Source: a virus
Taxonomy: Duplodnaviria > Heunggongvirae > Uroviricota > Caudoviricetes
IMG/VR virus record: IMGVR_UViG_3300028999_000002
Direction: 5' to 3' (one strand)
Length of the DNA: 51,967 bases
Shown: piece after piece, positions 1-51,967 of the stretch
Numbering within the stretch: position 1 is the first letter of the stretch
How the letters are laid out: each line of letters starts with the position of its first letter
The notes under the pieces: generated by a model
The model's input: the letters and a program-made list of their open reading frames with translations, nothing else
The model's database searches: none
What the model was told of the DNA's origin: nothing
Made by a program: the position numbers and the translations under genes

Positions 1-390
1 TTGCTGTTCAGCTTTGATTATCAACAGGCGCAGGTAAGCGGTTTGCATACGAGATGGCTGCATTATGGGCTGCTGTGCATGGTCTCTCTGACCATTGTGG
101 CGACGCTGAAAGCGGTAGGTATCATTCTCTCCATTTCTCTGCTCATTGCGCCTGGCGCCATTGCGGTACTCCTGACACAACGCTTTCATATTGCGCTCCT
201 ACTGGCGACTGGCATATCGGTAATAGTGTCAATGACTGGTGTCTGGTTGTCCTTTTTTATCGACAGCGCACCAGCTCCGACGATTGTCGTCTTATTCGCG
301 GTTTTGTTCATCATGACGTTTGCCGTTACCAGCATCAACGCACGCAAAAAGGGAAACTCCCATACACAGGATCTGTTATCACCCAATTAG
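1..390 (+). CDS. C-terminal fragment of an ABC-3 family (ZnuB/MntB/SitD-type) metal transporter permease, truncated at the window edge
   Basis: Hydrophobic multi-TM translation ending in a short basic tail; resembles the C-termini of ABC-3 permeases from memory; 5' end lies outside the window. Confidence 0.45.
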   Translation: MLFSFDYQQAQVSGLHTRWLHYGLLCMVSLTIVATLKAVGIILSISLLIAPGAIAVLLTQRFHIALLLATGISVIVSMTGVWLSFFIDSAPAPTIVVLFAVLFIMTFAVTSINARKKGNSHTQDLLSPN

Positions 391-481
391 CACAACATCC
401 GAGGACAGCAACACCCGATACTTTTTCCTGGCTTCCAGCAACGGGGTTTCTTCCTCCGTTGCATATACAGCTCACCTTTTT

Positions 482-775
482 TCACCCACGATTAACCAAC
501 AGCCAGACCAGCAGACACGCCACCACCGGCACAGCAAAATCCATCAGGCTTGCCACATCCCAAGCTCGCGGATCAAAACCGCCCCACCACGGCATATTCA
601 TTCGCTTGCCATGCCCGAACATTTCAATCCAGCGATATTCTGCCTGGGTATGTTCACGCGCAATGAAGAACGTACAACCGGCTATCGCTCCGTAAGCCCA
701 GTTTCCGGTAAAAAGACCAACCAGTATCTGCGCAGCCACAGCACAAAGTGCATGAAGTAAGGGGCTTATATCCAT
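482..775 (-). CDS. hypothetical small membrane protein (two predicted TM segments)
   Basis: 97-aa ORF with two hydrophobic stretches; no recognisable family; lies between the host permease fragment and the tail fiber genes. Confidence 0.3.
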   Translation of the reverse strand: MDISPLLHALCAVAAQILVGLFTGNWAYGAIAGCTFFIAREHTQAEYRWIEMFGHGKRMNMPWWGGFDPRAWDVASLMDFAVPVVACLLVWLLVNRG

Positions 776-787
776 TATTTCCTCCTT

Positions 788-1066
788 TCAGCTCCATTCC
801 CGAAGCGGTGTTTCCAGCTCCACGACATAATCAGAGAATACAGAAACATCAAACAAGTCATCAAGAATGCGAATGTTGACAAAATAACCATCATTCCGGA
901 TACAGACAGGTTCTCCCTCTTCTGTTACCCCTGTTTCTGTGTAGGTGAAACCAATTTCATCAACTAACAGTTTATTCTGGAGGTCTTCATCTTCCGCCCA
1001 GCCAAGAGATGACAGGAAGGCCTTAAACTGCAGTTTGTCATGAAACTTCAAAGTTAAATCTTTCAT
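788..1066 (-). CDS. hypothetical protein immediately downstream of the side tail fiber gene, possibly a fiber chaperone or accessory protein
   Basis: 92-aa ORF whose start overlaps the tail fiber stop by 4 nt (translational coupling); not similar to lambda Tfa. Confidence 0.35.
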   Translation of the reverse strand: MKDLTLKFHDKLQFKAFLSSLGWAEDEDLQNKLLVDEIGFTYTETGVTEEGEPVCIRNDGYFVNIRILDDLFDVSVFSDYVVELETPLREWS

Positions 1067-3129
1067 ACGACCTCTTTTAATTGCCTGTCATTTAATTCTT
1101 TATGCCATATGCGGAAATTGCGAATATGGCCAAACAGATGTCGTTCTCCAGTATTCGTCTGCCCTCCAAATCGGATATTTTTATCAGCGGTCACGCCATT
1201 ATATTCACAATAAACTTCATTAACCGCTTTACCATTTGTCACCACATGAAAGTGACCATCAGCTTTTGCAATACATCCAAATGTGGTTTTCTCTGCAAAT
1301 ACATCTGTCGCTGCGCTATTAACATACGAGCCTGAAGGGTTTGACAGACTCATATATAACTTACCACTACCTCTGTTGATTGCTGCAATTGCTGATTGCC
1401 CGGTATTGGCTGCTGCTATATCCCACACGCGGGGTGCGGCGTTTGGTGCAATATCCCAGTTTTTATGAATCTCAAGTAAAAAAGTAAATGGTAACTTATA
1501 AAGATTATTTCTGGTGGGGATACTAACCAAATCACTGGCTCTTGTCGTTGCGCTGCCTCCTGAAATAATAAATGATGATACACACGGCCCATTCTCTACT
1601 TGTGGGGTGGCAAGATAAATATAGTCACCAGATACTGTTGCCCCACCCTGCCCAGGAGAATACTGTATCTGAGAGCCTATTTTTAACTCACCATCAATTG
1701 CCTGAATCGTTGCCTCTGCAAAAATCCAGCCCGTGGTCTTATCCTTCCTGACTCGTGCCGTAATTCTGCCGGCAGCACCACCTGTCATACTAATTTCAAG
1801 CGTTTGCGTATCAATGTACGCATCGCCAAGAAAAGTTGTTGCACTACCATCATACTTATCAAACCGTATACGTAACCTTACCTGTCGTTCTGTTTTAAAA
1901 CGGCATGAGGTTGTCACGTACTTGTTATCGCCTGAGACATCAACTGACTTTGTTGCAGCAATTGATGCCATATTAATAGCCGAAGTTTGCCCAACCAGAG
2001 AATCGTTGCAGACAAACTTTCCATAAGTAAAACCAAAACTATCCGTCCCGGTTTCGGGCACATCCATGTTTGATGACTTCCCCCAGCTGGCTGGACTTTC
2101 CGAATTGAGCATGTAGTTCGTTCTTTGTCCCTCAATAAGCAGGCCATCACACTCAAATCGCGGCTCATTAATTTCCGCCGTTTTCAGTTCGCCAGATTTG
2201 TTGATATATGTTGCCGTTGATGCGCGACTGAAATTAACCTGTTTATCACTGGCGACCTGAACCACATCGTCACCAATAGCTATTTTTTTATAGCCCGGAG
2301 AAAAACCCGCAATCATATCCAGTGAATCGTTAAACGGTATCCACACATCAGGCAGCGGCGGCACTATATTCGCACAGGGCTCTGCAGTCACTTCCGCTGC
2401 GGCTTCTGCGCGGTCTGCCGCCTTTTCAGCTCGTGTCGCTGCCGACAGAGCCTCATCCTTTTTCTGCCCGGCCTTTGTTGCGTCTGCTGCGGCCTCCCGC
2501 GCTTTTGTGGTGGCGACTCCGGCATTTTCAGCGGCTGACTCTGCATTACGGCGGGAAGCCTCTTCACTGTCTGCGGAGGCTTCTTCTGACGCACGGGCAT
2601 TTGTCTCTGAACGTTCTGCCGCTGTTGCTGCGTTTTGTGCGGCTGTTTTTGAAGAAGCTGCCGCTTTCGCGCTGTTACCTGCATTCGTCTCTGATGTTTT
2701 CGCCGCGTTCCTGGACGATGCCGCTGCTGTTTCTGATTTCTTTGCTGCCGCTGCGCTCTGAGAGGCGGCTTCAGCGTTGCGTGCCGCCTCTTCCACCATC
2801 TTTTCAAAACGATACAGTGCCTCCGGACAAACATCATCTTCTGTTGCAGCGCCCAGAAAATCATTCAATGTCCCCGGCTTAGAATCCTCATACACGGTGA
2901 TGGTCCCGGCATGTGAAGGCGGAAAACCTTCAACCAGCAGGGCGACGCTGTACTGGCCATACTCAACATCCATGCTGTAACGTCCGGCTTCATCCGGATT
3001 TTCTGAGGCCACCGTGTTCACCACAACTGTGGTGCTGTTACGTTTTGCTTTGAGCTGAATGGTGCAGTTCTGTATCGGTTTTCCTGCACCGTCTTTCAGC
3101 ACACCTGAAATCTGTACTGCCATATTCAC
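1063..3129 (-). CDS. stf: side tail fiber protein (Stf-like)
   Basis: N-terminus closely matches lambda Stf (MAVxISGVLKDG...SENPDEAGRYSMDVEYGQYS...), followed by an Ala/Ser/Thr-rich repeat region and a divergent C-terminal receptor-binding part. Confidence 0.85.
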   Translation of the reverse strand: MNMAVQISGVLKDGAGKPIQNCTIQLKAKRNSTTVVVNTVASENPDEAGRYSMDVEYGQYSVALLVEGFPPSHAGTITVYEDSKPGTLNDFLGAATEDDVCPEALYRFEKMVEEAARNAEAASQSAAAAKKSETAAASSRNAAKTSETNAGNSAKAAASSKTAAQNAATAAERSETNARASEEASADSEEASRRNAESAAENAGVATTKAREAAADATKAGQKKDEALSAATRAEKAADRAEAAAEVTAEPCANIVPPLPDVWIPFNDSLDMIAGFSPGYKKIAIGDDVVQVASDKQVNFSRASTATYINKSGELKTAEINEPRFECDGLLIEGQRTNYMLNSESPASWGKSSNMDVPETGTDSFGFTYGKFVCNDSLVGQTSAINMASIAATKSVDVSGDNKYVTTSCRFKTERQVRLRIRFDKYDGSATTFLGDAYIDTQTLEISMTGGAAGRITARVRKDKTTGWIFAEATIQAIDGELKIGSQIQYSPGQGGATVSGDYIYLATPQVENGPCVSSFIISGGSATTRASDLVSIPTRNNLYKLPFTFLLEIHKNWDIAPNAAPRVWDIAAANTGQSAIAAINRGSGKLYMSLSNPSGSYVNSAATDVFAEKTTFGCIAKADGHFHVVTNGKAVNEVYCEYNGVTADKNIRFGGQTNTGERHLFGHIRNFRIWHKELNDRQLKEVV

Positions 3130-3181
3130 TCCACAAATAAAAAAGGCACCATTTCTGGTGCCCGAATTTGGGTTTTAAAAT

Positions 3182-6100
3182 TCAACTGATACTGATGCCG
3201 GCTGTTGATTTCTTCATCACGACAACAAGAAGGTCGCTGATACTGGTCGTTGGCGTCCAGTTATTTGCACCATATGAAGAAACATTGAAAGTCAGGGTGA
3301 CATGGCCGTGTCCGGCAGGCATATCAATGACTGATGAAAATACCCTGCTGACATCCGTCGCGGGTTGCTGAAAGATTTCCTGTCCGTTCTTCAGCACCTG
3401 CAGCTTACAGGTTGAATACCAGTATGACTGTTGGTTGTTGCTGTTGAAGTTTTCATGCTTACCACCGCGAAACAGAACGGGGGGGACGACTATCTGACGG
3501 TCAAAAGCCTGGTCATCGTACACAGTGACCGTTATTGTACCGCTGGCATAACTGCCATTTCTCGGAAAGGCTTTTCCCACCGTTTTGACAATATCACCTT
3601 CAATCTGGTTAGCTGACAGTTTTCCCAGAATCCGACAGTTCTGGTTAATCGTGACATTATTGAGCGTCCCGGAGTTCGCATTCACGTTACCGCTGATATC
3701 CGCATTTCTCGCAGAAAGTCGACCATCAGGTGTCAGTGAAAACGTTGGGGGATTGCCACCGCTGGTAATGGTGGGAGCCGTCAGATATTTCAGGAACACT
3801 TCGTTCATGAATATCTGATCGCCCTGCCCAACAAACATCGGCTTTGTATTGCCATTCGCAGGATTAATCATCGCAATCCTGTCCGCCGCCAGCAGCACCT
3901 GACTCTGCATACCGTCAGGGGTATTCTCAATACCGGCACCAATACCCGCGATATAAAGGCGTCCGTCCTGCATCTGCTGCAGCTTCACAGCCCACATGCT
4001 GTTCAGGTTATTATTTGTATCAACCTGAACCTTCTGTATCTGCTGGATCGCTGCACTCTGGTCTTCCAGTTTCTTATTGACGGTCTGCGTGATTTCATTG
4101 CTGACATCCGTAATGGACGTCCTGATTTCAGCCAGGTCAGGCGCAAGCTGACCGTTATCAATCTGCGTCCACAACTCCTGAGCCAGATGGGTTTTCCCTA
4201 TCTCTCCTTTGAAAAAATCCAGATAGCCGGATGCATCATCACTCGGCTGGCCAACAGCCTCCACAAATGCCGATTTGCCAACGGTGTTCACACTGCGAAT
4301 GTAAAAATAATAATCATGGCCCGGTTTGATATTGATACTGGCGGCTATCCAGTACAGCGCCGTACCAAGATAACGCGCGCTGGCTTCAACCTGCCTGATA
4401 TCCGCAATCCGCTTTTCCGAGAACCAGAACTCAAACTGTACCGTCGGATCATAAACGGCAAGATGCGGCGTTGCGGTTATCTGAAAATAGCCCGGCGTCA
4501 GCTCAATCCTCGACGGTGCTGCCGGTGCGGCAATCCGGAACGATACCGACGCCGGATCGCCCTGCTGCCCCCACGCATTTACCGCCCGGACTGTCAGCCT
4601 GTAGTTCCCCAGCGCCAGTTGCCTGAAGCGGTATGTGGTTTCCGTCGTCCGGGCCGTGCTGACCAGCCGCTCACTGCCGTCATCCGCTGTTACGGTCAGA
4701 CGGAGCAGGAAGCTCACGCCCTTCACCACCTTCGGCGTGTCCCAGCGCGCCAGCACCTGATATTCCCCGCTGTCTGCGGTGACTTCGGCGGTCAGGTGCT
4801 GCACCGCTGGCGGCGTGACACCATTCACCGTGCCGCTCTGGTCGCCGTCAAAGTACGCCCCGTTATCCACGATGGCCTCTTTTTCCGGTACATGCTGCAC
4901 GGCGGTGATGGCATACGTGCCGTCGTCGTTCTCACGGATACTCACGCAGCGGAACAGGCGCTGGCGCAGCGTCGGCAGCTTCAGCCCCCACACGCTGTAT
5001 TCAGCAACACCGTCAGGAACACGGCTCACTTTCACCTTCACGCCGTCGGTGACGGACTGAACCTCCACGCTGATCGGATTGCCACTTCCGTCAACCAGGC
5101 TTATCAGCGTGGTACCGGAGGATGGCAGCGTGATTTCACGGTCGAGCGTCAGCGTCCGGGTCTGGCTGTTCACCGCCAGCACACGACCACCGGTGCTGAT
5201 ACCGGCATAGTCATCATCGCAGATTTCAATGACATCCCCCGGTACATGGCGAAGCCCTTCAGCACCCACGCTGAAGTCCACGGTCTGCGTTTCCAGCAGC
5301 TCCGTTTTAATCAGCCACAGCCCGGCGCGGTGTGCCTGCCCCCGGCTGGTACAGCCAAAGGCATCCATCTTCGTGACGTTACGGCCGTAACGGGCAATGG
5401 CCTGCGTATCCTCCACGAGCTCTGTCGCCGTCTCCCAGCCGTTATCCGGGTCAATCCAGTTCACCTCAACGGCATTATGGCGGTCCTTCAGGGCGCTGAA
5501 GCTGTAGCGGAACGGCGCGCCATCATCCGGCATCACCACATTACTGCGGTTATAGGTCCACACCTTATCTGATGGTCGGTCCTGCACGAACGTCAGCGTC
5601 TGCCCGTTCCATACCGGCATACAGCGCATCGCCGAGCAGAAATCACTGAGCACATCCCACGCCTTGCGCTGTGTGGTCAGGTACGCATTACAGGTAATGC
5701 GCGGCTCCGTGCCGCCAAAGCCGTCCGGCACCGACTGGTCGCAGTACTGGCCGATGACATACAGCGCCCATTTATCCACATCCGCCGCACCAAGACGTTT
5801 CCCCATGCCGTAGCGCGGATGGGTCAGCATATCCCACAGACACCAGGCCATGTTGTTGCTGTATGCCGGTTTTAACGTTCCGTCCCAGATACCGCTGTAT
5901 TGCCGCGTCTGCGGGTTATAGTTCGACGGCACCTGCAGAATGCGCCCGCGAAGATGATAATTACGGCTCACCTGCTGGCTGCCGAACTGCTCCGAGTCCA
6001 CCTGCACGCCAACCAGTGCCGTGTTCGGGTAGCACTGTTTCACATCGATGATTTCGGTGTATGACGACCAGAGCGTTTTGTTCAGCAGCTGGTCTGTGGT

Positions 6101-6664
6101 GCTGTCCGGCGTCATCCTGCGCATCCGGATATTAAACGGGCGCGGCGGCAGGTTATCCACCACCACCGAGGCCAGATACTGCGAGGTGGTTTTGCCCTTA
6201 ATGGTGATGTCTTTTTCCGTCACCCAGCCACCGTTACGCTGTATCTGAACCAGCAGGCGGACTTCCGACGGATTCCGGTCCCCCTTTGAGGTGGTTTCCA
6301 CCAGTGCCTGCACACCGAAGGTAAAGCGCAGACGGTCGATGTTTGCAGACGTGATGGTCCGGGTAATCGGCGTGTCGTACTTCACTTCCGTACCCAGCAC
6401 CGTCTCGGAGCCGGAGGATTCAAATCCCTCCGGCGGTGTCTGCTCCTGCTCACCTGCCCGGAAAACCACCGTGACACCGGAGATATTGGTATTCCCCTCA
6501 CTGTCCAGCACTGGCGTACTGTTCAGCAGCACACTTTTTAATCCGTCCACCGGACCTTCAATCGGCCCTTCACTGATGGCGTCTATCACGCTCAGCATCT
6601 GGGATGATTTCAGGTTGTCCTTCGCTTCGCGCGGGGTATGCCCCTTACTGCTGCCTTTACCCAT
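3182..6664 (-). CDS. J: host specificity / central tail fiber protein J
   Basis: 1160 aa; lambda gpJ-like along its length; position downstream of I. Confidence 0.95.
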
Positions 6665-6724
6665 TCCTCACGCTCCAGAAACGACAAAACCGCCCTGAGG
6701 CGGTTTCACATAAAACGTTTTTCA

Positions 6725-7396
6725 TCAACGACCAATCACCACAACCTGACCACCGTCCCCCTCGTCTGCCGTGCTGATCTCCTGAGAAGCCACCCGCGAC
6801 CCCACGCGCATTTCACCGTACAGAACAGGCAGAACATTGCCCTGGGCAACCATGTTATCCAGTGAGGAGAAATAGGTGTTCTGCTTACCGTTATCCGTTG
6901 TCTGTGTACGGGGAGTTCTAGCTTTCGGTGCCAGCATCTGCGCCACACCACCAAGTACCATACTGGCACCGAGAGAAAACAGGATACCGGTCATACCACC
7001 GGCCCCAATGGCTGCCCCCCATGCTGCAAGGGTGGCTCCGGCAGTAAAGAATGATCCGGCAATGGCGGTAGCCCCCAGAACAATCTGGAATACGCCCCCT
7101 GACTTGGCCCCGGCGACTCTGGGAACAATATGAATCACAGCGCCGTCAGGCAGAACCTCATGTAACTGCGCCGTCAATCCGGACGTGCTGACGTCCCGCC
7201 CGGCAATCCGTACCTGATACCAGCCGTCGCTCAGTTTCTGACGAAACGCCGGGAGCTGTGTGGCCAGCGCCCGGATGGCTTCAGCCCCCGTTTTCACACG
7301 AAGGTCGATGCGGCGGCCAAATCGTTGTAAATCCCCGTAAAGGCAGATGCGCGCCATGCCCGGTGACGCCAGAGGGAGTGTGTGCGTCGCTGCCAT
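6725..7396 (-). CDS. I: tail assembly protein I
   Basis: 223 aa with a Gly/Ala-rich hydrophobic C-terminal half as in lambda gpI; overlaps K as in lambda. Confidence 0.9.
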   Translation of the reverse strand: MAATHTLPLASPGMARICLYGDLQRFGRRIDLRVKTGAEAIRALATQLPAFRQKLSDGWYQVRIAGRDVSTSGLTAQLHEVLPDGAVIHIVPRVAGAKSGGVFQIVLGATAIAGSFFTAGATLAAWGAAIGAGGMTGILFSLGASMVLGGVAQMLAPKARTPRTQTTDNGKQNTYFSSLDNMVAQGNVLPVLYGEMRVGSRVASQEISTADEGDGGQVVVIGR

Positions 7397-8037
7397 TTGT
7401 CGGTGTACCTCTCTCGTTTGCTCAGTTGTTCAGGAATATGGTGCAGCAGCTCGCCATCACCACAGTAAATGGCGGCATGATTCGGCACCGATGAACCAAA
7501 ACAGCACAGCAGCACATCGCCCGGTTGTGCTGATGACAACGGCACCTGATACAGCCCTGTGGCCTCCAGATTATCCAGATAGAGATTCTGACCGTGACGC
7601 CACCAGTCATCCCCGCGATGAAAATCCGGCATCTCAATCCCCGCCAGATGATAAGCATCCCGGAACAGCGTGTAACAGTCCGTCACCCCGTGCTCAAAGC
7701 GCCGCCCGGTAAGATGCGGCACACAGCGGAATTTATGAATCTCACCCCGGCAGACCAGCCACCACGGCAAATCGCTCTGCACCTGCAGCCGCCTGTCAGC
7801 CTCACTCAGCCAGGGCAGACCACCGGGGTGGCTGTGGACCAGCGCCACAATCTCACCCTGCATTTCTGCCCGCAGCCAGTCCTCCGGCGACATCCGGAAA
7901 TACGCCTCCGGCTCACCGGAGATATTCACGCAGGGAAAATATCTTTCCCCCTTCGGCGTTCTCACCACGAAGCCACACGACTCCGCTGGCGCACATCGCC
8001 GGGCGTGCGCCAGAATCGCTGATTCTGTCTGTGTCAT
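7294..8037 (-). CDS. K: tail assembly protein K (NlpC/P60 + JAMM-like)
   Basis: Near-identical to lambda gpK from the internal Met (MTQTESAILAHARRCAPAESCGFVV...); start set at that ATG (8037) rather than the upstream in-frame Met. Confidence 0.9.
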   Translation of the reverse strand: MTQTESAILAHARRCAPAESCGFVVRTPKGERYFPCVNISGEPEAYFRMSPEDWLRAEMQGEIVALVHSHPGGLPWLSEADRRLQVQSDLPWWLVCRGEIHKFRCVPHLTGRRFEHGVTDCYTLFRDAYHLAGIEMPDFHRGDDWWRHGQNLYLDNLEATGLYQVPLSSAQPGDVLLCCFGSSVPNHAAIYCGDGELLHHIPEQLSKRERYTDKWQRRTHSLWRHRAWRASAFTGIYNDLAAASTFV

Positions 8038-8041
8038 GGGA

Positions 8042-8740
8042 TTACTGCGAAAGTTTGTTAATGGAAAGGAAGCCGCCAAAGTTGCCGACGTTATTGCGGA
8101 ACTTACAACCGCTCAGGCATTTGCTGCATTTATCCTTCGTGATATCGGACGTTGGCTGGTCATATTCATCCGCGACAGCCGGACCGCTATAACCGCACTC
8201 GTCACCGCGATAGGTCCAGGTGCAGGTGTTGGCCAGCATGATACGTCCCGGAAAAACAGCGCCATCCGTTTCCGTCGGCGTGGACAGTACAAAGGAGGCA
8301 CTCACCGCGCTCAGTTCGCTGCACTGCTCAATGCGCCAGCGGCTGATCACCTCCTGCTCCGGATCGGCATAACTGTTTCCGTTGACGAAGTTCACCGCAT
8401 CCAGAAAACGGGCGTAAACCTTACGCCGGACCACCGTTCCGCCGACCAGACTCTGCAGATCTTCCGCCATCCCGGTGACCATACCGTACAGGTTAGAAAC
8501 CGTCAGCGTGGGGCGCGTACTGGTGCCTTTGCCATTCAGTTCAAAACCGCTCCCCTGAATGGGATACGGCTGATACTGTCGCCCCTGCCAGGTGACCGGC
8601 TCACCTTTTTCGTTCTGCTCATTACAGAAAAAATAACGTTCTCCACCGACCTCTGTCAGGTCGATTTCCCAGAGCACCACGCTGGCCGACTGCTCCGCAC
8701 GGGTGCATTCATTCAGTGTTTCCTGCCGGATATCCTGCAT
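8042..8740 (-). CDS. L: minor tail protein L
   Basis: 232 aa, lambda gpL-like including the C-terminal Cys cluster. Confidence 0.95.
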   Translation of the reverse strand: MQDIRQETLNECTRAEQSASVVLWEIDLTEVGGERYFFCNEQNEKGEPVTWQGRQYQPYPIQGSGFELNGKGTSTRPTLTVSNLYGMVTGMAEDLQSLVGGTVVRRKVYARFLDAVNFVNGNSYADPEQEVISRWRIEQCSELSAVSASFVLSTPTETDGAVFPGRIMLANTCTWTYRGDECGYSGPAVADEYDQPTSDITKDKCSKCLSGCKFRNNVGNFGGFLSINKLSQ

Positions 8741-9069
8741 CAGTTCACCACCTGTTCAAACTCTGCGCTGAACTCAACACGCAGCATACTGACCCGCGAC
8801 GACCATTTTGCGCAGGTCACCTTTATCTGCCGCCACTCATAAGGCGGCGTCCACAGAAAGGATTTCCAGCCCCCGTGCTCTTCCAGAAACGACTCCAGTA
8901 CCGTGGCCTCCTCACGGGGGACAGAAAGCGTCACGCTGTACGTTTTCAGGTTGGCATTCAGCCCGGCAGGCGCTCGCTGAGAATAGCCATCACCAAAGCG
9001 CACCTTTCTTACAGAAGGGACCGAAGCCACATCCATACCGGGTTTCACTTTCCAGCGGAAGGTCTTCAT
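8740..9069 (-). CDS. M: minor tail protein M
   Basis: 109 aa, lambda gpM-like. Confidence 0.95.
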   Translation of the reverse strand: MKTFRWKVKPGMDVASVPSVRKVRFGDGYSQRAPAGLNANLKTYSVTLSVPREEATVLESFLEEHGGWKSFLWTPPYEWRQIKVTCAKWSSRVSMLRVEFSAEFEQVVN

Positions 9070-11627
9070 CGTCCACCTCCGGAGAACAGGCCACCATCAC
9101 GCATCTGTGTCTGAATTTCATCACGGGCACCCTTGCGGGCCATGTCATACACCGCCTTCAGAGCAGCCGGACCTATCTGCCCGTTCGTGCCGTCGTTGTT
9201 AATCACCACATGGTTATTCTGCTCAAACGTCCCGGACGCCTGCGACCGGCTGTCTGCCATGCTGCCCGGTGTACCGACATAACCGCCGGTGGCATAGCCG
9301 CGCATCAGCCGGTAAAGATTCCCCACGCCAATCCGGCTGGTTGCCTCCTTCGTGAAGACAAACTCACCACGGTGAACAATCCCCGCTGGCTCATATTTGC
9401 CGCCGGTTCCCGTAAATCCTCCGGTTGCAAAATGGAATTTCGCCGCAGCGGCCTGAATGGCTGTACCGCCTGACGCGGATGCGCCGCCACCAACAGCCCC
9501 GCCAATGGCGCTGCCGATACTCCCGACAATCCCCACCATTGCCTGCTTAAGCAGAATTTCTGTCATCATGGACAGCACGGAACGGGTGAAGCTGCGCCAG
9601 TTCTGCTCACTGCCGGTCAGCATCGCCGCCATATTCTGTGCAATACCATCAAAGGTCTGCGTGGCTGCACTTTTTACCTGCGACATACTGTCCGTGGCGC
9701 TCTCTTCCCACTCACTCCAGCCGGACTTCAGGCCTGCCATCCAGTTCCCGCGAAGCTGGTCTTCAGCCGCCCAGGTCTTTTTCTGCTCTGACATGACGTT
9801 ATTCAGCGCCAGCGGATTATCGCCATACTGTTCCTTCAGGCGCTGTTCCGTGGCTTCCCGTTCTGCCTGCCGGTCAGTCAGCCCCCGGCTTTTCGCATCA
9901 ATGGCGGCCCGTTTTGCCCGTTGCTGCTGTGCGAATTTATCCGCCTGCTGCGCCAGCGCGTTCAGGCGCTCCTGATACGTGACCTTGTCGCCAAGTGCAG
10001 CCAGCTGGCGTTTGTACTCCAGCGTCTCATCTTTATGCGCCAGCAGGGATTTCTCCTGTGCAGACAGCTGGCGACGTTGCGCCGCCTCCTCCAGTACCGC
10101 GAACTGACTCTCCGCCTTCCACAAATCCCGGCGCTGCTGGCTGATTTTCTCATTTGCTCCGGCATGCTTCTCCAGCGTCCGGAGTTCAGCCTGAAGCGTC
10201 AGCAGGGCAGCATGAGCACTGTCTTCCTGACGATCGCCCGCAGACACCTTCACGCCGGACTGCTTCGGCTTTTTCAGTGTCGTTTCATAGTCCTTTTTCG
10301 CTGCCGCCATCAGCGTGTTGTAATCTGCCTGCAGGATTTTTCCGTCTTTCAGGGCCTTATTCAGTTCTTCCTGACGGGCGGCATATTTCTCCAGCGGCGT
10401 CTGCAGCCGTTCGTAAGCCTTCTGCGCCTCTTCGGTATATTTCAGCCGTGACGCTTCGGTATCGCTCTGCTGCTGCGCATTTTTGTCCTGTTGACTCTGC
10501 TGTTCAGCCTTCTTTCGGGCGGCTTCAAGCGCAAGACGGGCCTTTTCACGATCATCCCAGTAACGCGCCCGCGCTTCATCGTTAACAAAATAATCATCCT
10601 TGCGCAGATTCCAGATGTCGTCTGCTTTCTTAAACGCAGCCTCTGCCTTAATCAGCATCTCCTGCGCGGTATCAGGACGACCAATATCCAGCACCGCATC
10701 CCACATGGATTTGAATGCCCGCGCAGTCCTGTCTGCCCAGGTCTCCAGCGTGCCCATGTTCTCTTTCAGGCGGCGGGTCTGGTCATCAAACCCTTTCGTT
10801 GCGGCCTCGTTCGCCGCCTGCAATGCCCCGGCTTCATCGCCGGAACGCTGCAACTGAGCAACATACGCAATCTGCTCCGCCGTCACGTTATGGAACTGGC
10901 GTGCCATCGCCGTCAGCCCCGACGTCGGGTCTGTGGTCAGCTTCCCGAAGGCTTCAGCGACCTTGTCCACCTCCACGCCGGATGCAGAGGAGAAACGCGC
11001 CACACTCTGGCTGATGGACGCAATCTGAGCCTCACCGCTTACCCCCGCCTTAACCAGTGCGCTGAGTGACTCGCTGGTCTGGTTAAACGTCAGCCCAGCC
11101 GCCTGCCCGGCTCTGGACAGGACCAGCATACGATCTGCCGTCAGACCCGCCTGATTGCCGGAAAGGACCAGCGTTTTGTTGAAATCGGACAGGGTTGAGT
11201 TGCCCTGATACCAGGCATACGCCAGCGCACCGGTCGCCACCGCCAGCGAGGTGGCCCCCACCATCGGCAGGGTGATCGCACCGGCAAGCCCCCTGAACAT
11301 GGGGATCATCCCGCCGAAGGAGTCCTTCACCTGCCCCCCCTGTTGCAGCAGGATCAGCCACGGACTTTGCCCGCCTGCAAGCTGCGTGGCCACGTCGGTG
11401 AACTGTGCAGGCAGCATACGCATGGCGGCTTTATACTGCCCGACGGAAATCCCCGCTTTCTGTGCAGCCAGCGCCTGTCGGCTCAGCGACTGTTCAACGA
11501 CTGCCGCTGTTTTTTTCGCATCACTTTCCGTACCGGAAAAATGACGCCTGACTCTGGCCATCTGCTCGTCAAATCTGGCCGCATCCAGACTCAAATCAAC
11601 GACCAGATCGCCTACCGGTTCAGCCAT
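9066..11627 (-). CDS. H: tail tape measure protein H
   Basis: 853 aa, same length as lambda gpH, coiled-coil-rich, Gly-rich C-terminus. Confidence 0.95.
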   Translation of the reverse strand: MAEPVGDLVVDLSLDAARFDEQMARVRRHFSGTESDAKKTAAVVEQSLSRQALAAQKAGISVGQYKAAMRMLPAQFTDVATQLAGGQSPWLILLQQGGQVKDSFGGMIPMFRGLAGAITLPMVGATSLAVATGALAYAWYQGNSTLSDFNKTLVLSGNQAGLTADRMLVLSRAGQAAGLTFNQTSESLSALVKAGVSGEAQIASISQSVARFSSASGVEVDKVAEAFGKLTTDPTSGLTAMARQFHNVTAEQIAYVAQLQRSGDEAGALQAANEAATKGFDDQTRRLKENMGTLETWADRTARAFKSMWDAVLDIGRPDTAQEMLIKAEAAFKKADDIWNLRKDDYFVNDEARARYWDDREKARLALEAARKKAEQQSQQDKNAQQQSDTEASRLKYTEEAQKAYERLQTPLEKYAARQEELNKALKDGKILQADYNTLMAAAKKDYETTLKKPKQSGVKVSAGDRQEDSAHAALLTLQAELRTLEKHAGANEKISQQRRDLWKAESQFAVLEEAAQRRQLSAQEKSLLAHKDETLEYKRQLAALGDKVTYQERLNALAQQADKFAQQQRAKRAAIDAKSRGLTDRQAEREATEQRLKEQYGDNPLALNNVMSEQKKTWAAEDQLRGNWMAGLKSGWSEWEESATDSMSQVKSAATQTFDGIAQNMAAMLTGSEQNWRSFTRSVLSMMTEILLKQAMVGIVGSIGSAIGGAVGGGASASGGTAIQAAAAKFHFATGGFTGTGGKYEPAGIVHRGEFVFTKEATSRIGVGNLYRLMRGYATGGYVGTPGSMADSRSQASGTFEQNNHVVINNDGTNGQIGPAALKAVYDMARKGARDEIQTQMRDGGLFSGGGR

Positions 11628-12054
11628 ACCGGACTCCTCCTGCGATCCCTTCTGATACTGTCATCAGCATTACGTCATCCTCCGTCATGTCCGCCACATC
11701 CGGGGAAGCGGGGATAACTTCATTCCCGTCCGGGCCAAAGCGGACACCTCCGGCAAGCCCTGCCGCTTTCTGCATCAGCACATCATCTTCAGGCTCTTCG
11801 TCAGCCTCGCGCCGGTTCAGCAGACTGAAATCCAGCGGATGCATATCCGGATCGCTGAAAAACAGGCTGAGCACGGTGTACGTCAGCCCGGAAAAGTGCA
11901 TATCCAGCAGAACATCATGAAAATAATGGGTACTGTAAAAGCGGTGCCAGTCGGCATACTCCGTGGATGACATCCCGGCAAGCATGGCACGCCAGTCGGG
12001 TCGCCCCATCTCACGCGCCAGTTTCAGGGCAAAACTCAGCTCACCGTCGAACAC
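11620..12054 (-). CDS. T: tail assembly chaperone T reading frame (expressed as a G-T fusion by -1 frameshift)
   Basis: ORF in the -1 frame overlapping the 3' end of G; slippery heptamer GGGAAAG lies in the overlap. Confidence 0.8.
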   Translation of the reverse strand: MFDGELSFALKLAREMGRPDWRAMLAGMSSTEYADWHRFYSTHYFHDVLLDMHFSGLTYTVLSLFFSDPDMHPLDFSLLNRREADEEPEDDVLMQKAAGLAGGVRFGPDGNEVIPASPDVADMTEDDVMLMTVSEGIAGGVRYG

Positions 12055-12458
12055 TTTCCCGCAGAAACAGGCTCTGCAGGCCCGGCGTCCTCTGCCTGTT
12101 CGGGGGCATTATTCACCACAAACTCATACATACCGGACAGCCGGTACACCACGTTTTCAGCATGAGAAATTGCCTCTGTGGGCCAGGTGGTAAGCACTTC
12201 CTGCTCAATCTGTTTAACGGCTTCATTCATGGACGGCATCTGCGTCTTCTTCGGATGGTTATGCCACAGGGACATCGCCACCAGAAACGCGCCGGTTCTG
12301 ATGACGTCTTCCACAGTAACCTGCCGGTTGCTGTCGGATCCCGCCGGTTCTGCCTGCCGTTTCATCAGGGCAAGATGCTCAATACGCTGCAGGGCTGACA
12401 GTTCAGAAAGCGTGACGGTCACGCCGTTATATTCAAATGATTCGGTTTTCAGGAACAT
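12036..12458 (-). CDS. G: tail assembly chaperone G
   Basis: 140 aa, near-identical to lambda gpG (MFLKTESFEYNGVTVTLSELSALQRIEHLALMKRQAE...). Confidence 0.9.
   Translation of the reverse strand: MFLKTESFEYNGVTVTLSELSALQRIEHLALMKRQAEPAGSDSNRQVTVEDVIRTGAFLVAMSLWHNHPKKTQMPSMNEAVKQIEQEVLTTWPTEAISHAENVVYRLSGMYEFVVNNAPEQAEDAGPAEPVSAGKCSTVS
12054..12060 (-). other. programmed -1 ribosomal frameshift slippery site (G GGA AAG) for the G-T fusion
   Basis: Plus-strand ctttccc is the reverse complement of GGGAAAG, located in the G/T overlap. Confidence 0.8.
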
Positions 12459-12473
12459 CGCTGACTCTCCGGA

Positions 12474-13214
12474 TTAACTGGCGGTGACGGTGATTTCTGC
12501 AACCGCAGCAAACTCACCATTACCGGATACAACCGGAATGTTGACCTTGCCTGCAGCAACGCCGTTCACGGTGATGGTCATACCGCTGACCGACACGGTG
12601 GCTTTTGTTTTATCCGCAGACACCGCACGGAAGCTCTTGTCGGTTGCGCCCTCCGGCTGGAATGCCACGGTCAGCGTAGTGCTCTGCCCTTTCACTACGG
12701 AAGCACTGGCGGGTGTCACCGTCATGCCGGTTGTCGCCGTCACCGTGCTGCGATCTTCTGCCATCGACGGACGTCCCACGTTGGTGACTTTCACCGTGCG
12801 GGTGATCACTTCCTTCGCCGTCACCGCCTTACCGATACTGCTGACCCAGCCGCGGAACACATCGACCGTGCCGTTCGGGAAGCGGATTTTATAGGCACGG
12901 GTATCCCCTTCATTAAACCACGCCAGCAGCGCCTGCTGCCCCTGCTCTCCGGGCATCCACGCCAGCGTGAAGCTGGTATCTCCGGCAGATTTCTGCCCCT
13001 GCCCGGTCGCAGTCCAGTCCGCATCTTCATCATCGAGATAGCTGTCGTCATAGGACTCAGCGCTCAGTTCGCCGGGCGTCAGGTCTTTAACTTTAGCCAG
13101 ACGCGACCAGTCAACGTCTGAAAGCGGGTTCGCATAAGGGTCACCGTTCCCCTTATAAACCCACAGGGTGGTCCCGGCCCCTTTCACCGGCATTACTGGA
13201 TTTGGTACAGGCAT
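12474..13214 (-). CDS. V: major tail protein V
   Basis: Lambda gpV-like from the internal Met ([22 protein letters not shown]...), with the C-terminal Ig-like domain. Confidence 0.95.
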
Positions 13215-13221
13215 ATCGTCC

Positions 13222-13617
13222 TCACATTTCATAGGTAATGACATAAGTCAGATCGGCTGAACTCCACAGGCCCGCATCATCGTCGCGCCGGTAGTCATAG
13301 CCACTGGCCACCATACTGGTGATCAAATCTGACAGTGCCGGGACATCGCTCATCACCGGATAAATCCGGGACTCCATCCACGAATCCAGCTCTGAATCCG
13401 GCACCTGAGCAGGCAGGAAAACTTCAATATGCAGCTCCGCCTGCCAGGTATCGCTGTCCAGCTCTTCGCCCGTGTATTCAGCGCCGGTGAGATAAACGGC
13501 AACTGCCGGAAAATCCTCCTCATCAAAAACAGCGGGGCGACCATCAAAAAGCGTCGCCCCGGTGTCATGTTTTTCCAGTGCATCCAGTACGGCTGCACGG
13601 AGTTCTGTATGTTTCAT
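13222..13617 (-). CDS. U: tail terminator protein U
   Basis: 131 aa, lambda gpU-like. Confidence 0.95.
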
Positions 13618-14192
13618 CGCTTTATTACCATCCTCAGTTGATGCTGCAGCGCATAGCCCAGCTCTTTCGGAAGACGTTCACGCCGTATCCGCTCAATATT
13701 CTGTTTAAACGCCGTGGTCAGCGGCACTGCCATCGGGATTTTCACCACATCAATGGGGTAACGGTTTTTCCCGGCCACACGCTGCATGACATGCCACCGG
13801 CCATTTTTCAGTTGCTGAATAAACGCGCCGGGAATACGACGGTTACCCACCACAAGCACGCTGCCGCCACCTTTCAGGGATGAACGCTGCCCCTTTTTAC
13901 GACGCCTGCGGCGCGAAAGGACAACCCGCGCATTACCCAGCCTGATTACGGGCAAATCCCCCCGGTTAACTTTGATTCTGGCCTGCGGATTTTTGACCGT
14001 GGCCCTTTTCAGCCTGGCCCTTTCCTTTACCAGTTTCCGGCGTACCTTTGTCTCACGGGCAACCAGTGACGCCGACTGCGATATCGCGGATGAAGCAACG
14101 CGGTTAATGGCCATTGCGGCGGCACCAGGCACTGCCGTTTTGCTGATACGGCTGAGGTTTTCAACGGCCTGCTCAAGACCTTTTATGGCCAT
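13614..14192 (-). CDS. Z: tail completion protein Z
   Basis: Lambda gpZ-like from the internal Met (MAIKGLEQAVENLSRISKTAVPGAAAMAINR...). Confidence 0.9.
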   Translation of the reverse strand: MAIKGLEQAVENLSRISKTAVPGAAAMAINRVASSAISQSASLVARETKVRRKLVKERARLKRATVKNPQARIKVNRGDLPVIRLGNARVVLSRRRRRKKGQRSSLKGGGSVLVVGNRRIPGAFIQQLKNGRWHVMQRVAGKNRYPIDVVKIPMAVPLTTAFKQNIERIRRERLPKELGYALQHQLRMVIKR

Positions 14193-14203
14193 ACATCCCC
14201 CTT

Positions 14204-14557
14204 TCAGCGGCGACGGCTGGCGGCAGGTGGTTGCCCCCGGTTGAGCCAGAGATAACAACTCCCTCCGTCATCCGGAGAAACACGGTCCACCCAGAACATC
14301 TCGCCGTTAATGGTCAGCGTGTCACCACGCCGTACAGCACAAACCGTATCCGTAAGCACAAATAATGACGGGTTACTTCCTTCAATACGGATCCCACTAC
14401 TGGCAAAACCCAGCGACTCCGGATCGTCAAAAACGCCATGAACCTCGCCGCCACGCTGTGCACCGGAGGTGAACTGCGCACTGATGCCCATCACTTCAAC
14501 AATCGTACTGTCCACCCCGGCAAGGGCGGCATCAAAGGCATTCTGAAAATCACGCAT
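14204..14557 (-). CDS. FII: head-tail joining protein FII
   Basis: Lambda gpFII-like (…GDTLTI…FWVDRVSPDDGGSC…); start chosen at MRDFQNAFDAA by homology. Confidence 0.85.
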   Translation of the reverse strand: MRDFQNAFDAALAGVDSTIVEVMGISAQFTSGAQRGGEVHGVFDDPESLGFASSGIRIEGSNPSLFVLTDTVCAVRRGDTLTINGEMFWVDRVSPDDGGSCYLWLNRGQPPAASRRR

Positions 14558-14924
14558 AAACAGCCATTCCACCATCAACGTGTGTTTTTGCATCTGAGGA
14601 CATAATCAGAATCACCCGACCAACATCCGCAAGCTCAACGGATTCCCCCGTTTCACCATCAACGCCACAGAGATGGAGGCAGGTCAGAACTCTGATGCGC
14701 GTTAACGCGCCGGATGTTTCCTCACGAACATCATGAGCCGCGGTTTCCCGCTCCCGGATATCCATATTCATAACCTGTACATCATCGCCGGATGACTGCA
14801 TTTCCTCTTCCCATTCTGCCACCCGCTGCGCTATCTCTGCGGCACTCCCGGATATATCCGGCTCACGCCCCAGAATCAGGGCCAGTTCATCAAGCCGTTT
14901 CAGATTTTGCTCTTTCGTTGCCAT
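14550..14924 (-). CDS. DNA packaging protein FI-like
   Basis: Positional equivalent of lambda FI, acidic protein; Gly-rich SD 6 nt upstream of the chosen ATG; only weak N-terminal similarity to lambda FI. Confidence 0.55.
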   Translation of the reverse strand: MATKEQNLKRLDELALILGREPDISGSAAEIAQRVAEWEEEMQSSGDDVQVMNMDIRERETAAHDVREETSGALTRIRVLTCLHLCGVDGETGESVELADVGRVILIMSSDAKTHVDGGMAVYA

Positions 14925-14975
14925 ATCAGCCCCCTGTGAAAAAAGACACGGGGGCATTTCGCCCCCGCTCACGGA

Positions 14976-16004
14976 TTATTTCACCTGTACCACCACAAAC
15001 TCATCCGGGTCCGGCAACACCATCAGCGGCGCGGACTGCGTCATGGTAAATTCACGGGCGGGATCCCCTACCGTCAGCCAGTGTTTCGGATAACGGGAAG
15101 AGGCCACCACACCTTCGGACAACGCCTGCGCATCCTGAATGGCACCGTAACAACGGATCCCATCTGCAGCAGTATTCCCCAGAACCAGCATGCCATCTGG
15201 AAGATAACGTTTTTCGATACCGTCTTCTGCTATATAAGACGTTTTCGCCACCACAATGGCCAGATCGCCGTAATACCCCTTGAAGGACACCACTGCGCCC
15301 AGATCTTTCACTGCCGTTTCGAGTTGAGAATTTGAACCGCGACGGGTATCCAGTTTTTCGCGGAACAGCTTAAAACCATTCAGAAGACGCCAGACGGTAC
15401 CGTCCATAATGGCAATATTCACAAGACCGCTGGCCAGGTCGCAGTAGAGGTCAATATCATGTGTAGGATCGAACGTGTCACGATCCTGTTTTGACCACTC
15501 CTTACCACTACCCTGAGTGATGTTATTCTTCGTCGACCTGCCAAAATCGACCTCAATTTTCTCGAACTGGTCTCCTTCCATGGTGTATTTGCCATACAAC
15601 ACAGCATTTACCGCCTGCATTTCTTCCACCTGGACAATCGCGTGCTCTTCCTGTTTGAGGTTATCGGTAATGATACGCAGACGGCGGTAAGCCGGATCAT
15701 TCAGTTGAGATGGATCTTCACCAGGAAGGCGCTCAACCGCCTGCTGGTAATTAAATTCGTGTTTCGGCTTGACGTAGCCCGGACGCAACACGCGGGTTTC
15801 ACCACCACGATGACGCAGCACTTTTCCTTCAACAACCGGGGAGACATAGGCCGCCACCGGCGTTTTTCCGGTAATTTTGTCCAGCATCACCTCTTCGGTA
15901 TGGAAATTCACCGTACGGCGGAAAAACAGCTCCAGAAACAGCGCACGAAATTTAACTTTTTGTTCGGTATAACCGAGTAACTGGCGGGTCGTAAACAATC
16001 CCAT
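14976..16004 (-). CDS. E: major capsid protein E
   Basis: 342 aa, lambda gpE-like (…ITQ(G/S)SG.EWSK.D…LDTRRGSNS.LETAVKDLG…GDLAIVV…). Confidence 0.95.
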   Translation of the reverse strand: MGLFTTRQLLGYTEQKVKFRALFLELFFRRTVNFHTEEVMLDKITGKTPVAAYVSPVVEGKVLRHRGGETRVLRPGYVKPKHEFNYQQAVERLPGEDPSQLNDPAYRRLRIITDNLKQEEHAIVQVEEMQAVNAVLYGKYTMEGDQFEKIEVDFGRSTKNNITQGSGKEWSKQDRDTFDPTHDIDLYCDLASGLVNIAIMDGTVWRLLNGFKLFREKLDTRRGSNSQLETAVKDLGAVVSFKGYYGDLAIVVAKTSYIAEDGIEKRYLPDGMLVLGNTAADGIRCYGAIQDAQALSEGVVASSRYPKHWLTVGDPAREFTMTQSAPLMVLPDPDEFVVVQVK

Positions 16005-16061
16005 AAATCAGTTCCTTTCATTCAGAAATCAGTCAGGCCACCGCGGTGGCCTGATAACGTG

Positions 16062-16409
16062 TTACGGCAGCGCCGCGTGACTCAGGGCACTGCCGGCAAA
16101 GGCGTTGGCCTTTTTGTGTTCATCCACACTTTCAGGCCAGTGGATTGCCTCCGTCGCAAAGGTTCCCGACTTGTAATACGTCAGCGCCGTCTCTGTGCCT
16201 TCAAGCGGCAGTACCAGTATGCCAACCGCACTACCGGCTTTCTGTCCGTCCCAGACCACCAGTTTCCCGGTGGCTTCATCCAGCATCAGGGGCGTCAGTG
16301 CCGGTGTTGGCGAGGAAATCCCGCTGCTGCCTGTGGCGGTATGAGCCGGATCATTACCGGCAAAAATACGTACTTCCGCACGCTGTTCAGTGATGGTTTT
16401 CGTCACCAT
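16062..16409 (-). CDS. D: head decoration protein D
   Basis: 115 aa, lambda gpD-like (…DPAHTAT…LTPLMLD…KLVVWDG…YKSGTF…). Confidence 0.9.
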   Translation of the reverse strand: MVTKTITEQRAEVRIFAGNDPAHTATGSSGISSPTPALTPLMLDEATGKLVVWDGQKAGSAVGILVLPLEGTETALTYYKSGTFATEAIHWPESVDEHKKANAFAGSALSHAALP

Positions 16410-16445
16410 ATTGTAAAAACCTCCTATTGATGGTCAGCACTGACT

Positions 16446-17953
16446 TCATGGCATGGCCATGAGCATTTTCACGTCCGCATCACCGTCTGCTGACGTCTGT
16501 GCCACGCCACCCTGTACCGCTGCCGGTGAATGGTTCGCCATGAAATGTTCAAACATGGCGGTTGTGGATGCAGAGACCGGTTCTGCCTTACCTGATCCCG
16601 CAGCCAGCACAGCCCGGGCGCTCTCCACTGTCATTCCCGGGCAGGCAGCCAGCTGTTCAGCCTGCGCCTCAGCCCCTTTTGCCTCATCCAGTGCCATGAT
16701 CTGATCACGGAGTGATGGTCCGGCATCCGCCTGCGGTGAAGCAGCCAGGATCGGGCGGGCTTTTTCCACCGTCATCTCCGGCATCGCCGCCAGCGTTGCC
16801 GCCAGTTGTTCACGACCGTTCGCTTCTTCACACGCCATAATGCGATCGGCTTCACTCTGCGTGGATGCCACCGGCNNNNNNNNNNTGCCGCCGCGGCCAG
16901 AATCGCCCGGGCCTGTTCAACGCTCATGCCCTGTTGTCCTGCCAGCATCGTGGCAAGCTGTTCACGTCCTTTCGCTTCCTGGCATGTCAGGATCCCCATC
17001 ACTCGCTGGTTCTCCTGCGCGGCGGCTTCCGTTGCAGTTAATTGCGGCATAGTGCCTCCTCTGACATTACTGTTCAGCGCCGTGGCCATCACACTGATGG
17101 CATCCGACGCATTGATTAATTCATCCGCCAGCCCGGCCTCAATGCCGGACTGACCTTCAAAAACGGCAGCCTCTGTTCCCGTGACGGCATCAACAGACAG
17201 ACCGGTATACATCGCCACTTTTTCGGCAAACATCCGGCGCGCCGCATCAATCCGCTGCTGCATGTCCTGGCGAACCTCTGCCGGCAACGCTTCAAACTGA
17301 TTGCCATCCACCTTGTGCGCCCCTGAGTAAATCAGCGTGATATCCACACCGGCCTGCGCCAGATGACCGGCATAGCTGACATGGCTCATCATCACGCCAA
17401 TGGAGCCGATACGGGATGTCTGGGTAACCAGCCGTCGGGAGCAGGCCGACGCCAGCAGCATGGCTGCAGAACAGGCCGTGTCATTGCACAGTGCCCAGAC
17501 CGGCTTCTGCTGACGGAGGCGGTAAATCATGTCAGCGCAGTCAAACGCGCCGGCGGCCTGCCCGCCCGGACTGTCAATGTCCAGCAGTACGCCCCGCACC
17601 TGGCTATCCGCCATTGCCTGCTGAAGACAGGCGACAATGCCGTCATAGCCTGTCATTCCGGAAAATGGCCGCATACCACCCAGCCGGTGCACCAGCGTGC
17701 CGGTCACCGGCAGTACAGCAATACCGTTCACCACCCGGTAAACACGGGCCGGTCGTTTACCTCCGGCCATGTACTCGTCCGTTTCAGCCAGCATTCCGGG
17801 AGCATCAAACTGTACCTGCTGTTGTGGTACCGAAAGACTTGCTGCCCCCATCTCGCGCCCGAGCGCGCAAAAGAAAACCCGCGCATAGGCGGGCTCCAGA
17901 AGCAGCGGTTCATTGAATGCTGCGGCAATAATGTGTGAAAGATTACGTCTCAC
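16446..17953 (-). CDS. C: capsid assembly protease C with in-frame scaffold (Nu3-like) region; interrupted by an N10 assembly gap
   Basis: N-terminal 390 aa match lambda gpC (…AFNEPL.LEPAYARVFFCAL…, S49/ClpP-like); C-terminal region contains repeated Nu3-like motifs on both sides of the N run. Confidence 0.8.
16876..16885. other. assembly gap (10 N) inside the C/Nu3 repeat region
   Basis: Run of n characters. Confidence 0.99.
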
Positions 17954-18722
17954 GTGGTGTTGTCTCCTCTTCCGGCCTACGACTCTCCGCTATCTGCTGC
18001 TGATACGCCTGCTCTATCCACACCGGACGTGAGAGTCCGGCTTTTTGCCGCTCAGCAGATTCCCTGACCTGCTGGCGGAAAATGTCCTGATAATCCTCGC
18101 CCATCAGCGCCAGCTCTTTCTCATACGTGCTCAGTCCGGCCTCAATGCGCATCACTGATTCCTGGACTTCCTTGAGCCCGTCAATGGCCATTCTTCCGGC
18201 ACCAATCCACTCTGCCCGTGACCAGGCTGATCGCGCCTGATAAAAATCAAAACGTGCCCGTGGCGGACGAATAATCCCCCGAAGAAGTGCCTCTTCCAGC
18301 CAGCAGGAAAACATCTGCGTGGCCAGCCGGGCCGCAATAAATTTTCGCCGCCCCATAAAATAGCGCCACGACTCATTGGCGGAGGCGCGGGCACTTGAGT
18401 AACTGACCTTCGAGTAATCACGGGACAACTGTTCGTAGGAAACGCCAAGACCGGCGGCGATATACCGCAGCAGCGCCTGTTCAAGCGCAGAAAATCCATT
18501 GTCTGAATCCTGCGCAGTCTGTAGTTTCAGATCATCACCAGGGAAAAGGTGCGGAATTTTGACACCGCCCAGTGTCACGTTATTCGTGTCATACCAGCTG
18601 GAAAACTTCTCCAGAATATTAATAAGCGGATTATCCTTCTGCTCCTGTGGCGCGCCGGCGATATATTCAAAGGCCTTTTCGGTATCAAGTTCACTTTCAA
18701 TCGTCGCTGCATACATCGCCTT
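17943..18722 (-). pseudogene. B: portal protein B, C-terminal half (gene split by insertion of the element at 18723-29608)
   Basis: Translation matches lambda gpB from ...KAMYAATIESELD to the C-terminus; no N-terminal half upstream, replaced by non-coding satellite sequence. Confidence 0.9.
18710..18722. repeat. left copy of the 13-bp direct repeat (att core, plus-strand CATACATCGCCTT) flanking the inserted element
   Basis: Same 13-mer with one mismatch at 29609-29621, exactly at the two breakpoints of portal homology. Confidence 0.75.
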
Positions 18723-18796
18723 TATGAAAAGACAGGAAAAAATAAAATTTAAAAACAGTACATTACGAATGCTCAGACCTATCGTTTAAAGGAGTC

Positions 18797-18817
18797 GCAA
18801 TACACACTGCAATACAC
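18797..18817. repeat. two tandem GCAATACAC(A) repeats near the left end of the element
   Basis: gcaatacacactgcaatacac; same motif three times at 29434-29485 next to the integrase gene. Confidence 0.7.
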
Positions 18818-19159
18818 GATTATTTATAAGATGAGCGGCATCCGTCATAAAGCTGGTGGATGCTTTTTCTATGCATATATGCACAGTTTTAGTGGGCGTT
18901 AATGTCGATATAGGGATCCCCATATCGAGATTGGATACCTGGCTTTTTTCCGGTTAACCTTTAATCAGGCTGGTGGGCTTTACCTGTTTTGTATGAGTGG
19001 TCATCATGACCATGTCATAACAAAAACCCCATATTCGTGGTTTTTCTGTGTCGGGCTATTCTGTCGTTGCTGTGCTGATTTGGCTGGTGGGCTGAATCAT
19101 CATTACGGCGATGCAGCTATGTAGACGTTCCTGCCTCCTCAAATTGAGGATTGTGGAAG

Positions 19160-19284
19160 AATCAATGGGTTAGTCTTACTTTCCCGACATCCCCCAATGG
19201 GGGTTTTCGAAACAATCAATAGCTTAGGCTTACTTCCCCGATTTCCTGCATTGCAGGTTTTCGAAATAATCAATGGGTTAGGCC
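19160..19284. repeat. tandem ~55-bp repeats, each with a short GC hairpin followed by TTTTCGAAA
   Basis: Two full units plus a partial third; hairpins CCCCCAATGGGGG and CCTGCATTGCAGG; a third hairpin CCCCCAGTGGGGG at about 19365. Confidence 0.7.
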
Positions 19285-19531
19285 ATCGTGCAATTTTGCA
19301 CTTTGCCAGCCAGCGCAATGTCGCGTTATCAGTCCTCAGATGTGAGGGATGTAGCCAGCTTTTCCCCCAGTGGGGGATATCCAGCACCGACGGCTTAACT
19401 GTGCGTGCCAGCACAAGGTAGCCTTGAACTACTTACTGCATCCCATCTTACAGGCCGTGCCTTCCTGCTTAACTTTTTGCAATGCAACAAGTCAGCCAGC
19501 GCAATTTTGCGTTATCGGGAATATCAGCAAG

Positions 19532-19813
19532 TTACCGCCGCAATCGTTCCGGCTTCTTCCACTGGTAAGTATTTTTCGCGCTCTCCCTCCGTTGTTGAGA
19601 ACGGCGACGATATGCCAGCAACTCAAGGACTCTTGTTCGTATGTTGCGCATATCCACGCCGTTAAGCTCAATACCGTCACGGCGCATCACCTCAGCCACT
19701 ACACGCACATAATTATCTGCGGTCACGCTGTCCGGCTGCGTGGCCTGTTCGTCATGCTGCTTGCTGATTCCACAAGCACGGCGGATTAATCGCAGTATTT
19801 CGGATTCAGTCAT
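19532..19813 (-). CDS. hypothetical protein (satellite)
   Basis: 93-aa ORF downstream of the satellite Nu1-like gene, same strand; no recognisable family. Confidence 0.4.
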   Translation of the reverse strand: MTESEILRLIRRACGISKQHDEQATQPDSVTADNYVRVVAEVMRRDGIELNGVDMRNIRTRVLELLAYRRRSQQRRESAKNTYQWKKPERLRR

Positions 19814-19824
19814 AGCGTACTACG

Positions 19825-20367
19825 TTACTTATCTTTATTCGGCTGCAACTTATCCGGTACGTTTCCGGCAGTTTCCATCAGATAATCGGACAGCATCAGC
19901 GGTATGTTTTCGTCAAGTTTTGCGCATGCGTTACAGGCTCTGATAACTTCTTTTTTCAGTCCATCCAGCATAGACGGCTTCATGTCGGGAAACTTCCTTG
20001 TCATGGCAAGCGGCAGGCTGTCCATGATTGAAGAAATCTGACTCGCCAATTTTGAAAGCACGTATATACAAAACGCTGTATCAATAACGTCGCCGCGTTC
20101 GCGCTCGTTTTTAAGCTCCTGCGCCTCTGCCTGTGCTGTCAGCAATCTGATCCTGACTCGTAGGAGTTCATCATCATCAATCTCGCCTTTGTCGTCTGTA
20201 ATCTGGTTAATTGCATTGCTAACCCGATTGTCTATTACGCTGGCAACATCATAAAACGCCTCGCGGCCTTTACGTTCAACGGGAGTCACTCCCCACTTGT
20301 CGAACGCTGTCGCACTTACACGGCAGCTTTGCGCCATGTTTTTTTTGTTCATCAGGTGCGATTTCAT
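19825..20367 (-). CDS. Nu1-like terminase small subunit (satellite-encoded)
   Basis: C-terminal two-thirds align with lambda Nu1 (…RLLTAQAEAQELKNERERGDVIDTAFCIYVLSKLASQISSIMDSLPLAMTRKFPD…); N-terminal DNA-binding region divergent; start set at the ATG with a GGGGA SD. Confidence 0.8.
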   Translation of the reverse strand: MKSHLMNKKNMAQSCRVSATAFDKWGVTPVERKGREAFYDVASVIDNRVSNAINQITDDKGEIDDDELLRVRIRLLTAQAEAQELKNERERGDVIDTAFCIYVLSKLASQISSIMDSLPLAMTRKFPDMKPSMLDGLKKEVIRACNACAKLDENIPLMLSDYLMETAGNVPDKLQPNKDK

Positions 20368-20439
20368 CAATATCCCCACTTAAGTAATGTTTCAGGTTGG
20401 TGTATTGGCTTTATCTTTTCCTTTTTATTCATAGAGATA

Positions 20440-20530
20440 GAGCGAACAACAAAACCACCACCAGCACCCGAAAAAGGCTCATAAATAGCGAAAACCCGCG
20501 AGGTCGCCGCCCCGTAGCCTACCGGATCGC
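20440..20530 (-). other. satellite cos site (lambda-type cosN GGGCGGCGACCT at 20501-20512, with adjacent cosQ-like and cosB-like sequence)
   Basis: Minus strand reads GGGCGGCGACCTCGCGGGTTTTCGCTATTTATGA, matching the remembered lambda left cohesive end; directly upstream of the Nu1-like gene. Confidence 0.85.
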
Positions 20531-20568
20531 CGGAAAGGACCCGCCAGCCAGAACGGGCCCTAATTTCA

Positions 20569-20952
20569 TCAACCAATCAACTTATAGCGACCATCCCGTG
20601 CATTGCGACGTACACGCTCAATCTTGAGGCATAGCGCCGCATCTGGCTTTTTTGGGACAGGTACGCGGCAATATTCAGAAGATCGAGGAATATTGTTTAT
20701 CCAGTCGATCACTTCACTTAAATACCAGGCCTTACGCCCTTCCGTAACCTGTACGCGTTCGGGGAACTCTCCGCGAGCCTCAAGGTTTAGCAATGTGCGA
20801 CGGCTAAGGGTAGTAAGTTCCATCACCTGATTCATATCAACAAGGCGTTCACTTAAACGCATTTTGTCAGCAATAGCCTTTAATTCCTCTACTGCTGGAT
20901 CCGGATACATCATTTCGGCAATTGGCTTAAGGTCATTGTAATGATTCTGCAT
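20569..20952 (-). CDS. AlpA/excisionase-like HTH DNA-binding protein (satellite)
   Basis: C-terminal part resembles the AlpA/Xis-type HTH (…LSRRTLLNLEARGEFPERVQVTEGRKAWYLSEVIDWI…); lies between the D-like gene and cos. Confidence 0.45.
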   Translation of the reverse strand: MQNHYNDLKPIAEMMYPDPAVEELKAIADKMRLSERLVDMNQVMELTTLSRRTLLNLEARGEFPERVQVTEGRKAWYLSEVIDWINNIPRSSEYCRVPVPKKPDAALCLKIERVRRNARDGRYKLIG

Positions 20953-20963
20953 TGTATCCCCCT

Positions 20964-21305
20964 TTACACACGAGCCAGCGGCTGAACAGAAATACCTGAG
21001 CCAACAAACGCGGCAACCTTTGCCGACAGTTCTTTTACAGACTCAGGCCAGTTCAGAGCATCAACATTTAAAACACCTGTCTTATAAACCTGTGCCTGTG
21101 TTTTTTTCGCTGTGTCGATTTGTACAGCGGAAACATAAACCGCTTTACCTACGCTCGAACCATCCCATACCACCAGTGCACCTGTTGCATCTTCCTGCAT
21201 CAGTGGCGTAAATGCAGGAATTACCCCTTTATTAGCTGAAAATATCCCCAGCGTAGTCACCAGTGCTTCAGTGCCAGCCATGAGTTCAGTGTAATGAGTA
21301 GCCAT
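20964..21305 (-). CDS. head decoration protein D-like (satellite)
   Basis: 113 aa; shares TPLM…ATG.LVVWDG…YK(S/T)G…WPESV with the prophage D at 16062-16409. Confidence 0.75.
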   Translation of the reverse strand: MATHYTELMAGTEALVTTLGIFSANKGVIPAFTPLMQEDATGALVVWDGSSVGKAVYVSAVQIDTAKKTQAQVYKTGVLNVDALNWPESVKELSAKVAAFVGSGISVQPLARV

Positions 21306-21314
21306 TGCTCCCCC

Positions 21315-22361
21315 TTAGCCAATGCGAACGGTAACAAAACGATTGATGCGGGCCGGTATTGGCTGTGGTGCTGAATGTGTCTGCACATATTCAATAGCCG
21401 GATCACCAGGCACAATATAGTTTTTCGGTGCAAGTTCGGCTTTAGTCAGCCCCATTCGGATTAGCTCCGGATCCTGAATACCGCCATAGGCGACAATCCC
21501 CTGAAGAGCCGTATTGCCAAGCACCATCAAATCAGGATCAAGGAAATGTTTTTCTGTTCCGTCCTCGTCGGTATAACGCCCGCTGTAAACAACAATCGCA
21601 ACATCGCCCATATACCCTTTAAAACTCACCGAATCACCAAGGTCTTTAAGGGCCGTTTCCAGTTCGGAATTAGAACCACGACGGGTATCCAAAGCCTCTT
21701 TTATCGCTCTGAATGAACGGTATTTCTTCCATACATTACCACCCATAATGATGATATTAGTGACGCCCTCACTAAATTCTGCGTAGCTCTCAATATCATC
21801 ATTTGGATCAAAAGTTTCTTTATCCTTACCTGACCACTCAGTACCGCCAGACTGAGTGATGATATTTTGTGGTTTTATATTCCAGTCCAGCTCATAACGT
21901 TCAATACCATCGCCCTCAATGATATTTTTCCCCGTTGTGATTGCCTGAACAGCAAGCCATTCAATACGTGCACGAATAGCTTTAGCCTGATTTACAATCG
22001 CCTGTTTAACTTTAATATTACGCGCCCCAAAAGCATTGTATTGCTCAGGTGACACACCAGCAGGGCGCACAGCTAACTTATTTGGATCAATGCTGCTTTT
22101 CGGCTTCATATAACCTGGACGAATTGTTTTTGATTCGTATCCCTCATCTCGTGAAACTTTACTGCCCACCATAGGAGAGCAAAACGCCGCGATCGGGATA
22201 TTTGGATCGTCGATCGTATCAAGAATAATGTCTCTCGATTCAAACATTACCGAGCGAGTGAAAAACAAACTGGTAAACAACGCATTTAATTTTTTTTGCA
22301 CATCTTCAGCATTAGCCACCTGCACAAGCTGTGTAGGCGAATATAAATCAACCATACTCAT
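21315..22361 (-). CDS. major capsid protein E-like (satellite)
   Basis: Shares ITQSGGTEWS, LDTRRGSNSELETA, GDVAIVVYSG blocks with lambda gpE; start set at MSMVDLY by analogy with lambda MSMYTT (the next Met two codons on is equally possible). Confidence 0.85.
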   Translation of the reverse strand: MSMVDLYSPTQLVQVANAEDVQKKLNALFTSLFFTRSVMFESRDIILDTIDDPNIPIAAFCSPMVGSKVSRDEGYESKTIRPGYMKPKSSIDPNKLAVRPAGVSPEQYNAFGARNIKVKQAIVNQAKAIRARIEWLAVQAITTGKNIIEGDGIERYELDWNIKPQNIITQSGGTEWSGKDKETFDPNDDIESYAEFSEGVTNIIIMGGNVWKKYRSFRAIKEALDTRRGSNSELETALKDLGDSVSFKGYMGDVAIVVYSGRYTDEDGTEKHFLDPDLMVLGNTALQGIVAYGGIQDPELIRMGLTKAELAPKNYIVPGDPAIEYVQTHSAPQPIPARINRFVTVRIG

Positions 22362-22572
22362 CCTCTTTACATTCATTACAAATAATTGTGAATATATTCT
22401 ATTACCGATGTCTGCTATGCGAATACATGCAACCAAGTGCAATGTTGTATAAAATATGCCGTAACAACTTCAGTGCTGATAATTCGTGTTAATGTATTTA
22501 CTTCCTTTGGTCGGGATTTATGTAGCATGCCGGAAAATCTATTTTTTTCCGGCATCTTTTTGTTTGCAGAAT

Positions 22573-22995
22573 TTAAAACGGTATATTATCGCCGTACGGA
22601 TCATCATTCCCCGACTGTTGTTTTGCCCTGTTCAGTGCGTCAGTGGCCTGCCCCTGCTGGCCTTTTTTGCCGCCCGGTCGCGCCGTTCGCGCACTGATTA
22701 CGCTGTCTGCGATAACCTGCCAGCCCCGCCGAGTTTCGCCGTTCTGGCCTGTCCACTGGCTTACCTGCATGTTACCCGCCACGCTCACCAGTTCGCCTTT
22801 GTGGTGTTTTGCCAGTGCGTCGGCCTGTCTGCCAAACGCCAGGACGGATAACCACATCGTCGCCGTTCCGTCATCTGCCTGGCTGCACGGCAGGGGAACC
22901 GCCATACTCGCCATCGCCATTTGTGTCCCTTTGCTGGTGGTCTTTAACTGCGGGTCAGCCACCAGCCGCCCGTAAGCCGCTATCTGTGCTGTCAT
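22573..22995 (-). CDS. SSB-like single-stranded DNA-binding protein (satellite)
   Basis: 140 aa with an OB-fold-like N-terminus and the SSB-type acidic tail ending …DDPYGDNIPF. Confidence 0.55.
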   Translation of the reverse strand: MTAQIAAYGRLVADPQLKTTSKGTQMAMASMAVPLPCSQADDGTATMWLSVLAFGRQADALAKHHKGELVSVAGNMQVSQWTGQNGETRRGWQVIADSVISARTARPGGKKGQQGQATDALNRAKQQSGNDDPYGDNIPF

Positions 22996-23306
22996 GCTGT
23001 CTGCTCTCCGGTTTTAACATTGATGGTTGTCACCTGTTCCGCTTCGGCAATCTCCCGTTCTGTCAGCGTGGCAAAGTTTGCCGCTGCTGTGGTCATGAAT
23101 GCGCTTATCAGGTCGGGATGTTCCTTCGCGTATCCTGCCCGTGTGTGGTGGTCTATCGCTTTGATTGCCACCTTTAAGGAAAGCTCTGTCATGTCTAACG
23201 CTTTATATTTTGCCTGTGTTCTGTCTCTGCGAATTTTGGTCATTTGTCGCCCCTGATTCATGTTTTCGGCTGGCATGTTTGTTAAGTGATTTTTATGTAT
23301 GCGCAT
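22992..23306 (-). CDS. hypothetical protein (satellite)
   Basis: 104-aa ORF overlapping the SSB-like start by 4 nt; no recognisable family. Confidence 0.4.
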   Translation of the reverse strand: MRIHKNHLTNMPAENMNQGRQMTKIRRDRTQAKYKALDMTELSLKVAIKAIDHHTRAGYAKEHPDLISAFMTTAAANFATLTEREIAEAEQVTTINVKTGEQTA

Positions 23307-23329
23307 TTATTTTCACCCCCCCCTCGTTT

Positions 23330-23585
23330 AAAAAGTTTTTAGTTGTGCCTCCCCCCCTCTACCCATCTACCCGAATGCTCATCATGTCAGTAATAGCGCG
23401 GCTTTCAGCGGGTAGATAGCTTTTTGACTCCTCTACCTGCCGTCTACCCTGCTACCTGAAACTGATAAAATCAGGTAGAAGAGGTAGAGAGCTTTTATTA
23501 GCCTTCTACCTAGCCCTATACCCACTTATCATGTTGAATAATATGCGTTTATTTTGTTCAGGTAGATGGGGTAGATGGCTTTTAC
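23330..23585. repeat. iteron array (GGTAGA / TCTACC hexamers in both orientations, C-runs): putative satellite replication origin
   Basis: About 11 copies of the hexamer in 250 bp immediately 3' of the primase gene. Confidence 0.65.
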
Positions 23586-23591
23586 AAAAAA

Positions 23592-25346
23592 TTATAAAAA
23601 CGCGTCGCAATCGTCTGTTGTAATTGCGTTGGTCTGCGTTACTCCCTTAACTTTTCGCGTAATATATTCATGCCCGTAAACTTTCGCCGCTGGCTTCATG
23701 GCCTTGCTGAACTCAGCCACGTTTAGCGGTTTGCTCCTGCCCGCGTATGCCATAAACGCCAGATAGACGCGGTAAAGGCTGTTCCTGGTCGTGTACTTCA
23801 CTGAATCACCACCGCCACCCATCATCAGGCCGCGCGCTTCCTCCAGAAAATTCAGGAACTGGCAAAACTCAATAACCGGATCCGTCTGTTGCTTTATTGC
23901 CAGTGCTTCATCACCGTCACGCTGTTCCAGTAGTAAAGCCCGTGCCTTCTCAGGGTCGGTAAAGTTCGCCAGCAATCGGCGGATAATAACGGGGATTTCA
24001 GCCGCAATCTTTTCCGGTAGCTCCCTGTCTTTTTCGGCCTCACTGACGATATTGTCGAAACGGAAAATCACGCGACGACGTGCCACACCTCCGGCCCGTT
24101 CGGTGAATATCATCGGGTTGTTGTTGGTCGCCAGCACCACCGCCCTGATTACCGCCGTGAAACGCTTTTCATATTTCGGGTTAATTTCCACGGGGTCGCC
24201 GCCTGTGATTTTCTTGATGCCCGTTCCTTCGCCTGTATATTTCGGCTGGTCAGCCAGGACGATAAGACGACTCCCGACAACCTGCGCACGTCCACCAGCA
24301 TCATCAAGCGATGTCATTTCAGCGCTTACCGTGTTCTGTTTCCCTGCCAGAAGGCTGGCTATGTGTGTGAATGTACTTTTACCGCTCCCGCCGTCTCCGG
24401 TGGCCTCAATAAACATCTGCCAGTCGTACCGGTTCGCCATAATCATGTACAGCGCGGCACATATACGCATCATCTTGCGCGGGTCTTTTCCGGCTGCGTG
24501 CTCAAGCCATTTATGAAAGTTTGGCGCGTTATCGCGGATGTTCTCCCCTGGTGCTGGTGGCGTGTACTCAATGCCGTTGTGCGTGGTGATCCAGTTCTCC
24601 GGCGTGTGCGGGGAAAATTCCCCCGTTTTCAGGTCAAGCGCACCATTGGCGAACGGCAGCAAATCGCCAGACGGCTCGCCCATTGGTTCGGCAATAACTT
24701 TTAACGCTTCCACGGCGTTATTGATTACGCGCTTGCTGAAAGTGGCCCTGTGCTCTGAATAGATCGCCACCATTTCGCGGCTAAGTTCCATTGTGCTGAC
24801 CGGACACCATACCCCGCCGCGCCATACGTGAACGATTTCACTTTCAGGATGTACGCAAACGCCATCAAAGCGATCGGCAAGCAACTGCGCGCGCTCACTG
24901 TCCGCCATCTGCGAAAGTTGCGCCTTTTGCTTTACCGGAAGCTCAATGACCAGACCATCAGAAAGATTCTGGCGTTCACGGGCCAGATATTCGCGCCAGT
25001 TCTGCACCTCCTGGCCGTGCATACCCTCAGGATAAAAATTTGCATCCTGTACGCCTGCTGCCGCCAGCTTCTGACCAATCGCCTTTATCATTACAGGCGC
25101 AAGATATCCGGCCCTGTATATGCGTGCTGATTTTCGGCCTTCCGGCACAATTTGCAGATTATCCAGTTCGGATAGCTGCTGCTCCCCAAGCCACACAGGA
25201 GGCTCATTATCTCCGGCCATACGCGCATCATGTTCCTGCCATTGTTTCGCGTGTGCCCAGGCATCACTACCCGCAAAAATAATGACTTCTGTTCCTTTGT
25301 GTTTTATGCCGCGTGACTGCTGTTTTACGTTCGGTGCCAGTTTCAT
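23592..25346 (-). CDS. primase / replication initiator with P-loop NTPase (D5-like helicase) domain (satellite pri-rep)
   Basis: 584 aa with Walker A …ATGDGGSGKST… and the overall architecture of phage/satellite primase-helicases. Confidence 0.8.
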   Translation of the reverse strand: MKLAPNVKQQSRGIKHKGTEVIIFAGSDAWAHAKQWQEHDARMAGDNEPPVWLGEQQLSELDNLQIVPEGRKSARIYRAGYLAPVMIKAIGQKLAAAGVQDANFYPEGMHGQEVQNWREYLARERQNLSDGLVIELPVKQKAQLSQMADSERAQLLADRFDGVCVHPESEIVHVWRGGVWCPVSTMELSREMVAIYSEHRATFSKRVINNAVEALKVIAEPMGEPSGDLLPFANGALDLKTGEFSPHTPENWITTHNGIEYTPPAPGENIRDNAPNFHKWLEHAAGKDPRKMMRICAALYMIMANRYDWQMFIEATGDGGSGKSTFTHIASLLAGKQNTVSAEMTSLDDAGGRAQVVGSRLIVLADQPKYTGEGTGIKKITGGDPVEINPKYEKRFTAVIRAVVLATNNNPMIFTERAGGVARRRVIFRFDNIVSEAEKDRELPEKIAAEIPVIIRRLLANFTDPEKARALLLEQRDGDEALAIKQQTDPVIEFCQFLNFLEEARGLMMGGGGDSVKYTTRNSLYRVYLAFMAYAGRSKPLNVAEFSKAMKPAAKVYGHEYITRKVKGVTQTNAITTDDCDAFL

Positions 25347-25642
25347 TTTTTACCTCTGAATCCGTTAATCATGGTTTTCATTTTCTGGATATTTCCCCAC
25401 GCTTTTTCCCTGCTGATGGGCTTACTGCGGGGTGCGGCATATACCAGGGAAAAATCACGCCGGAACTGATAAACAGGCATCACGCAGTCATAGCTATACC
25501 CCTCACGGCGGTAAGTGATGCGCCGTTCTGCCACGCCTTTAATCGTTACCGTGCCGCCGTATTTATCGCGGTAAATATCGCCGTTCATAAATTCAGGTCG
25601 AGCGGGGCCGCTGGCAATAAAGCCAGAATTTTTCATTTCCAT
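25343..25642 (-). CDS. hypothetical protein (satellite early operon)
   Basis: 99-aa ORF overlapping the primase start by 4 nt. Confidence 0.45.
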   Translation of the reverse strand: MEMKNSGFIASGPARPEFMNGDIYRDKYGGTVTIKGVAERRITYRREGYSYDCVMPVYQFRRDFSLVYAAPRSKPISREKAWGNIQKMKTMINGFRGKK

Positions 25643-25659
25643 ATTATTTATTCCTCGAC

Positions 25660-25881
25660 TTAACTCGACTTATTTGATAGCAGGGCACTATTTATTGCGT
25701 CATTGAGTTTTTCTGCTGATTCATCAATAAGTGACAACAGGCCATAAGCAATATTTGCATCTTCATTGTCATTTATGCAATCAAGCCACATATTTAATAT
25801 TGCTTTTGCTGAATTATTTAAAGTTAATGAACTTTCTGCACATGCTAACAATTTAAAAAAGACTTCCCGTTCTGTATTCAT
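25660..25881 (-). CDS. hypothetical small protein (satellite early operon)
   Basis: 73-aa ORF in a tightly packed co-directional series. Confidence 0.35.
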   Translation of the reverse strand: MNTEREVFFKLLACAESSLTLNNSAKAILNMWLDCINDNEDANIAYGLLSLIDESAEKLNDAINSALLSNKSS

Positions 25882-26073
25882 TTAATCCCCCACCAGCTTA
25901 CTTTCTTCCTCAATCAAAAAACTAGCGACACTTCCCGAAAGACGCGCCAGTAGGCTCGCCAGTGCGGATATATCAGCATCTGTAATTTTGTTCGGGTATA
26001 CCTCAAGAAGGCGGCAAATAATTTCTGTCTGGTGCGCACGTTCAGCGGCTTCGTGTAATGTAATTTCCTGCAT
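25882..26073 (-). CDS. hypothetical small protein (satellite early operon)
   Basis: 63-aa ORF abutting its neighbours. Confidence 0.35.
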   Translation of the reverse strand: MQEITLHEAAERAHQTEIICRLLEVYPNKITDADISALASLLARLSGSVASFLIEEESKLVGD

Positions 26074-26258
26074 TAATGCACCTCTTTTAATTCATACACT
26101 GCTGAAATAATGACTTGTGATAAGCCATATTCTGATGATTCGCTTCTCACCGCAGCAATAGCCGTCTGAACATTAACAGCCTTCACATTCTGAGCGATAC
26201 CAATTGTGTGGCCTATTGGGTTAACAGCTCGGGCAAATACACGGAAGGTTTTAAGCAT
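26073..26258 (-). CDS. hypothetical small protein (satellite early operon, first gene)
   Basis: 61-aa ORF; stop overlaps the next start. Confidence 0.35.
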   Translation of the reverse strand: MLKTFRVFARAVNPIGHTIGIAQNVKAVNVQTAIAAVRSESSEYGLSQVIISAVYELKEVH

Positions 26259-26540
26259 GACTCACTCCCTGGCGGATTTTTGCAGCGAATACAGCAACAC
26301 AACCGGACGGGCAACGGCTACGCGCTTCGCGTTCCGTCCAGGCGGTTACGTGGATGATTTGAGATTCTCCGGCACTCAGTGCCAGAAAACGCCACACAAA
26401 GGCCGTTTGTGTGTGTACAAGGTGTGGTATATGATTTACAGCAACCATAACGGCTCCTAGTTTACGTTGTTGGTTAGACGCCCCGTATGTGTTCCCAGCA
26501 CTGCGGGGCGTTGCTCTTTGTATTTCAACAATCCTTTCGG

Positions 26541-26618
26541 TGTGTTTCATGTTATGAGCGCATGAAACACACGTCAAGGCTTTTTGTATTTCTTTTTTTG
26601 TGTATACTGAAACACACC
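26541..26618. promoter_or_regulatory. divergent promoter/operator region of the satellite with an 11-bp perfect inverted repeat (TGTGTTTCATG n9 CATGAAACACA) and a third half-site
   Basis: IR at 26541-26571; additional TGAAACACACC at about 26608; sits between divergent minus- and plus-strand gene sets. Confidence 0.55.
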
Positions 26619-26638
26619 GATGATTAGGAGTTTCAGAA

Positions 26639-26944
26639 ATGGCAACGGCTAACAAAAACGCAAAATCACAACTGACAACTGTCAGAGTCCCACTAGATGT
26701 TATGCAAGGGATGGAATCCGTTAAGCTGGACGGTGAAAGCAATGCCGGATTTATCGTAACCGCCATGCGCGGAGAAATAGCCCGCCGCCAAGCAGAAGGC
26801 AGCGGAGAAAATCCCCTTGTGTCGTCACTGGATGCCCTGGCTAAGGTCGAACAAATCGGCATCAAAGCAGCCGAGGAGATCGGGCAACTCGTCACCGTCG
26901 CGCGTGAAGAACTCCAGCGACGCAAGGTCAAAGAGCATGAATAG
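26639..26944 (+). CDS. hypothetical small protein, candidate regulator (satellite)
   Basis: 101-aa ORF with AGGAG SD, transcribed divergently from the early operon just downstream of the operator-like IR. Confidence 0.45.
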   Translation: MATANKNAKSQLTTVRVPLDVMQGMESVKLDGESNAGFIVTAMRGEIARRQAEGSGENPLVSSLDALAKVEQIGIKAAEEIGQLVTVAREELQRRKVKEHE

Positions 26945-27001
26945 CCAATATCAGCGCCATAGTTTGAGGAACGCAGGCGCATTGCTTTACAGGACAGCAC
27001 C

Positions 27002-27181
27002 ATGAGCGACACAGAATCAACCAAAACACCATCACCAACTCGTAAGAGACGACGCAAAAATATAGCGCATGAACATGAATCAGAAAGATTCGCACCTTGT
27101 TCGTTTGCTCTTGAGAAATTCCTTAAAGAGCACAGGAAAAAGCTCTCGTTGCAAACCTTGGAACGAACCAAATCTGACTGA
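27002..27181 (+). CDS. hypothetical small basic protein (satellite)
   Basis: 59-aa ORF found by manual translation (below the ORF-track cut-off); Lys/Arg-rich N-terminus. Confidence 0.25.
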   Translation: MSDTESTKTPSPTRKRRRKNIAHEHESERFAPCSFALEKFLKEHRKKLSLQTLERTKSD

Positions 27182-27277
27182 TCACATTGCCCACCAGCCG
27201 CAAATGTGGCATTGTTGGTGATGCTTTTGTTTTCCCTTGTTCCCACTGGCGACCCTTTTGCGGTCGCCTTTGTTTTG

Positions 27278-27856
27278 TCACTGAATGCGGTTACCAAAGT
27301 AAAACTCAGGCTGATATTCACGTATCAGCGTTTTTTCTTCTTCCTCCAGCTCACGCTTTTTGCGCTTACATGCCTGTAGCTCCCTCCCCTTCTCGCTGGC
27401 ACTTATTTGATATTGCTCTTTACGGCGGGAAAAATCCTGTAATGCACCCCACGGGATACCATAAGTCCCCGTTTTTCTGATACCTGGTATCACATTTCTG
27501 AATACCCAGTTACTGAAACGATGAGCAAATGTGCCAGGCGTCGTTGCTTTGCGGCTGCGGGCTATTAGTTTGTAGAAACCTGACTCAGAGATAATTCTCA
27601 TATTCTGATTTCCTCCTGGGGTGTAAGTTAAATTTACTCCCTTTTCATCATCATCAAGCATCTGCAACGCCGTACGCGAATTGGTTAGTTCCAGCGCAGC
27701 ACAAACATCTTTTGCAACAAACCACGGATCGCCGTTCAGATACACCACACGAACGTTCACACTATCAAAGCGCAGAACGACGAGATCACGAATATCGCAG
27801 AATTTTTTCACTGGACGAGCGTACCCCTTGCCCGTCACGGCAATATTTTTATTCAT
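27278..27856 (-). CDS. Bro-N domain protein (antirepressor-like)
   Basis: N-terminal …VVYLNGDPWFVAKDVCAALEL… is a typical Bro-N motif. Confidence 0.7.
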   Translation of the reverse strand: MNKNIAVTGKGYARPVKKFCDIRDLVVLRFDSVNVRVVYLNGDPWFVAKDVCAALELTNSRTALQMLDDDEKGVNLTYTPGGNQNMRIISESGFYKLIARSRKATTPGTFAHRFSNWVFRNVIPGIRKTGTYGIPWGALQDFSRRKEQYQISASEKGRELQACKRKKRELEEEEKTLIREYQPEFYFGNRIQ

Positions 27857-27912
27857 CGCGTTTTTACCTTATAGACAAAAAACCCCTCGTGATGAGGGGC
27901 ATTATTTACTGG

Positions 27913-28170
27913 TTATTGCTGTTTTGTTTTTCCAGGTTTCCACCCAGGATGCCACTCACCACGGATCCATGCCTGAACCTCTGAAAGTCGATACCCTGCA
28001 GCACGTTCACCGATCTTGATACGTCGCGGGAATTTACCTGCCTGCTCCATTTTCCAGCGTGTTGAGTTTGCCAGCGTGGTAAGTGCTATGCACTCTTTTT
28101 CACGAATGAACCGATCAATGTCCTTCATTGTGCGCAAATCGTTTTCATCAACAAGAGAATAAATTGCCAT
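27913..28170 (-). CDS. alpA: AlpA-family transcriptional regulator
   Basis: 85 aa, AlpA-type HTH (…RWKMEQAGKFPRRIKIGERAAGYRLSEVQAWI…), immediately downstream of int as in P4-like and PICI elements. Confidence 0.75.
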   Translation of the reverse strand: MAIYSLVDENDLRTMKDIDRFIREKECIALTTLANSTRWKMEQAGKFPRRIKIGERAAGYRLSEVQAWIRGEWHPGWKPGKTKQQ

Positions 28171-28171
28171 A

Positions 28172-29413
28172 TCACACCACCTCTTTATTAAGCTCGATAA
28201 CGTTGTTGTTAAATCCTGCTATCGTATTAAGGTAATTAACCCACATATTAAGCACCTCAAGTTTTTTCTTTATATGCCTGCTTTTATTGTAAACACCAGC
28301 AACCCCTTTCACTTTATGACCTAAAAGAAGTTCGACAATATAAGGATCCGCCCCCATATCATTAAGCGTAGTGGAAAATGTGCGCCTGAAATCATGTATG
28401 CACCACAAGCCATTAGTATCATGACCAAGACGCCTGCATATTCTGTTTGCAGCCCCTGTTATTGTCGCCCTTTGCAAAGCACAACCGACAACATAACCGC
28501 GATTTTTTGTTTCTGCGTAAAGATTAACGATCCATTGTTTTATTCCGTCAGGAACAGGCCTTACTATAGCCTCCTTGTTTTTGCTGTGCTCTTTTGGGAC
28601 TGTCCATACCCAGTTTTTTAAATCCCATTCGTCCCAGGTGGATAGCCTCGCCTCCTGCTGTCGGCAACCAAACACCAGGCAGATAACCATTATTCTTCGG
28701 TTATATATTGATGACAGAGTTAGCAAATTATTACCGTAAGCATAAGACCATACATCAGCGGTTTCATTGATATTAAGAACGCGATCCCTTATACCGGATG
28801 AGCGCCCGACATAACTTACGTTAATATCTCCAAAGGGATCGCACGCGATGTATTGCCTGACGCGACAAAAACGCAACGCCTGTTTGATATCAAGAAAAAT
28901 TGCACCAGACATAACAGGCGCATTTTTTTTGATCCTGTCAAAGACGGTAAGCCATGTGTGTAATTTGCACTGTTCTATAGCCATATCACCGATATAGGGG
29001 AAGATATGCTTTTCAAATCGTTTTATTAAATATTCATGCTCTTTTCTGGCTGTTGTGGCGTGATTGTCGTACCAGTAAAACAGCGCATCCCTTACGGTCA
29101 CTGGTTGCATAGTTTTTTCGGCAGCAAGTTTTATTTGCCTGCGGGGGTCCAGATTTTCAGCCAGCCATTCACGGCACTGATCACGCATGCGCCTGGCCGT
29201 TGCAAGAGACATGTCAGGATAGCGACCAAGTGTAAGCCATACCGGAGGGGATTCCCTGCCACCAAGACGATAGTAAAAAACAAAGCTGATCCCCCCAACC
29301 ATGCTTACACGCACAGACAACCCGCGCCCATCCGCTATTGTTTTTTGTTTGTCCTGCCGTTTTCCGACAAGACTCTTTAACAGTTTGTCACTGAGTTTGT
29401 TTTCAATAGCCAT
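28172..29413 (-). CDS. tyrosine integrase, P4-type (satellite)
   Basis: 413 aa; P4-family integrase N-terminal domain and C-terminal catalytic region; 5' end about 200 bp from the right junction. Confidence 0.9.
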   Translation of the reverse strand: MAIENKLSDKLLKSLVGKRQDKQKTIADGRGLSVRVSMVGGISFVFYYRLGGRESPPVWLTLGRYPDMSLATARRMRDQCREWLAENLDPRRQIKLAAEKTMQPVTVRDALFYWYDNHATTARKEHEYLIKRFEKHIFPYIGDMAIEQCKLHTWLTVFDRIKKNAPVMSGAIFLDIKQALRFCRVRQYIACDPFGDINVSYVGRSSGIRDRVLNINETADVWSYAYGNNLLTLSSIYNRRIMVICLVFGCRQQEARLSTWDEWDLKNWVWTVPKEHSKNKEAIVRPVPDGIKQWIVNLYAETKNRGYVVGCALQRATITGAANRICRRLGHDTNGLWCIHDFRRTFSTTLNDMGADPYIVELLLGHKVKGVAGVYNKSRHIKKKLEVLNMWVNYLNTIAGFNNNVIELNKEVV

Positions 29414-29433
29414 TAAAAGCCCTCAAGAGATTT

Positions 29434-29485
29434 GCAATACACACCCATCCCGATCGCCAATTTGCAATACACATTGCAATACACA
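29434..29485. repeat. three GCAATACACA repeats between the integrase start and the right att core
   Basis: gcaatacacac … gcaatacaca ttgcaatacaca; same motif as at 18797-18817. Confidence 0.7.
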
Positions 29486-29561
29486 AAACCGCGAAAAACT
29501 GGAAGGGTGATGAACGGTCATCAAAAGCATGGAAAACGACATTCCAGACGCAGCAAGGGTT

Positions 29562-30434
29562 TCAGTGGAGTTGGCGAACGATGCGGGCAACTACGGTGAG
29601 ATGATAGACATAAATCGCCTTCACTATGGCCGACTGAAGCTGTGTTGCCTGCAGGGAATCGAGCATCTTCAGCCGTTCCATGACGCTGTAAAACTGATTA
29701 GCCCCACGGGTCTGCCCGTCCTCCACCGGCTCGAAAATATGCAGCATGGCCGGACGCCCGGTGGGAAGTTCACGCGGGATCCGTTCCCATCGTCCACTAC
29801 CAGAGAACGGAAAATCATCCTCACAGATATGGTACGCGACGGCACGGCCATATCGATCGACCTCCACACCGGCCCGCAGAAAACGGTTCCCCATACCGTG
29901 TCCAGGCGTGTCCACCCGTTTCGGACTCACGGCTTTAAAACGCGTACGGAATAACTGCGTGGTTTCCGTATCCCAGACCGGCTGCACAAAGATTTCGCCG
30001 TTAAACGCATGAACGCCCACACCTTCACGGATAAATTCCGTGAACGTGCGTTTTCCTTCCACGTCGATCTCGCCAAACATCCCTTCGGCGTATTCCGACC
30101 AGGCCGCCTCCACCTCATCGACAAAGCTTTTTGCTGCGGTCTCCCGCATCCCCAGCCAGCGCCAGTTCGGACGGTAGCTGATCAGAAACATATGCCCGAC
30201 AATGTGATCCTTATGCAGAGCCACCGCATTAGCCGCTATTCCGTTATTGCGCACCAGATCATCTGCCCGGGCATTCCCCAGACGCAACGCGGGCAGCAGG
30301 GCCGCATCGGCACTCTGCGCCGGTGGCAACCACTCAGCCATTTGCCCGCCAAATCCTGCACCGCCCCCGTTGTAGCTGAGACTCTCACGAAGCGGAACGC
30401 CGTTCACATCAATCAGGACAGGCGTTCGTTTCAT
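29562..30434 (-). pseudogene. B: portal protein B, N-terminal half (ends in 15 element-derived codons after the junction)
   Basis: Translation matches lambda gpB up to …LQSAIVKA(I)Y, then diverges into element sequence and stops. Confidence 0.9.
29609..29621. repeat. right copy of the 13-bp direct repeat (att core, plus-strand CATAAATCGCCTT)
   Basis: Portal homology ends exactly here; one mismatch to the left copy. Confidence 0.75.
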
Positions 30435-30637
30435 AACCTCACTCCCAGCGGACGACGGCGACACCGGGTTGTCCCCAGTACCGACTCCGCATCATTGATC
30501 GCCCGGTTAAGCTCATCCAGAGAAGCCGCCGTATATTCAATTCTGCGACCATCTTTCTGGACAGACACCACCCGTTTACCGGTTAATAAATCAAGGCGCG
30601 CCTGACGCAGCGCCTGCAGTTCAGCGACTGTAACCAT
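30431..30637 (-). CDS. W: head-tail joining protein W
   Basis: 68 aa, lambda gpW-like (…LLTGKRVVSVQKDGRRIEYTA…). Confidence 0.9.
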   Translation of the reverse strand: MVTVAELQALRQARLDLLTGKRVVSVQKDGRRIEYTAASLDELNRAINDAESVLGTTRCRRRPLGVRL

Positions 30638-32549
30638 TCACTCCTCCGGACAGCTTCGCTGCCAGTTCTTTAAGGGTTGGCCGGGTCGTCTCTTCTTCCC
30701 GGGATTTTGCCAGTACAGCCAGATCAAGCTGCCAGCGTTGCACGGACACACGTAATGCCGCGTAGGCATACACCAGGCAGTCCAGCGCTTCGTTACGCCG
30801 CTTTTTGTTATCCCACAGCAGACGCATCTTTCCTTTTTCCCACTTCTCCACAAGCTCTTCCGCGACCAGTTGCTGCGCCTCTGTCTGCGAAAAAATCTCC
30901 GGATCATCAGGAAAACGGATAGCATACGACGTGGCTTCATCCACAGGCGTGGGATCGGCTTTCATACGGGCATAGAGAATTTCTTTTGCGGTGTCCGTCC
31001 CCACTTCACACAGATACACGCCCCGCTGATTGCGGGTTTTTGGCATGGTGATCACCGGCTTGCCATAGACAGATGCGCCTTTTACCGGCAGCACCCGGAA
31101 AACACCGTGTTTTTTTGACCTCTGATAAACGATTTCGCCATCGATCCCCCCGATGTCCCAGCAGACACGGGAAATGGTCATTTCGGTTCCGTCTGCATGG
31201 CGGTATTTTTTGTTGATCGCCGCATCCACACGTAACAGCGTCTCTTCCTCATCGGGACGCCCCATAATGATGATTTTATCCACCAGAAAGGCTTCCTCTC
31301 CCGGAGCCCATCCCCAGACATACATCTCAAAACGGTTTCGCTGCGAGTCAATGCCCGCCGTCAGATAAACCACCCGGGCAGGCACCGCCGCCGTGTAACG
31401 CACAACCTTATCCATCAGCACCTGGTGATCGAGTTTTTCGCCCACAGCCTCTTCCCAGGTCTCGCCCAGCGTGGTGTTCACAAAGGTTTTCAGGCCGTTG
31501 GGATCTTTCAGTGCATCCAGCCAGTCATAGACAATCTGTACCCAGGTGGTGAACGGACTGTACGCCGTCCAGATATGGAAAGTGATGGAGCGCGGCGGCG
31601 GAATTTCATCACCCCGGGCGCTGAAAAACATCAGGCCGTCACGGGTCCACATGCCCGTGTTTTCACAGATCCACCGCCCGTTACTCTGGTCAAGCTCAGA
31701 CTGATGGATCACACAGCCATGATGCTCACAAAGGTAGAAAACACTTTCTGGCTTATTCTTCTCCCACTTAAGACCGAAAGGCGAGGCATCATCGCCAAAT
31801 TTCAGATACTGCTCCTCCCCACAGTGCGGACAGGGCACATAAAAACGCATGAAGTGTGCCGACTCGTTAGCGGCTTTTTCGATCTGGCAGGAGCCTTTGA
31901 TTTTAGGCGTCGAGCCGCGAATGGATTTTGGCCATACAGAGCCCTCAATACGTTTATCCCCCAGCAGGGTTGGCGAACCCTCTTTTTCAACATCCGGTTC
32001 GAACGAGGAAAGCTCGTCATAACAGACCACATCCACGGATTTTTCACGGTAGTTTTTTGCTGCCGCACCACCCAGACACCAGAACCCCACACCGGAGGAA
32101 AAACGCTTCAGGGTGAGCGTATTATCGCGGTGTTTTCTTCCGAACCATGGAGCCAGCTCCAGCAATGCAGGAACATCCCTTATCGTTGGCTCAACATGAG
32201 ATTTCATAAAATCTTCAGCAGCTGAGTCCGTGGGCTGAAAAAGAAGGCTGTTGCGTGATTTATGCTCAATAAAATAAGCCTCCACTCCCAGCAACATCTT
32301 TGTATAACCAACACGGGCAGATTTAATCAGGTTAACCGTGCGAATCAGATCGTTGCCCATACAGTTCATGATGCCAACCTGAAACGGCAGTGTTTCCCAT
32401 CGCCCCGGGGTATAAGACGACTCTTTAGGAAGGTAATAATGTTTATTGGCCCACTGAACTGTCGTCAGTGGAACAGGAATAATGAGAGATAAAAGCCCTG
32501 TAGCTATCGCACCGGCTGCATTAGCTGCCTTCTGCGCGTCTGAAATCAT
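30621..32549 (-). CDS. A: terminase large subunit A
   Basis: Lambda gpA-like throughout (…[22 protein letters not shown]…); start set at the internal Met giving a lambda-like overlap with Nu1. Confidence 0.95.
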
Positions 32550-33067
32550 CGATCCACCCGCCCACGTTTTCACCGGCCTTAGCTGCAACATTGGAGGCTT
32601 TCGCGATTTCAGTTTTCACCACATCAAGGTGTGATGGTGAAATGTCCGGATATTTACGCTGTAATGTCAACGGCACACGCACAAGTATCCCCGAAATCTC
32701 CTGTGCCACACGTTGCAGAATGAAGGTAAACAGTTCAGTTTCCAGCACTACTCCGTCTTCACGGGCATTTTTCAGTTCCTGCGCATCTGCCTGCGCTTTT
32801 GTGAGCCGGTAGCGTTCATAGTCAATGGTGCCGGGTTGTAAATCTGACTCCGCTGCCGCACGCAAATCGTCCAGTTCTTTGCGGAGCTTTTCGTTTTCGA
32901 TATCAGTTTCCCTCTGCGCATACCACTGAATTGCCATGGCAGTATCAAATACAGATTCAATGCCCTTACTACCTTTGGAGGCGCAAGGGAGTCCCTGACT
33001 GCCAGCGTTCAATCGTCCGCGGGTCCACGTTGAAAATTTCGGCAAGCCTCTTTTTATTAACCTTCAT
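32521..33067 (-). pseudogene. Nu1: terminase small subunit Nu1, frameshifted in this sequence
   Basis: ATG at 33067 opens [32 protein letters not shown]-stop (lambda Nu1 N-terminus); homology continues in another frame (…[39 protein letters not shown]…) to the stop at 32521. Confidence 0.8.
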
Positions 33068-33199
33068 GAAAACAACCCATTATCAAATACAAGGCCCGAC
33101 ATGAAAACGCCAGAAAAAGGCATTTTCGGACACTTTCATGTCGGACCTTTACGGATGCAATATTAAAAAAAAACAAAAAGTTATATTCGAGAAGTACCG

Positions 33200-33290
33200 A
33201 CACGATTTTCCCTGAAAAATTTTCATAAATAGTGAAAAACCGCGAGGTCGCCGCCCCGTAACCTGTTGGATCGACGGAAAGGACCCGAAA
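33200..33290 (-). other. prophage cos site (cosN GGGCGGCGACCT at 33245-33256)
   Basis: Minus strand reads GGGGCGGCGACCTCGCGGTTTTTCACTATTTATGAAAATTTT, upstream of Nu1 as in lambda. Confidence 0.85.
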
Positions 33291-33404
33291 ACGAGAATAA
33301 TTATCACTTACAGCAAGAATCGAATCTGATCTATTATGGTGCTTGCTATTATGTGCCGGCACAAGTGCGTCGTTTACCGTCATTTCACACAGAGGCATCA
33401 TCAA

Positions 33405-33656
33405 ATGAAAATCAGAAATATTCTCGCTATCTCCCTTGCGACATCATCCTTCAGTTGCCTGGCATTTAAATCCTCGCCCAATGTGCTACCAGGACCAACG
33501 AATCAACTAACTGCGGTAGAAAGTAAAATTATCGGACATTTTTATGCCCCACACAGTACATTACCCGGAACAACCATCACAGGGACATGTGACGCCTCCC
33601 CCGTCCCGGGATGCACCTGTCCGTTTTGTACTATGCTGCGTAGCCAAAACCGATAA
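33405..33656 (+). CDS. hypothetical secreted protein (signal peptide predicted)
   Basis: 83 aa from MKIRNILAISLATSSFSCLA…; hydrophobic N-terminus, Cys-rich C-terminus. Confidence 0.3.
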   Translation: MKIRNILAISLATSSFSCLAFKSSPNVLPGPTNQLTAVESKIIGHFYAPHSTLPGTTITGTCDASPVPGCTCPFCTMLRSQNR

Positions 33657-34019
33657 CATCCGCATTTACCTGGTATTCCATGATGAGTTCACGCAGCGAC
33701 TGATAGAGGAAGGAAAGATGGTTAGTAAAAGCAAGGCGCATTGCCGCCGCATGCTGCAGGCATTGCAACAGACGAGAGCAGGTATTTTTGACCAGTTGGA
33801 AAACTGCCAGCATACTTTGCCCGAGTATATCGCCATCTCATCGGAAACCAGTGCAACTCTTATTCATCGGGTTCCACCAGAGAAAAAGAAGAAATGAACA
33901 GTGAGGCGTTGTGTGGCATACAACGCCTTCTTCCATCATTCCTCGTCAGCCATGACAAAAATATAACCGCTGGCTCTTTCATTTTTCTCCTGCTTCCAGC
34001 CCCTCTCTACCTGGAAGCA

Positions 34020-34346
34020 TCAAGGACGTGACGGCGTAAAGATAAATTGTCTCTTCACTCCCTGACAGGGGCGATTCTTTTCAAATCGCCATTTCGCCAT
34101 GGCCTTCACCACTTCATCACGAAACAAATTATGAGGCTCTGAGCGGAGAAAAACGATCCGTGTCACAGTCCCATCAGCACCAATATCGAACTTAACCTCA
34201 ACCAGCCCCTTGATATAATTTGCTGCAGCATATTCCGGATATCGTGGATACACCGTCACTAATTGCCGGGGCTCATCAGCTTTTTGCTGCGAGCATCCCA
34301 CTGCCAGGACAGATAACAGAAAAAGTAGTAAAAGGCGTCTTTTCAT
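34020..34346 (-). CDS. lipoprotein with a TonB C-terminal-like domain
   Basis: MKRRLLLLFLLSVLAVGC lipobox signal, then a TonB_C-like segment (…YIKGLVEVKFDIGADGTVTRIVFLRSEPHNLFRDEVVKAMAKWRF…); AGGA SD. Confidence 0.5.
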   Translation of the reverse strand: MKRRLLLLFLLSVLAVGCSQQKADEPRQLVTVYPRYPEYAAANYIKGLVEVKFDIGADGTVTRIVFLRSEPHNLFRDEVVKAMAKWRFEKNRPCQGVKRQFIFTPSRP

Positions 34347-34826
34347 TTTTATTCCTACGGGTCTTATTCTGACAATATATCCTGTGTTCCAGACTGCCAC
34401 ATCACCACATCCTGTGCCATTATCTGACTCACATTACATACATCGCATCGGGATACAGTAGTAGCACTTTCTGTAATACAGCTTCCTGTTTCTTCCACCA
34501 TCGCACCGGGATAAACCCGCGAATCATTAACGCGGTAAAAACCCGGTGTGCATCGTTTTTAATTATTCCCGCACACTCACGCAGAAGGAATTCCCCGTCG
34601 GGCTACGGTCATGGTTAATGCGGGAATACGGCGACGATACAGCGCAGCTAAAAGGGTAATGGACGGATAGACCGGTTTATTTCATTCCACAGGATTCTGA
34701 GTGTCCCCAACTTCCTCCAATAGTCTGAGCCCACCTGTGTAGTTTTAATTTTCATCAATCCATTTAACTATCGTTTAATTGTTGTCACATAGGATTCTGC
34801 CGTTTTTAACAATGCAGGATAATAAG

Positions 34827-35120
34827 ATGAAAAAAATGTTGTTTTCTGCCGCTCTGGCAATGCTTATTACAGGATGTGCTCAACAGACGTTTACTGTTGG
34901 AAACAAACCGACAGCAGTAACACCAAAGGAAACCATCACCCATCATTTCTTCGTTTCGGGAATTGGACAGCAGAAAACTGTTGATGCAGCCAAAATTTGT
35001 GGCGGCGCAGAAAATGTTGTTAAAACAGAAACCCAGCAAACATTCGTAAATGGATTGCTCGGTTTTATTACTTTAGGCATTTATACTCCGCTGGAAGCGC
35101 GTGTGTATTGCTCACAATAA
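34827..35120 (+). CDS. bor: Bor lipoprotein (serum-resistance, Iss homolog)
   Basis: Near-identical to lambda Bor (MKKML…ITGCAQQTFTV…EARVYCSQ). Confidence 0.9.
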   Translation: MKKMLFSAALAMLITGCAQQTFTVGNKPTAVTPKETITHHFFVSGIGQQKTVDAAKICGGAENVVKTETQQTFVNGLLGFITLGIYTPLEARVYCSQ

Positions 35121-35151
35121 TTGCATGAGTTGCCCATCGATATGGGCAGCT

Positions 35152-35613
35152 CTATCTGCACTGCTCATTAATATACTTCTGGGTTCCTTCCAGTTGTTTT
35201 TGCATAGTGATCAGCCTCTCTCTGAGAGTGAAATAATCCCGTTCAGCGGTGTCTGCCAGTCGGGGGGAGGCTGCATTATCCATGCCGGAGGCGGTGGTGG
35301 CTTCACGCACTGACTGACAGACTGCTTTGATGTGCAACCGACGACGACCAGCGGCAACATCATCACACAGAGCATCATTTTCAGCTTTCGCATCAGCTAA
35401 CTCCTTCGTGTATTTTGCATCGAGCGCAGCGACATCACGTTGGCGCACCTGCATGTCAGTAATTGTCGAGTTCGCCAGCTTCAGTTCTCTGGCATTTTTG
35501 TCGCGCTGGGCTTTGTAGGTAATGGCGTTATCACGGTAATGATTAACCGCCCATGACAGACAGACGATGATGCAGATAACCAGAGCGGAGATAATCGCGG
35601 TTAATCTGTTCAT
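35152..35613 (-). CDS. Rz: spanin, inner-membrane subunit Rz
   Basis: 153 aa, lambda Rz-like. Confidence 0.9.
35211..35393 (-). CDS. Rz1: spanin, outer-membrane lipoprotein subunit Rz1 (embedded in Rz, +1 frame)
   Basis: 60 aa with lipobox (…VVVGCTSK…) and Pro-rich tail. Confidence 0.8.
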
Positions 35614-36086
35614 ACCTCAATCTCTCTGACCATTCCGCCCGCTTCTTTGAATTTTGCAATCAGGCTGTCAGCCTTATGCTCGAACTGACCATAACCAGCG
35701 CCCGGCAGTGAAGCCCAGATATTGCTGCAACGGTCGATAGCCTGACGAATATCACCGCGATCAATCATCGGTAAAGCGCCACGCTCTTTAATCTGTTGCA
35801 GTGCCACAGCGTCCTGGCTTTTCGGAGAGAAGTCTTTCAGGCCAAGCTGCTTGCGGTAAGCATCCCACCAGCGTGAAAGAAGTTGATAACGGCCTGCAGC
35901 TGTTGATTTGAGTTTCGGGTTTAGCGTGACAAGTTTGCGAGGGTGATCGGAGTAATCAGTGAAGAGTTCTCCACCGACAATAACGTCATAACCGTGGTTA
36001 CGTGTCGGTTGTCGCCCGTTATCCGTTCCCTCTGACCATGCCACCATATCCAGGAAAGCTTTACGCTGGGAATTTAGTACCTGCAT
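35610..36086 (-). CDS. R: endolysin R (lytic transglycosylase)
   Basis: 158 aa, lambda R-like (…[16 protein letters not shown]…). Confidence 0.95.
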
Positions 36087-36089
36087 AAA

Positions 36090-36416
36090 TTACTCCTTAG
36101 AGCCACCAAACTTGTTACCGATTACTCTCATTGCAGCCCCACGAATAGCATCAACACCGATCAGCCCCACCCCACCACCAATGGCAACAGATAGTGATTT
36201 AGGCCATCCGACATACTCAAGAGCGGATGCAAAAGTCAGCGTCAGAGCGCCACAGAGTAGAATTTCGAGTGTTTTTCGCTTCCAGCCGCCACCACCGCCA
36301 AAATAGGCAATACGTAAACCAGCCATAACAATCGACATAATCACTGCGCCCAGCGGTGTGTCTCCACGCCACCAGCTCTGGACCAACTCCAGCCATGTAT
36401 TTGGGTTATGAGGCAT
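36090..36416 (-). CDS. putative holin (not lambda S-like)
   Basis: 108-aa membrane protein in the S position directly upstream of R; Gly-rich TM segments. Confidence 0.6.
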   Translation of the reverse strand: MPHNPNTWLELVQSWWRGDTPLGAVIMSIVMAGLRIAYFGGGGGWKRKTLEILLCGALTLTFASALEYVGWPKSLSVAIGGGVGLIGVDAIRGAAMRVIGNKFGGSKE

Positions 36417-36560
36417 TTGTAGTTATCTCTCACCTCGCTGATACAGCAGGTGCAAATTGAGGAAACATCATGTACCGCAAATCAGAAGCGGAAACGTCAA
36501 AGAAGCCGAGTCAATGGATAACTGCGGGATAGGCTAGGACCAAGGAATCCCCAGACCCAG

Positions 36561-36593
36561 AAACGACAAAACCCGCTCGATGGCGGGTTTAAG
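36561..36593 (-). terminator. intrinsic terminator-like hairpin (AAACCCGC-n6-GCGGGTTT) upstream of the holin; candidate tR'
   Basis: Perfect 8-bp stem followed by a T-rich tract on the minus strand. Confidence 0.45.
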
Positions 36594-36707
36594 CTGTGTG
36601 GCGAAGTGAGCACACTTAACAGATTACGATATTTTTTGCGTACGCGTTAGTGTTTTGATAGAATTTTCAGCCACATAAAAATTCATTCTTATAATTCGGG
36701 ATATATA

Positions 36708-37883
36708 ATGGATATAACTTGTTTAGAATGTGGCAATGTTCTTGACGACCCAACTGTAGCTTGCGATAAATGCGGTGCCACGCCTCATGTTGTAGTGCTG
36801 GGCAAACAATCGTACTTTCCTATTGGTGCTGTAACAGCAAATCTTGAAAAAAATGATTCAAGAGCATTTGATTATCGATTAGGTGAAGTTTGGGATCTAA
36901 AAAATGAAGTCACATCTGAATTCATAACCAGAATTGAGAAAAAATTTAGCCGAAAAAACAAATTTCATAACTTCCTAGACTCAGATCACAACCCTTCATC
37001 CATTCCTACGATCCTAAAAAAATACATTAATAAAAATAATGAATTCATTGATTTATCTAGAGCTATAATAGAGAAGCTTAAACATAATGCTAATAACGAA
37101 TCGAGAGTTGCCCAACTTCAGGGGGGGAGCGTTGTTTTCATCCACTATAAGTCTACCGAACCAGAGGATTTGGGGAAACTTCTAATCGTAATGGTTGATA
37201 AACAAAGCGCCTATGACTTTGATTCGGATAAGTTGACCCCAACAAGATTAAATCCAATTAATACCGATGCCTTACGGCAGGCTGCGATGTTCGATTTAAC
37301 TTTATTCGAAGCCAGTTATCCAGAAAACAAGGGTGACTCATATGTACATTTCTTGCAAGGTAAATCTAAAAGCGATTTTTTCAAAGACTCATTAGGTTGC
37401 CGACATGATTCGGACAATAAAAGAAGCATTCAGCAATTATTCAGTGCTATAGATATTTTTGCTAGTAAAAACTCACTCGGTCGTGTACTGCGTGATACTA
37501 TTGACAATGAAGTTAAATCCTTACTGGAAAAAAAATCAAAAGATAAACACGGAAATAAGTCCGTTAAGATAGAGGATATTTCAAAAATAATTGACTCATG
37601 CCTGACTGATTCACACAAATGTAAGGGAACGTTTGTCGATTTTGTTAATCTTAATGGTTTCCAGATTGACCCTCAATTTGAACCAACTCCTAAAGCAGCT
37701 GAAAGCGCGCTTACAATTGAAGTGGCAGATAACGACAATAATTTTAAGTTGAAAATAATGCGTGGAGCTATTGGAGACGAAAAGTCAAATAAGCCTGTAA
37801 TTCTCACTGACAACAAATGCGAAATTGTGATAAAATTGAGTCAGGCAAATTATGATGAACTCAAAAGATATAGAGACAGCTAA
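36708..37883 (+). CDS. zinc-ribbon protein with a YejK/NdpA-like (NA37 nucleoid-associated protein family) domain
   Basis: N-terminal CxxC…CxxC; central region aligns with remembered E. coli YejK (GG.V.F.HY…DLT…Y.(T/H)FL.G…DFF.D.LG); AT-rich. Confidence 0.6.
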   Translation: MDITCLECGNVLDDPTVACDKCGATPHVVVLGKQSYFPIGAVTANLEKNDSRAFDYRLGEVWDLKNEVTSEFITRIEKKFSRKNKFHNFLDSDHNPSSIPTILKKYINKNNEFIDLSRAIIEKLKHNANNESRVAQLQGGSVVFIHYKSTEPEDLGKLLIVMVDKQSAYDFDSDKLTPTRLNPINTDALRQAAMFDLTLFEASYPENKGDSYVHFLQGKSKSDFFKDSLGCRHDSDNKRSIQQLFSAIDIFASKNSLGRVLRDTIDNEVKSLLEKKSKDKHGNKSVKIEDISKIIDSCLTDSHKCKGTFVDFVNLNGFQIDPQFEPTPKAAESALTIEVADNDNNFKLKIMRGAIGDEKSNKPVILTDNKCEIVIKLSQANYDELKRYRDS

Positions 37884-37885
37884 TA

Positions 37886-39100
37886 ATGACAATTGCTGAT
37901 GACTTATCAAGATTAGCGCAGATTATTAACGGAGCCTCAAGCAGAGTTGAGGGCTACTACACTGTCATAAGTCTTGAAGAAAGCATTGTTATTGTAAATA
38001 GTTCTGAAATAATTAGACTGTTACAATCTATAGGTTATAAAAAGGCAACAACCTGCATCGAAAATAATGAAATTTGGCTAGATCGCCAAGCTTCATCTTG
38101 GGATGATGCTATAATTTATGAGAATGTTGAGTCTTTTTGGTCTAGAGTAAACACCCAAAACGCTCTTCCGAAAAATTATATCATCGGAACGCCGTTAATA
38201 CTCCCTACTTCTAAGAATGAAAGCATCGAAAAAATCCATATTTTCTTTATGTGGAAAGATATCCTTTCATTAATTTCTGATCATCATAACAGTGACTGCT
38301 CTGTCTTATTTTTCACCAATGAAGACAAAAGTTATACAGTCGAACTCACGCATTTTTTACAATATAGCGAGATTAATCGCTTATCGAACTCGTCTCTTAA
38401 ATATGAAATTATAAAGGAGCTTCTCGACACAATAAAAATCAATGATTTACACAAAAGCGAGCGCAAGCTCGTTATACGCTCAGCCATAAACGAAGTATTT
38501 AAAGCAAATGGTACGTTCAATTTCTTTGACTTGCTTAACTCTACTGAACTCGTCAGGAAAAAATATGATGAACTATATGAGATTTACACAAAGAGGTTTT
38601 CTGTAAATAAAATTCTTAACGAACTCGATGAGAAAAATCTTGAGTTCACGAGTAAAATTAACGAATTCATATCATCTAATCAGACAAAAGCATTGACTAT
38701 TCCCGGTGCATTAATAGCAGCTGGTGGCTTAGTGAAGGCTAATGAAACAACCGAAGCAATATTGATTATCGCAGGACTTTGGATGATAAAAAAAGTCAAT
38801 TACATTTCTATTGAGATATTCAATGAAACATTCGACAACTTACGTTCTCGAGTGGAGTCCGCTTTCGATAAGTATTTAAAGTTTGAAGAAAATAAAGAAA
38901 TCAAAGATAATGCAGATAGTATTAAGAGTAGCATTACAGGTTTGATTGATAAAGCTAAAAAAAGGATGAGAACTGTTAAATATCTCGCATCAGCCATGTT
39001 TTATGGAGGCCTTATTTACGTTGGATATAAACAGTTCCCAGTCTTTTTTGAAAAATCGGCAGTAAATCTATTTTATTTTTTATGCCATACTATAAGCTAA
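37886..39100 (+). CDS. hypothetical membrane protein (C-terminal TM segments), co-operonic with the preceding gene
   Basis: Start 2 nt after the upstream stop (TAATAATG); hydrophobic segments near the C-terminus; AT-rich. Confidence 0.6.
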   Translation: MTIADDLSRLAQIINGASSRVEGYYTVISLEESIVIVNSSEIIRLLQSIGYKKATTCIENNEIWLDRQASSWDDAIIYENVESFWSRVNTQNALPKNYIIGTPLILPTSKNESIEKIHIFFMWKDILSLISDHHNSDCSVLFFTNEDKSYTVELTHFLQYSEINRLSNSSLKYEIIKELLDTIKINDLHKSERKLVIRSAINEVFKANGTFNFFDLLNSTELVRKKYDELYEIYTKRFSVNKILNELDEKNLEFTSKINEFISSNQTKALTIPGALIAAGGLVKANETTEAILIIAGLWMIKKVNYISIEIFNETFDNLRSRVESAFDKYLKFEENKEIKDNADSIKSSITGLIDKAKKRMRTVKYLASAMFYGGLIYVGYKQFPVFFEKSAVNLFYFLCHTIS

Positions 39101-39446
39101 CATTGCTAAACAGCCATCAACAAACCCCATTGCAGTTTGCAGTTCCTTCCTAATTGTGCCATCAGAGCATTTTCTCTTCTTCGCAATAGTGCGTAATGAG
39201 ATACCGATAACAAAGTGGGCGATGATGAGCTCATATTCCTCTGGTTTATACCTTCTCAACCGAGCCACACAACTGTCTATCATGATGCCTTCGTCATCAT
39301 CACACTGAATCCGTGACTTTTTGCCATGAGGTAAAAGTCCCTTGAAACCAGCCGCTATCGGCTGNNNNNNNNNNCCAGTCCACTCCGCTATTGTCTGAAG
39401 CAGCCCAAGCTCCCCAACGATCCATTACTTCATACATATCACGCAT
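39080..39446 (-). CDS. Q-like late antiterminator (Phage_antitermQ-type), interrupted by an N10 assembly gap
   Basis: N-terminal piece MRDMYEVMDRWGAWAASDNSGVDW upstream of the gap and a C-terminal HTH-containing piece (67-aa ORF) downstream; family assignment from memory. Confidence 0.55.
39365..39374. other. assembly gap (10 N) inside the Q-like gene
   Basis: Run of n characters. Confidence 0.99.
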
Positions 39447-39463
39447 CAACTTTCTCCACAAAA

Positions 39464-40459
39464 TCAGGCCAACACACCAATTGCCAGCGCACGATCGATA
39501 AAACGAAATATCAACTCCAGCTGGGAGCCATACTTCTCTTCAAATGCCACGGTATCCGCATGCAGCTCGTCGTGATGCTTTCTGCACAAAGGCAGCACAA
39601 AGAGATCATGCTCTTTTGTACCCATTCCCCCCTGACCGTGGCCTATCAGATGGTGGGGATCATCAGCAGGCTTTCCACAACATGCACACGGCTGCGTCTT
39701 AACCCAGCGCGTGTACTTTTCATTAACCCAGCGGCGACGTTTTGGGCGTAACATAAAAGACTCCGGCGACTCCGGATCCACTTTCAGCGCCAGCACCTTT
39801 TTAGCTTTATCCTGGATGATGCTGGTGGCAGGAACCGAAGGCACAAGGTCACTTTCCCGGGTGACAGATGGCACAACAGGCTTCGGTAATCTCAGTGCCT
39901 TACGGGCTGCACTTTCCGGTAAGGCATCCGCCAGATCATTACGAACCAGCCACCAGCACAGTTCCGGCATTGTCACAACGTGACTGTCATCAAAACCGAG
40001 ATCCCGACGCACGACAGACAACACCCAGCGGGCACAGTTATCCGTTGCCATTGATTCCAGCCGTTCCGTGAACTGGTCACGCAGCTGGTTATCGCAGTGC
40101 CAGCACAGACGAATTGCTCCCGGAGCGTGCCGCATTGTGGTCATGTTCTCGCTGTGCCAGTCAGAATGAGGCCACTGACAGCCCTTTTCACGAAGTAACC
40201 AGCTTTCAAGACATTCCACGCCACCAGCACGACGGATCACTGCCTCATTGCGGAACACGGTCCGAACGGCAGGATCATCCGCCAGCGGTTGTGATGCCGC
40301 CGGAACGGCACCACTGGCGAAAGATGAATAACGTTCCGGCTCTGGCTCCAGCAGGACACGCCCCTGCATAAACAGGGGCATCAGCTCTGAACCTGGCCTG
40401 AACAATACGATCCCCATACGCGGGGCAATTTCAGGCGTCAGTAGTGCTCTCACGGTCAC
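39464..40459 (-). CDS. DUF968-type protein with C-terminal HNH-like nuclease motif
   Basis: C-terminal …CACCGKPADDPHHLIGHGQGGMGTKEHDLFVLPLCRKHHDELH… Cys/His cluster; nin-region position. Confidence 0.6.
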   Translation of the reverse strand: MTVRALLTPEIAPRMGIVLFRPGSELMPLFMQGRVLLEPEPERYSSFASGAVPAASQPLADDPAVRTVFRNEAVIRRAGGVECLESWLLREKGCQWPHSDWHSENMTTMRHAPGAIRLCWHCDNQLRDQFTERLESMATDNCARWVLSVVRRDLGFDDSHVVTMPELCWWLVRNDLADALPESAARKALRLPKPVVPSVTRESDLVPSVPATSIIQDKAKKVLALKVDPESPESFMLRPKRRRWVNEKYTRWVKTQPCACCGKPADDPHHLIGHGQGGMGTKEHDLFVLPLCRKHHDELHADTVAFEEKYGSQLELIFRFIDRALAIGVLA

Positions 40460-40460
40460 C

Positions 40461-41258
40461 TCAATGAACGGTATCGAGTAGCTTTAACAGCTCAGGGAAT
40501 CGGGATTCGAAGAAATGCGGCTGCGTCTCGCGCGGATTTGCGGGACTGGTGATGTTCTTGCCGAACATGCAGCCTTTCGCCGTCAGCGACCAGAATTTTT
40601 TGATGTTGTTAATCGCGGTACGGCTGTATCGTTCGCGCTGCTCGACGATCCCCAGCTTCACCATCTGGTGATATGCCTGATTAGCTGTCAGGCGGATACC
40701 ATACTGCTTCAGCAGTGCACTCAGTGACAGCGTGGGGCGGCTTGAGCCATCAGGCGCGTCAGCAGGAGCATCAATGGCATAGCGCGGTGCCAGATTCGGT
40801 AAGCCAACAGCCTCCTGGAGTTTCTGACAGGCTCCAAGCACTGAAGAGTTAGACAGATTTAACTCCCGGCGCATAAAGTCCAGCAGAATCACGCCAGCCT
40901 GCATCTTGTCAGCAGCCTGTCCGGATAATTTTTCAGGTGCGCTGGTTACCATGTCGAAAGTACGGATCACCTTCAGATGGAATGACGGGCTGATCCACAT
41001 TGCATAGGCATACACCAGTTCTTTGCAGACATACGTCCCCTGGTTATTTCCGCCACGAATAACGTTAACTGGCTCTATATTGACCGAGTTGCAAATCTGC
41101 AACTCGCTTATTAAACGTTCAGTTTGCTCATTGCGGAGCCAGAATGCAGGCTTATGCTTATCCAGAGAATCGGCAGCCCTGTGCAGATCGTTCAGGCTGT
41201 AACGACCATAAGCATCACGACGAACTTCAATACCATCAATGACCATCAGATTATTCAT
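40461..41258 (-). CDS. KilA-N domain protein
   Basis: N-terminal KilA-N-like segment (…IDGIEVRRDAYGRYSLNDLHRAA…). Confidence 0.65.
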   Translation of the reverse strand: MNNLMVIDGIEVRRDAYGRYSLNDLHRAADSLDKHKPAFWLRNEQTERLISELQICNSVNIEPVNVIRGGNNQGTYVCKELVYAYAMWISPSFHLKVIRTFDMVTSAPEKLSGQAADKMQAGVILLDFMRRELNLSNSSVLGACQKLQEAVGLPNLAPRYAIDAPADAPDGSSRPTLSLSALLKQYGIRLTANQAYHQMVKLGIVEQRERYSRTAINNIKKFWSLTAKGCMFGKNITSPANPRETQPHFFESRFPELLKLLDTVH

Positions 41259-41277
41259 ACTTCGTTTCTCCTCTTAA

Positions 41278-41667
41278 TCAGGCGGCTGCACCCGCCGGTT
41301 TCTCGTACTTACTGATAGTGATCTCAACCTTCCCTTCCGGGATAACCGGTCCCCACTCCACCAGCATTCTTTTCACCTGACTGTCGTCTTCCCACACACC
41401 CGCGTGGGTCAGGGCGTCAAACAGCGCCTTGTTATAGTTGTCCAGATCGCGGATCCGGTTATCCGGAGGAAACAACACGATCTCCACTGAAGCAGGTGCC
41501 GACGTTGGTTTCGGCAGACGACGTAACTGCTCAACTATTGCTGCGCACGCCGCGCTCTGAAATTTTCGCCCCGCCTCGCTTATCAGGCTCTTACCAGCAA
41601 ATGCCCCTTTGTTGGGGTGTCGCCAGTACGTGTTCACACTGGGCGGGAAAGGAAGGATCAACTTCAT
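41278..41667 (-). CDS. rusA: Holliday junction resolvase RusA
   Basis: 129 aa with the RusA pattern (…LPFPPSVNTYWRH… …RIRDLDNYNKALFDALTHAGVWEDDSQV…). Confidence 0.85.
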   Translation of the reverse strand: MKLILPFPPSVNTYWRHPNKGAFAGKSLISEAGRKFQSAACAAIVEQLRRLPKPTSAPASVEIVLFPPDNRIRDLDNYNKALFDALTHAGVWEDDSQVKRMLVEWGPVIPEGKVEITISKYEKPAGAAA

Positions 41668-41990
41668 ACTTTCAGGCCCCTCTCATGTAACCAGTGGGCT
41701 GCACGCAACCTAGCGTTCTCCTCAGCGGCAAGCAGTGCGCGGATGATACCGACCGCTTCGCTGTCGTCGTCCTTCACTGCGGTATGAAGCGTGATCCCCC
41801 GGGCCACGCCACGCTTTATCGTGATGACGCCTTTTTTCTCCAGTGCGCGAAGATGCTCCACCGCTGCATTCACTGAACGGTATCCCAGCATGGTTGCCAC
41901 CTCCTGATTGGTTGGCGGGAAGCCACGTTCTTTCTGGTAAGAAATCAGCATATCCAGCACCTGCTGCTGGCATTGAGTTAACGTCGTCAT
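41664..41990 (-). CDS. LexA-N-terminal-type winged-helix DNA-binding protein
   Basis: …QQQVLDMLISYQKERGFPPTNQEVATMLGYRSVNAAVEHLRALEKKGVI… resembles the LexA DNA-binding domain; no peptidase domain. Confidence 0.5.
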   Translation of the reverse strand: MTTLTQCQQQVLDMLISYQKERGFPPTNQEVATMLGYRSVNAAVEHLRALEKKGVITIKRGVARGITLHTAVKDDDSEAVGIIRALLAAEENARLRAAHWLHERGLKV

Positions 41991-42640
41991 GCCGCCATCT
42001 CCCTGACCAGTTTTTCCGCCTGCTGGCGAACCTGTGCCAGAAAGGCCTCACCACATGCCTCAAGTTCATCGCGCCCGATGTAGCTGATTGCCGGTCCCTT
42101 CCAGGTCTTGTCGAAAACAGCAATAGCACCAGCGAAGAAAGCGCCTGTCGGCACCTGCTTCTCATCTTTCGGGATAAACCAGGCAGGCAGTTCAAAACCA
42201 ATACGCCCGCGAATAAAAGCAATATGGTCTGCATCTTCCGGCCACCACACTTCGCTGGTGGCAGCTTTGATCAGGAAAACATAGCGCCCGCCTTTATCAC
42301 GCATGGCACCGGCATGTTTCATGATGTAACGCATGCCGGTGATGTATTGCCCCTCATGCTGACTGGCGCGACTGTATGGGGGATTACCAAAGGCAGCACC
42401 TTTAAGCTCCGCAAGACGTTCTGACCAGTCATGCGCCAGCGCGTTGTCTTCCGCCGTGTAATACGCGGTACATTTGGCGTTATCACCGTCAGTAAACAGA
42501 TCCAGGACAAACGGGCCAAACAGGGTGTTAATTCCCCAGAAAATGTTATCCGGCGTGCGCCACTGATCGCCCACTTCCTTCAGTTCATGGGCTGGTTTGT
42601 TCCGCAGTTCCACCAGCGCCCGGCAATATTTATTACTCAT
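41987..42640 (-). CDS. phage DNA N6-adenine methyltransferase (Dam-like)
   Basis: NPPY motif (…GNPPYSRA…); start set at the Met with a GGGGG SD overlapping the upstream stop. Confidence 0.75.
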   Translation of the reverse strand: MSNKYCRALVELRNKPAHELKEVGDQWRTPDNIFWGINTLFGPFVLDLFTDGDNAKCTAYYTAEDNALAHDWSERLAELKGAAFGNPPYSRASQHEGQYITGMRYIMKHAGAMRDKGGRYVFLIKAATSEVWWPEDADHIAFIRGRIGFELPAWFIPKDEKQVPTGAFFAGAIAVFDKTWKGPAISYIGRDELEACGEAFLAQVRQQAEKLVREMAA

Positions 42641-43134
42641 TAAGCCCCCACGTAATTCCCTGACAGATACCACTCTTCACCCGATGCAGCGCGCTTGCTG
42701 CTTTTCCGTAAGCACCGCTCACGACGTGCCAGAAAATTGTTTCGTTCTGGCTGGGAGTGGCTTTCACGGAATGCCGCCATCCACACGGTTGCAGCACGAC
42801 GGTATAAGCCCCTTGACTCCAGTTCTTCAGCCTGGCGGGTCAGGCATAAAATCACCCGGGGATCGTTAGTGCCGACATAGAAATTGCGCACAGGTCTGGT
42901 TTCACGAACTGGTTGTGGTTCCGGCTCCTGCGCTCTCTCAGTCAGGCGCGGGAAATGTCTGCGTGTATCTCCTTCACAACGGTGAGCCACACGCCCACTC
43001 TGACGTAACTTGCTTGCTGACTGCAGAACGCGCTGCCGTGAGTAACCTGCAAAAGCATCCGCAATGTCTCCGGAAGTACAGCCCGGATGGGCTTCAATGA
43101 ATTTCTGAACGTCATTCAAAAGACTCATGCTCAC
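42640..43134 (-). CDS. hypothetical protein
   Basis: 164-aa ORF coupled to its neighbours; no recognisable family. Confidence 0.4.
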   Translation of the reverse strand: MSMSLLNDVQKFIEAHPGCTSGDIADAFAGYSRQRVLQSASKLRQSGRVAHRCEGDTRRHFPRLTERAQEPEPQPVRETRPVRNFYVGTNDPRVILCLTRQAEELESRGLYRRAATVWMAAFRESHSQPERNNFLARRERCLRKSSKRAASGEEWYLSGNYVGA

Positions 43135-44072
43135 CCCCTGAATCCTGCCGGGATCTGGCTGTAGTCCACATTGTCGTAACTGGCTTTGAAGTACGGGTCT
43201 TCGCGTTTTTCTGTGTACGTGCTGACGGACGGCGATAAGCGCAGGGAAAGCTCATCCCATTTTTCCCGCAGCTTCGACGGGCTGAGCACGTTACGGCACC
43301 AGAACGGATCGCGGCTGACGCGGCTGTACATCTCGCAGATTTGTTTGTGAGTACGACCATCCTGCACACACATCAGGCGAATTTCGTTTGCCCAGGCTGT
43401 CCAGTTCGGTTCTTTGGGACGAACCACCTCGCCGTCACATTCGGCAGCCTGCTCGTACAGGGCGATGATTTTTTTCCAGAGCCACTGTGCGCAGGTCAAA
43501 TCATCCTGCGTCCCCCACTGGCGCTTTTTAGGGCTGAATACAACCGCATCAGGATGGCGAGTTAAAAAATCCTGTTCAGCCGTCTGCGTGTCCGGTTGCG
43601 AAGCGTCCGGACGAGAAGTTTTTTTATCTGACGGATCATGTTTTGATTTTACTGACGGATCCCCGCCAGATTCTGACGGGTGAAAACCCGCTTTTTTGCC
43701 AGATTTCGACGCATCAAATTTTGACGGGTCAGATTTTGATGCGTCAGATTTTGACGGGTCAGAATCTGACAGTTGAGAAAATGCCGCTGCCTGAAGCTTC
43801 GCAACGTTAAGCTGATAAACATTCGACGCATTGCGGTTACCCTGGCGACGCGCCTTACGCGTTAACCAGCCTTCTGCTTCCAGCCGTGCGATAGCCGTTC
43901 TGACGGTACTCATCCCCGCGCCAATCTGACGGGCAATGGTTTTAATTGATGGCCAGCACACACCTTCGTCATTACTGAAATCAGCCAGGCGGGCCATAAT
44001 TGCCACGCTGGATAACTTCATGCCTGATGCAGCGCAACCATCCCATACATAGCCGGTTAATTTAGTGCTCAT
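43131..44072 (-). CDS. replication initiator protein (O-like) with N-terminal HTH and internal iterons
   Basis: N-terminal winged-helix-like segment; internal DNA iterons encode the repeated SDPSKSDASKSDPSKFDASKS peptide, as in lambda O/ori. Confidence 0.7.
   Translation of the reverse strand: MSTKLTGYVWDGCAASGMKLSSVAIMARLADFSNDEGVCWPSIKTIARQIGAGMSTVRTAIARLEAEGWLTRKARRQGNRNASNVYQLNVAKLQAAAFSQLSDSDPSKSDASKSDPSKFDASKSGKKAGFHPSESGGDPSVKSKHDPSDKKTSRPDASQPDTQTAEQDFLTRHPDAVVFSPKKRQWGTQDDLTCAQWLWKKIIALYEQAAECDGEVVRPKEPNWTAWANEIRLMCVQDGRTHKQICEMYSRVSRDPFWCRNVLSPSKLREKWDELSLRLSPSVSTYTEKREDPYFKASYDNVDYSQIPAGFRG
43626..43775. repeat. ori-type iteron array (6-8 copies of ~15 bp GATTTTGACGGGTCA-like) inside the O-like gene
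   Basis: gattctgacgggtga / gatttcgacgcatca / aattttgacgggtca / gattttgatgcgtca / gattttgacgggtca / gaatctgacagttga. Confidence 0.75.
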
Positions 44073-44081
44073 GACCGACCT

Positions 44082-44420
44082 CTATTTCCCTGAATTTACG
44101 ACGAAACTGTTCGAGCGGACTGAAGCATTCATGCTCATAACCTTCGCGGAGGTAGATAACCCGTTGTGTTTCCGGCTCCCAACGAATGACTCTGACGGGC
44201 ACTCCGTAGTGATCTTTGAACCAGCGGTTAACTTGTCGCAAAGGACTGTCTCCTTCTGCCGGTTGAAATCACCCACAGCCCACTCTGCAAAGCTGTGGGT
44301 TACAATTTCCCTGTCACCTGGTACATTCACTGCATAGCAATATTCCACCTTCGCTTTTCCACCCGGTACCGGAAGCGCAATCAGTTGCGAGCGACGGTAG
44401 TGTGTTGTTAAACTGTTCAT
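44082..44420 (-). CDS. hypothetical protein
   Basis: 112-aa ORF whose start overlaps the upstream stop by 4 nt; C-terminal half has poor protein-like composition. Confidence 0.3.
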
Positions 44421-44974
44421 GCGTTAGTTTCTCCACAACCAGAAGCAATCGACGCCACGACGCCCGGAGCTGCACACTCGCGGGCGTCATTACTTTCTGA
44501 AATGCAAAAAATTTTGTAGACAAGTGCTGCATGCTCCTGCAGCTTCGAAATTGAGAGATACAGCTCGTCGTTAATTGCTGTCTTCTCATGCGGTTCCACT
44601 ACACCGTCTTCGATTGCTGAACGAATCTGTTTTGAATAACTGCCGATCTGTTCAATGACTTCCAGCAGACGCTGGTTAATATCGGCGTTGTCCACATCCT
44701 CGACGTCAGGAAGAGACACAAAGACGCCATTTGCAGACTGCGCCACAGCATCAGCAATGAAGTGAGTGCCACCAGCACGCTGTAAAACCATTGCCCATCC
44801 CAGCGGGAAAATCTGATCGCCATCTGCACGAAGGCGGTTGAATAAAGCGTTTTCTGTTACATCGAGCCAGTCAGCCGCTTCAGCGTAACCACCCGGCAAC
44901 GCCGCGATAGTTTTTCTGACAGCTTTCACGTACCACTCAGGCTGTTTTTCTATTTTCCAGTGATGCTTACCCAC
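44417..44974 (-). CDS. CII-like phage regulatory protein (Phage_CP76-like)
   Basis: 185 aa in the cII position downstream of cro; family guess from memory. Confidence 0.45.
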
Positions 44975-45227
44975 GGTTCACCTCCTGTTCCTGTGGTTTA
45001 AACCCATTCTGATTTTGGCTAGATTGAAAACGTGCCGGATAAAGAATCTGCATTTCGCTGACTTCACCCTTAAAAAAATTGGCTAAACGTTCTGCAAGCT
45101 CGATAGATGGAATCTGCTCCAGCCTCTCAATACGACTCAACGTCGCTGGATTGACTTGAACACCCGCAGCAACATGCTGCAAAGTGAAACCATGCGCCTT
45201 ACGCACATTTCGTAATGGTGATTGCAT
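44967..45227 (-). CDS. cro: Cro-like HTH (XRE-family) regulator
   Basis: 86 aa with HTH (…HGFTLQHVAAGVQVNPATLSRIE…), divergent from cI across an operator region. Confidence 0.75.
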   Translation of the reverse strand: MQSPLRNVRKAHGFTLQHVAAGVQVNPATLSRIERLEQIPSIELAERLANFFKGEVSEMQILYPARFQSSQNQNGFKPQEQEVNRG

Positions 45228-45241
45228 ATACCCTCCAAATA

Positions 45242-45304
45242 TTGCGCGTTATGCATGTTATTTCACGCAATTATTTTGCGCAAGTTGATTTGCTTATCAC
45301 GCAA
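45242..45304. promoter_or_regulatory. OR-like operator/promoter region between cro and cI with TTGC-N7-GCAA repeats
   Basis: TTGCGCGTTATGCAT, CACGCAA/TTGCGCAA, TTGCTTATCACGCAA within about 60 bp. Confidence 0.6.
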
Positions 45305-45324
45305 TAAAGAAATGTAATAAACGC

Positions 45325-46017
45325 ATGAACATAGGAAACCGAGTCAGACAACTTCGCCAAGCGAAGAACATGAAAATCGCCGATCTCGCTGAAGCAATAG
45401 GAGTAGATGCGGCGAACATCTCGCGCTTAGAAACGGGTAAGCAAAAACAATTTACCGAACAAACACTGAGTAATATTGCCAAGAGCTTAGGTGTTGATAT
45501 TGCTGATCTCTTTACCTCTGCCCTCAAAAGTAATACTGTATATAAAAACAGTAATAATGAGGATGTTGCGCAGGTGAAGGATGTGTTCCGTATTGAAATG
45601 CTGGATATCAGTGCCAGTGCGGGAAATGGCCTTATCCAGGGCGGTGATGTCATTGATGTGATTCATGCCATCGAATACAGAACTGATAATGCTGTATCAA
45701 TGTTCGGCGGACGACCAGCCAATCACATCAAAGTTATCAACGTTCGTGGGGACAGTATGTGTCCAACCATTGAGCCAGGAGATCTCATCTTCGTTGATGT
45801 CAGCATCAATCAGTTTGATGGTGATGGTATATATGTCTTTGGTTTTGATGACAAAATATACGTTAAAAGACTTCAAATGATTCCTGACAAACTGCTGGTG
45901 ATTTCTGATAACCAGATTTACCGTGAATGGGGAATTACTAGCGAAAACGAACACCGATTCATGGTCTTTGGAAAGGTCTTAATCAGTCAGTCGCAAACCC
46001 TTAAGAGACATAATTAA
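45325..46017 (+). CDS. cI: CI-type repressor (HTH + S24 LexA-like autopeptidase domain)
   Basis: 230 aa; N-terminal HTH (…NMKIADLAEAIGVDAANISRLETGK…) and C-terminal S24 peptidase-like region (…VRGDSMCPTIEPGDLIFVD…YVKRL…). Confidence 0.9.
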   Translation: MNIGNRVRQLRQAKNMKIADLAEAIGVDAANISRLETGKQKQFTEQTLSNIAKSLGVDIADLFTSALKSNTVYKNSNNEDVAQVKDVFRIEMLDISASAGNGLIQGGDVIDVIHAIEYRTDNAVSMFGGRPANHIKVINVRGDSMCPTIEPGDLIFVDVSINQFDGDGIYVFGFDDKIYVKRLQMIPDKLLVISDNQIYREWGITSENEHRFMVFGKVLISQSQTLKRHN

Positions 46018-46029
46018 CCTCAATATCCC

Positions 46030-46053
46030 ATCCATCGGCCACCGAAAGGTGGC
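46030..46053 (+). terminator. intrinsic terminator downstream of cI (GGCCACC-GAAA-GGTGGC + T-run)
   Basis: Perfect hairpin followed by TTTTTATT. Confidence 0.7.
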
Positions 46054-46064
46054 TTTTTATTACC

Positions 46065-46100
46065 CATCATTTTGCATATATCGCAATATTACTTGCATAT
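46065..46100. promoter_or_regulatory. OL-like operators (TTGCATATATCGCAA and TTGCATATCTCGCAA)
   Basis: Two 15-bp sites with the same TTGC-N7-GCAA architecture as the OR region. Confidence 0.6.
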
Positions 46101-46294
46101 CTCGCAATTTAATTTTATCTTTTGTTCCAGACCAACTACAGGATTACAACAAAATCTGGTTGCAAAACGGTGCATGTGTCGTAAGCGGTCAGTAAATGTC
46201 AAAAACGAACAGGCAGGACGCCCACGAAGTAGCAGCCTGGGGCATATGAAGTCCAGGATGATTCGTTAGCGGATGATTTCAGTGGAGAGAATAG

Positions 46295-46603
46295 ATGAAT
46301 GAGCAGGATTTGAAGCATGTGATCGCATTGTTGCTGGAAGACGCTAAACGTTTGCAGCAGATAGAGCCAAATGCAGGCACTGAGGCCCGTATTTTGTTAG
46401 CAAAACAGGCATTAAAGACTTGCGAGGCGCAAGACCCTGATCGAACCAAGTTCATGAATTTCATGGCTAACACGATCACCCCACTGCCATGCAATGGAGA
46501 GAGGGTGAGCCGTGTTTATCACGACACAATGGTTAAGGCATTAAGAATCGAGCTTGATGGGCTTAGGCGTAAGATCGTGATGAACAAAATCGTTGCCAAC
46601 TAA
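46295..46603 (+). CDS. hypothetical protein (first gene of the leftward early operon)
   Basis: 102-aa ORF with SD; not N-like. Confidence 0.4.
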   Translation: MNEQDLKHVIALLLEDAKRLQQIEPNAGTEARILLAKQALKTCEAQDPDRTKFMNFMANTITPLPCNGERVSRVYHDTMVKALRIELDGLRRKIVMNKIVAN

Positions 46604-46882
46604 GGAAGCAGACGGAAGTAAGCATGCGCTTTGTTCAAATTTGCAGACAAATATATTTGCGTCAACACCAGCACTGTTAGCAATGGAAAAAGTTTGATCA
46701 AGGATTTGTTGGCAGTTCATTGTGCTTTTGAGGATATATCCCTCTGGAATCAGTCTGCAGCAGCTATCGTCAGACTCTTTGATTGTTTTCTGGTACAGAA
46801 AGTTAAGCATTAATTCTTCAAATTTTTTGGTCTGTTCGGCTGTTGCTTCAAACAGACGAACGTGAACATAAAACTGGTTCAT
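46541..46882 (-). CDS. hypothetical protein encoded antisense to the early-left operon
   Basis: 113 aa from MNQFYVHV…; protein-like composition; overlaps the 3' end of the plus-strand ORF. Confidence 0.3.
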   Translation of the reverse strand: MNQFYVHVRLFEATAEQTKKFEELMLNFLYQKTIKESDDSCCRLIPEGYILKSTMNCQQILDQTFSIANSAGVDANIFVCKFEQSACLLPSASLVGNDFVHHDLTPKPIKLDS

Positions 46883-47161
46883 TAGGTTTCCTTGCTGGCT
46901 GTGTGAGAACTCCAGCATACCACCGAGCCTGAAGTGGTGAAAAGACAGGCAATAGTTTCATTGCTGTGTGTAGTCCTGGCGGTACCAGTTTGTACCCTTG
47001 CTTCCGGCTGGTACCGCTCTTTTTACAAAACAGAGAAGAGCATCACCGGACGACGGGCTCATAACCCAATCCATCCGGGCGGCTGCCACCGCAGGTGTTC
47101 TTCTCTGTTTTGTGGAGAAACCAACCGACCTTGCAGGGTCGATATGATGAGGAGCAGCAAA

Positions 47162-47524
47162 ATGGCTAGCGAACGCGGTACTGATGTGCAGGCATTTATC
47201 GGGGAGCTGGACGGCGGCGTATTTGAAACCAAAATCGGCGCAGTTCTCAGTGAAGTCGCTTCCGGTGTGATGAACACGAAAACCAAAGGTAAGGTCTCAC
47301 TCAACCTGGAAATCGAACCATTTGATGAGAACCGTGTGAAAATCAAACACAAACTCTCATATGTTCGCCCGACTAACCGCGGGAAAATTTCCGAAGAAGA
47401 CACCACCGAAACGCCGATGTATGTCAATCGCGGTGGGCGCCTGACTATTCTGCAGGAAGACCAGGGACAATTACTGACTCTTGCCGGTGAGCCTGACGGA
47501 AAACTCCGCGCAGCAGGTCATTAA
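47162..47524 (+). CDS. hypothetical prophage protein (120 aa; possibly YfdP-like)
   Basis: Start at MASERG with GAGGAG SD; the upstream in-frame extension of the ORF is Cys-rich and non-protein-like. Confidence 0.5.
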   Translation: MASERGTDVQAFIGELDGGVFETKIGAVLSEVASGVMNTKTKGKVSLNLEIEPFDENRVKIKHKLSYVRPTNRGKISEEDTTETPMYVNRGGRLTILQEDQGQLLTLAGEPDGKLRAAGH

Positions 47525-47589
47525 TATCGTTCTTAATTAACTGATTATTTACCTCATCACTGAATATCTTTATATAGTGAGGACTTATT

Positions 47590-48414
47590 ATGTCTCAGAA
47601 CTTAGACGCAACCGCAATTAATCAAATCCATGCCCTTATTTCTGCTCAGGGTGTTAATGAAATTATCAGTAAGATTGGTGCCGACGCAGTGGCATTACCT
47701 GAAAATTTCCGCATTCATGATCTGGAAAAATTTAATTTAAATCGCTTCCGTTTCCGTGGCGCGCTTTCCACTGCCTGCATCGATGACTTTACCCGTTATT
47801 CTAAAGATCTTGCAGATGAAGGCACCCGCTGCTTTATCGATGCCGATAATATGCGTGCCGTCAGTGTTCTTAACCTGGGTACTATTGATGAACCAGGTCA
47901 CGCAGATAATACCGCCACTCTCAAACTGAAAAAGACAGCACCGTTCTCTGCACTGTTGTCTGTTAACGGCGAGCGTAACTCCCAGAAGTCACTGGCAGAA
48001 TGGATTGAAGACTGGGCCGACTACCTTGTGGGCTTTGATGCTAATGGTGACGCCATTCAGGCAACCAAAGCGGCTGCGGCGATCCGTAAAATCACAATTG
48101 AAGCGAACCAGACTGCTGATTTTGAAGACAATGACTTCAGCGGCAAACGCTCCCTGATGGAGTCTGTCGAAGCGAAGACCAAAGACATTATGCCAGTGGC
48201 ATTTGAATTTAAATGCGTTCCGTTTGAAGGCCTGAAAGAACGTCCGTTTAAATTACGCCTCAGCATTATCACTGGCGATCGTCCTGTACTGGTACTACGC
48301 ATTATTCAGCTGGAAGCAGTGCAGGAGGAAATGGCTAACGAATTTCGTGATCTGCTTGTTGATAAATTCAAAGACAGCAAAGTAGAAACCTTTATTGGTA
48401 CTTTCACCGCCTGA
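47590..48414 (+). CDS. hypothetical prophage protein (274 aa; possibly YfdQ/DUF2303-like)
   Basis: Length and position match the CPS-53-type yfdQ gene from memory; acidic. Confidence 0.55.
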
Positions 48415-48542
48415 TTTCATTACTGCAAATGCCCCTGCGGGGGCATTTATGGAAACGTAATTGACTCAATAATCGCCTGATGGCGAGGGTTTTCTTTAAC
48501 CAAAATTCAGCGCGGTGCAGCGCATATAACGTGGAGAACAAA

Positions 48543-49079
48543 ATGTCATTTATTAAAACTTTTTCTGGGAAGCATTTTTATTATGACAAGATAAATAAAG
48601 ACGACATCGTTATTAACGATATCGCGGTTTCCCTTTCAAATATCTGCCGCTTTGCAGGACACCTTTCACACTTCTATAGCGTCGCCCAACATGCGGTGCT
48701 TTGCAGCATGCTGGTACCGCAGGAATTTGCTTTTGAAGCATTAATGCATGATGCAACAGAAGCGTATTGCCAGGACATCCCCGCAGCACTGAAACGCCTT
48801 CTTCCTGACTATAAACGGATGGAAGAAAAAATAGACGCCGTAATCCGTGAGAAATACGGGTTACCTCAGGCTATGAGCACGCCCGTGAAATATGCCGATC
48901 TCATCATGCTGGCAACCGAACGCCGCGATCTCGGGCTTGATGATGGCTCTTTCTGGCCAGTATTGGAAGGTATCCCGGCAACAGAGATGTTCGAAGTTGT
49001 TCCTCTGGCTCCTGGCCATGCCTACGAGATATTTATGGAACGTTTTAAAGAGCTGCATAAGATACATAAGCAATCCTGA
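48543..49079 (+). CDS. yfdR: HD-domain phosphohydrolase (YfdR-like 5'-deoxynucleotidase)
   Basis: 178 aa from MSFIKTF…; HD-domain metal-binding pattern (…HLSHFYSVAQHAVLCS…EALMHDATEAYCQDIP…). Confidence 0.7.
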   Translation: MSFIKTFSGKHFYYDKINKDDIVINDIAVSLSNICRFAGHLSHFYSVAQHAVLCSMLVPQEFAFEALMHDATEAYCQDIPAALKRLLPDYKRMEEKIDAVIREKYGLPQAMSTPVKYADLIMLATERRDLGLDDGSFWPVLEGIPATEMFEVVPLAPGHAYEIFMERFKELHKIHKQS

Positions 49080-49119
49080 CAGCGAAATTAACTAGTGAAA
49101 TAGTTTTGTAGCAAAAGAA

Positions 49120-49380
49120 ATGAGGTTATCAAAAATGCTTCAAATGCTGACACTTGAGGAATGGGCTGCGGAAAAATTTAGGAGTAATCCTCCAAGTGTG
49201 TCCACATTGCGTCGTTATGCTAAGCAGAATTTATTTTGTCCACCAGCAATGAAACAAGGTCGACTCTGGCGAGTACGTGAGGACGCAGAGTTAGTTGGGG
49301 AATTAGTTACTCCAGTAATCAAGAAAAGTGATTCTATTATTCTGCAAAGGATTTTAAGCAATGGCAGCCAGACCACGTAA
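49120..49380 (+). CDS. xis: excisionase (lambda Xis-like)
   Basis: …MLTLEEWAAEKFRSNPPSVSTLRRYAKQNLFCPPAMKQGRLW… parallels lambda Xis; overlaps the int start as in lambda (start may be one of two downstream Mets). Confidence 0.7.
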   Translation: MRLSKMLQMLTLEEWAAEKFRSNPPSVSTLRRYAKQNLFCPPAMKQGRLWRVREDAELVGELVTPVIKKSDSIILQRILSNGSQTT

Positions 49381-50488
49381 AAATAATGTTTCAGTACCTA
49401 ACTTGTATCCGCTTTATAGTAGAAAAGTAAATAAAGTCTATTGGCGATATAAGCATCCAGTGACCGGGAAATTTCATTCGTTGGGCACAAATGAAGCTGA
49501 AGCTATTGCTATTGCCACTGAAGCTAACACTCGTCTGGCTGAGCAAAGAACCCGGCAGATTCTAGCTATCAGTGATAGGATCGCAACCAGCAAAGGAAAA
49601 GCGATCACAACGTCAACCTGGTTAGATCGCTATCAAGCGATCCAGGATGACAGGCTCAAAAGTGGTGATATAAGACTCAACACCTATAAGCAAAAAGCTA
49701 AACCAGTATCCTTGCTCAGAGAACGAGCAGGAATGAAGTTGATCTCATCCGTTGATGTTAGAGATATAGCACAATTGCTTGATGAGTATATTGCAGCTGG
49801 ACAGCCTAGAATGGCCCAAGTCGTTAGGTCTGTATTGATCGATGTGTTTAAGGAAGCACAGCATTATGGCGAAGTTCCGCCAGGGTATAACCCTGCTCTT
49901 GCGACGAAGCAACCCAAAAGAAAAATTACCCGTCAACGCCTCAGCCTGGAAGAATGGCAAAAAATATTCGATATAGCAGACGCCAGTCATCGTTACATGG
50001 GAAATGCCATGCTCCTAGCTTTGGTCACTGGGCAGCGTTTGGGAGATATATCCAAAATGAAATTTAGTGATATTTGGGAAGATCATCTTCACGTCATTCA
50101 GGAAAAGACTGGAAGCAAAATCGCTATCCCTCTTTCTCTTCGCCTCAATGCGATTAACTGGAGTTTACGCGATGTAATAGCCCGCTGCCGTGACTATGCA
50201 GTCAGCCCATACCTAGTGCATTTTTTCCGTTCAACTTCACAAGCAGAACGTGGGGCACAGGTTAAATCCAATACATTGACGATGAACTTTAGTAAAGCGA
50301 GAGATTTAGCAGGAATTGACTGGGGTGATGGCTCACCCGCAACATTCCATGAACAAAGATCGTTATCTGAACGCCTGTACAAGGAGCAAGGGATAGATAC
50401 CAGAAAGCTACTTGGGCATAAAACACAACAACAAACCGATCGTTACCATGATGACCGAGGGAAAGGTTGGAGCAAAGTAGCTTTGTGA
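49361..50488 (+). CDS. int: tyrosine integrase, lambda-type (prophage)
   Basis: 375 aa with lambda Int-like N-terminus and catalytic region (…LLGHKTQQQTDRYHDDRG…). Confidence 0.9.
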   Translation: MAARPRKNNVSVPNLYPLYSRKVNKVYWRYKHPVTGKFHSLGTNEAEAIAIATEANTRLAEQRTRQILAISDRIATSKGKAITTSTWLDRYQAIQDDRLKSGDIRLNTYKQKAKPVSLLRERAGMKLISSVDVRDIAQLLDEYIAAGQPRMAQVVRSVLIDVFKEAQHYGEVPPGYNPALATKQPKRKITRQRLSLEEWQKIFDIADASHRYMGNAMLLALVTGQRLGDISKMKFSDIWEDHLHVIQEKTGSKIAIPLSLRLNAINWSLRDVIARCRDYAVSPYLVHFFRSTSQAERGAQVKSNTLTMNFSKARDLAGIDWGDGSPATFHEQRSLSERLYKEQGIDTRKLLGHKTQQQTDRYHDDRGKGWSKVAL

Positions 50489-50698
50489 GCGTTTAAGTTT
50501 CTCAATCCCACATTAATTATCTCATCACACATGTAACAGGCCAAACAGACTGCTCTGAGCGACGAACCGTTGTTGACCAGTAACGCCATAGAGTATATTC
50601 AGTAAGTGTTCCAATGTATATAAGAAATGCGCTGTGTATATTTTTAATTCAAAATAGTTTGAAGCACAATCATGAAACAGATTCTTATGAATACAAAA

Positions 50699-51814
50699 TT
50701 AAATTAAATCAAATAGCCCATGTTCATCTATAGCCTTTGAACTAATTAAGTTCGCGGCTTCTATGTCATTGTCACTTGCCTCAGAAATAAGGAAAAATGA
50801 ATCAACATGATTTTGCAAAATAATTTCCTTATACTTCTTGAGCCATTGTAATTTACCTGTAGTGAACAATACTTTACGCGGTAGCAAAATACGGCTAAAA
50901 ACTGATGGAAGATACTCACTTCTATTAAATGGAATAAAAGGGTCGCCTAAAGAAAGAATAGTTAGACGATTAAATTCACCGTGCGAATTCAATTTTTCAG
51001 CTGATTTGGCTATACCACTTGGTAAAAAAACACCTGTCTTGATACCGTTGCGTAAAGCAACAACAGCCATCATTTTATCAAAGGCAGTACCTCCAAATAA
51101 TAAGGAATATCCTTTTTTAACAGAAAGATCAATAGTATCAAGAACAACTTGTTTTTCTATATCACTTGGTGACGTGCTCGAAATTATCGAAAGATCAAAA
51201 TCAGTAAATAACTGCCCAGTATAATAAAGATTTTTGCCGGTGAAAGTTGACAACTTTAAAGGAAACATTTTATCATCATGCTTAATTTCAGATACATTAA
51301 GATCTGTTAAGGATGGATAGTTAAAGTTTGGTGAGGCTTTTCCGTGTTTATTATTTTTTGATGCCTGCGGACTAAAAACTAGAATTTCATTTTTATTATT
51401 ACACAGGTAATCCTGTATCATTTTTTTTACAATATCCCAATCAAGACCACCGTGACCACAACCTAAAGCTGGCAGGGTGATTGTTTTTCCATGTTTATTA
51501 TCCAAATATTTCGAGAGCCAATGCAGTCCTTTTTCGATATATTCGTACTTAGACTTATTTCTCCAATGATCCTTGGTGGGAAAGTTTATGATTTCTATTT
51601 CCTTACCATACGTATCATTACCTTTCCAAACAGCTGGTCTTCCTGGAGATATTTCTCCTTTTTTACACAGCAATACGTATTCATTATACATTTCAGGAAA
51701 CTTATTCTTAAAAGCAAAAGCAACCCCTGCCCCCATTACACCAACACAATTAACTGTATTAATTCTAATGTCAGCAGCATAATCGAAAAAATCACCATCA
51801 ACATATCTAATCAT
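50699..51814 (-). CDS. two-domain protein: N-terminal TARG1/DarG-type macro domain fused to a C-terminal DprA/SLOG-like Rossmann domain
   Basis: Start at ATG 51814 with a perfect AAGGAGG SD 5 nt upstream; macro motifs (…VNCVGVMGAGVAFAFKNKF… and …LPALGCGHGGLDWDIV…); C-terminal …LLFGGTAFDKMMAVVALRNGIKTGVFLPSGI… resembles the DprA core; AT-rich. Confidence 0.65.
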   Translation of the reverse strand: MIRYVDGDFFDYAADIRINTVNCVGVMGAGVAFAFKNKFPEMYNEYVLLCKKGEISPGRPAVWKGNDTYGKEIEIINFPTKDHWRNKSKYEYIEKGLHWLSKYLDNKHGKTITLPALGCGHGGLDWDIVKKMIQDYLCNNKNEILVFSPQASKNNKHGKASPNFNYPSLTDLNVSEIKHDDKMFPLKLSTFTGKNLYYTGQLFTDFDLSIISSTSPSDIEKQVVLDTIDLSVKKGYSLLFGGTAFDKMMAVVALRNGIKTGVFLPSGIAKSAEKLNSHGEFNRLTILSLGDPFIPFNRSEYLPSVFSRILLPRKVLFTTGKLQWLKKYKEIILQNHVDSFFLISEASDNDIEAANLISSKAIDEHGLFDLI

Positions 51815-51967
51815 AAAACCTCCTTTGGTCAGAGTATACATCCTTATTTCTGGCTCTTCAATTCTATTGTCAAAAACTTTTACAAAGTCTGCATCAGTAA
51901 AACTGATGGCGCATTTTAAAATTAAAATCAATATGTCCATATCAAACGTTATATTTGTTATTTTTTG

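What the first reader, a model, noticed from the sequence alone, without database searches (positions are those of the whole stretch)
18710..29621. Satellite-like element integrated inside the prophage portal gene, flanked by a 13-bp direct repeat
The lambda-like portal gene B is split into an N-terminal half (29562-30434) and a C-terminal half (17943-18722), both on the minus strand and both still matching lambda gpB; joined they give about 534 aa, close to lambda's 533. The break falls within the same codon stretch (…IVKA M/I Y…), and the 13-mer AAGGCGAT(G/T)TATG is present at both junctions. The 10.9 kb between them carries a P4-type integrase next to the right junction, AlpA, Bro-N, primase-helicase, iterons, SSB, and capsid/packaging genes. 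Precise excision would restore an intact portal reading frame (Met or Ile at one position). A satellite living inside an essential structural gene of its likely helper would couple helper virion production to satellite excision; I cannot confirm from memory whether this arrangement has been described.
Basis: partly seen in the sequence, partly recalled or inferred. Interest (0 to 1): 0.92.

Follow-up and report, generated by a model that had tools for sequence, protein, structure and literature searches.

The report
Known satellite embedded in prophage portal gene
A 10.9 kb phage satellite really does sit inside the portal gene of a phage-21-like prophage and would restore that gene exactly on excision, but this "helper-embedded PICI" and this very insertion site were published in 2023.

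Summary
The lambda-family portal gene is split at 18710-18722 and 29609-29621 by a 10,886-bp element. Removing 10,899 bp in silico gives a 530-aa portal identical at 530/530 residues to phage 21's portal.

The element carries Int, AlpA, Bro-N, an Icd-like gene, DUF4222, a P4/D5-type primase with iterons, SSB, gpE- and gpD-like capsid genes, an HTH regulator, a small terminase and its own cos site. All key genes are co-oriented with the helper late operon.

It is not new. Tommasini, Mageeney and Williams (NAR Genom Bioinform 2023, PMC10111431) described helper-embedded PICIs (HE-PICIs) at 14 sites in lambdoid late genes. One site is B:Phage_portal_2:241, with identity block AAGGCGAT. Their supplementary att sequences match the element side of both window junctions. 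Their diagnostic doubled motif TGTATTGCnnnnTGTATTGC occurs exactly twice here, at the published spacing.

At least 62 of 5,426 complete E. coli genomes carry the same portal-element junction, in divergent portals.

Excision on induction was shown experimentally only for the capsid-gene relative 11capE. For this element it is inferred.

Verdict: real, correctly interpreted, already known, low residual novelty.

The parts
17943..18722 (-). C-terminal half of the helper portal gene (lambda gpB / phage 21 gp4 cognate)
   Evidence: Pfam Phage_portal_2 profile positions 238-354. 100% nucleotide identity to phage 21.
18710..18722 (-). Downstream att junction, on the late-zone side of the satellite. 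Core AAGGCGATGTATG, of which AAGGCGAT is the perfect identity block.
   Evidence: Identity block 'aaggcgat' in Supp File 1 of PMC10111431.
18797..18816 (-). Doubled HE-PICI attP arm motif TGTATTGCAGTGTGTATTGC
   Evidence: Zero mismatches. Lies 81 bp from the centre of the 13-mer core. The paper gives 81 +/- 2 bp.
19160..19283 (.). 54-bp tandem repeat (2.3 copies) in the roughly 800-bp non-coding 3' end of the satellite. Function unknown.
   Evidence: No CDS is annotated here in the 99.9%-identical RefSeq copies.
19532..19813 (-). Conserved hypothetical protein (93 aa)
   Evidence: phrog_1561, E = 1.2e-55, function unknown.
19825..20379 (-). Satellite small terminase subunit (Nu1-related)
   Evidence: Pfam Phage_Nu1 C-terminal part. 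phrog_57 over the full length. Only the C-terminal 91 aa align with helper Nu1, at 45% identity.
20467..20543 (-). Satellite cos site (cosQ/cosN region). cosN GGGCGGCGACCT lies at 20501-20512.
   Evidence: 85.7% identity to the helper cos at 33211-33287. Exact cosN 12-mer. cosB has diverged.
20569..20952 (-). AlpA/HTH_17-type regulator in the late zone
   Evidence: Pfam Phage_AlpA. phrog_2790.
20964..21305 (-). Head decoration protein, gpD homologue
   Evidence: Pfam HDPD. 45% identity to the helper D protein over 77 aligned residues.
21315..22355 (-). Major capsid protein, gpE homologue
   Evidence: Pfam Phage_cap_E, E = 3.8e-41. 43% identity to the helper E protein. The RefSeq CDS is 1041 nt.
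22573..22995 (-). Single-strand DNA-binding protein
   Evidence: Pfam SSB.
23347..23584 (.). Putative replication origin: many GGTAGA(n)(n) iterons in both orientations, just downstream of the primase gene
23592..25346 (-). P4/D5-type primase-helicase
   Evidence: Pfam D5_N, DUF5906 and Pox_D5.
25343..26448 (-). DUF4222 protein, three small conserved ORFs and an Icd-like cell-division inhibitor
   Evidence: Pfam DUF4222. PHROG matches. RefSeq annotation of identical copies.
26639..26944 (+). YlcI/YnfO-family gene, the only annotated gene on the opposite strand
   Evidence: RefSeq annotation. ORF list.
27278..27856 (-). Bro-N domain protein (anti-repressor-like), forming the 'Bro zone'
   Evidence: Pfam Bro-N. 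phrog_2593 anti-repressor, E = 3.8e-85.
27913..28170 (-). AlpA (excisionase / transcription factor)
   Evidence: Pfam Phage_AlpA, E = 5.4e-14.
28172..29413 (-). Tyrosine integrase (P4/PICI type)
   Evidence: Pfam Arm-DNA-bind_3, Phage_int_M (just below its gathering score) and Phage_integrase. 54% full-length identity to the 11capE integrase.
29464..29483 (-). Second doubled attP arm motif TGTATTGCAATGTGTATTGC
   Evidence: Zero mismatches. Lies 132 bp from the centre of the 13-mer core. The paper gives 132 +/- 2 bp.
29609..29621 (-). Upstream att junction, on the integrase side. Core AAGGCGATTTATG.
29622..30434 (-). N-terminal half of the helper portal gene. As integrated, the reading frame runs on into the satellite to a stop at 29562.
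   Evidence: Pfam Phage_portal_2 profile positions 2-242. Translation. 99.9% identity to phage 21.
32521..33287 (-). Helper Nu1 gene and helper cos (cosN at 33245-33256)

Best explanation
The insert at 18723-29608 is a helper-embedded phage-inducible chromosomal island (HE-PICI) of the published site group B:Phage_portal_2:241. Its host is a phage-21-like lambdoid prophage.

Shown here:
- It interrupts the portal gene at an 8-bp identity block (AAGGCGAT) without supplying a replacement gene end.
- It is co-oriented with the late operon.
- It has the four-zone PICI layout: Int/AlpA, Bro, replication, late.
- It has the HE-PICI-specific doubled arm motifs at the published spacing.
- It has its own cos site and small terminase.
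- It occurs at the same codon of divergent portals in many genomes.

Inferred, by analogy with the experimentally induced relative 11capE:
1. After SOS induction the whole composite excises and replicates.
2. Q-dependent late transcription reads from Nu1-A-W-B' into int-alpA.
3. Int plus AlpA excise the satellite by crossover within AAGGCGAT. This recreates an intact portal gene with Met at the polymorphic position.
4. The satellite replicates from its iteron origin, using its primase and SSB.
5. Its small terminase, whose C-terminal part resembles helper Nu1, recruits the helper large terminase gpA to the satellite's own cosB/cosN.
6. Satellite DNA is packaged into heads built with the helper portal and protease/scaffold, possibly with the satellite's own gpE and gpD homologues, and joined to helper tails.

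Helper virion production is therefore delayed until the satellite has left.
For: Gene split and exact restoration.

Gene content and orientation.

Published description of HE-PICIs and of this site: PMC10111431. The supplementary att sequences of B_Phage_portal_2_241 members are identical to the window on the element side. They include phage-21-type portal flanks.

Doubled motif TGTATTGCnnnnTGTATTGC: exactly two copies, zero mismatches, co-oriented. They lie 81 and 132 bp from the core centre, 213 bp in total as published.

Integrase: 54% identical over its full length to the 11capE integrase. The SSB-capsid-D-HTH block is 91% nucleotide-identical to 11capE over 2.7 kb.

Recurrence: the junction is found in at least 62 of 5,426 complete E. 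coli genomes. Overall junction identity of about 82% implies portal halves far more divergent than the near-identical element half. Of the 40 listed element-carrying records, 39 appear in the junction list.

cos and terminase.

No terminator-like site lies on the minus strand between the portal N-half and int.
Against: There is no experimental evidence for this element. Induction, excision and att-site quantification were done only for 11capE, and even there no virions or plaques were recovered.

Read-through from the late promoter, use of the satellite's capsid genes and the partnership between the satellite small terminase and helper gpA are inferences.

Some copies are clearly dead. The second copy in VL7S7 is truncated by IS911.

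The left end of the prophage lies outside the window, so full helper competence is not established.
Confidence: 0.9

Rival explanations
1. The element is an inert fossil. A satellite once integrated and permanently inactivated the prophage, and neither partner is now mobile. On this reading the host has a locked, domesticated prophage that carries sitABCD and iss.
For: The paper notes that many HE-PICI helpers look truncated. VL7S7 carries an IS911-truncated remnant. No virions were obtained even for 11capE.
Against: The two portal halves are still 530/530 identical to the functional phage 21 portal. All satellite ORFs are intact. Copies 99.5-99.9% identical sit in portals of divergent prophages in unrelated strains, which implies recent site-specific movement. 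The late region is colinear with phage 21 at 97.7-99.9% identity.
Confidence: 0.07
2. The split portal is an assembly artefact or a chimeric contig, so the two fragments are not really interrupted in vivo.
Against: The same junction is present in at least 62 independently assembled complete genomes. Both junctions are annotated as partial portal pseudogenes flanking the element in EC28 and Ch1. The att anatomy, with core and arm motifs at fixed spacing, is that of a site-specific recombination product.
Confidence: 0.01
3. The element is a P4-like satellite or a capsid-forming PICI that landed in the prophage by chance through off-target integration. On this reading it has no dedicated tropism for late genes.
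For: It has a P4-type integrase, primase, AlpA and an Icd-like gene, plus its own capsid genes.
Against: The insertion is at the same codon in at least 62 genomes and in several divergent portal types. The attP arm motif is reported as specific to HE-PICIs. No Psu, Sid or Delta domains were found among the ORFs scanned, and no C4/isrK RNA. There is no portal, protease or large terminase gene, as a cf-PICI would need.
Confidence: 0.02

Closest known systems
HE-PICI site group B:Phage_portal_2:241 (Tommasini, Mageeney & Williams 2023, PMC10111431)
   Same: Same target codon in the Phage_portal_2 profile and same 8-bp identity block AAGGCGAT. Element-side att sequences are identical. It has the same roughly 11 kb size, the same arm motif and spacing, and E. 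coli helpers at icd or tRNA-Arg.
   Different: Nothing essential. This is another copy. The helper here is almost phage 21 itself in its late region. That is the minority portal type in the paper's list (Eco12180.12 and Eco14761.12), and those entries carry slightly different element variants.
[quoted passage not shown]
   Same: Same architecture. The SSB-capsid-D-HTH block is 91% nucleotide-identical over 2.7 kb. The integrase is 54% identical. It has the same doubled arm motif.
   Different: Different target gene (E, codon 80 of the profile, against portal, codon 241). 11capE is described as lacking terS and carries HEPN and DUF262 genes at its 3' end. This element carries a small terminase and an unknown ORF there. 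Only 11capE has induction data.
EcCICFT073-type Gram-negative PICIs
   Same: Int-AlpA-Bro-primase-late layout, lambdoid cos-type helpers and cos-based hijacking (paper text).
   Different: Those elements sit in chromosomal genes and interact with the helper only in trans. This one is embedded in cis within a helper late gene.
Satellite P4 (helper P2)
   Same: P4-family integrase, primase-helicase, AlpA-like regulator, Icd-like gene and a roughly 11 kb genome. Unit length is about a quarter of the helper genome here, against about a third for P4 and P2.
   Different: No Psu, Sid or Delta domains were found among the ORFs scanned, and no C4/isrK immunity RNA was detectable. The helper is lambdoid. 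The element integrates in the helper, not at a tRNA gene.
Regulated gene integrity / 'active lysogeny' elements (B. subtilis skin in sigK, Listeria phi10403S in comK)
   Same: An integrative element splits a gene without supplying a replacement end, and its excision reconstitutes the gene at a defined time. The paper draws this parallel.
   Different: Here the gated gene belongs to another mobile element, the helper phage. The gating is presumed to serve the satellite rather than the cell.

Membership tests
HE-PICI (helper-embedded PICI) | Integrated inside, and disrupting, a late gene of a lambdoid prophage, with no replacement gene end in attP | tested here: met
   The portal is split at profile positions 238-242. 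The truncated N-half runs into 15 unrelated codons and a stop. The intact gene is regained only by deletion.
HE-PICI (helper-embedded PICI) | Key satellite genes (int, alpA, primase) co-oriented with the interrupted late gene | tested here: met
   All are on the minus strand, like the portal and the rest of the late operon.
HE-PICI (helper-embedded PICI) | Doubled motif tgTGTATTGCantgTGTATTGCa at 81 +/- 2 bp upstream and 132 +/- 2 bp downstream of the attP centre, co-oriented | tested here: met
   Exactly two copies in 52 kb, zero mismatches, at 18797-18816 and 29464-29483. Both are on the minus strand, 81 and 132 bp from the core centre. Definition taken.
HE-PICI (helper-embedded PICI) | Integrase belongs to the clade around the 11capE integrase | tested here: met
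   54% identity over the full length, E = 3e-170. The element-side att sequence is identical to published members that the paper's tree places in the clade. No tree was built here.
HE-PICI (helper-embedded PICI) | Four ordered zones: Integration (Int, AlpA), Bro, Replication (primase, SSB, DUF5906), Late | tested here: met
   Gene order is Int, AlpA, Bro-N, then primase/SSB, then capsid E, D, HTH and the small terminase.
HE-PICI site group B:Phage_portal_2:241 | Identity block AAGGCGAT at about codon 241 of the Pfam Phage_portal_2 profile | tested here: met
HE-PICI (helper-embedded PICI) | Precise excision after helper induction, restoring the late gene | not testable with these tools
   Shown only for 11capE, by qPCR and deep sequencing. 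Here there is only the in-silico restoration.
P4-like satellite | Psu, Delta and Sid capsid-size and transactivation genes, and a CI/C4 immunity RNA | tested here: not met
   No such Pfam domains among the 17 element ORFs scanned. No Rfam match at E <= 0.1 over 17500-31000.
Capsid-forming PICI (cf-PICI) | Complete own head module: portal, protease/scaffold, major capsid, head-tail connectors, and large and small terminase | tested here: not met
   Only gpE-like, gpD-like and small-terminase genes are present. There is no portal, protease or large terminase.

The most novel reading that the evidence does not exclude
The most novel reading left open concerns how this subgroup is packaged, which has not been studied.

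The satellite has a full-length small terminase of its own that shares only its C-terminal part with helper Nu1. It has a cos site with cosQ/cosN like the helper's but a private cosB. It also has its own gpE and gpD homologues. Yet it has no portal gene, so it depends on the very portal gene it interrupts.

This would make satellite excision a self-imposed checkpoint for its own encapsidation as well as the helper's. It would also mean a packaging-redirection mechanism (own small terminase plus helper gpA) different from the Rpp mechanism of EcCICFT073.

Four unit lengths (43,596 bp) equal 101.5% of the phage 21 genome. Tetramer packaging into helper-size heads is therefore an alternative to small capsids.
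Probability: 0.35. Interest if true: 0.4.

Novelty: already known. Interest (0 to 1): 0.22.

Why it matters
A satellite that lives inside an essential structural gene of its helper gates helper virion assembly in cis and rides the helper's replication and late transcription. That is an unusually intimate form of hyperparasitism.

It is, however, already documented. The 2023 paper maps 491 HE-PICIs at 14 late-gene sites, including this exact site.

The value of this instance is practical. The helper's late region is nearly identical to the classical, well-annotated phage 21. A carrier of this composite, or phage 21 itself as an empty-site helper, could give the virion-level experiments that failed for 11capE.

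Tried and rejected
- Rfam scan of 17500-31000 at E <= 0.1 for P4-type C4/isrK immunity RNAs: no match.
- PADLOC scan of the satellite's unknown ORFs and of the helper moron at 36708-39100: only DarG at 50699-51940, outside the element.
- PDB sequence search with the satellite small terminase, looking for an Rpp-like or Nu1 structure: nothing significant.
- Search for the exact source genome among complete E. coli assemblies: none covers the whole window. EC28 matches the element and junction at 100%, FEX669 the left arm at 98.3% and S87 the right arm at 99.9%. The helper is therefore a mosaic not present in that collection.
- The 356-aa ORF at 26251-27321 was rejected as spurious. It has no Pfam hit and overlaps the annotated Icd-like and YlcI genes.
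- Misassembly, chance repeat, P4-like and cf-PICI readings were rejected (see rival explanations and membership test).
- Literature search for later experimental work on HE-PICIs found only citations of the 2023 paper.


Full report
**Observation**

The window carries a lambdoid late operon on the minus strand. Two ORFs match the lambda-family portal profile. The ORF at 29562-30464 covers Pfam Phage_portal_2 positions 2-242, and the ORF at 17943-18716 covers positions 238-354.

The 13-mer AAGGCGAT(G/T)TATG lies at both break points, at 18710-18722 and 29609-29621 on the minus strand. About 0.21 matches are expected by chance at up to one mismatch.

Phage 21 (OL657228.1) supplies an empty site. 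Its portal region equals the left flank, then CATACATCGCCTT, then the right flank of the window. Deleting 10,899 bp in silico yields a 530-aa ORF identical at 530/530 residues to the phage 21 portal.

The two fragments are therefore halves of one gene with no decay since the insertion. The restored residue would be Met. The perfect identity block is the 8-bp AAGGCGAT.

**Anatomy of the insert (18723-29608, 10,886 bp)**

Reading along the minus strand, the element carries:
- a tyrosine integrase with an arm-binding domain (28172-29413)
- AlpA (27913-28170)
- a Bro-N anti-repressor-like protein (27278-27856)
- a YlcI/YnfO gene on the opposite strand
- an Icd-like gene, three small conserved ORFs and a DUF4222 protein
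- a D5/P4-type primase-helicase (23592-25346)
- an iteron field of GGTAGAnn repeats (23347-23584)
- SSB
- a gpE-like major capsid protein, 43% identical to the helper's
- a gpD-like decoration protein, 45% identical over the aligned region
- an AlpA/HTH regulator
- a cos site
- a small terminase
- a conserved unknown ORF
- about 800 bp of non-coding DNA with a 54-bp tandem repeat

There is no portal, protease, large terminase, tail or lysis gene.

The satellite cos has the exact lambda/21 cohesive-end 12-mer GGGCGGCGACCT at 20501-20512. The helper's copy is at 33245-33256. The cosQ/cosN flanks are conserved, but the cosB region is unrelated and shorter.

The satellite small terminase matches a phage small-terminase family over its full length (phrog_57). 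It resembles helper Nu1 only over its C-terminal 91 residues, at 45% identity.

**Helper**

With the insert removed, window 1-18722 is colinear with phage 21 positions 22356-3637 at 97.7% identity. Window 29609-33256 matches phage 21 positions 3649-1 at 99.9%, and the lysis region matches at 99.1%.

The early region is mosaic. It ends with xisE and intE, and in the closest relative it lies next to icd. The helper is thus a phage-21-like prophage whose late operon looks intact apart from the portal.

**Recurrence**

Fifty-three complete E. coli genomes carry at least 80% of the element, most at 99.5-99.9% identity.

A 600-bp probe across the portal-element junction is covered by at least 80% in 62 of 5,426 complete genomes. 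Every listed hit lies under a 'phage portal protein' annotation. Most have about 82% overall identity, which implies portal halves far more divergent than the near-identical element half.

Of the 40 element-carrying records listed, 39 appear in the junction list. EC28 and Ch1, which have different terminase, capsid and protease alleles, both show partial portal pseudogenes on each side of the element.

This excludes misassembly and chance. It shows a dedicated site specificity for one codon of the portal gene.

**Comparison with what is known**

A literature search found Tommasini, Mageeney and Williams, NAR Genomics and Bioinformatics 2023 (PMC10111431). They describe helper-embedded PICIs (HE-PICIs). 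[quoted passage not shown] Their Supplementary File 1 gives 'aaggcgat' as the identity block for that group. Their attL and attR files each hold 76 labelled occurrences of the group. The element-side sequences there are identical to the window's junctions. Two entries, Eco12180.12 and Eco14761.12, have the phage-21-type portal flank seen here.

The paper reports a motif specific to HE-PICI attP sites: a doubled tgTGTATTGCantgTGTATTGCa lying 81 +/- 2 bp upstream and 132 +/- 2 bp downstream of the attP centre. In the window this doubled motif occurs exactly twice, with zero mismatches and both copies on the minus strand. The copies are at 18797-18816 and 29464-29483, which is 81 and 132 bp from the centre of the 13-mer core.

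The integrase is 54% identical over its full length to that of the founding element 11capE. The SSB-to-HTH block is 91% nucleotide-identical to 11capE over 2.7 kb.

Every testable defining feature of the family and of the site group is met. P4-like membership fails, because there is no Psu/Sid/Delta and no C4/isrK RNA. cf-PICI membership fails, because there is no portal, protease or large terminase.

**Mechanism**

Shown by sequence:
- gene interruption without a replacement end
- co-orientation with the late operon
- no terminator-like site on the coding strand between the portal N-half and int
- att anatomy typical of tyrosine-recombinase products
- the satellite's own origin, cos site and small terminase

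Inferred from the 11capE induction experiment and the authors' model:
1. The composite excises and replicates.
2. Late transcription reads into int-alpA.
3. The satellite excises late and precisely, restoring the portal gene.
4. The satellite is packaged using helper proteins.

The C/A polymorphism in the core lies outside the 8-bp block and segregates as expected for a crossover within AAGGCGAT. Excision should therefore regenerate the phage 21 sequence exactly.

My own added inference is that the satellite small terminase pairs with helper gpA through its Nu1-like C-terminal part and directs cutting to the satellite's private cosB.

The composite would be about 125% of the phage 21 genome length. 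By the roughly 10% insert limit the paper cites for lambda, it should be too long to package.

Four satellite units, at 43,596 bp, equal 101.5% of the phage 21 genome. Either small capsids built from the satellite's gpE and gpD homologues or tetramers in full-size heads are conceivable. None of this is tested.

**Verdict**

It is an additional copy of a published element type at a published site. Novelty is 'already known'.

Residual interest lies in experimental tractability, because the helper late region is essentially that of phage 21, and in the unstudied packaging module of this subgroup.

Noticed in passing
window 19160-19283 (within the non-coding stretch 18723-19531): A 54-bp tandem repeat (2.3 copies, 80% match) lies in the roughly 800-bp gene-free 3' end of the satellite, between the arm motif and the last ORF. 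It has no Rfam match and no counterpart in 11capE. Function is unknown.
   Followed up: partly
window 50699-51940 (-), beyond intE at 49361-50488: A macro-domain protein matches DarG (PADLOC E = 6.6e-58). In the relative S87 it is followed by DarT and then icd. A DarTG toxin-antitoxin/defence pair therefore sits between the prophage integrase and icd.
   Followed up: partly
window 36708-39100 (+): A two-gene moron on the opposite strand lies between the Q antiterminator and the holin. It encodes a 'nucleoid-associated protein' (391 aa) and a 404-aa hypothetical protein. Neither hits PADLOC. It could be an uncharacterised defence or lysogenic-conversion cassette.
   Followed up: partly
window 1-760: The left end of the window aligns with the sitD region of phage 21, so the helper appears to carry the same sitABCD metal-transporter cargo as phage 21. 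The iss/bor gene lies at 34779-35120.
   Followed up: partly
L009 (E. coli VL7S7, NZ_CM177009.1 305180-331779): This genome holds a full copy of the element elsewhere. It also holds a second, decayed copy in another prophage's portal, cut off by IS911 after the HTH regulator. That prophage also has an IS1 in a head-tail joining gene and an internal stop in gpJ. It is an example of an 'abandoned' HE-PICI.
   Followed up: partly
window 20380-20640 versus 33046-33380: The satellite and helper share cosQ/cosN almost exactly but have unrelated cosB regions. The satellite small terminase aligns with helper Nu1 only over its C-terminal 91 aa. This resembles the classical lambda/21 terminase-specificity swap.
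   Followed up: yes
window 18723-29608: Four satellite unit lengths (4 x 10,899 = 43,596 bp) equal 101.5% of the phage 21 genome (42,931 bp).
   Followed up: no

What the first reader, a model, noticed from the sequence alone, without database searches (positions are those of the whole stretch)
20440..33290. Two lambda-type cos sites with identical cosN but different flanking cosB-side sequence
Both cos sites read GGGCGGCGACCTCGCGG on the minus strand and are preceded by a cosQ-like GGGTCCTTTCCG…ACAGG/GTAGG…TACG block. The satellite copy matches remembered lambda more closely (…GGGTTTTCGCTATTTATGA…) than the prophage copy (…GGTTTTTCACTATTTATGAAAA…), and the sequences toward each Nu1 gene (cosB side) differ. 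Combined with the divergent N-terminal DNA-binding domains of the two Nu1 proteins, this is the expected signature of packaging-specificity redirection.
Basis: partly seen in the sequence, partly recalled or inferred. Interest (0 to 1): 0.55.

Follow-up and report, generated by a model that had tools for sequence, protein, structure and literature searches.

The report
Satellite and helper prophage cos sites
A lambda-like E. coli prophage and an 11-kb phage satellite inserted in its portal gene share the same DNA-cutting site, but each has its own recognition sequence and its own small terminase, which is the known way such satellites get packaged; this is a common, already catalogued element.

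Summary
GGGCGGCGACCTCGCGG occurs exactly twice, on the minus strand, at 20496-20512 and 33240-33256. Each copy has GGGTCCT (cosQ) 30 bp upstream. The two sites match through bp 34 (20 of 22 at bp 13-34) and are unrelated at bp 48-65 (4 of 18).

The site at 33240 belongs to a phage-21-type lambdoid prophage. Its cosB has three R-like elements. The site at 20496 belongs to a 10,899-bp helper-embedded PICI in the prophage portal gene. This is the published B:Phage_portal_2:241 group (Tommasini et al. 2023).

The satellite has a Nu1-family small terminase (TerS) where EcCICFT073 has rppA. Its DNA-binding end is closest to phage N15 gp1: 59% identity, against 29% to the helper TerS-21.

Its cosB has no internal repeats. 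It contains GGTGGTGGTTTTGTTGTT at bp 51-68. This stretch is 16 of 18 invariant across five PICI lineages with divergent TerS, and it lies where R3 lies in lambda and N15.

Packaging redirection is therefore well supported by comparison but remains untested. Two caveats apply. The TerS C-terminal (TerL-binding) end is as divergent as the DNA-binding end. In this window the prophage nu1 carries a 2-bp frameshift.

It is a known kind of system: TerS-encoding E. coli PICIs, such as the one in IHE3034, are published. Interest is modest.

The parts
33245..33256 (-). Prophage cosN: the 12-nt cohesive-end sequence GGGCGGCGACCT. Base 1 is window position 33256.
   Evidence: Identical to lambda NC_001416 bp 1-12.
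33280..33286 (-). Prophage cosQ core GGGTCCT, starting 30 nt upstream of cohesive-end base 1.
   Evidence: Same sequence and spacing as at the lambda right end. The cosQ coordinates in lambda are from my own knowledge.
33068..33222 (-). Prophage cosB, of the complex phage-21 type. It has an R3-like TCGTGTCGGTAC near bp 50-65, plus two further TGTCGG-core elements in opposite orientations.
   Evidence: 27-nt inverted arms at 33091-33117 and 33123-33149; the sequence. The cognate TerS DNA-binding domain is identical to PDB 7lwr. PMC9026076 calls the TerS of CFT073 prophage 4 'TerS-21', and searches show that protein is the same one as in the EC28 copy of this prophage.
32521..33067 (-). Prophage nu1 (TerS-21 type). 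A 2-bp deletion near 32995 shifts the frame.
   Evidence: alignment with EC28. PDB matches; none of 584 genomes carrying this segment shares the deletion.
30621..32549 (-). Prophage terminase large subunit (gpA homologue, 642 aa).
   Evidence: annotation of the 99.8% identical EC28 locus; translation.
29610..30434 (-). 5' part of the prophage portal gene (gpB homologue), cut off by the satellite.
17943..18726 (-). 3' part of the prophage portal gene. Joining the two parts at the AAGGCGAT core gives an uninterrupted 530-codon reading frame.
29614..29621 (-). Satellite attL core AAGGCGAT.
   Evidence: The flanking string matches the published B_Phage_portal_2_241 attL sequences.
18715..18722 (-). 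Satellite attR core AAGGCGAT. The element is 10,899 bp from core to core.
28172..29413 (-). Satellite tyrosine integrase (413 aa).
   Evidence: Arm-DNA-bind_3 and Phage_integrase domains. It is unrelated to the prophage integrase at 49361-50488.
23592..25346 (-). Satellite primase/helicase (D5_N, DUF5906, Pox_D5 domains).
21315..22358 (-). Satellite homologue of the lambda gpE-type major capsid protein.
   Evidence: Phage_cap_E; 43% identical to the helper gpE homologue.
20964..21305 (-). Satellite homologue of the gpD-type head decoration protein.
   Evidence: HDPD; 45% identical to the helper gpD homologue.
20569..20952 (-). AlpA-like helix-turn-helix protein (127 aa) immediately upstream of the satellite cos.
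   Evidence: Phage_AlpA; phrog_2790. It is kept in the same position in L007-L009 and L013-L014.
20536..20542 (-). Satellite cosQ core GGGTCCT.
20501..20512 (-). Satellite cosN: cohesive-end sequence GGGCGGCGACCT. Base 1 is window position 20512.
20445..20462 (-). Candidate R3 of the satellite cosB: GGTGGTGGTTTTGTTGTT at bp 51-68.
   Evidence: 16/18 invariant across five PICI lineages, against 6/16 at bp 35-50 and 12/32 at bp 69-100; position. It resembles N15 R3, GAGGTTGTTGTT at bp 48-59 (PMC4669245); no internal repeats in the satellite cosB.
19825..20367 (-). Satellite Nu1-family terminase small subunit (180 aa from the ATG).
   Evidence: PF07471 at 85.7 bits, profile positions 80-162 only; phrog_57 over the whole length; 48% identical to N15 gp1; hhalign probability 99.5% against TerS-21; no similarity to RppA.
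19532..19813 (-). Conserved 93-aa protein of unknown function downstream of TerS.
   Evidence: 76% identical to the protein in the same position in EcCICFT073; phrog_1561.

Best explanation
The two sites are the packaging origins of two nested mobile elements.

**The two elements.** The site at 33240-33256 is the cos of a phage-21-type lambdoid prophage. The site at 20496-20512 is the cos of a 10.9-kb phage-inducible chromosomal island (PICI). The PICI is integrated, in the same orientation as the late operon, at an AAGGCGAT core inside the prophage portal gene.

**What is shared and what is private.** The parts of cos read by the large terminase subunit (cosQ, the 12-nt cohesive end and its flanks to bp 34) are shared. 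The part read by the small subunit is private to each element. The prophage has a complex cosB with three R-like elements. The satellite has a simple, N15-like cosB with one R3-positioned element, GGTGGTGGTTTTGTTGTT at bp 51-68.

**Proposed pathway (inferred).**
1. After induction the satellite excises, which restores the portal gene, and replicates.
2. Its own Nu1-family TerS binds the R3-like element through an N15-like winged helix-turn-helix.
3. This TerS brings the helper's large subunit to the satellite cosN, so satellite concatemers are cut and packaged.
4. Four genome copies come to about 43.6 kb, which would fill a lambda-sized head.

**Shown here:** the anatomy, the homologies, the conservation pattern and the restorable portal frame. 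**Inferred:** DNA binding, TerL recruitment, and any interference with the helper.
For: - Exact duplicate cosN with cosQ at lambda spacing.
- Divergence begins after bp 34; only 4/18 positions match at bp 48-65.
- The satellite TerS is a full-length Nu1-family protein. Its N-terminus is 59% identical to N15 gp1, against 29% to the helper TerS-21.
- The predicted recognition-helix region reads ATAFDKWGV in the satellite and VQAFDKWGV in N15.
- Across 19 family members down to 58% identity, the N-terminal 50 residues are the most conserved part.
- The bp 51-68 element is 16/18 invariant across five lineages. One of these (L013) has a different cohesive end, AGGCGGCAGCGT. So cosN differs between lineages while cosB stays conserved along with TerS.
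- This element lies where R3 lies in lambda (bp 50-65) and in N15 (bp 48-59) (PMC9026076, PMC4669245).
- In EcCICFT073-like islands at the same site next to phoQ, the slot after cosN holds either rppA with its own cosB or TerS with this cosB.
- The helper TerS protein in the near-identical EC28 copy is the same protein as in CFT073 prophage 4, a proven PICI helper (PMC6092414).
- The att strings match the published B:Phage_portal_2:241 HE-PICIs, and the portal frame is restorable.
- The TerS-plus-cos module is present in 761 of 5426 complete E. coli genomes, which argues against a decaying remnant.
Against: - There are no binding, cleavage or transfer data.
- The TerS-encoding PICIs of IHE3034 (TerS 81% identical to this one) and 18098 were barely transferred after mitomycin C induction in the one published test (PMC6092414).
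- The C-terminal about 50 residues, where lambda TerS binds TerL, are only 34-40% identical to lambda, 21 or N15 TerS.
- The identical satellite sits in lambda-type and 21-type helpers, whose TerL N-terminal 50 residues are 47% identical. Lambda and 21 TerS are each reported to be specific for their own TerL (PMC9026076).
- The AlphaFold model of TerS had low confidence (pLDDT 55), so the fold of the N-terminus rests on homology only.
- (GGT)n copy number varies (L010 has 6 bp fewer). That sits oddly with the strict cosN-to-R3 spacing known for lambda.
Confidence: 0.62

Rival explanations
1. Bridging (Rpp-like) model. The satellite TerS supplies the DNA-binding specificity but does not bind TerL itself. 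It co-assembles with the helper TerS through the conserved central oligomerisation region, and the helper TerS C-terminus brings in TerL. This is what Murialdo and Feiss proposed for Rpp-TerS. The mixed oligomers would also poison packaging of the helper.
For: - The central region (residues 56-130) is the part best conserved with every phage TerS compared (43-48%), including an AQAxAQELKN stretch. The C-terminus is poorly conserved.
- One identical satellite is found in helpers with different TerS/TerL specificity types.
- TerS occupies exactly the slot of rppA in sister islands.
- The Rpp precedent (PMC6739421, PMC9026076).
Against: - Unlike Rpp (139-154 aa), this protein keeps a full-length C-terminal region that aligns with TerS-21 up to residue 163. 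That would be unnecessary for a pure bridge.
- Within the PICI TerS family the C-terminus varies in blocks, as expected if it adapts to partners.
- There is no direct evidence for hetero-oligomers.
Confidence: 0.2
2. Mismatched host prophage. The TerS/cosB module is tuned to N15- or Monarch-type phages, or to some other helper. The prophage that happens to carry the portal attB is only an integration target. The shared cosN simply reflects conservation across the lambda-like group, and no redirection takes place in this cell.
For: - The closest phage TerS is N15 gp1, and the R3-like element resembles R3 of N15.
- GGGCGGCGACCT is common to lambda, 21 and many lambda-like phages (PMC4669245).
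- TerS-type PICIs were poorly mobilised by resident prophages.
- In this window the helper is doubly defective: nu1 is frameshifted and the portal is split.
Against: - HE-PICIs of this integrase clade consistently target late genes of lambdoid prophages, and a related one was shown to excise and replicate with its composite (PMC10111431).
- The N15 cohesive end (GGGCGGCGTCCG) differs from the satellite's, while the embedding prophages match it 12/12.
- The satellite capsid and decoration genes are gpE/gpD-like, as in the embedding prophage.
Confidence: 0.13
3. Inactive remnant. The satellite cos and TerS are captured late-gene debris with no present packaging role.
For: PICI late zones do capture prophage late genes (PMC10111431).
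Against: - The TerS reading frame is intact.
- The DNA-binding end and the bp 51-68 element are conserved across genera.
- The module is identical in unrelated strains (100% match in APEC O2-211) and is present in 14% of complete E. coli genomes.
Confidence: 0.05

Closest known systems
Helper-embedded PICIs, site group B:Phage_portal_2:241 (Tommasini, Mageeney and Williams 2023, PMC10111431)
   Same: - Same AAGGCGAT identity block.
- The same attL and attR flanking strings as the published Eco...11.B_Phage_portal_2_241 entries.
- About 11 kb in size and co-oriented with the interrupted portal gene of a lambdoid prophage.
- The same four gene zones: integration, Bro, replication and late.
   Different: Nothing structural; this is a member of the group. 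That paper did not analyse cos or TerS for this group. It only notes that 11capE lacks terS and shares a cos-like stretch with its helper.
EcCICFT073 and the Rpp mechanism (Fillol-Salom 2018 and 2019, PMC6092414 and PMC6739421; Murialdo and Feiss 2022, PMC9026076)
   Same: - The same late module order: capsid E-like gene, decoration D-like gene, a small protein, cos, a specificity gene, and a 93-aa protein that is 76% identical.
- cosQ and cosN match the helper, and bp 1-34 are identical to EcCICFT073 cos1.
- cosB is unrelated to the helper's and has no repeated R sites.
   Different: - The specificity gene is a full-length Nu1-family TerS (180 aa) and not Rpp (144 aa). BLASTP finds no similarity between them.
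- There is no second, inverted cos.
- The R3-position motif is GGTGGTGGT at bp 51-59, whereas Rpp-type islands have its reverse complement, ACCACCACC, at bp 55-63 (PMC9026076).
- This island is integrated in a prophage gene and not next to phoQ.
EcCIIHE3034, a published TerS-encoding E. coli PICI (Fillol-Salom 2018)
   Same: TerS is 81% identical, and the cos layout and the GGTGGTGGTTTTGTTGTT element are the same.
   Different: It is chromosomal, lying between cspD and clpS, and not embedded in a prophage. The C-terminal third of its TerS belongs to a different sequence block. It was barely transferred in the published test.
Phage N15 gp1 and its simple cosB (Feiss et al. 2015, PMC4669245)
   Same: - It is the closest phage TerS: 48% identical overall and 59% in the DNA-binding end.
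- cosB has a single R3-positioned G/T-rich site and no internal R repeats: GAGGTTGTTGTT at bp 48-59 in N15, and GGTGGTGGTTTTGTTGTT at bp 51-68 here.
   Different: - N15 has a different cohesive end (GGGCGGCGTCCG).
- N15 has a lambda-like TerS C-terminus.
- N15 has a remote inverted rR2 site inside gene 1, for which I found no convincing counterpart here.
SaPI-encoded TerS of staphylococcal pac-type islands
   Same: The logic is the same: a satellite-encoded small terminase pairs with the helper's large subunit and directs packaging to the satellite's own recognition site (as summarised in PMC6092414).
   Different: SaPIs use headful pac packaging, an unrelated TerS family and a separate inhibitor (Ppi) of the phage TerS. 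Here packaging is cos-type, with a shared cleavage site.

Membership tests
Lambda-type cos site | A 12-nt cohesive-end sequence closely matching lambda GGGCGGCGACCT, with conserved flanks. | tested here: met
   Both sites match 12/12. At bp 13-34 the satellite matches lambda 22/22 and the prophage 20/22.
Lambda-type cos site | cosQ upstream of cosN at lambda spacing. | tested here: met
   GGGTCCT starts 30 nt before base 1 in both sites and in lambda.
Lambda-type cos site | cosB with TerS-binding R element(s) between cosN and the terS gene. | tested here: met
   The prophage has three TGTCGG-core elements, one of them inverted. The satellite has one conserved R3-positioned element and no internal repeats, the N15-type simple cosB. 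These are sequence features only.
Lambda-type cos site | Cleavage by terminase to give cohesive ends in virion DNA. | not testable with these tools
   This needs end mapping of virion DNA.
Nu1-family terminase small subunit | Match to Pfam PF07471 above its gathering score. | tested here: met
   85.7 bits against a cut-off of 30, but covering only profile positions 80-162. The match to phrog_57 covers the whole length, with E = 5e-51.
Nu1-family terminase small subunit | [quoted passage not shown] | tested here: inconclusive
   hhalign aligns residues 6-163 with TerS-21 at 99.5% probability. The N-terminus is 59% identical to that of N15 gp1. The AlphaFold secondary structure (helix 8-14, helix 19-25, hairpin, helix 41-58) fits the fold, but pLDDT is only 55, so I ran no fold search.
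Nu1-family terminase small subunit | C-terminal domain that binds the large subunit. | not testable with these tools
   The region is present but only 34-40% identical to lambda, 21 and N15 TerS.
Gram-negative PICI (Fillol-Salom 2018 criteria) | Integrase, AlpA-type regulator, primase/replication module, about 10-15 kb in size, no lysis or tail genes. | tested here: met
   The element is 10,899 bp.
Gram-negative PICI (Fillol-Salom 2018 criteria) | Induction, replication and high-frequency transfer that depend on a helper phage. | not testable with these tools
   This needs experiments. The related TerS-type islands transferred poorly in the one published test.
Helper-embedded PICI, B:Phage_portal_2:241 | Integration at the AAGGCGAT block inside a gpB-type portal gene, co-oriented with it. 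| tested here: met
   The strings match the supplementary attL/attR files of PMC10111431. The same insertion is seen in L001, L002 and L003.
Helper-embedded PICI, B:Phage_portal_2:241 | Integrase belongs to the corresponding subclade. | not tested
   I built no integrase tree. The arm-type repeats TTGCAATACACA lie near both ends.
Rpp-type packaging redirection | Presence of an Rpp homologue (139-154 aa, a DNA-binding end plus a dimerisation helix, no TerL-binding tail). | tested here: not met
   BLASTP finds no similarity between the slot protein and RppA. The TerS query gave no PDB hit to RppC 6hlk. I searched no other satellite ORF against RppA or RppC, and none has an annotation or family match suggesting Rpp.
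Capsid-forming PICI (cf-PICI) | Own large terminase, portal, protease or scaffold, and head-tail connectors. | tested here: not met
   The late zone holds only the capsid E-like, decoration D-like and TerS genes.

The most novel reading that the evidence does not exclude
The satellite's full-length TerS may work as an Rpp-like specificity subunit and not as a self-sufficient small terminase. In this reading it co-assembles with whichever helper TerS is present (lambda-type or 21-type), contributes an N15-like DNA-binding head that reads GGTGGTGGT at the R3 position, and lets the helper TerS tail recruit TerL. That would explain how one identical satellite can live in helpers of different terminase specificity. 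It would also link the TerS-type and Rpp-type islands, whose R3-position 9-mers are reverse complements of each other, as two solutions built on one ancestral recognition site.
Probability: 0.2. Interest if true: 0.6.

Novelty: new member of a known kind. Interest (0 to 1): 0.33.

Why it matters
It gives a clean natural illustration that cos is modular. The parts read by the large terminase subunit are shared with the helper, while the part read by the small subunit stays conserved with the satellite's own TerS.

It nominates a specific 18-bp element (bp 51-68) and a specific recognition helix as the specificity pair. This module is present in about 14% of complete E. coli genomes, and its packaging has not been characterised experimentally.

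It also poses a sharp question: how can one TerS serve helpers with different TerS-TerL pairing? That can be answered with standard cos-plasmid transfer assays. For annotation, it shows that a second cos and a second 'terminase small subunit' inside a prophage can mark a nested satellite and need not be a duplication.

Tried and rejected
- **Second integrase.** I considered that the 413-aa ORF at 50699-51940 was a second copy of the satellite integrase, because the lengths are equal. It is unrelated. It is a Macro-domain, DarG-like protein. The prophage integrase is at 49361-50488.
- **TerS as an Rpp relative.** I tested whether the satellite TerS is related to Rpp. BLASTP found no similarity to RppA, and the PDB search gave no hit to RppC.
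- **cf-PICI.** Rejected, because the satellite has no large terminase, portal or protease gene of its own.
- **AlphaFold2 model.** A prediction of TerS from a 19-sequence alignment gave pLDDT 55. I judged it too weak for fold searches and did not run them.
- **Remote inverted R site.** I looked for a site like N15 rR2 inside the satellite terS. The only candidate was a weak 2-mismatch match in the NKKN codons, probably chance.
- **IHF site.** A scan of the first 200 bp of each cos for the IHF consensus WATCAANNNNTTR found nothing under that strict pattern, including in lambda itself. The scan was therefore uninformative.
- **Rfam.** A scan of 18000-34000 at E <= 0.1 found no RNA family.

Full report
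**1. The observation**

The 17-mer GGGCGGCGACCTCGCGG occurs exactly twice in the window, both times on the minus strand, at 20496-20512 and 33240-33256. None of 100 dinucleotide-preserving shuffles gave a match, even allowing two mismatches.

I number from base 1 of the cohesive end, which is window position 20512 for one site and 33256 for the other. Both sites have GGGTCCT starting 30 nt upstream, as in lambda NC_001416.

| Comparison | cosQ side | bp 1-12 | bp 13-34 | bp 48-65 |
|---|---|---|---|---|
| Satellite vs prophage | 26/32 | 12/12 | 20/22 | 4/18 |
| Satellite vs lambda | 27/32 | 12/12 | 22/22 | 8/18 |
| Prophage vs lambda | 28/32 | 12/12 | 20/22 | 12/18 |

(All values.) The description in the finding is accurate. 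The satellite is closer to lambda only as far as bp 34.

**2. What the two sites belong to**

The window is an E. coli lambdoid prophage with its late genes on the minus strand. The order is: lysis genes, cos at 33240, nu1, A, W, a split portal gene, then protease, D, E and the tail genes.

Between the two halves of the portal gene lies a 10,899-bp element. It contains, in order:
- an integrase
- a small helix-turn-helix gene
- a Bro-N gene
- Icd-like and DUF4222 genes
- a D5-type primase
- an SSB gene
- a gpE-like capsid gene
- a gpD-like decoration gene
- an AlpA-like gene
- cos at 20496
- a Nu1-family TerS
- a 93-aa gene

.

The element is flanked by AAGGCGAT. Joining the portal halves at that core gives an uninterrupted 530-codon frame.

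The same element, 97.5-99.8% identical, interrupts the portal genes of different lambdoid prophages in other complete genomes.

This arrangement is already published. Tommasini, Mageeney and Williams (PMC10111431) describe helper-embedded PICIs at 14 late-gene sites. Their supplementary attL and attR strings for the group B:Phage_portal_2:241 match this window. That paper does not analyse cos or TerS for this group.

**3. The prophage side**

In the 99.8% identical EC28 copy, nu1 encodes a 182-aa protein. Its first 54 residues are identical to PDB 7lwr, and its first 98 residues match lambda Nu1 (PDB 6hn7_B) at E = 1.4e-36. It is the same protein as the TerS of CFT073 prophage 4. Murialdo and Feiss call that protein TerS-21 (PMC9026076), and that phage is the proven helper of EcCICFT073 (PMC6092414).

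The prophage cosB is complex. It has a TCGTGTCGGTAC element near bp 50-65 and two further TGTCGG-core elements in opposite orientation.

In this window, nu1 lacks two bases relative to EC28, which shifts the frame inside the DNA-binding domain. None of 584 complete E. coli genomes with this segment shares the deletion. It is either a private mutation or a sequencing error.

**4. The satellite side**

The 180-aa protein downstream of the satellite cos matches Pfam Phage_Nu1, but only over profile positions 80-162. It matches phrog_57 over its whole length. Residues 6-163 align with TerS-21 at 99.5% hhalign probability.

Identity of the satellite TerS to phage small terminases, by segment:

| Compared with | Residues 1-55 | Residues 56-130 | Residues 131-180 |
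|---|---|---|---|
| TerS-21 (helper) | 29% | 43% | 34% |
| Lambda Nu1 | 35% | 48% | 41% |
| N15 gp1 | 59% | 47% | 40% |

N15 gp1 is the best hit among 50,697 phage records. The predicted recognition-helix region reads ATAFDKWGV in the satellite and VQAFDKWGV in N15. The aligned lambda and 21 segments read RTIQNWQ and RTIERWQ.

An AlphaFold model had the expected helix-helix-hairpin-helix order but low confidence (pLDDT 55), so I did not use it further.

The satellite cosB has no internal repeats.

**5. A conserved R3-position element**

I collected loci encoding relatives of the satellite TerS at 58-81% identity. They come from PICIs in four settings:
- beside phoQ (L010-L012)
- beside clpS (L015, and IHE3034 as L020)
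- inside a prophage capsid E gene in other Enterobacteriaceae (L007-L009)
- in Citrobacter (L013-L014)

.

With the sequences registered on the cohesive end, conservation across five lineages is as follows:

| Region | Invariant positions |
|---|---|
| bp 35-50 | 6/16 |
| bp 51-68, GGTGGTGGT(T/G)TTGTTGTT | 16/18 |
| bp 69-100 | 12/32 |
| cohesive end | 8/12 |

The cohesive end is less conserved than the element because the Citrobacter lineage has AGGCGGCAGCGT. So cosN differs between lineages, while cosB stays conserved along with the satellite TerS.

In the protein alignment the N-terminal 50 residues are the most conserved part, and the C-terminal third falls into distinct sequence blocks.

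The element lies where R3 lies in lambda (bp 50-65, with contacts at 55-63) and in N15 (bp 48-59, GAGGTTGTTGTT) (PMC9026076, PMC4669245).

**6. Relation to the Rpp islands**

EcCICFT073 has the same late-module order, and its 93-aa protein is 76% identical to the one here. Its cos1 is identical to the satellite cos through bp 34, then diverges and leads into rppA.

Islands at the same phoQ site in other strains carry TerS and the G/T-rich cosB instead. So cosB plus the adjacent gene behaves as one exchangeable specificity cassette, with its boundary at the edge of cosN.

TerS and RppA show no BLASTP similarity.

One curiosity remains. Rpp-type islands have ACCACCACC at bp 55-63 (PMC9026076). 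That is the reverse complement of the GGTGGTGGT found at bp 51-59 in TerS-type islands. I have no explanation for this.

**7. Mechanism and its weak points**

The satellite TerS binds its own R3-like site and delivers the helper's large subunit to a cosN that the helper enzyme already cuts.

Four weak points remain.
- The C-terminal region of TerS, which in lambda binds TerL, is as divergent as the DNA-binding end.
- The identical satellite sits both in 21-type helpers (this window and EC28) and in lambda-type helpers (L002 and L003, whose cosB is lambda's own). The TerL N-terminal 50 residues of these two helper types are only 47% identical. Lambda and 21 small subunits are reported to be specific for their own large subunits (PMC9026076).
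- A bridging model therefore remains open, in which the satellite TerS mixes with the helper TerS through the well-conserved central region.
- The only published transfer test of TerS-type E. coli PICIs gave very low transfer. One of them, from IHE3034, has a TerS 81% identical to this one and the same cos layout.

In this particular window the helper has a frameshifted nu1. If that deletion is real, the strain is a natural helper-terS mutant.

**8. Consequences of two co-oriented cos sites**

The two sites lie 12.7 kb apart on one replicon. If the satellite has not excised, packaging started at either site would meet the other. This is inference only; nothing here tests it.

The satellite capsid and decoration proteins are 43% and 45% identical to the helper's. 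In EcCICFT073, deleting the homologous genes did not abolish transfer (PMC6092414), and that island is reported to be packaged in full-sized capsids. Four satellite genomes come to 43.6 kb, which would fit a lambda-sized head.

**9. Novelty and verdict**

All of the following are published:
- the element (a B:Phage_portal_2:241 HE-PICI)
- the principle of shared cosQ and cosN with a private cosB
- the existence of TerS-encoding E. coli PICIs

Three points add to the papers I could search: the N15-like DNA-binding end, the conserved bp 51-68 element, and the cassette exchange between TerS and Rpp.

The module is common, with at least 80% coverage in 761 of 5426 complete E. coli genomes. I rate it a new member of a known kind, of modest interest. 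It leaves one useful open question: how a single TerS serves helpers with different terminase pairing.

Noticed in passing
window 32990-33000 (within nu1, 32521-33067, minus strand): There is a 2-bp deletion (TC) relative to EC28 and CFT073 TerS-21, which shifts the frame of the helper small terminase inside its DNA-binding domain. None of 584 complete E. coli genomes carrying this segment has it. It is either a private inactivating mutation or a sequencing error.
   Followed up: yes
window 17943-18726 and 29610-30434: The prophage portal gene is split by the satellite at an AAGGCGAT core. Precise excision would restore a 530-codon frame. This is the published helper-embedded PICI configuration (B:Phage_portal_2:241).
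   Followed up: yes
window 19136-19281: Three tandem 54-bp units lie in the non-coding right end of the satellite. Each begins with a short palindrome (TCCTCAAATTGAGGA, TCCCCCAATGGGGG, TCCTGCATTGCAGG). Similar units occur at the right end of EcCICFT073 (L004, about 3660-3850). There was no Rfam match, and the function is unknown.
   Followed up: partly
window 18793-18806, 29430-29443, 29460-29473, 29472-29485: Four copies of TTGCAATACACA lie near both satellite ends. They are probably arm-type binding sites for the satellite integrase.
   Followed up: no
CFT073 cos1 (L004 2558-2640) compared with window 20454-20462: Rpp-type PICIs have ACCACCACC at cos bp 55-63. TerS-type PICIs have its reverse complement, GGTGGTGGT, at bp 51-59. 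I have no explanation for this.
   Followed up: partly
L010 compared with L011 (cos region upstream of TerS, about 5860-5900 in each locus): The number of GGT units in the PICI cosB varies between otherwise near-identical islands (a 6-bp difference). This shifts the downstream GTTGTT relative to cosN, which is surprising given the strict cosN-to-R3 spacing reported for lambda.
   Followed up: no
window 36708-39100 (plus strand): A low-GC (about 35-40%) two-gene insert lies between the lysis genes and the Q region. One gene encodes a 391-aa NA37 nucleoid-associated-like protein and the other a 404-aa protein of phrog_5023 (unknown function). Neither has a PADLOC match. EC28 has TolA-like genes at this position instead.
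   Followed up: partly
window 50699-51940 (minus strand): A 413-aa Macro-domain protein matches the DarG model of PADLOC (E = 7e-58). It lies just beyond the prophage integrase (49361-50488). A DarT partner, if there is one, would lie past the window end.
   Followed up: partly
window 20569-20952 (minus strand): A second AlpA-family gene (127 aa) sits immediately upstream of the satellite cos. It is kept in that position in the HE-PICIs L007-L009 and in the Citrobacter islands L013-L014. The EcCICFT073-like islands next to phoQ or clpS have an unrelated 137-aa protein there.
   Followed up: no

What the first reader, a model, noticed from the sequence alone, without database searches (positions are those of the whole stretch)
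23330..23585. Dense GGTAGA/TCTACC iteron field 3' of the satellite primase: putative satellite replication origin
About 11 hexamer copies in both orientations with poly-C tracts lie immediately downstream of the primase-helicase gene, the usual position of rep-proximal origins in chromosomal islands and satellites.
Basis: partly seen in the sequence, partly recalled or inferred. Interest (0 to 1): 0.45.

Follow-up and report, generated by a model that had tools for sequence, protein, structure and literature searches.

The report
Replication origin of a phage satellite
The repeat cluster is real and is almost certainly the replication origin of a small phage-parasitising island (a PICI satellite) sitting inside a lambda-like prophage; it is a close variant of an origin already shown to work in E. 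coli CFT073, so it is correct but ordinary.

Summary
Observation confirmed. Ten exact and two one-mismatch GGTAGA/TCTACC hexamers lie in 23358-23575, against five in the other 51.7 kb (Poisson P about 1e-19). It is the strongest hexamer cluster in the window.

Interpretation supported. The field fills the 285-bp gap 3' of a 584-aa initiator gene (23592-25346, minus strand). That protein is 98% identical to Pri-Rep of EcCICFT073, whose pri-ori segment was shown to replicate (PMC6092414). The CFT073 origin has the same hexamers at the same positions.

Across 43 distinct related origins the hexamers are nearly invariant while the spacers drift. In more distant relatives the layout is kept but the repeat changes (TGTTCAC, GTGTTCAT, GTATACAT), together with the initiator's C-terminal domain. 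That domain is homologous to the phage P4 alpha origin-binding domain (1KA8).

The layout is two inverted units, each with the pattern of the P4 ori. The unit next to the gene holds the easiest-melting spacer.

Rivals are excluded: the cos site is at 20501-20512, att-associated repeats differ, and there is no Rfam hit.

Caveat: "primase" is a label only. The N-terminus is a Toprim-like fold without the catalytic acidic residues.

Known kind; low interest.

The parts
23307..23591 (-). Whole intergenic origin region between the initiator gene and the next ORF (285 bp).
   Evidence: ORF map. Homologous to the EcCICFT073 pri-to-orf intergenic region L012:11996-12283.
23358..23575 (.). Iteron field: 10 exact and 2 degenerate copies of TCTACC(C/T)/GGTAGA. 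Read in the sense of the initiator gene the order is: >> spacer (<)< >> (<)<< > spacer <<.
23474..23575 (-). Unit A, next to the gene. It consists of an iteron pair (23561-23575), a 50-bp AT-rich spacer (23511-23560), an inverted single iteron (23505-23510, plus degenerate 23517-23522) and a direct pair (23474-23488). Spacing matches the P4 ori (10, 45, 20, 11, 10).
   Evidence: P4 ori annotation.
23516..23555 (.). Candidate DNA-unwinding element: the least stable 40-mer of the intergenic region (-44.9 kcal/mol). It is less stable than 99% of all 40-mers in the island. The spacer is 32% G+C.
23358..23456 (-). Unit B, distal from the gene and the inverted counterpart of unit A. It consists of an inverted triple (23432-23456), a direct single iteron (23411-23416), a 39-bp spacer of 51% G+C (23372-23410) and an inverted pair (23358-23371).
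   Evidence: In CFT073/L006 the spacing is mirror-symmetric: 9, 46, 22, 11, 9 | 31 | 11, 22, 46, 9.
23388..23408 (-). Non-iteron motif CTGAAAGCCGCGCTATTACTG (gene sense) inside the unit-B spacer. Conservation is 0.98 across 43 origins, and it is recognisable in a TGTTCAC-class origin (L082). Function unknown.
23326..23340 (-). A-tract/T-tract AAAAACTTTTTAAAC (gene sense) on the outer flank of unit B. It is invariant in the GGTAGA class and present in Serratia, Morganella, L072 and L082. Both P4 crr repeats have a similar tract (AAAAAAAACTTTTTT).
23592..25346 (-). Initiator gene ('pri' or 'pri-rep', 584 aa): an N-terminal Toprim-like domain, then D5_N, an SF3 helicase (DUF5906) and a C-terminal winged-helix origin-binding domain. 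98% identical to EcCICFT073 Pri-Rep. 40% identical to P4 alpha residues 324-756.
23619..23885 (-). Codons 488-576: the C-terminal domain, homologous to the P4 alpha origin-binding domain (PDB 1KA8, E = 8e-6). This is the presumed iteron reader.
   Evidence: Covariation with iterons.
22992..23306 (-). Small ORF of unknown function directly 3' of the origin (104 aa from the ATG at 23306; RefSeq relatives start it at 23243, giving 83 aa). Conserved partner of the module.
   Evidence: No Pfam or NCBIfam hit.
22573..22995 (-). Satellite-encoded single-strand DNA-binding protein, part of the replication module.
   Evidence: Pfam SSB, E = 5.5e-16. Same gene order in all relatives.
25343..25642 (-). 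DUF4222 gene that always precedes the initiator gene in the module.

Best explanation
The field is the vegetative replication origin of a ~10.9-kb PICI-type phage satellite (island 18723-29608). The satellite is inserted in the portal gene of a lambdoid helper prophage. Proposed mechanism: after induction, the satellite's alpha-like initiator (23592-25346) binds the TCTACC(C/T) iterons through its C-terminal winged-helix domain. The iterons form two inverted units, each with the layout of the phage P4 ori: a pair, a ~45-bp spacer, one inverted copy, then two or three direct copies. Adjacent copies are 8-11 bp apart, about one helical turn, so bound domains sit on one face of the DNA. Oligomerisation over both units melts the AT-rich spacer of the gene-proximal unit (about 23516-23555). 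The protein's own SF3 helicase then loads there, the satellite SSB coats the strands, and theta-type replication yields DNA that is later packaged from the separate cos site at 20501-20512. Shown here: the repeat cluster and its layout; conservation of iterons against drifting spacers; covariation of iterons with the C-terminal domain; homology of the initiator to a functionally tested one and to P4 alpha. Inferred: binding, the melting site, helicase loading, and who makes the primers. Priming is probably by host DnaG, because no active primase domain is evident.
For: Cluster statistics are. The initiator is 571/584 identical to EcCICFT073 Pri-Rep. The published pri-ori, pri-delta-ori and delta-pri-ori plasmids show the CFT073 segment is a functional replicon, and the paper places GN-PICI origins immediately 3' of the initiator, with two iteron sets flanking an AT-rich region. 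A published delta-pri primer contains the first CFT073 iteron pair, which confirms the gene's identity. CFT073 and five other E. coli/Shigella elements carry TCTACC/GGTAGA at equivalent positions, although the region is only ~76-85% identical. In 43 distinct origins, iteron columns are 0.946 conserved against 0.72 for the rest (Mann-Whitney p = 5e-14). All 80 IMG/VR relatives have an iteron cluster within 330 bp of the stop codon. Those with 70% or more identity use GGTAGA; those at 53-55% use TGTTCAC(C), GTGTTCAT or GTATACAT in the same layout. L084 and L088 initiators differ by 1 nonsynonymous change in codons 1-498 but 14 in codons 499-587. Their iterons differ too (GTGTTCAT vs GTATACAT), and nucleotide identity dips only across the binding domain plus origin. 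Residues 488-576 match the P4 origin-binding domain 1KA8, and residues 141-573 are 40% identical to P4 alpha. The P4 ori has the same iteron spacing. The unit-A spacer is the least stable 40-mer locally and lies in the least stable 1% of island 40-mers. Among elements sharing the iterons, Pri is 88-98% identical but AlpA only 33-60% and Int 24-40%.
Against: Nothing here was tested experimentally. The tested CFT073 origin is only ~76% identical in sequence to this one, although all iterons are shared. In the published assay, deleting the origin reduced colony numbers rather than abolishing them. No DnaA box, promoter or terminator was found that would help place the start site. The initiator lacks a recognisable active primase, so priming is unexplained. 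A 21-nt invariant non-iteron motif (23388-23408) and the A/T tract (23326-23340) have no assigned role, so part of the region may do something else as well.
Confidence: 0.9

Rival explanations
1. The repeats are operator or activator sites of a transcription regulator (for example AlpA) that controls the downstream orf-ssb-capsid operon. On this view they are not an origin.
For: The field lies upstream of a co-oriented gene block. No terminator separates it from pri. Conserved non-iteron motifs (23326-23340, 23388-23408) sit next to the start of the next ORF.
Against: No sigma-70-like promoter was found on either strand. The same iterons occur in elements whose AlpA proteins are only 33-60% identical and whose late modules are entirely different, lambda-E-type capsid versus HK97 capsid/portal/protease sets. 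Iteron sequence changes with the initiator's C-terminal domain. The homologous CFT073 region behaves as an origin. A dual role is not excluded.
Confidence: 0.04
2. Only half of the field is the true origin. The other half is a cis-acting enhancer or copy-control element like the P4 crr. It would bind the initiator for looping or handcuffing, but replication would not start there.
For: The two units are separable: L072-L075 and L082-L083 have them in the opposite order, and P4 keeps ori and crr 4.5 kb apart. Only unit A has an AT-rich spacer (32% vs 51% G+C). Unit B ends in an inverted pair plus an A/T tract, as each P4 crr repeat does.
Against: By iteron pattern, unit B is simply the mirror image of unit A, which fits a dyad origin that loads two helicases equally well. 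No functional data separate the halves. This is a refinement of the best explanation rather than a competitor.
Confidence: 0.3
3. The field is a packaging signal: cos or pac, or binding sites for the satellite's small terminase-like protein.
For: The island encodes a Nu1-like small terminase homologue (19825-20379), and lambda cosB contains repeated Nu1 sites (from general knowledge).
Against: An exact lambda cosN 12-mer with lambda-like flanks lies at 20501-20512, directly upstream of the terS-like gene. A second copy lies at 33245-33256 upstream of the helper's nohD. The iteron field is 2.8 kb away. CFT073 has the same iterons but no terS.
Confidence: 0.01
4. The repeats are integrase or excisionase arm-type sites of the satellite attachment region, or they are a chance, non-functional repeat cluster.
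For: Short repeats in both orientations are typical of att arms.
Against: The island ends are at 18710-18722 and 29609-29621 (13-bp core in portal nt 814-826). A different repeat, ATTTGCAATACACA, marks those ends. Integrases of elements sharing the iterons are only 24-40% identical and use different sites. Chance is excluded. Rfam finds no RNA family.
Confidence: 0.01

Closest known systems
Replication origin of Gram-negative PICIs, specifically EcCICFT073 pri-ori (Fillol-Salom et al. 2018, ISME J, PMC6092414)
   Same: Same position directly 3' of pri. The initiator is 98% identical. Same TCTACC/GGTAGA iterons at equivalent positions. Same flanking genes: DUF4222, pri, ori, small orf, ssb. Iteron sets flank an AT-rich spacer, as the paper describes.
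   Different: The origin DNA is only ~76% identical. Unit A here has a 10-bp longer spacer, with a second (degenerate) inverted copy and two rather than three direct copies. The 3' end of pri, the origin and the start of the next ORF form a divergent mosaic block relative to CFT073. The host element here is embedded in a prophage portal gene, not at a chromosomal site.
Phage P4 ori and crr with the alpha protein (NC_001609 annotation; 1KA8; domain summary in PMC2777425)
   Same: The initiator shares the SF3 helicase and the C-terminal winged-helix origin-binding domain (40% identity over 434 aa). Short 6-8-bp iterons occur in both orientations. Each unit here has the P4 ori spacing (P4: 10, 45, 20, 11, 10; here: 9, 44-56, 22, 9 and, for the inverted unit, 8, 45, 21, 11, 8). 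The field sits directly 3' of the initiator gene, as the P4 crr does. An A/T tract follows the terminal pair, as in the crr repeats.
   Different: The iteron is TCTACC(C/T), not TGTTCACC. The two units are contiguous and inverted, whereas in P4 ori and crr are 4.5 kb apart and crr is a direct 120-bp duplication. There is no terminator between gene and repeats. The initiator lacks P4 alpha's N-terminal 323-aa DnaG-type primase region.
Helper-embedded PICIs (HE-PICI; PMC10111431)
   Same: The satellite is integrated in, and co-oriented with, a late gene of its lambdoid helper. It has int, alpA, pri, ori, ssb and lambda-type capsid and decoration genes. Portal-gene sites (B:Phage_portal_2) are among those reported.
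   Different: That paper mentions the origin only as present downstream of pri and does not analyse it. This element also has a Nu1-like terS gene, which 11capE and EcCICFT073 lack.
SaPI origins of Gram-positive PICIs (cited in PMC6092414; the helicase part of this initiator matches PDB entry 7OLA, deposited as 'DNA primase')
   Same: The origin lies immediately 3' of rep, and iteron sets flank an AT-rich region. The helicase part of the initiator here matches PDB 7OLA at E = 4e-15. From memory, not checked here, 7OLA is the SaPI5 primase-helicase.
   Different: Different iteron sequences, and a different N-terminal region and DNA-binding domain. SaPI origins were not compared at sequence level here.

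Membership tests
Gram-negative PICI replication origin | Lies immediately 3' of the pri/rep initiator gene. | tested here: met
   The first iteron starts 16 nt after the stop codon at 23592-23594.
Gram-negative PICI replication origin | Two sets of iterons flank an AT-rich region. | tested here: met
   A pair at 23561-23575 and copies at 23474-23510 flank a 50-bp spacer of 32% G+C. This spacer holds the least stable 40-mer of the region.
Gram-negative PICI replication origin | The cognate initiator belongs to the PICI Pri-Rep family. | tested here: met
   98% identity to EcCICFT073 Pri-Rep. Gene identity is confirmed by the published primer.
Gram-negative PICI replication origin | The pri-ori segment supports autonomous replication, dependent on both pri and ori. 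| not testable with these tools
   Shown only for the CFT073 homologue.
Gram-negative PICI / helper-embedded PICI (the host element) | int, alpA and pri are co-oriented; size is 10-20 kb; the element carries the helper's cos; for HE-PICI, it is inserted in and co-oriented with a prophage late gene. | tested here: met
   Int at 28172-29413, AlpA at 27913-28170 and pri are all on the minus strand. The island is 10.9 kb, between 13-bp cores in the portal gene. Exact cosN at 20501-20512.
Phage P4 ori/crr system | Alpha-type initiator: SF3 helicase plus a C-terminal winged-helix origin-binding domain. | tested here: met
   40% identity to alpha residues 324-756. 1KA8 hit at E = 8e-6. TIGR01613 at 109 bits against a cutoff of 108.7.
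Phage P4 ori/crr system | Type 1 iteron TGTTCACC. | tested here: not met
   The iteron here is TCTACC(C/T). TGTTCAC(C) occurs only in relatives at 40-55% identity (Serratia L003, vB_KppS-Ant L010, L078-L083).
Phage P4 ori/crr system | ori and crr are separate cis elements (4.5 kb apart), and crr is a direct 120-bp duplication. | tested here: not met
   Here the two units are contiguous and inverted. P4 layout.
Phage P4 ori/crr system | N-terminal DnaG-type primase domain in the initiator. | tested here: inconclusive
   [not shown]
Classical iteron-plasmid oriV (RepA/Rep_3 type) | Direct 17-22-bp iterons, DnaA boxes and a Rep_3-type initiator. | tested here: not met
   The iterons are 6-8 bp and in both orientations. 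There is no exact DnaA box; one 1-mismatch hit is at chance frequency. The initiator is an SF3 helicase.
Lambda-type cos site | cosN 12-mer GGGCGGCGACCT with flanking terminase sites. | tested here: not met
   cosN is at 20501-20512 and 33245-33256, not in the field.

The most novel reading that the evidence does not exclude
The PICI origin may be a compact, modular version of the P4 replication system. It would consist of two P4-ori-like iteron units that can be inverted and adjacent (here and in CFT073), permuted (L072-75, L082-83) or kilobases apart (P4 ori and crr). The initiator's C-terminal binding domain and the iterons would be exchanged or would co-evolve as one cassette. That would generate discrete specificity classes (TCTACC, TGTTCACC, GTGTTCAT, GTATACAT). 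L088 would be a caught-in-the-act intermediate, since its origin mixes old and new iterons. If so, this gives a natural system for studying how initiator-origin specificity, and hence compatibility between co-resident satellites, evolves. It would also suggest that the dyad arrangement loads two SF3 helicases head-to-head, as in papillomavirus and SV40 origins.
Probability: 0.45. Interest if true: 0.4.

Novelty: new member of a known kind. Interest (0 to 1): 0.2.

Why it matters
It pins down the cis-acting replication site of a helper-embedded satellite found in about 8% of complete E. coli genomes (434 of 5426 hold a related origin). It also shows that the first-stage reading was sound. The practical value is modest. 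The map gives exact coordinates for the iterons, the likely melting site and two conserved motifs of unknown role. It flags that the 'primase' annotation rests on the helicase domain alone. It also provides comparative evidence (binding-domain/iteron cassettes, permuted units, P4-like unit spacing) that could guide specificity-swap experiments. It does not reveal a new kind of system.

Tried and rejected
- Rfam scan of the whole island at E <= 1 found no RNA family.
- Promoter and terminator consensus scan of 22900-23800 found none on either strand. This neither supports nor excludes a promoter role.
- DnaA-box search found no exact box in the origin, and near-matches are at chance frequency.
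- cosN search placed packaging sites elsewhere, which rejects the cos hypothesis.
- A direct-repeat search of the island found different repeats at the att ends, which rejects the arm-site hypothesis.
- The genome-contig scan with the single protein returned only 3 loci. The viral-contig scan with an alignment gave the 80 loci that were actually used.
- BLASTP of the N-terminal 160 aa against the P4 alpha primase region found nothing, and Pfam at E <= 5 found nothing.
- The protein database search with the N-terminus returned mostly partial E. coli proteins. These were enough for a confident AF2 model but not for deep phylogeny.
- Primary P4 replication papers are not in the searchable library. 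Statements about alpha binding to type 1 iterons therefore rest on the GenBank annotation, on PMC2777425 and on my own recall.
- I looked by eye for a sigma-54-like or IHF-like site in the spacers and found no convincing match. These were not pursued.

Full report
**1. The observation**

The stretch 23358-23575 holds 10 of the window's 15 exact GGTAGA/TCTACC hexamers, five in each orientation. There are also two one-mismatch copies, at 23451-23456 and 23517-23522. From the density elsewhere in the window, 0.02-0.06 copies are expected in 218 bp, giving Poisson P between 5e-24 and 3e-19. No other hexamer reaches more than 6 copies in any 220-bp stretch, and 30 Markov-1 simulations gave maxima of 4-6.

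All ten exact copies extend to TCTACC followed by C or T.

- C8 at 23316-23323 is the complement of a GAGGGGGGGG ribosome-binding-like run just upstream of the ATG (23304-23306) of the next minus-strand ORF.
- C7 at 23351-23357 abuts the last iteron and is not conserved in relatives.

**2. Context**

All neighbouring genes are on the minus strand. They are:
- a DUF4222 gene (25343-25642);
- a 584-aa 'DNA primase family' gene (23592-25346), with D5_N, DUF5906 and Pox_D5 domains;
- the 285-bp gap that holds the repeats;
- a small ORF (22992-23306);
- an SSB gene (22573-22995);
- lambda-type major capsid and decoration genes;
- an AlpA-like gene and a Nu1-like small terminase gene.

A near-identical E. 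coli chromosome (99.8% over the region) shows that this ~11-kb block, from integrase to terS, interrupts the portal gene of a lambdoid prophage. Alignment with an intact portal gene puts a 13-bp duplicated core at 18710-18722 and 29609-29621, so the island is 18723-29608.

This is the 'helper-embedded PICI' configuration of PMC10111431, which lists portal-gene sites. Related origin sequences occur in 434 of 5426 complete E. coli genomes, always on chromosomes.

**3. Relation to a tested origin**

PMC6092414 states that Gram-negative PICI origins lie immediately 3' of the initiator gene, with two iteron sets flanking an AT-rich region. It also shows that the EcCICFT073 pri-ori segment maintains a temperature-sensitive plasmid, dependent on pri and (partly) on ori.

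I located EcCICFT073 in NC_004431. Its 584-aa Pri-Rep is 571/584 identical to the window protein. A published delta-pri primer contains its first iteron pair, which confirms the gene's identity.

Its 288-bp pri-to-orf gap carries TCTACC/GGTAGA at positions equivalent to the window's, although the DNA there is only about 76% identical to the window (locus L008 has the CFT073-type origin). The 3' end of pri, the origin and the start of the next ORF form a divergent mosaic block between the two elements.

**4. Comparative evidence that the hexamers are the functional units**

Six further E. coli/Shigella elements share the module. They include classical PICIs at cspD and capsid-forming PICIs with HK97-type head genes.

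Among 43 distinct origins of this class (58-100% identical to the window, median 69%):
- iteron columns are 0.946 conserved, with 47 of 60 invariant;
- other columns between the first and last iteron are 0.72 conserved (Mann-Whitney p = 5e-14).

Among five elements with the same iterons, Pri is 88-98% identical, AlpA 33-60% and integrase 24-40%. The repeats therefore follow the initiator, not the regulator or the recombinase.

**5. Covariation with the initiator's DNA-binding domain**

Residues 488-576 match the P4 alpha origin-binding winged-helix domain (1KA8, E = 8e-6). Residues 190-432 match the helicase region of PDB entry 7OLA, deposited as 'DNA primase'. Residues 141-573 are 40% identical to P4 alpha 324-756.

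All 80 IMG/VR relatives have a repeat cluster within 330 bp of the stop codon:
- 65 loci with 70% or more identical initiators use GGTAGA;
- 12 loci at 53-55% use TGTTCA-type repeats;
- 3 loci use GTATAC-type repeats.

Serratia (53%), Morganella (52%), vB_KppS-Ant (41%) and P4 itself use TGTTCAC(C) or TGTTCAT in the same layout.

The sharpest case is L084 versus L088:
- Codons 1-498 differ by 52 synonymous changes and 1 nonsynonymous change.
- Codons 499-587 differ by about 29 synonymous and 14 nonsynonymous changes.
- Nucleotide identity falls to 65-85% only across the binding domain plus the origin, and recovers to 96-99% beyond it.
- The iterons change from GTGTTCAT to GTATACAT, with some old and intermediate copies left in L088.

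The binding domain and the iterons therefore behave as one cassette.

**6. Anatomy**

Read in the sense of the gene, CFT073-type origins have this spacing: > 9 > 46 < 22 > 11 > 9 > | 31 | < 11 < 22 > 46 < 9 <. These are two mirror-image units. The P4 ori reads > 10 > 45 < 20 > 11 > 10 >, the same unit.

In the window:
- Unit A is 23474-23575. Its spacer is 10 bp longer, with a second (degenerate) inverted copy and two direct copies.
- Unit B is 23358-23456.

Only unit A's long spacer is AT-rich (32% G+C against 51%). It contains the least stable 40-mer of the region (23516-23555), which is less stable than 99% of all 40-mers in the island.

Unit B's spacer carries a 21-nt motif (23388-23408) that is 0.98 conserved and recognisable even in a TGTTCAC-class origin (L082). 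I have no explanation for it.

An A-tract/T-tract (23326-23340) flanks unit B. A similar tract flanks it in distant relatives and in both P4 crr repeats.

In L072-75 and L082-83 the two units occur in the opposite order. The units are therefore separable modules, which recalls the P4 split into ori and crr.

**7. Rivals**

- Packaging: an exact lambda cosN with lambda-like flanks is at 20501-20512, upstream of the terS-like gene. The helper's cosN is at 33245-33256.
- Attachment: a different repeat (ATTTGCAATACACA) marks the island ends.
- RNA: no Rfam hit.
- Transcription control: no promoter or terminator consensus, and iterons do not track AlpA. A secondary regulatory role is not excluded.
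- Classical plasmid oriV: no DnaA box.

**8. The 'primase'**

The name comes from TIGR01613, which covers the helicase part. The N-terminal 150-160 aa have no Pfam hit and no similarity to the P4 alpha primase region.

By my reading of the alignment, the positions that would hold the Toprim glutamate and DxD acidic residues are not acidic (IIFAGSD and IYRAG). I did not verify this by structural superposition.

The same N-terminal module also occurs fused to PF13481-type helicases.

I therefore regard the protein as an alpha-like helicase/origin-binding initiator whose primase activity is unproven. Priming by host DnaG is my inference.

**9. Verdict**

The thing is a sequence variant of a published, functionally tested kind of origin, in a published kind of satellite.

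The additional points are modest comparative refinements:
- each unit has P4-ori-like spacing;
- the units can be permuted;
- the binding domain and iterons behave as a cassette;
- the Toprim-like N-terminal domain looks degenerate;
- two conserved motifs have no assigned role.

Interest 0.2.

Noticed in passing
window 19136-19281: Three copies, 54 bp apart, of a 38-nt unit. Each begins with a 14-15-nt palindrome whose inner bases differ between copies but stay palindromic (TCCTCAAATTGAGGA / TCCCCCAATGGGGGT / TCCTGCATTGCAGGT), followed by TTTTCGAAA-AATCAAT-G-TTAG. They lie in ~800 bp of unannotated DNA at the island's terS-side end. This could be a protein-binding array or structured RNA.
   Followed up: no
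window 29430-29485 and 18793-18806: ATTTGCAATACACA occurs three times just upstream of the integrase start, with one degenerate copy at the opposite island end. These are probably integrase or excisionase arm-type sites.
   Followed up: no
window 18710-18722 and 29609-29621: A 13-bp duplicated core marks insertion of the 10.9-kb satellite at nt 814-826 of the helper prophage portal gene. The two portal halves are 99.7-99.9% identical to the intact CFT073 prophage portal. The helper therefore cannot make portal protein until the satellite excises.
   Followed up: partly
window 20501-20512 and 33245-33256: Two exact lambda cosN 12-mers. One is in the satellite upstream of its Nu1-like terS gene, with lambda-like flanking sequence. 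The other is in the helper upstream of nohD.
   Followed up: partly
[not shown]
   Followed up: partly
window 23388-23408: The 21-nt motif CTGAAAGCCGCGCTATTACTG (gene sense) in the unit-B spacer is 0.98 conserved across 43 origins and recognisable in a different iteron class (L082: CTAAAAGCTGCGTCATTACTGG). No function is assigned.
   Followed up: partly
L084 vs L088 (IMG/VR loci), initiator codons 499-587 plus ~300 bp downstream: These two initiators are almost identical at protein level over codons 1-498 but differ in the C-terminal binding domain. Their iterons differ (GTGTTCAT vs GTATACAT), and L088 keeps a mixture of old, new and intermediate iterons. This may be an intermediate in a specificity switch, or a recombination cassette.
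   Followed up: partly
L072-L075 and L082-L083 (IMG/VR loci), 330 bp after the initiator stop codon: The two iteron units are in the opposite order: the unit with the conserved spacer and A/T tract comes first, and the AT-rich unit second.
   Followed up: no
window 22992-23306: The start of the small ORF after the origin is annotated inconsistently in RefSeq relatives. Window-type elements use an internal ATG (83 aa), while CFT073-type elements use the ATG after the G-rich Shine-Dalgarno-like run. Here the longer 104-aa reading has that run.
   Followed up: no
window 20569-20952 and 27913-28170: The island carries two AlpA-family genes, one next to the integrase and a longer one directly upstream of cos and terS.
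   Followed up: no

What the first reader, a model, noticed from the sequence alone, without database searches (positions are those of the whole stretch)
29434..29485. GCAATACACA repeats at both ends of the satellite (three near int, two near the opposite junction)
The same 10-mer occurs in direct orientation at 29434-29485 (three copies, between int and the att core) and at 18797-18817 (two copies, near the other junction). This resembles arm-type integrase binding sites on the P and P' arms and supports these junctions as the element's att sites.
Basis: partly seen in the sequence, partly recalled or inferred. Interest (0 to 1): 0.45.

Follow-up and report, generated by a model that had tools for sequence, protein, structure and literature searches.

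The report
Known satellite integrase arm-site repeats
The repeated 10-mer is real and marks both ends of a phage satellite inserted in its helper prophage's portal gene, but this motif and its likely role as integrase docking sites were already published in 2023.

Summary
GCAATACACA occurs exactly at 29434, 29464 and 29476 and at 18797; 18809 carries a 9/10 copy. All five are co-oriented, against 0.16 exact matches expected by chance. They flank a 10.9-kb satellite that splits the portal gene of a phage-21-like prophage. The crossover block ATCGCCTT lies at 18715-18722 and 29614-29621.

Read in the integrase direction, the repeat is TGTATTGC. This is the "doubled motif" tgTGTATTGCantgTGTATTGCa that Tommasini, Mageeney and Williams (2023, PMC10111431) reported for helper-embedded PICIs. 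The element fits their B:Phage_portal_2:241 group in identity block, size and spacing.

I reproduced the motif's conservation and fixed spacing independently:
- 79 of 79 testable integrase relatives (52-100% identity) carry it upstream of int.
- A scan of 185,579 species genomes found it next to such integrases only in Enterobacterales.

Integrase arm-type sites remain the best reading, but no one has shown which protein binds; AlpA is not excluded.

Small additions:
- A fifth half-site is specific to the portal-241 clade.
- Two chromosomal PICI clades use the same geometry with different octamers.

Verdict: correct, ordinary, already known.

The parts
29463..29485 (-). Int-proximal doubled motif. 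On the - strand it reads TGTGTATTGCAATGTGTATTGCA: two tandem half-sites with a 12-bp period. Its first octamer lies 134 bp from the centre of the 8-bp identity block.
   Evidence: It matches the published consensus tgTGTATTGCantgTGTATTGCa.
29433..29443 (-). Extra fifth half-site (TGTGTATTGCA on the - strand). It lies 30 bp from the doubled motif and 20 bp upstream of the int ATG.
   Evidence: It is conserved, with constant spacing and a diverged spacer, in the sampled portal-241 clade members whose Int is 76-100% identical. It is degenerate (TGTATTGT) at 70% identity and absent from other site groups.
18796..18818 (-). Int-distal doubled motif. On the - strand it reads CGTGTATTGCAGTGTGTATTGCG. 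It ends 78 bp from the centre of the identity block.
29609..29621 (.). att core at the int-proximal junction: CATAAATCGCCTT. The exact identity block ATCGCCTT is 29614-29621.
   Evidence: It equals the published block 'aaggcgat' on the other strand.
18710..18722 (.). att core at the int-distal junction: CATACATCGCCTT. The exact identity block ATCGCCTT is 18715-18722.
   Evidence: The two blocks are 10,899 bp apart, the size of the listed element Eco14781.11.
28172..29413 (-). Satellite tyrosine integrase (413 aa) with an Arm-DNA-bind_3 N-terminal domain.
   Evidence: PF13356, E = 3e-17; PF00589; PDB 3JU0 and 3JTZ, N-terminal domains of P4/CP4-like integrases.
27913..28170 (-). alpA (85 aa). 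Its start (28170) lies directly after the int stop codon (28172-28174). It is the candidate excision factor or activator, and the rival binder.
   Evidence: PF05930, E = 5e-14; PDB 8C3T, AlpA family.
18723..29608 (-). Body of the helper-embedded PICI. Gene order: int, alpA, Bro-N, DUF4222, D5-type primase, SSB, gpE-like capsid, gpD-like decoration protein, a second AlpA-like ORF, Nu1-like small terminase.
29609..30434 (-). 5' part of the helper portal gene (lambda B cognate), 99.9% identical to phage 21.
17943..18722 (-). 3' part of the helper portal gene. Phage 21 coordinates run on from the 5' part with a 13-bp overlap.

Best explanation
The repeats are the arm-type recombination sites of a helper-embedded PICI satellite (site group B:Phage_portal_2:241). 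The satellite sits in, and is co-oriented with, the portal gene of a phage-21-like prophage. In the excised circle the attP reads, in the int direction: doubled TGTATTGC, about 78-81 bp, crossover (AAGGCGAT), about 132-134 bp, doubled TGTATTGC, 30 bp, single TGTATTGC, 20 bp, int ATG. The most likely mechanism runs as follows. The N-terminal arm-binding domains of the satellite's integrase tetramer bind the tandem half-sites on both arms. The C-terminal domains bind the core. This bridging folds attP (or attL plus attR) into the intasome that carries out integration into the portal gene, and excision that restores it. Because the int-proximal sites lie 20-72 bp upstream of the int start codon, bound integrase probably also damps transcription entering int-alpA. 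What is shown here: the sites, their geometry, their conservation, their specificity to this integrase clade, and the att junctions. What is inferred: that integrase rather than AlpA is the binder, and the autoregulation.
For: The junctions and core were mapped against an intact phage 21 portal gene. The motif is enriched far above chance.

Conservation and specificity:
- The doubled motif is perfectly conserved directly upstream of Int homologues that are only 47-70% identical, in eight Enterobacterales species genomes, while the flanks are unrelated.
- Four further hits are distal arms next to late-gene remnants.
- About 35 hits in other phyla have no Int homologue nearby, consistent with chance-level matches.
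- 79 of 79 IMG/VR integrase relatives with upstream sequence carry it. Most loci with enough downstream sequence also show a co-oriented distal pair 10-11 kb away.

Geometry:
- The distance to the crossover is fixed: 134/78 bp here and 133/82 bp in the capsid-E group.
- The distance to the int ATG varies from 14 to 51 bp, so the constraint comes from recombination geometry, not from gene expression.
- In distal arms the two octamers are invariant while the 4-nt linker and the 80-bp spacer vary freely.
- TGTATTGC is the only k-mer on both arms in all 20 non-redundant attPs.

The integrase:
- It has an Arm-DNA-bind_3 domain.
- That domain is more conserved across site groups (61-71%) than the core-binding (40-45%) or catalytic (42-49%) domains. 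This fits an invariant arm motif with changing core specificity.
- Two related integrase clades keep the same architecture, with an arm-to-arm distance of 212-213 bp, but use different octamers: TGTATAAAC in fis cf-PICIs and TGTGGTCA in a thiM-rcnR cf-PICI.

Literature: the motif and this hypothesis were published in PMC10111431. KplE1 IntS is an experimentally shown precedent for arm sites that overlap the int promoter and give negative autoregulation (PMC2951348).
Against: - No binding data exist for any HE-PICI. The original authors leave AlpA or an unknown protein open.
- AlpA's putative recognition helix also co-varies with the octamer across the three clades, so covariation does not separate Int from AlpA.
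- No IHF consensus was found in attP, so how the arms bend back to the core is unexplained.
- No sigma-70-like promoter was found between core and int, so the autoregulation step has no mapped promoter to act on.
- My distances (78 and 134 bp from the centre of the 8-bp identity block) differ by 2-3 bp from the published 81 +/- 2 and 132 +/- 2. This is probably a difference in how the centre is defined; the sums are 212 and 213.
Confidence: 0.7

Rival explanations
1. The octamers are bound by the satellite's AlpA protein, a winged-helix Xis/Vis-like factor, rather than by integrase. AlpA would then act as an architectural or directionality factor on both arms.
For: - alpA starts directly after the int stop codon.
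- In EcCICFT073, AlpA expression drives Int-dependent excision (PMC6092414).
- Xis-type proteins bind tandem direct repeats (established knowledge).
- AlpA is well conserved among HE-PICIs in the stretch TTLANSTRWKMEQ.GKFP, and it differs in the fis and thiM clades that use other octamers.
- The authors of PMC10111431 list this option.
Against: - In the well-studied systems I know (lambda Xis, P2 Cox, KplE1 TorI), directionality-factor sites lie on one arm. Here equal doubled sites lie on both arms.
- If AlpA took these sites, the integrase's conserved arm domain would have no candidate site, because no other k-mer is shared by both arms.
- AlpA identity to the window's protein across the HE-PICI relatives compared is 40-70%. 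That spread is wider than for the Int arm domain, at 61-71%, although the octamer is invariant.
- A separate degenerate GTTTT repeat next to the proximal motif could be the real AlpA site.
Confidence: 0.17
2. The int-proximal repeats are mainly a transcriptional operator or promoter element for the int-alpA operon. Examples would be an AlpA auto-activation site or an antitermination loading site. The distal copy would be incidental.
For: - The proximal sites lie 14-51 bp upstream of int in every relative.
- AlpA activates its own promoter in EcCICFT073.
- int is co-oriented with the helper late operon, so read-through control is plausible.
Against: - Spacing to the crossover is fixed, while spacing to the int ATG varies.
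- An equally conserved doubled copy sits at the far end of the element, where the next thing downstream is the crossover and not a satellite gene.
- No promoter-like hexamers were found in the region.
- In EcCICFT073, AlpA did not control the int promoter.
Confidence: 0.08
3. The repeats are a chance recurrence or a neutral remnant of a duplication, with no function.
For: Isolated GCAATACA octamers are somewhat over-represented across the whole window: 7 outside the arms against about 2 expected. One exact 10-mer lies in the helper's bor gene.
Against: - None of 100 shuffles reached the observed count.
- The octamers are invariant across Int relatives down to 47% identity while the flanks are scrambled.
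- The spacing is fixed.
Confidence: 0.01

Closest known systems
Doubled motif tgTGTATTGCantgTGTATTGCa of helper-embedded PICIs (Tommasini, Mageeney and Williams 2023, NAR Genom Bioinform 5:lqad036, PMC10111431)
   Same: The sequence is identical: GCAATACACA is its reverse complement. It has two co-oriented doubled copies flanking the attP crossover at about 81 and about 132 bp. The target (Phage_portal_2 profile position about 241), the identity block aaggcgat and the roughly 10.9-kb size are the same. So is the proposed function: arm domains of the Int tetramer, or AlpA.
   Different: Nothing essential differs. The paper describes four half-sites. This element and its portal-241 relatives have a fifth, 30 bp nearer to int. 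My distances from the centre of the 8-bp block are 78 and 134 rather than 81 and 132.
Phage lambda attP arm-type sites P1, P2, P'1-P'3, bound by the Int N-terminal domain
   Same: Both have a short motif unrelated to the core, repeated on both arms at tens to more than 100 bp from the crossover. Both have five sites, split 2 + 3, with tandem sites about one helical turn apart. Both use a heterobivalent integrase (established knowledge; summarised in PMC2951348).
   Different: The motif sequence differs. The integrase belongs to the P4/CP4 type (Pfam Arm-DNA-bind_3). Here the int-proximal arm is the long arm, and it carries three sites. No IHF consensus was detected. All sites are co-oriented.
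KplE1 (CPS-53) IntS arm-type sites overlapping the intS promoter, giving negative autoregulation (Panis et al. 2010, PMC2951348)
   Same: The arm-type sites lie between the core and the integrase gene, so integrase bound for recombination can also repress int.
   Different: KplE1 integrates at the tRNA gene argW, and its sites and promoter were mapped experimentally. Here no promoter was detected, and int may be fed by helper late-operon read-through.
Chromosomal capsid-forming PICIs at fis and at thiM-rcnR in E. coli
   Same: They share the attP architecture: a tandem doubled half-site with a 12-bp period just upstream of int, and a co-oriented doubled copy at the far end. The arm-to-arm distance is 212-213 bp.
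   Different: The octamers differ: TGTATAAAC in the fis clade and TGTGGTCA at thiM-rcnR. The targets are chromosomal. Int arm-domain identity to this element is 57% and 42% respectively.

Membership tests
Helper-embedded PICI (HE-PICI), site group B:Phage_portal_2:241 | [quoted passage not shown] | tested here: met
   The portal gene is split into Pfam profile positions 2-242 and 238-354. The flanks are 99.6-99.9% identical to phage 21 and contiguous in phage 21 coordinates. int and the portal gene are both on the - strand.
Helper-embedded PICI (HE-PICI), site group B:Phage_portal_2:241 | attL/attR identity block 'aaggcgat' at portal profile position about 241; element size about 10.9 kb | tested here: met
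   ATCGCCTT lies at 18715-18722 and 29614-29621, 10,899 bp apart. The paper's supplement lists 'aaggcgat', and a 10,899-bp element Eco14781.11.
Helper-embedded PICI (HE-PICI), site group B:Phage_portal_2:241 | Gram-negative PICI gene order: int-alpA, Bro-N zone, primase/replication zone, captured late genes | tested here: met
   Pfam hits: integrase, AlpA, Bro-N, DUF4222, D5_N/DUF5906 primase, SSB, Phage_cap_E, HDPD (gpD), Phage_Nu1.
Helper-embedded PICI (HE-PICI), site group B:Phage_portal_2:241 | Two co-oriented copies of the doubled TGTATTGC motif, 81 +/- 2 bp upstream and 132 +/- 2 bp downstream of the attP centre | tested here: met
   78 and 134 bp from the centre of the 8-bp identity block, summing to 212 against the published 213. 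The capsid-E group measured the same way gives 82 and 133.
Helper-embedded PICI (HE-PICI), site group B:Phage_portal_2:241 | Integrase falls in the HE-PICI integrase clade on a phylogeny | not tested
   No tree was built. Indirect support: 100% identical integrases occur in IMG/VR elements with the same core, and identity to capsid-E and CLP-protease group integrases is 47-54%.
Helper-embedded PICI (HE-PICI), site group B:Phage_portal_2:241 | Satellite excises after helper induction and restores the late gene | not testable with these tools
   Shown experimentally only for 11capE in PMC10111431. Here it is only inferred that crossover within ATCGCCTT would rebuild a phage-21-type portal ORF.
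Arm-type integrase binding sites (lambda-type heterobivalent tyrosine integrases) | The integrase carries an N-terminal arm-DNA-binding domain | tested here: met
   PF13356 Arm-DNA-bind_3, residues 7-94, E = 3e-17. PDB 3JU0 and 3JTZ are N-terminal domain homologues.
Arm-type integrase binding sites (lambda-type heterobivalent tyrosine integrases) | A repeated motif, different from the core, on both arms of attP at a defined distance from the crossover | tested here: met
   It is the only k-mer present on both arms in all 20 non-redundant attPs.
Arm-type integrase binding sites (lambda-type heterobivalent tyrosine integrases) | The motif is conserved in relatives while surrounding DNA diverges, and it changes with integrase clade | tested here: met
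   Conservation. Clade-specific octamers with the same geometry. Caveat: AlpA co-varies too.
Arm-type integrase binding sites (lambda-type heterobivalent tyrosine integrases) | Direct binding by the integrase N-terminal domain, and a requirement for recombination | not testable with these tools
   The searched library holds no binding or mutational data for these elements; only PMC10111431 mentions the motif or HE-PICIs in a relevant context.
Recombination directionality factor (Xis/AlpA-type) binding sites | Sites confined to one arm, between the integrase arm sites and the core | tested here: not met
   Equivalent doubled sites occur on both arms. The one-arm rule is taken from lambda, P2 and KplE1 (established knowledge; for KplE1) and is not universal.
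Promoter-proximal operator for int | Fixed position relative to the promoter or start codon of the regulated gene | tested here: not met
   The distance from the doubled motif to the int ATG is 14, 21-23, 44 or 51 bp in different groups, while the distance to the crossover is constant. No sigma-70-like promoter was found.

The most novel reading that the evidence does not exclude
The doubled octamer may be one allele of a family-wide, clade-specific 'arm code'. Integrases of this P4-like PICI family all keep two tandem half-sites, with a 12-bp period, on each arm about 213 bp apart. The octamer differs by clade: TGTATTGC in HE-PICIs, TGTATAAAC in fis capsid-forming PICIs, TGTGGTCA in a thiM-rcnR PICI. 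This qualifies the published statement that the doubled motif is unique to HE-PICIs. In the portal-241 clade, an added fifth half-site 20 bp from the int start may act as an integrase operator. That operator would gate helper late-operon read-through into int-alpA and so time the restoration of the portal gene.
Probability: 0.4. Interest if true: 0.4.

Novelty: already known. Interest (0 to 1): 0.2.

Why it matters
The repeats belong to the recombination machinery that decides when a satellite leaves its helper's portal gene. That in turn decides whether the helper phage can build heads at all. Because the motif, its spacing and the arm-site hypothesis are already published, the value here is confirmation. 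The window holds a textbook B:Phage_portal_2:241 helper-embedded PICI, and the doubled octamer is a reliable annotation signature for such elements. It picked out integrase-adjacent sites in Enterobacterales only, in a scan of 185,579 species genomes. Two modest additions give concrete designs for the missing binding and specificity-swap experiments: the fifth half-site, and the cognate octamers with the same geometry in two chromosomal PICI clades.

Tried and rejected
- **tRNA target.** ARAGORN found no tRNA in the window. The target is the portal gene.
- **Known RNA family.** Rfam found nothing in the element at E <= 0.1.
- **Promoter between core and int.** None was found. A weak 9/12 promoter-like match just upstream of the distal motif (18848-18819, - strand) is at chance level.
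- **IHF sites.** There is no match to WATCAANNNNTTR with up to 1 mismatch in the reconstructed attP.
- **The 35102 copy as a helper-borne site.** Rejected. It is single, inverted, and inside bor coding sequence that is 99% conserved in the best-matching lambdoid phages such as phage 434.
- **Covariation to separate Int from AlpA.** This failed because both proteins co-vary with the octamer.
- **Near-identical E. coli copies.** 65 of 5,426 complete genomes carry the element at >=97.8% identity. These were uninformative for footprinting.
- **blastn 'distant' with int.** It gave only short catalytic-domain hits, but these led to the fis, thiM-rcnR and CLP-protease elements.
- **Longest-common-substring core finder.** It returned spurious 7-9-mers in loci whose true cores are imperfect. 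Only the recurrent 8-11-bp blocks were used.
- **Literature.** A search for TGTATTGC, GCAATACA and HE-PICI found no relevant work besides PMC10111431. PDB 8C3T (AlpA family) has no relevant paper in the library.

Full report
**1. The observation**

An exact search finds GCAATACACA on the + strand at 18797, 29434, 29464 and 29476, and on the - strand at 35102. That is five matches where dinucleotide-preserving shuffles give 0.16, and none of 100 shuffles reached five. A further copy at 18809-18818 is GCAATACACG, a 9/10 match. Tandem copies are 12 bp apart start to start. The third right-hand copy is 30 bp from its neighbour. All five arm copies are co-oriented.

**2. What the surroundings are**

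The window carries a phage-21-like prophage whose portal gene is split. The 5' part matches Pfam Phage_portal_2 positions 2-242, at 29562-30464 on the - strand. The 3' part matches positions 238-354, at 17943-18716 on the - strand. Both flanks are 99.6-99.9% identical to phage 21. Phage 21 coordinates run straight across the gap with a 13-bp overlap. The overlap reads CATACATCGCCTT at 18710-18722 and CATAAATCGCCTT at 29609-29621.

Phage 21 (attB) has the C variant. The left copy is attB-like and the right copy differs at that one base. So the crossover took place within ATCGCCTT, at 18715-18722 and 29614-29621. In 1,908 of 5,426 complete E. coli genomes, similarity to the junction probe either starts at 29609, in the rows listed (portal only), or covers the whole probe. 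This confirms the breakpoint.

The 10.9-kb insert encodes, all on the - strand:
- a P4/CP4-type tyrosine integrase with an Arm-DNA-bind_3 N-terminal domain
- AlpA
- a Bro-N protein
- a DUF4222 protein
- a D5-type primase
- SSB
- a gpE-like capsid protein
- a gpD-like decoration protein
- a second AlpA-like ORF
- a Nu1-like small terminase

There is no tRNA gene in the window.

**3. It is already described**

A full-text search found Tommasini, Mageeney and Williams 2023 (PMC10111431). They define helper-embedded PICIs (HE-PICIs): satellites integrated in, and co-oriented with, late genes of lambdoid helper prophages.

Their "Attachment sites" section reports a motif "tgTGTATTGCantgTGTATTGCa". 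It is found in two co-oriented copies per attP, 81 +/- 2 bp upstream and 132 +/- 2 bp downstream of the attP centre.

Their supplement lists a site group B_Phage_portal_2_241 with identity block "aaggcgat", the reverse complement of ATCGCCTT. It includes E. coli elements of 10,899 bp. That is exactly the distance between the two blocks here. The finding is therefore an independent rediscovery of a published feature, with the same interpretation.

**4. Geometry here**

In the int orientation, the distal doubled motif ends 78 bp before the centre of the 8-bp identity block. The proximal doubled motif begins 134 bp after it. Capsid-E-group HE-PICIs measured the same way give 82 and 133 bp. The sums are 212 and 215, against a published 213. 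The 2-3 bp offsets probably reflect how the centre is defined.

**5. Independent tests of function and specificity**

(a) I scanned one genome for each of 185,579 species with TGTATTGCNNTGTGTATTGC. This gave 51 stretches.
- Eight lie 14-44 bp upstream of integrase homologues that are only 47-70% identical to this one. The genera are Erwinia, Rahnella, Kluyvera, Arsenophonus and Xenorhabdus. The motif is perfect while the flanks are unrelated.
- Four more are distal arms followed by an AT-rich spacer and apparent coding sequence. One reproduces the same AAGGCGAT core at the same distance.
- About 35 hits are spread over unrelated phyla with no integrase homologue. This is of the order expected by chance: about 17 under uniform base composition (my arithmetic).

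(b) Of 80 IMG/VR loci retrieved by integrase homology (52-100% identity), all 79 with upstream sequence have the doubled motif just upstream of int. Most loci with enough downstream sequence have a co-oriented doubled copy 10-11 kb away.

(c) In distal arms the two octamers are invariant, while the 4-nt linker and the 80-bp spacer vary freely.

(d) TGTATTGC(A) is the only k-mer present on both arms in all 20 non-redundant reconstructed attPs. The next best unrelated k-mer is shared in at most 8.

(e) The distance from motif to crossover is constant. The distance from motif to the int ATG ranges from 14 to 51 bp. The constraint therefore comes from recombination geometry, not from gene expression.

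**6. Who binds?**

The case for integrase:
- It has an arm-binding domain, and no other candidate arm site exists.
- That domain is markedly more conserved across site groups (61-71% identity) than the core-binding (40-45%) and catalytic (42-49%) domains. This is what one expects if the arm motif is invariant while core specificity changes.
- The sites are on both arms.

The case for AlpA:
- It is encoded immediately downstream of int.
- It is needed for excision and induction in EcCICFT073 (PMC6092414).
- Its presumed recognition helix is conserved among HE-PICIs.

I looked for covariation to separate the two. A fis-integrated capsid-forming PICI (E. coli PE15) has, at the equivalent positions, a doubled TGTATAAAC on both arms with an arm-to-arm sum of 213 bp. 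A thiM-rcnR PICI (E. coli ST648) has a doubled TGTGGTCA with a sum of 212 bp. The fis-type motif is general: of 76 IMG/VR stretches carrying it, 29 lie 14-27 bp upstream of fis-type integrases, and 13 contigs carry two copies.

So the architecture is family-wide and the octamer is clade-specific, as expected for arm-type sites. However, AlpA differs between these clades too, so covariation does not settle which protein binds. My estimates are about 0.7 for integrase, about 0.17 for AlpA, and the remainder for a mainly transcriptional role or for chance.

**7. The fifth half-site**

The copy at 29434-29443 is not part of the published description of two doubled copies. The sampled members of the portal-241 clade whose Int is 76-100% identical all carry it at a constant 30-bp spacing. 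Where I aligned them (88-100% identity), the spacer has diverged. It degenerates to TGTATTGT in the Erwinia relative at 70% identity. It is absent from other site groups, where the doubled motif abuts the int ribosome-binding region.

It lies 20 bp upstream of the int ATG. By analogy with KplE1 IntS, whose arm sites overlap its promoter and give negative autoregulation (PMC2951348), it may let integrase throttle transcription into int-alpA. This is inference only. I found no sigma-70-like promoter between core and int. That fits int being fed by helper late-operon read-through, as the HE-PICI authors suggest.

**8. The sixth exact copy**

The copy at 35102 (- strand) is single and inverted. 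It lies in the 3' end of the helper's bor gene. That stretch is 99% identical in the best-matching lambdoid phages, such as phage 434. I treat it as coincidence.

The bare octamer GCAATACA is nevertheless over-represented in the window: 12 against 2.0 expected, with 7 outside the arms. One of these, in the satellite's capsid gene, sits in codons GAG-CAA-TAC. It is invariant across diverged HE-PICIs while neighbouring synonymous positions vary. I did not pursue this.

**9. Verdict**

The feature is already known. The element is a standard member of the B:Phage_portal_2:241 HE-PICI group, and interest is therefore low. The only new points are:
- the clade-specific fifth half-site
- stronger conservation of the Int arm domain than of the rest of Int
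- cognate doubled octamers with the same roughly 213-bp geometry in fis and thiM-rcnR PICIs, which qualifies the paper's statement that the doubled motif is unique to HE-PICIs

Which protein binds remains untested.

Noticed in passing
L136 (E. coli PE15, NZ_CP041628.1:2578000-2597700) and L137 (E. coli ST648, NZ_CP008697.1:3058000-3082900); IMG/VR loci L138-L213: Chromosomal capsid-forming PICIs at fis and at thiM-rcnR have the same attP layout as the HE-PICI: a doubled half-site with a 12-bp period on each arm, 212-213 bp apart. Their octamers differ (TGTATAAAC and TGTGGTCA). The published paper says the doubled motif is absent from fis PICIs. That is true for TGTATTGC, but a cognate motif sits in its place.
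   Followed up: partly
window 19136-19281: Three 54-bp direct repeats lie downstream of the Nu1-like small-terminase gene, near the int-distal end. Each has a CTAACCCATTGATT-like box followed by a short GC-rich hairpin. They may be packaging (cos) or terminator elements of the satellite. There is no Rfam match.
   Followed up: no
window 23410-23584: Iteron-like direct repeats (GGGTAGATAGCTTTT three times, and TCAGGTAGA...GCTTTTA twice), with inverted partners, lie immediately downstream of the D5-type primase gene. This is probably the satellite's replication origin.
   Followed up: no
window 20569-20952 (- strand): A second AlpA-family ORF (127 aa; PF05930, E = 1e-8) lies between the gpD-like and Nu1-like genes, in addition to the alpA next to int.
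   Followed up: no
window 1268, 3845, 5896, 22037, 28849, 35104, 42343: Isolated GCAATACA octamers outside the arms number 7, against about 2 expected for the whole window. Six are in the opposite orientation to the arm sites. The one at 22037, in the satellite capsid-E gene, occupies codons GAG-CAA-TAC and is invariant in diverged HE-PICIs although neighbouring synonymous sites vary.
   Followed up: partly
window 29486-29530 (core side of the int-proximal doubled motif); the same position in L004, L005, L012, L018, L049, L074, L077: Short GTTTT(T/C) repeats about 10-12 bp apart recur just next to the proximal doubled motif in 8 of 9 non-redundant HE-PICI arms. I counted 13 occurrences in 405 nt, where roughly 2 are expected. 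They are candidate AlpA or directionality-factor sites, by analogy with lambda Xis sites next to P2.
   Followed up: partly
L135 (E. coli 90-9280, NZ_CP024240.1:2400402-2405579): This HE-PICI, in a ClpP-type head-protease gene, is itself nested next to another PICI's primase gene. [quoted passage not shown] Its doubled motif lies 14 bp from the int ATG.
   Followed up: no
window 18837-18864 (+ strand): A terminator-like hairpin (GGCATCCGTCATAAAGCTGGTGGATGCT followed by a T run) lies just inside the satellite's int-distal end, facing inward. It is immediately beside the distal doubled motif. The count is at chance level for the region scanned.
   Followed up: no

Follow-up and report, generated by a model that had tools for sequence, protein, structure and literature searches.

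The stretch of DNA analysed here (51,967 nucleotides, hereafter the window) holds a lambda-like E. coli prophage, which we call the helper, and a satellite with a terminase gene of its own. An earlier reading made from the sequence alone had claimed that nu1, the gene for the small terminase subunit (TerS) of the prophage, is frameshifted while the satellite carries an intact Nu1 homolog. It offered two explanations, either a packaging-defective helper that depends on another TerS or a sequencing error. In lambda nu1 is essential for packaging; gpNu1 contacts the R elements of cosB through its N-terminal domain, associates with itself through its central part and uses its C-terminal ~40 residues to bind gpA. 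The locus raises the question whether the frameshift exists in the DNA of the organism, and what it would mean for the packaging of helper and satellite.

The late operon of the helper runs in the order lysis genes, bor/iss, a TonB-like gene, cos, nu1 (broken), terL, W, the 5' part of the portal gene, a 10.9-kb insert, the 3' part of the portal gene, C, D, E, FI, FII, Z, U, V, G, T, H, M, L, K, I, J and fibres. EC28 has the identical late arrangement with nu1 intact. The nu1 gene (33067-32521) lies directly downstream of cos (cosN at 33245-33256) and overlaps the start of terL at 32549. The following features were assigned to the packaging region of the helper:

33068..33256, minus strand: helper cos, with the cosN core GGGCGGCGACCT at 33245-33256
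32969..33067, minus strand: helper nu1/terS, 5' fragment, in which the native codons 1-24 (the helix-turn-helix portion of the DNA-binding domain) are followed by 8 codons out of frame and by TAG (translation, Pfam, tblastn)
32996..32999, minus strand: deletion site, CAG TC AGG against CAG TCTC AGG in the intact gene (alignment)
32521..33012, minus strand: nu1, 3' part, read in the shifted frame; it matches residues 24-182 of the intact TerS WP_000867568 at 100% identity (Pfam, tblastn)
30621..32549, minus strand: helper terL, intact, for a gpA-like protein of 642 aa; the first 29 nt overlap the 3' end of nu1

Helper cosB comprises four TGTC(C/G)G elements (33202, 33144 inverted, 33132 and 33101) around an AT-rich spacer, a layout resembling R3-I1-R2-R1, and the spacer shows a poly-T length polymorphism at 33173. 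The same cos-nu1-A order and nu1-terL overlap are found for gpNu1 of the lambda/phage-21 type (PF07471; structures 1J9I, 6HN7 chain B and 7LWR), and the intact allele of helper nu1 is the 182-aa 'P21 prophage-derived terminase small subunit' (TERS_ECOL6). In contrast to gpNu1, the open reading frame in the window is split after codon 24, which uncouples the DNA-binding domain from the oligomerisation and TerL-binding part.

When the minus strand of the window was translated from the ATG at 33067, 24 native residues were followed by GTPLRLQR and a TAG at 32971-32969. Nu1 homology picked up again in another frame and ended at the stop at 32521-32523. A tblastn search with the intact 182-aa TerS gave the same division and bore out the claimed frameshift, frame -1 (33067-32987) holding residues 1-28 and frame -2 (33000-32524) holding residues 24-182, the latter at 100% identity. 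Both parts were recognised by Pfam as Phage_Nu1 (PF07471), the 32-aa fragment with E=3e-06 over profile positions 1-27 and an additional HTH_28 match, and the 174-aa open reading frame in the shifted frame with E=5.5e-70 over profile positions 21-163. A single continuous Nu1 reading frame of ~181 aa is absent; the frames part at 32996-32999. Because its reading frame is split in this way, we classified helper nu1 as a pseudogene of PF07471 and not as a functional member of the family.

Alignment with UTI89 and EC28 located the difference to the base. Intact nu1 reads TGGCAGTCTCAGGGA and the window reads TGGCAGTCAGGGA, exactly two bases fewer. On the minus strand TGG CAG TC- -AG GGA in the window stands against TGG CAG TCT CAG GGA in the intact alleles, that is, one TC of a TCTC repeat is gone after codon 24 and the surviving TC is found at 32998-32997. 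The net change of -2 read earlier from the sequence is in agreement with this, and comparison with related prophages, which that reading had proposed as a check, showed nu1 of UTI89 and EC28 to be intact and two bases longer. Over the whole region the nu1 deletion was the only coding indel relative to EC28, and the complete genomes closest to an 801-base query covered 803 bases. In the 3' part of nu1 the gene caller begins a 163-aa product at the TTG at 33012-33010, and an internal ATG (32937-32935) would yield a protein of 138 aa that lacks the DNA-binding domain. In the intact helper TerS, residues 1-54 are 100% identical to the solved DNA-binding domain structure 7LWR, and homology to lambda TerS in 6HN7 extends over residues 1-98; 1J9I was matched as well. 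From these alignments it follows that the break after residue 24 falls within the winged-helix domain.

Occurrence of the deleted allele

A 91-base query across the deletion site was searched against 5,426 complete E. coli genomes. It matched at 734 places in 584 genomes, and all 734 were two bases longer than the window, i.e. in-frame, leaving the deleted allele in 0 of the 584 matching genomes. The 35-base deletion junction had no exact match in species-representative genomes, JGI metagenome contigs or viral contigs. Likewise, neither the 174-aa product (first TTG) nor the 32-aa product had an exact entry in a collection of 15 billion proteins.

Two further products were followed and rejected as tracers of the lesion. 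The 138-aa product of the internal ATG was present on 168 contigs, where it was due to contig-edge truncations, another allele of the DNA-binding domain or a 10-N gap, and not to the deletion. Nu1 calls of 169 aa on two contigs represented a different natural allele of the DNA-binding domain, with no lesion. Among the exact-product look-ups only the 163-aa product from the second TTG, which can be encoded by the deleted allele only, traced this allele, and it was detected on 11-14 contigs (Logan, ENA). Three contigs were retrieved: two k127 contigs of 39.6 kb and 35 kb (ERR525857, ERR525859; both runs of the human-gut metagenome project PRJEB6456) and an 830-kb scaffold (SAMEA2580076). All three contained the exact deletion junction and none the intact junction. 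The ERR525859 contig was 100% identical to the window over 8.3 kb, while in the ERR525857 contig and the SAMEA2580076 scaffold all differences from it were confined to the Rz-bor repeat. The window and all three contigs were identical between 34909 and 26521 (about 8.4 kb). The assemblies carrying the junction were MEGAHIT-style k127 contigs, a scaffold-level assembly and Logan; the contigs are independent as to libraries and assemblers, not as to lineages, as they belong to one project and may represent one strain in related samples.

The window itself is a scaffold with two runs of 10 N. The run at 16876-16885 replaces 8 real bases and artificially breaks gene C, and the run at 39365-39374 is a pure insertion between adjacent bases that artificially breaks gene Q. 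Compared over ~38 kb with two near-identical complete genomes (coding fraction 0.85), the window contained only three other indels:

33173: +T in a poly-T tract, non-coding
23323: +G in a poly-G tract, non-coding
50542: -G, non-coding

Two of these three were tested and occur identically in other complete genomes. An indel-prone assembly was therefore rejected as the source of the nu1 change, the remaining indels being natural polymorphisms outside coding DNA. In a tblastn comparison with 68 reference proteins of EC28 and S87, the 60+ other genes of prophage and satellite were full-length and free of stops, with the exceptions of nu1, the portal gene split by the satellite, and C and Q cut by the N runs. 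By this comparison nu1 is the only genuine lesion of the element, which fits a recent event.

Sequencing error, the second explanation offered earlier, would mean that nu1 is intact in the organism and that two bases were lost in a draft assembly. The two 10-N spacers that break C and Q, and the absence of the allele from the 584 matching complete genomes and three DNA collections, are what such an artefact would produce. However, the same junction was obtained in separate runs and by different assemblers (the k127 contigs, the scaffold and Logan), the deletion site is not a homopolymer, and the other indels of this assembly are natural non-coding polymorphisms shared with other genomes; we consider an artefact very improbable. 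Because the same junction came from separate libraries and different assemblers, the deletion is taken to belong to the genome of an E. coli lineage living naturally in the gut. No sign of selection or wide spread of the deleted allele was seen among the 5,426 complete E. coli genomes. An allele can thus be missing from thousands of complete genomes without being an artefact, and it was the exact-product look-ups in read-derived assemblies that decided between the two in this case.

The embedded satellite, its TerS and its cos

The insert in the portal gene belongs to the helper-embedded PICIs (HE-PICIs). The following features were assigned to the element and to the two parts of the portal gene:

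18723..29621, minus strand: helper-embedded PICI, 10,899 bp
29562..30434, minus strand: 5' part of the portal gene, a 290-aa product with an 18-aa PICI-derived tail; it ends at the attL core AAGGCGAT (29614-29621)
28172-29413: PICI int (P4-type integrase)
27913-28170: PICI alpA
27278-27856: PICI bro (Bro-N)
23592-25346: PICI primase (D5_N/DUF5906)
22573-22995: PICI ssb
21315-22355: PICI gpE-like capsid gene
20964-21305: PICI gpD-like decoration gene
20569-20952: PICI second AlpA-like gene
20380..20512, minus strand: PICI cos; the cosN core at 20501-20512 is nearly the same as that of the helper
19825..20379, minus strand: PICI terS (19825-20367), full-length and Nu1-family; 180 aa from the RefSeq start at 20367 (Pfam Phage_Nu1 E=3.5e-24)
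17943..18722, minus strand: 3' part of the portal gene, from the attR core AAGGCGAT (18715-18722)

The PICI is inserted at portal codon ~273, with its key genes all co-oriented with the late operon. Excision in silico restored a 530-aa portal protein that is identical to the UTI89 portal at 530 of 530 residues. The Pfam matches of the element came in the order Phage_integrase, Phage_AlpA, Bro-N, D5_N/DUF5906, Phage_cap_E, HDPD and Phage_Nu1. A doubled motif, TGTATTGCA-n-TGTATTGC (doubled tgTGTATTGCantgTGTATTGCa), was found near both ends, at about 29485-29463 and about 18817-18796.

HE-PICIs were described by Tommasini, Mageeney & Williams 2023 (PMC10111431), and the supplement of that study contains 11-kb E. 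coli elements at the site B:Phage_portal_2:241 with the identity block aaggcgat. The satellite in the window has in common with these the size of 11 kb, the place in the portal gene, the co-orientation, the order int-alpA-bro-primase-late genes, the 8-bp aaggcgat block and the doubled tgTGTATTGCantgTGTATTGCa near both ends. Late-gene insertion, co-orientation, attL/attR block, restoration of the target by excision, doubled motif and gene order were all found as for HE-PICIs, and on these sequence features the satellite is a member of the described group at B:Phage_portal_2:241. It is present in at least 51-53 complete E. coli genomes. The N-terminal portal fragment specific to the HE-PICI junction was accompanied by an intact Nu1 in all contigs among the matches listed. 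The model element 11capE is inserted in the capsid gene E and lacks terS (PMC10111431), whereas the PICI in the window sits in gene B and carries a full-length Nu1-type terS together with capsid and decoration homologs. The present system differs from that of 11capE also in that the helper is terS-null. The authors were unable to detect virions even for a helper whose genes were intact (PMC10111431); the activity of helpers in this family is uncertain anyway.

The intact Nu1 homolog attributed to the satellite was confirmed in the region 19825-20379. It is 34% identical to helper Nu1 overall and 45% identical over the C-terminal half, the alignment reaching residue 176 of 182. At its N-terminus the helix-turn-helix pattern is kept and the residues have diverged from those of the helper. 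A search of the PDB with the PICI TerS gave no match to any Nu1 DNA-binding domain or RppC chain at E<=1. When the regions upstream of terS in helper and PICI were aligned, the alignment ended ~30 bases beyond cosN; the PICI cosB is unrelated to the helper cosB and has none of the TGTC(C/G)G elements, of which the helper has four. From the sequence, and by analogy with known systems, the PICI TerS likely pairs with the helper TerL yet recognises the PICI cos only.

One of the closest comparisons for packaging is EcCICFT073, which like the present satellite is a PICI of the cos type from E. coli that has capsid and decoration homologs, a phage-like cosN and its own cosB (PMC6739421). Its Rpp, a protein of 144-153 aa, has to form a heterodimer with the N-terminal domain of the helper TerS (Fillol-Salom et al. 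2019, PMC6739421), i.e. a mimic of the TerS DNA-binding domain without the TerL-binding region (PMC6739421). In contrast to Rpp, the protein in the window has 180 aa, the C-terminal half of Nu1 and no RppC sequence match. An Rpp-like satellite protein was rejected on the grounds of length (180-184 aa), of the alignment with Nu1 up to residue 176 of 182 and of the missing RppC match at E<=1. Because Rpp needs the N-terminal domain of the helper TerS, a PICI of the Rpp type would be crippled by a helper nu1 null; a PICI of the TerS type may, by analogy, be unaffected.

Predicted consequences of the lesion for helper and satellite

We regard the nu1 change as very probably a genuine, recent and lineage-private 2-bp deletion, most simply caused by replication slippage in the TCTC repeat, which makes helper nu1 a null allele and would abolish packaging of the helper. 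Translation from the native ATG ends after 32 residues, inside the winged-helix domain that recognises cosB, and no protein would join the DNA-binding domain to the C-terminal part needed for oligomerisation and TerL binding. The helper terminase would therefore be unable to recognise its own cos, and the prophage would neither package its genome nor form plaques. A break inside the TerS DNA-binding domain thus argues for the packaging-defective helper proposed earlier. Upon induction and excision of the PICI the portal gene would be restored, and capsids and tails would presumably still be assembled. PICI DNA might then, by analogy, be packaged by PICI TerS with helper TerL, giving rise to satellite particles and no helper phage. 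The helper is most likely unable to package itself and possibly still able to package the PICI.

Reinitiation at the ATG at 32937 could give a 138-aa fragment, judged from the sequence to lack the DNA-binding domain. Late transcription is Q-antiterminated, and therefore transcriptional polarity on terL is predicted to be small. Loss of translational coupling through nu1 could lower TerL according to the same kind of prediction; terL has its own weak GGTGGA-like ribosome-binding site.

A functional TerS might in principle still be made from the split gene, by a programmed +1 ribosomal frameshift or by reinitiation. The zero frame ends with CAA AGG TAG, placing a rare AGG codon before the stop, and the ATG at 32937 follows 31 nt past the nu1 stop. 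But homologs are in-frame at all 734 places in the 584 genomes, so a shift site is not conserved, frameshifting at AGG would still put 8 wrong residues into the DNA-binding domain, and the internal ATG has no Shine-Dalgarno sequence and gives a 138-aa product without that domain; such recoding is hardly credible. Alternatively the satellite TerS could replace the broken one and keep the helper phage viable, which comes close to the suggestion that the helper depends on another TerS. It would be in line with the 45% identity to helper Nu1 over the C-terminal half, where assembly and TerL binding reside, and with the nearly identical cosN cores of helper and PICI. Opposed to this, the N-terminal DNA-binding domains have diverged, the satellite one having no PDB match to a Nu1 DNA-binding domain at E<=1, the alignment fails just beyond cosN, and the TGTC(C/G)G elements number four in the helper cosB and zero in that of the PICI. 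As lambdoid phages discriminate between genomes by cosB/TerS specificity (PMC6739421), we hold a rescue of the helper to be very doubtful; cosN is common to both elements and cosB is different, and because of this the PICI TerS probably cannot rescue the helper.

Loss of the helper TerS could also be adaptive for the PICI or the host and be maintained as such, the helper then serving as a packaging chassis that does not compete. The other late genes are all intact despite the nu1 null, the allele was found in more than one gut sample, and engineered terS-deleted helpers behave likewise (PMC11399120). Yet a single lineage with identical flanks is known, from which a recent event follows, and after a recent event intact neighbours are expected by default; moreover all other sampled helpers with this HE-PICI keep the intact 182-aa Nu1. 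Selected domestication is therefore quite improbable in our view. Somewhat less so, though still unlikely, is the claim that a helper lacking the small terminase only, next to an intact PICI, is stably present in a gut lineage of E. coli, and that induction yields satellite particles only.

If this satellite-only reading were true, the pair would be nature's equivalent of the helpers engineered to lack terS, and would mark the beginning of a prophage's domestication into a packaging chassis for the parasite that it carries. For pac SaPIs, satellite TerS together with helper TerL directs satellite-specific packaging (PMC6739421), and helper lysogens deleted for terS/terL release payload particles and little wild-type phage (PMC11399120). 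Those systems are Gram-positive and package by headful (pac), and the deletions were made in the laboratory, whereas the window represents an E. coli cos system with a spontaneous natural allele, known from sequence alone.

The lesion taken by itself is an ordinary loss-of-function mutation of a textbook gene, in a class of composite elements described in 2023, and no new kind of system. As a natural terS-null allele of the helper in an otherwise intact helper/HE-PICI pair it provides a ready-made mutant, which can be used to test whether a Nu1-type TerS of a Gram-negative PICI works without helper TerS, unlike PICIs of the Rpp type. The same allele might reveal whether decay in HE-PICI helpers begins with the functions that the satellite can replace.

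The join between the late and early regions

The satellite's place inside the portal gene and its membership of the HE-PICI class, the 10-N scaffold spacers and a repeat-ambiguous link between late and early genes had gone unnoticed in the sequence-only reading. EC28 is the match for the late region of the window. For the early and lysis region (35.6-52 kb), where intE/xisE adjoin icd and a DarT/macro-domain pair, the match is S87, at 99.9%. The switch from EC28 to S87 lies in the Rz-bor segment, which is common to both prophage types at ~97.5% identity. It was located at about 34710-34740 in the window and between 35115 and 35227 in the ERR525857 contig. The SAMEA2580076 scaffold has no switch and runs on into an EC28/DLP12-like lysis region, and a further ten contigs that share the Iss variant of the window each lead into a packaging module of the HK97/P27 type. 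The late-early join may, from these sequences, be an assembly path through a repeat of two co-resident prophages, and it is uncertain whether the late region belongs to the prophage at icd. The ambiguity leaves nu1 unaffected, because nu1 lies in unique sequence that is identical in all assemblies.

The variant of the W protein in the window occurs in 26,058 blocks and is too common to help in tracing the strain; the Iss variant, which stood in another context, did not help either. A 413-aa open reading frame at the right end was considered as a second integrase and rejected; it encodes a macro-domain (DarG-like) protein adjoining icd.

Satellite in the portal gene and its small terminase

Two features of the satellite, a PICI embedded in the portal gene of the helper prophage, were located in the window:

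18715-29621: PICI insert including the att cores; att core AAGGCGAT
19825-20512: PICI terS with its own cos; full-length Nu1-family TerS

A doubled motif, TGTATTGC, was found close to each end of the insert. After in-silico excision of the PICI, the portal was identical to that of the complete E. coli genome UTI89 (530/530). The PICI class inserted at this position is already known (PMC10111431). The PICI TerS belongs to the Nu1 family over its full length, but its N-terminal domain was diverged. The PICI cos adjoins terS and has its cosN in common with the helper, while the two cosB sequences are unrelated. In the published model of this helper-embedded class, 11capE, terS is absent, whereas it is present in the PICI described here. 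EcCICFT073 likewise differs from this PICI and its full-length terS in having none. From the lack of terS in 11capE and EcCICFT073 we concluded that a TerS-type of Gram-negative PICI coexists with kinds that are Rpp-type (using the redirecting protein) or terS-less.

Further genes of the PICI encode an Icd-like cell-division inhibitor (26251-26448) and an SSB of its own (22573-22995); it also contains a YlcI/YnfO-family gene (26639-26944), which is read from the opposite strand. Additionally, a poly-G length polymorphism was observed at 23323, in the intergenic region 3' of the PICI primase gene, which is possibly the ori region; the length in the window was found in only 3 of the 51 complete genomes with the same PICI.

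Helper cosB and exchange of packaging specificity

33101-33202: helper cosB; four TGTC(C/G)G elements (one inverted) flanking an AT-rich poly-T tract

The layout of the helper cosB resembles R3-I1-R2-R1 of lambda. The length of its poly-T tract varies among E. coli prophages; for a 96-base query with the length seen in the window, 34 complete genomes had a match of 99% identity or more, and at least six matched it at 100%.

Two retrieved contigs with 169-aa Nu1 calls (L017 and L022, positions 1046-1200) had a wholly different Nu1 N-terminal domain and upstream cosB region, and the same C-terminal part. In the prophages with the exchanged domain terL, W and portal were identical. A differing Nu1 N-terminus and cosB on a shared C-terminal part is a natural modular exchange of packaging specificity.

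Possible assembly path and scaffold spacers

The switch from an early/lysis region like that of genome S87 to a late region like that of genome EC28 falls inside a repeat of about 0.9 kb in Rz-bor/iss (34710-35613). Its point differs between the window and two other assemblies carrying the nu1 deletion (L039 and L040), and in other contigs bearing the same Iss variant an HK97/P27-type module follows. The join of the icd-site early region to the lambda-like late region may therefore be an assembly path and not a real mosaic.

16876-16885: 10-N scaffold spacer at an internal repeat within protease gene C; stands for 8 real bases
39365-39374: 10-N scaffold spacer in antiterminator gene Q; pure insertion between adjacent bases

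Both spacers make artificial frame breaks, and C and Q could be mistaken for pseudogenes.

Cargo and flanking genes of the prophage

36708-39100, + strand: two cargo genes on the opposite strand, between Q and holin
50699-51940, - strand: macro-domain (DarG-like) protein, adjoining the prophage attachment site

The cargo genes encode a 391-aa protein of the NA37 nucleoid-associated type and a 404-aa protein of unassigned function. Both are kept in S87 and several other strains; a moron or a defence pair are possible readings of the two genes. In S87 the macro-domain gene is directly followed, on the side towards icd, by a gene for a DarT ADP-ribosyltransferase, which sits between the two at a position beyond the right end of the window.
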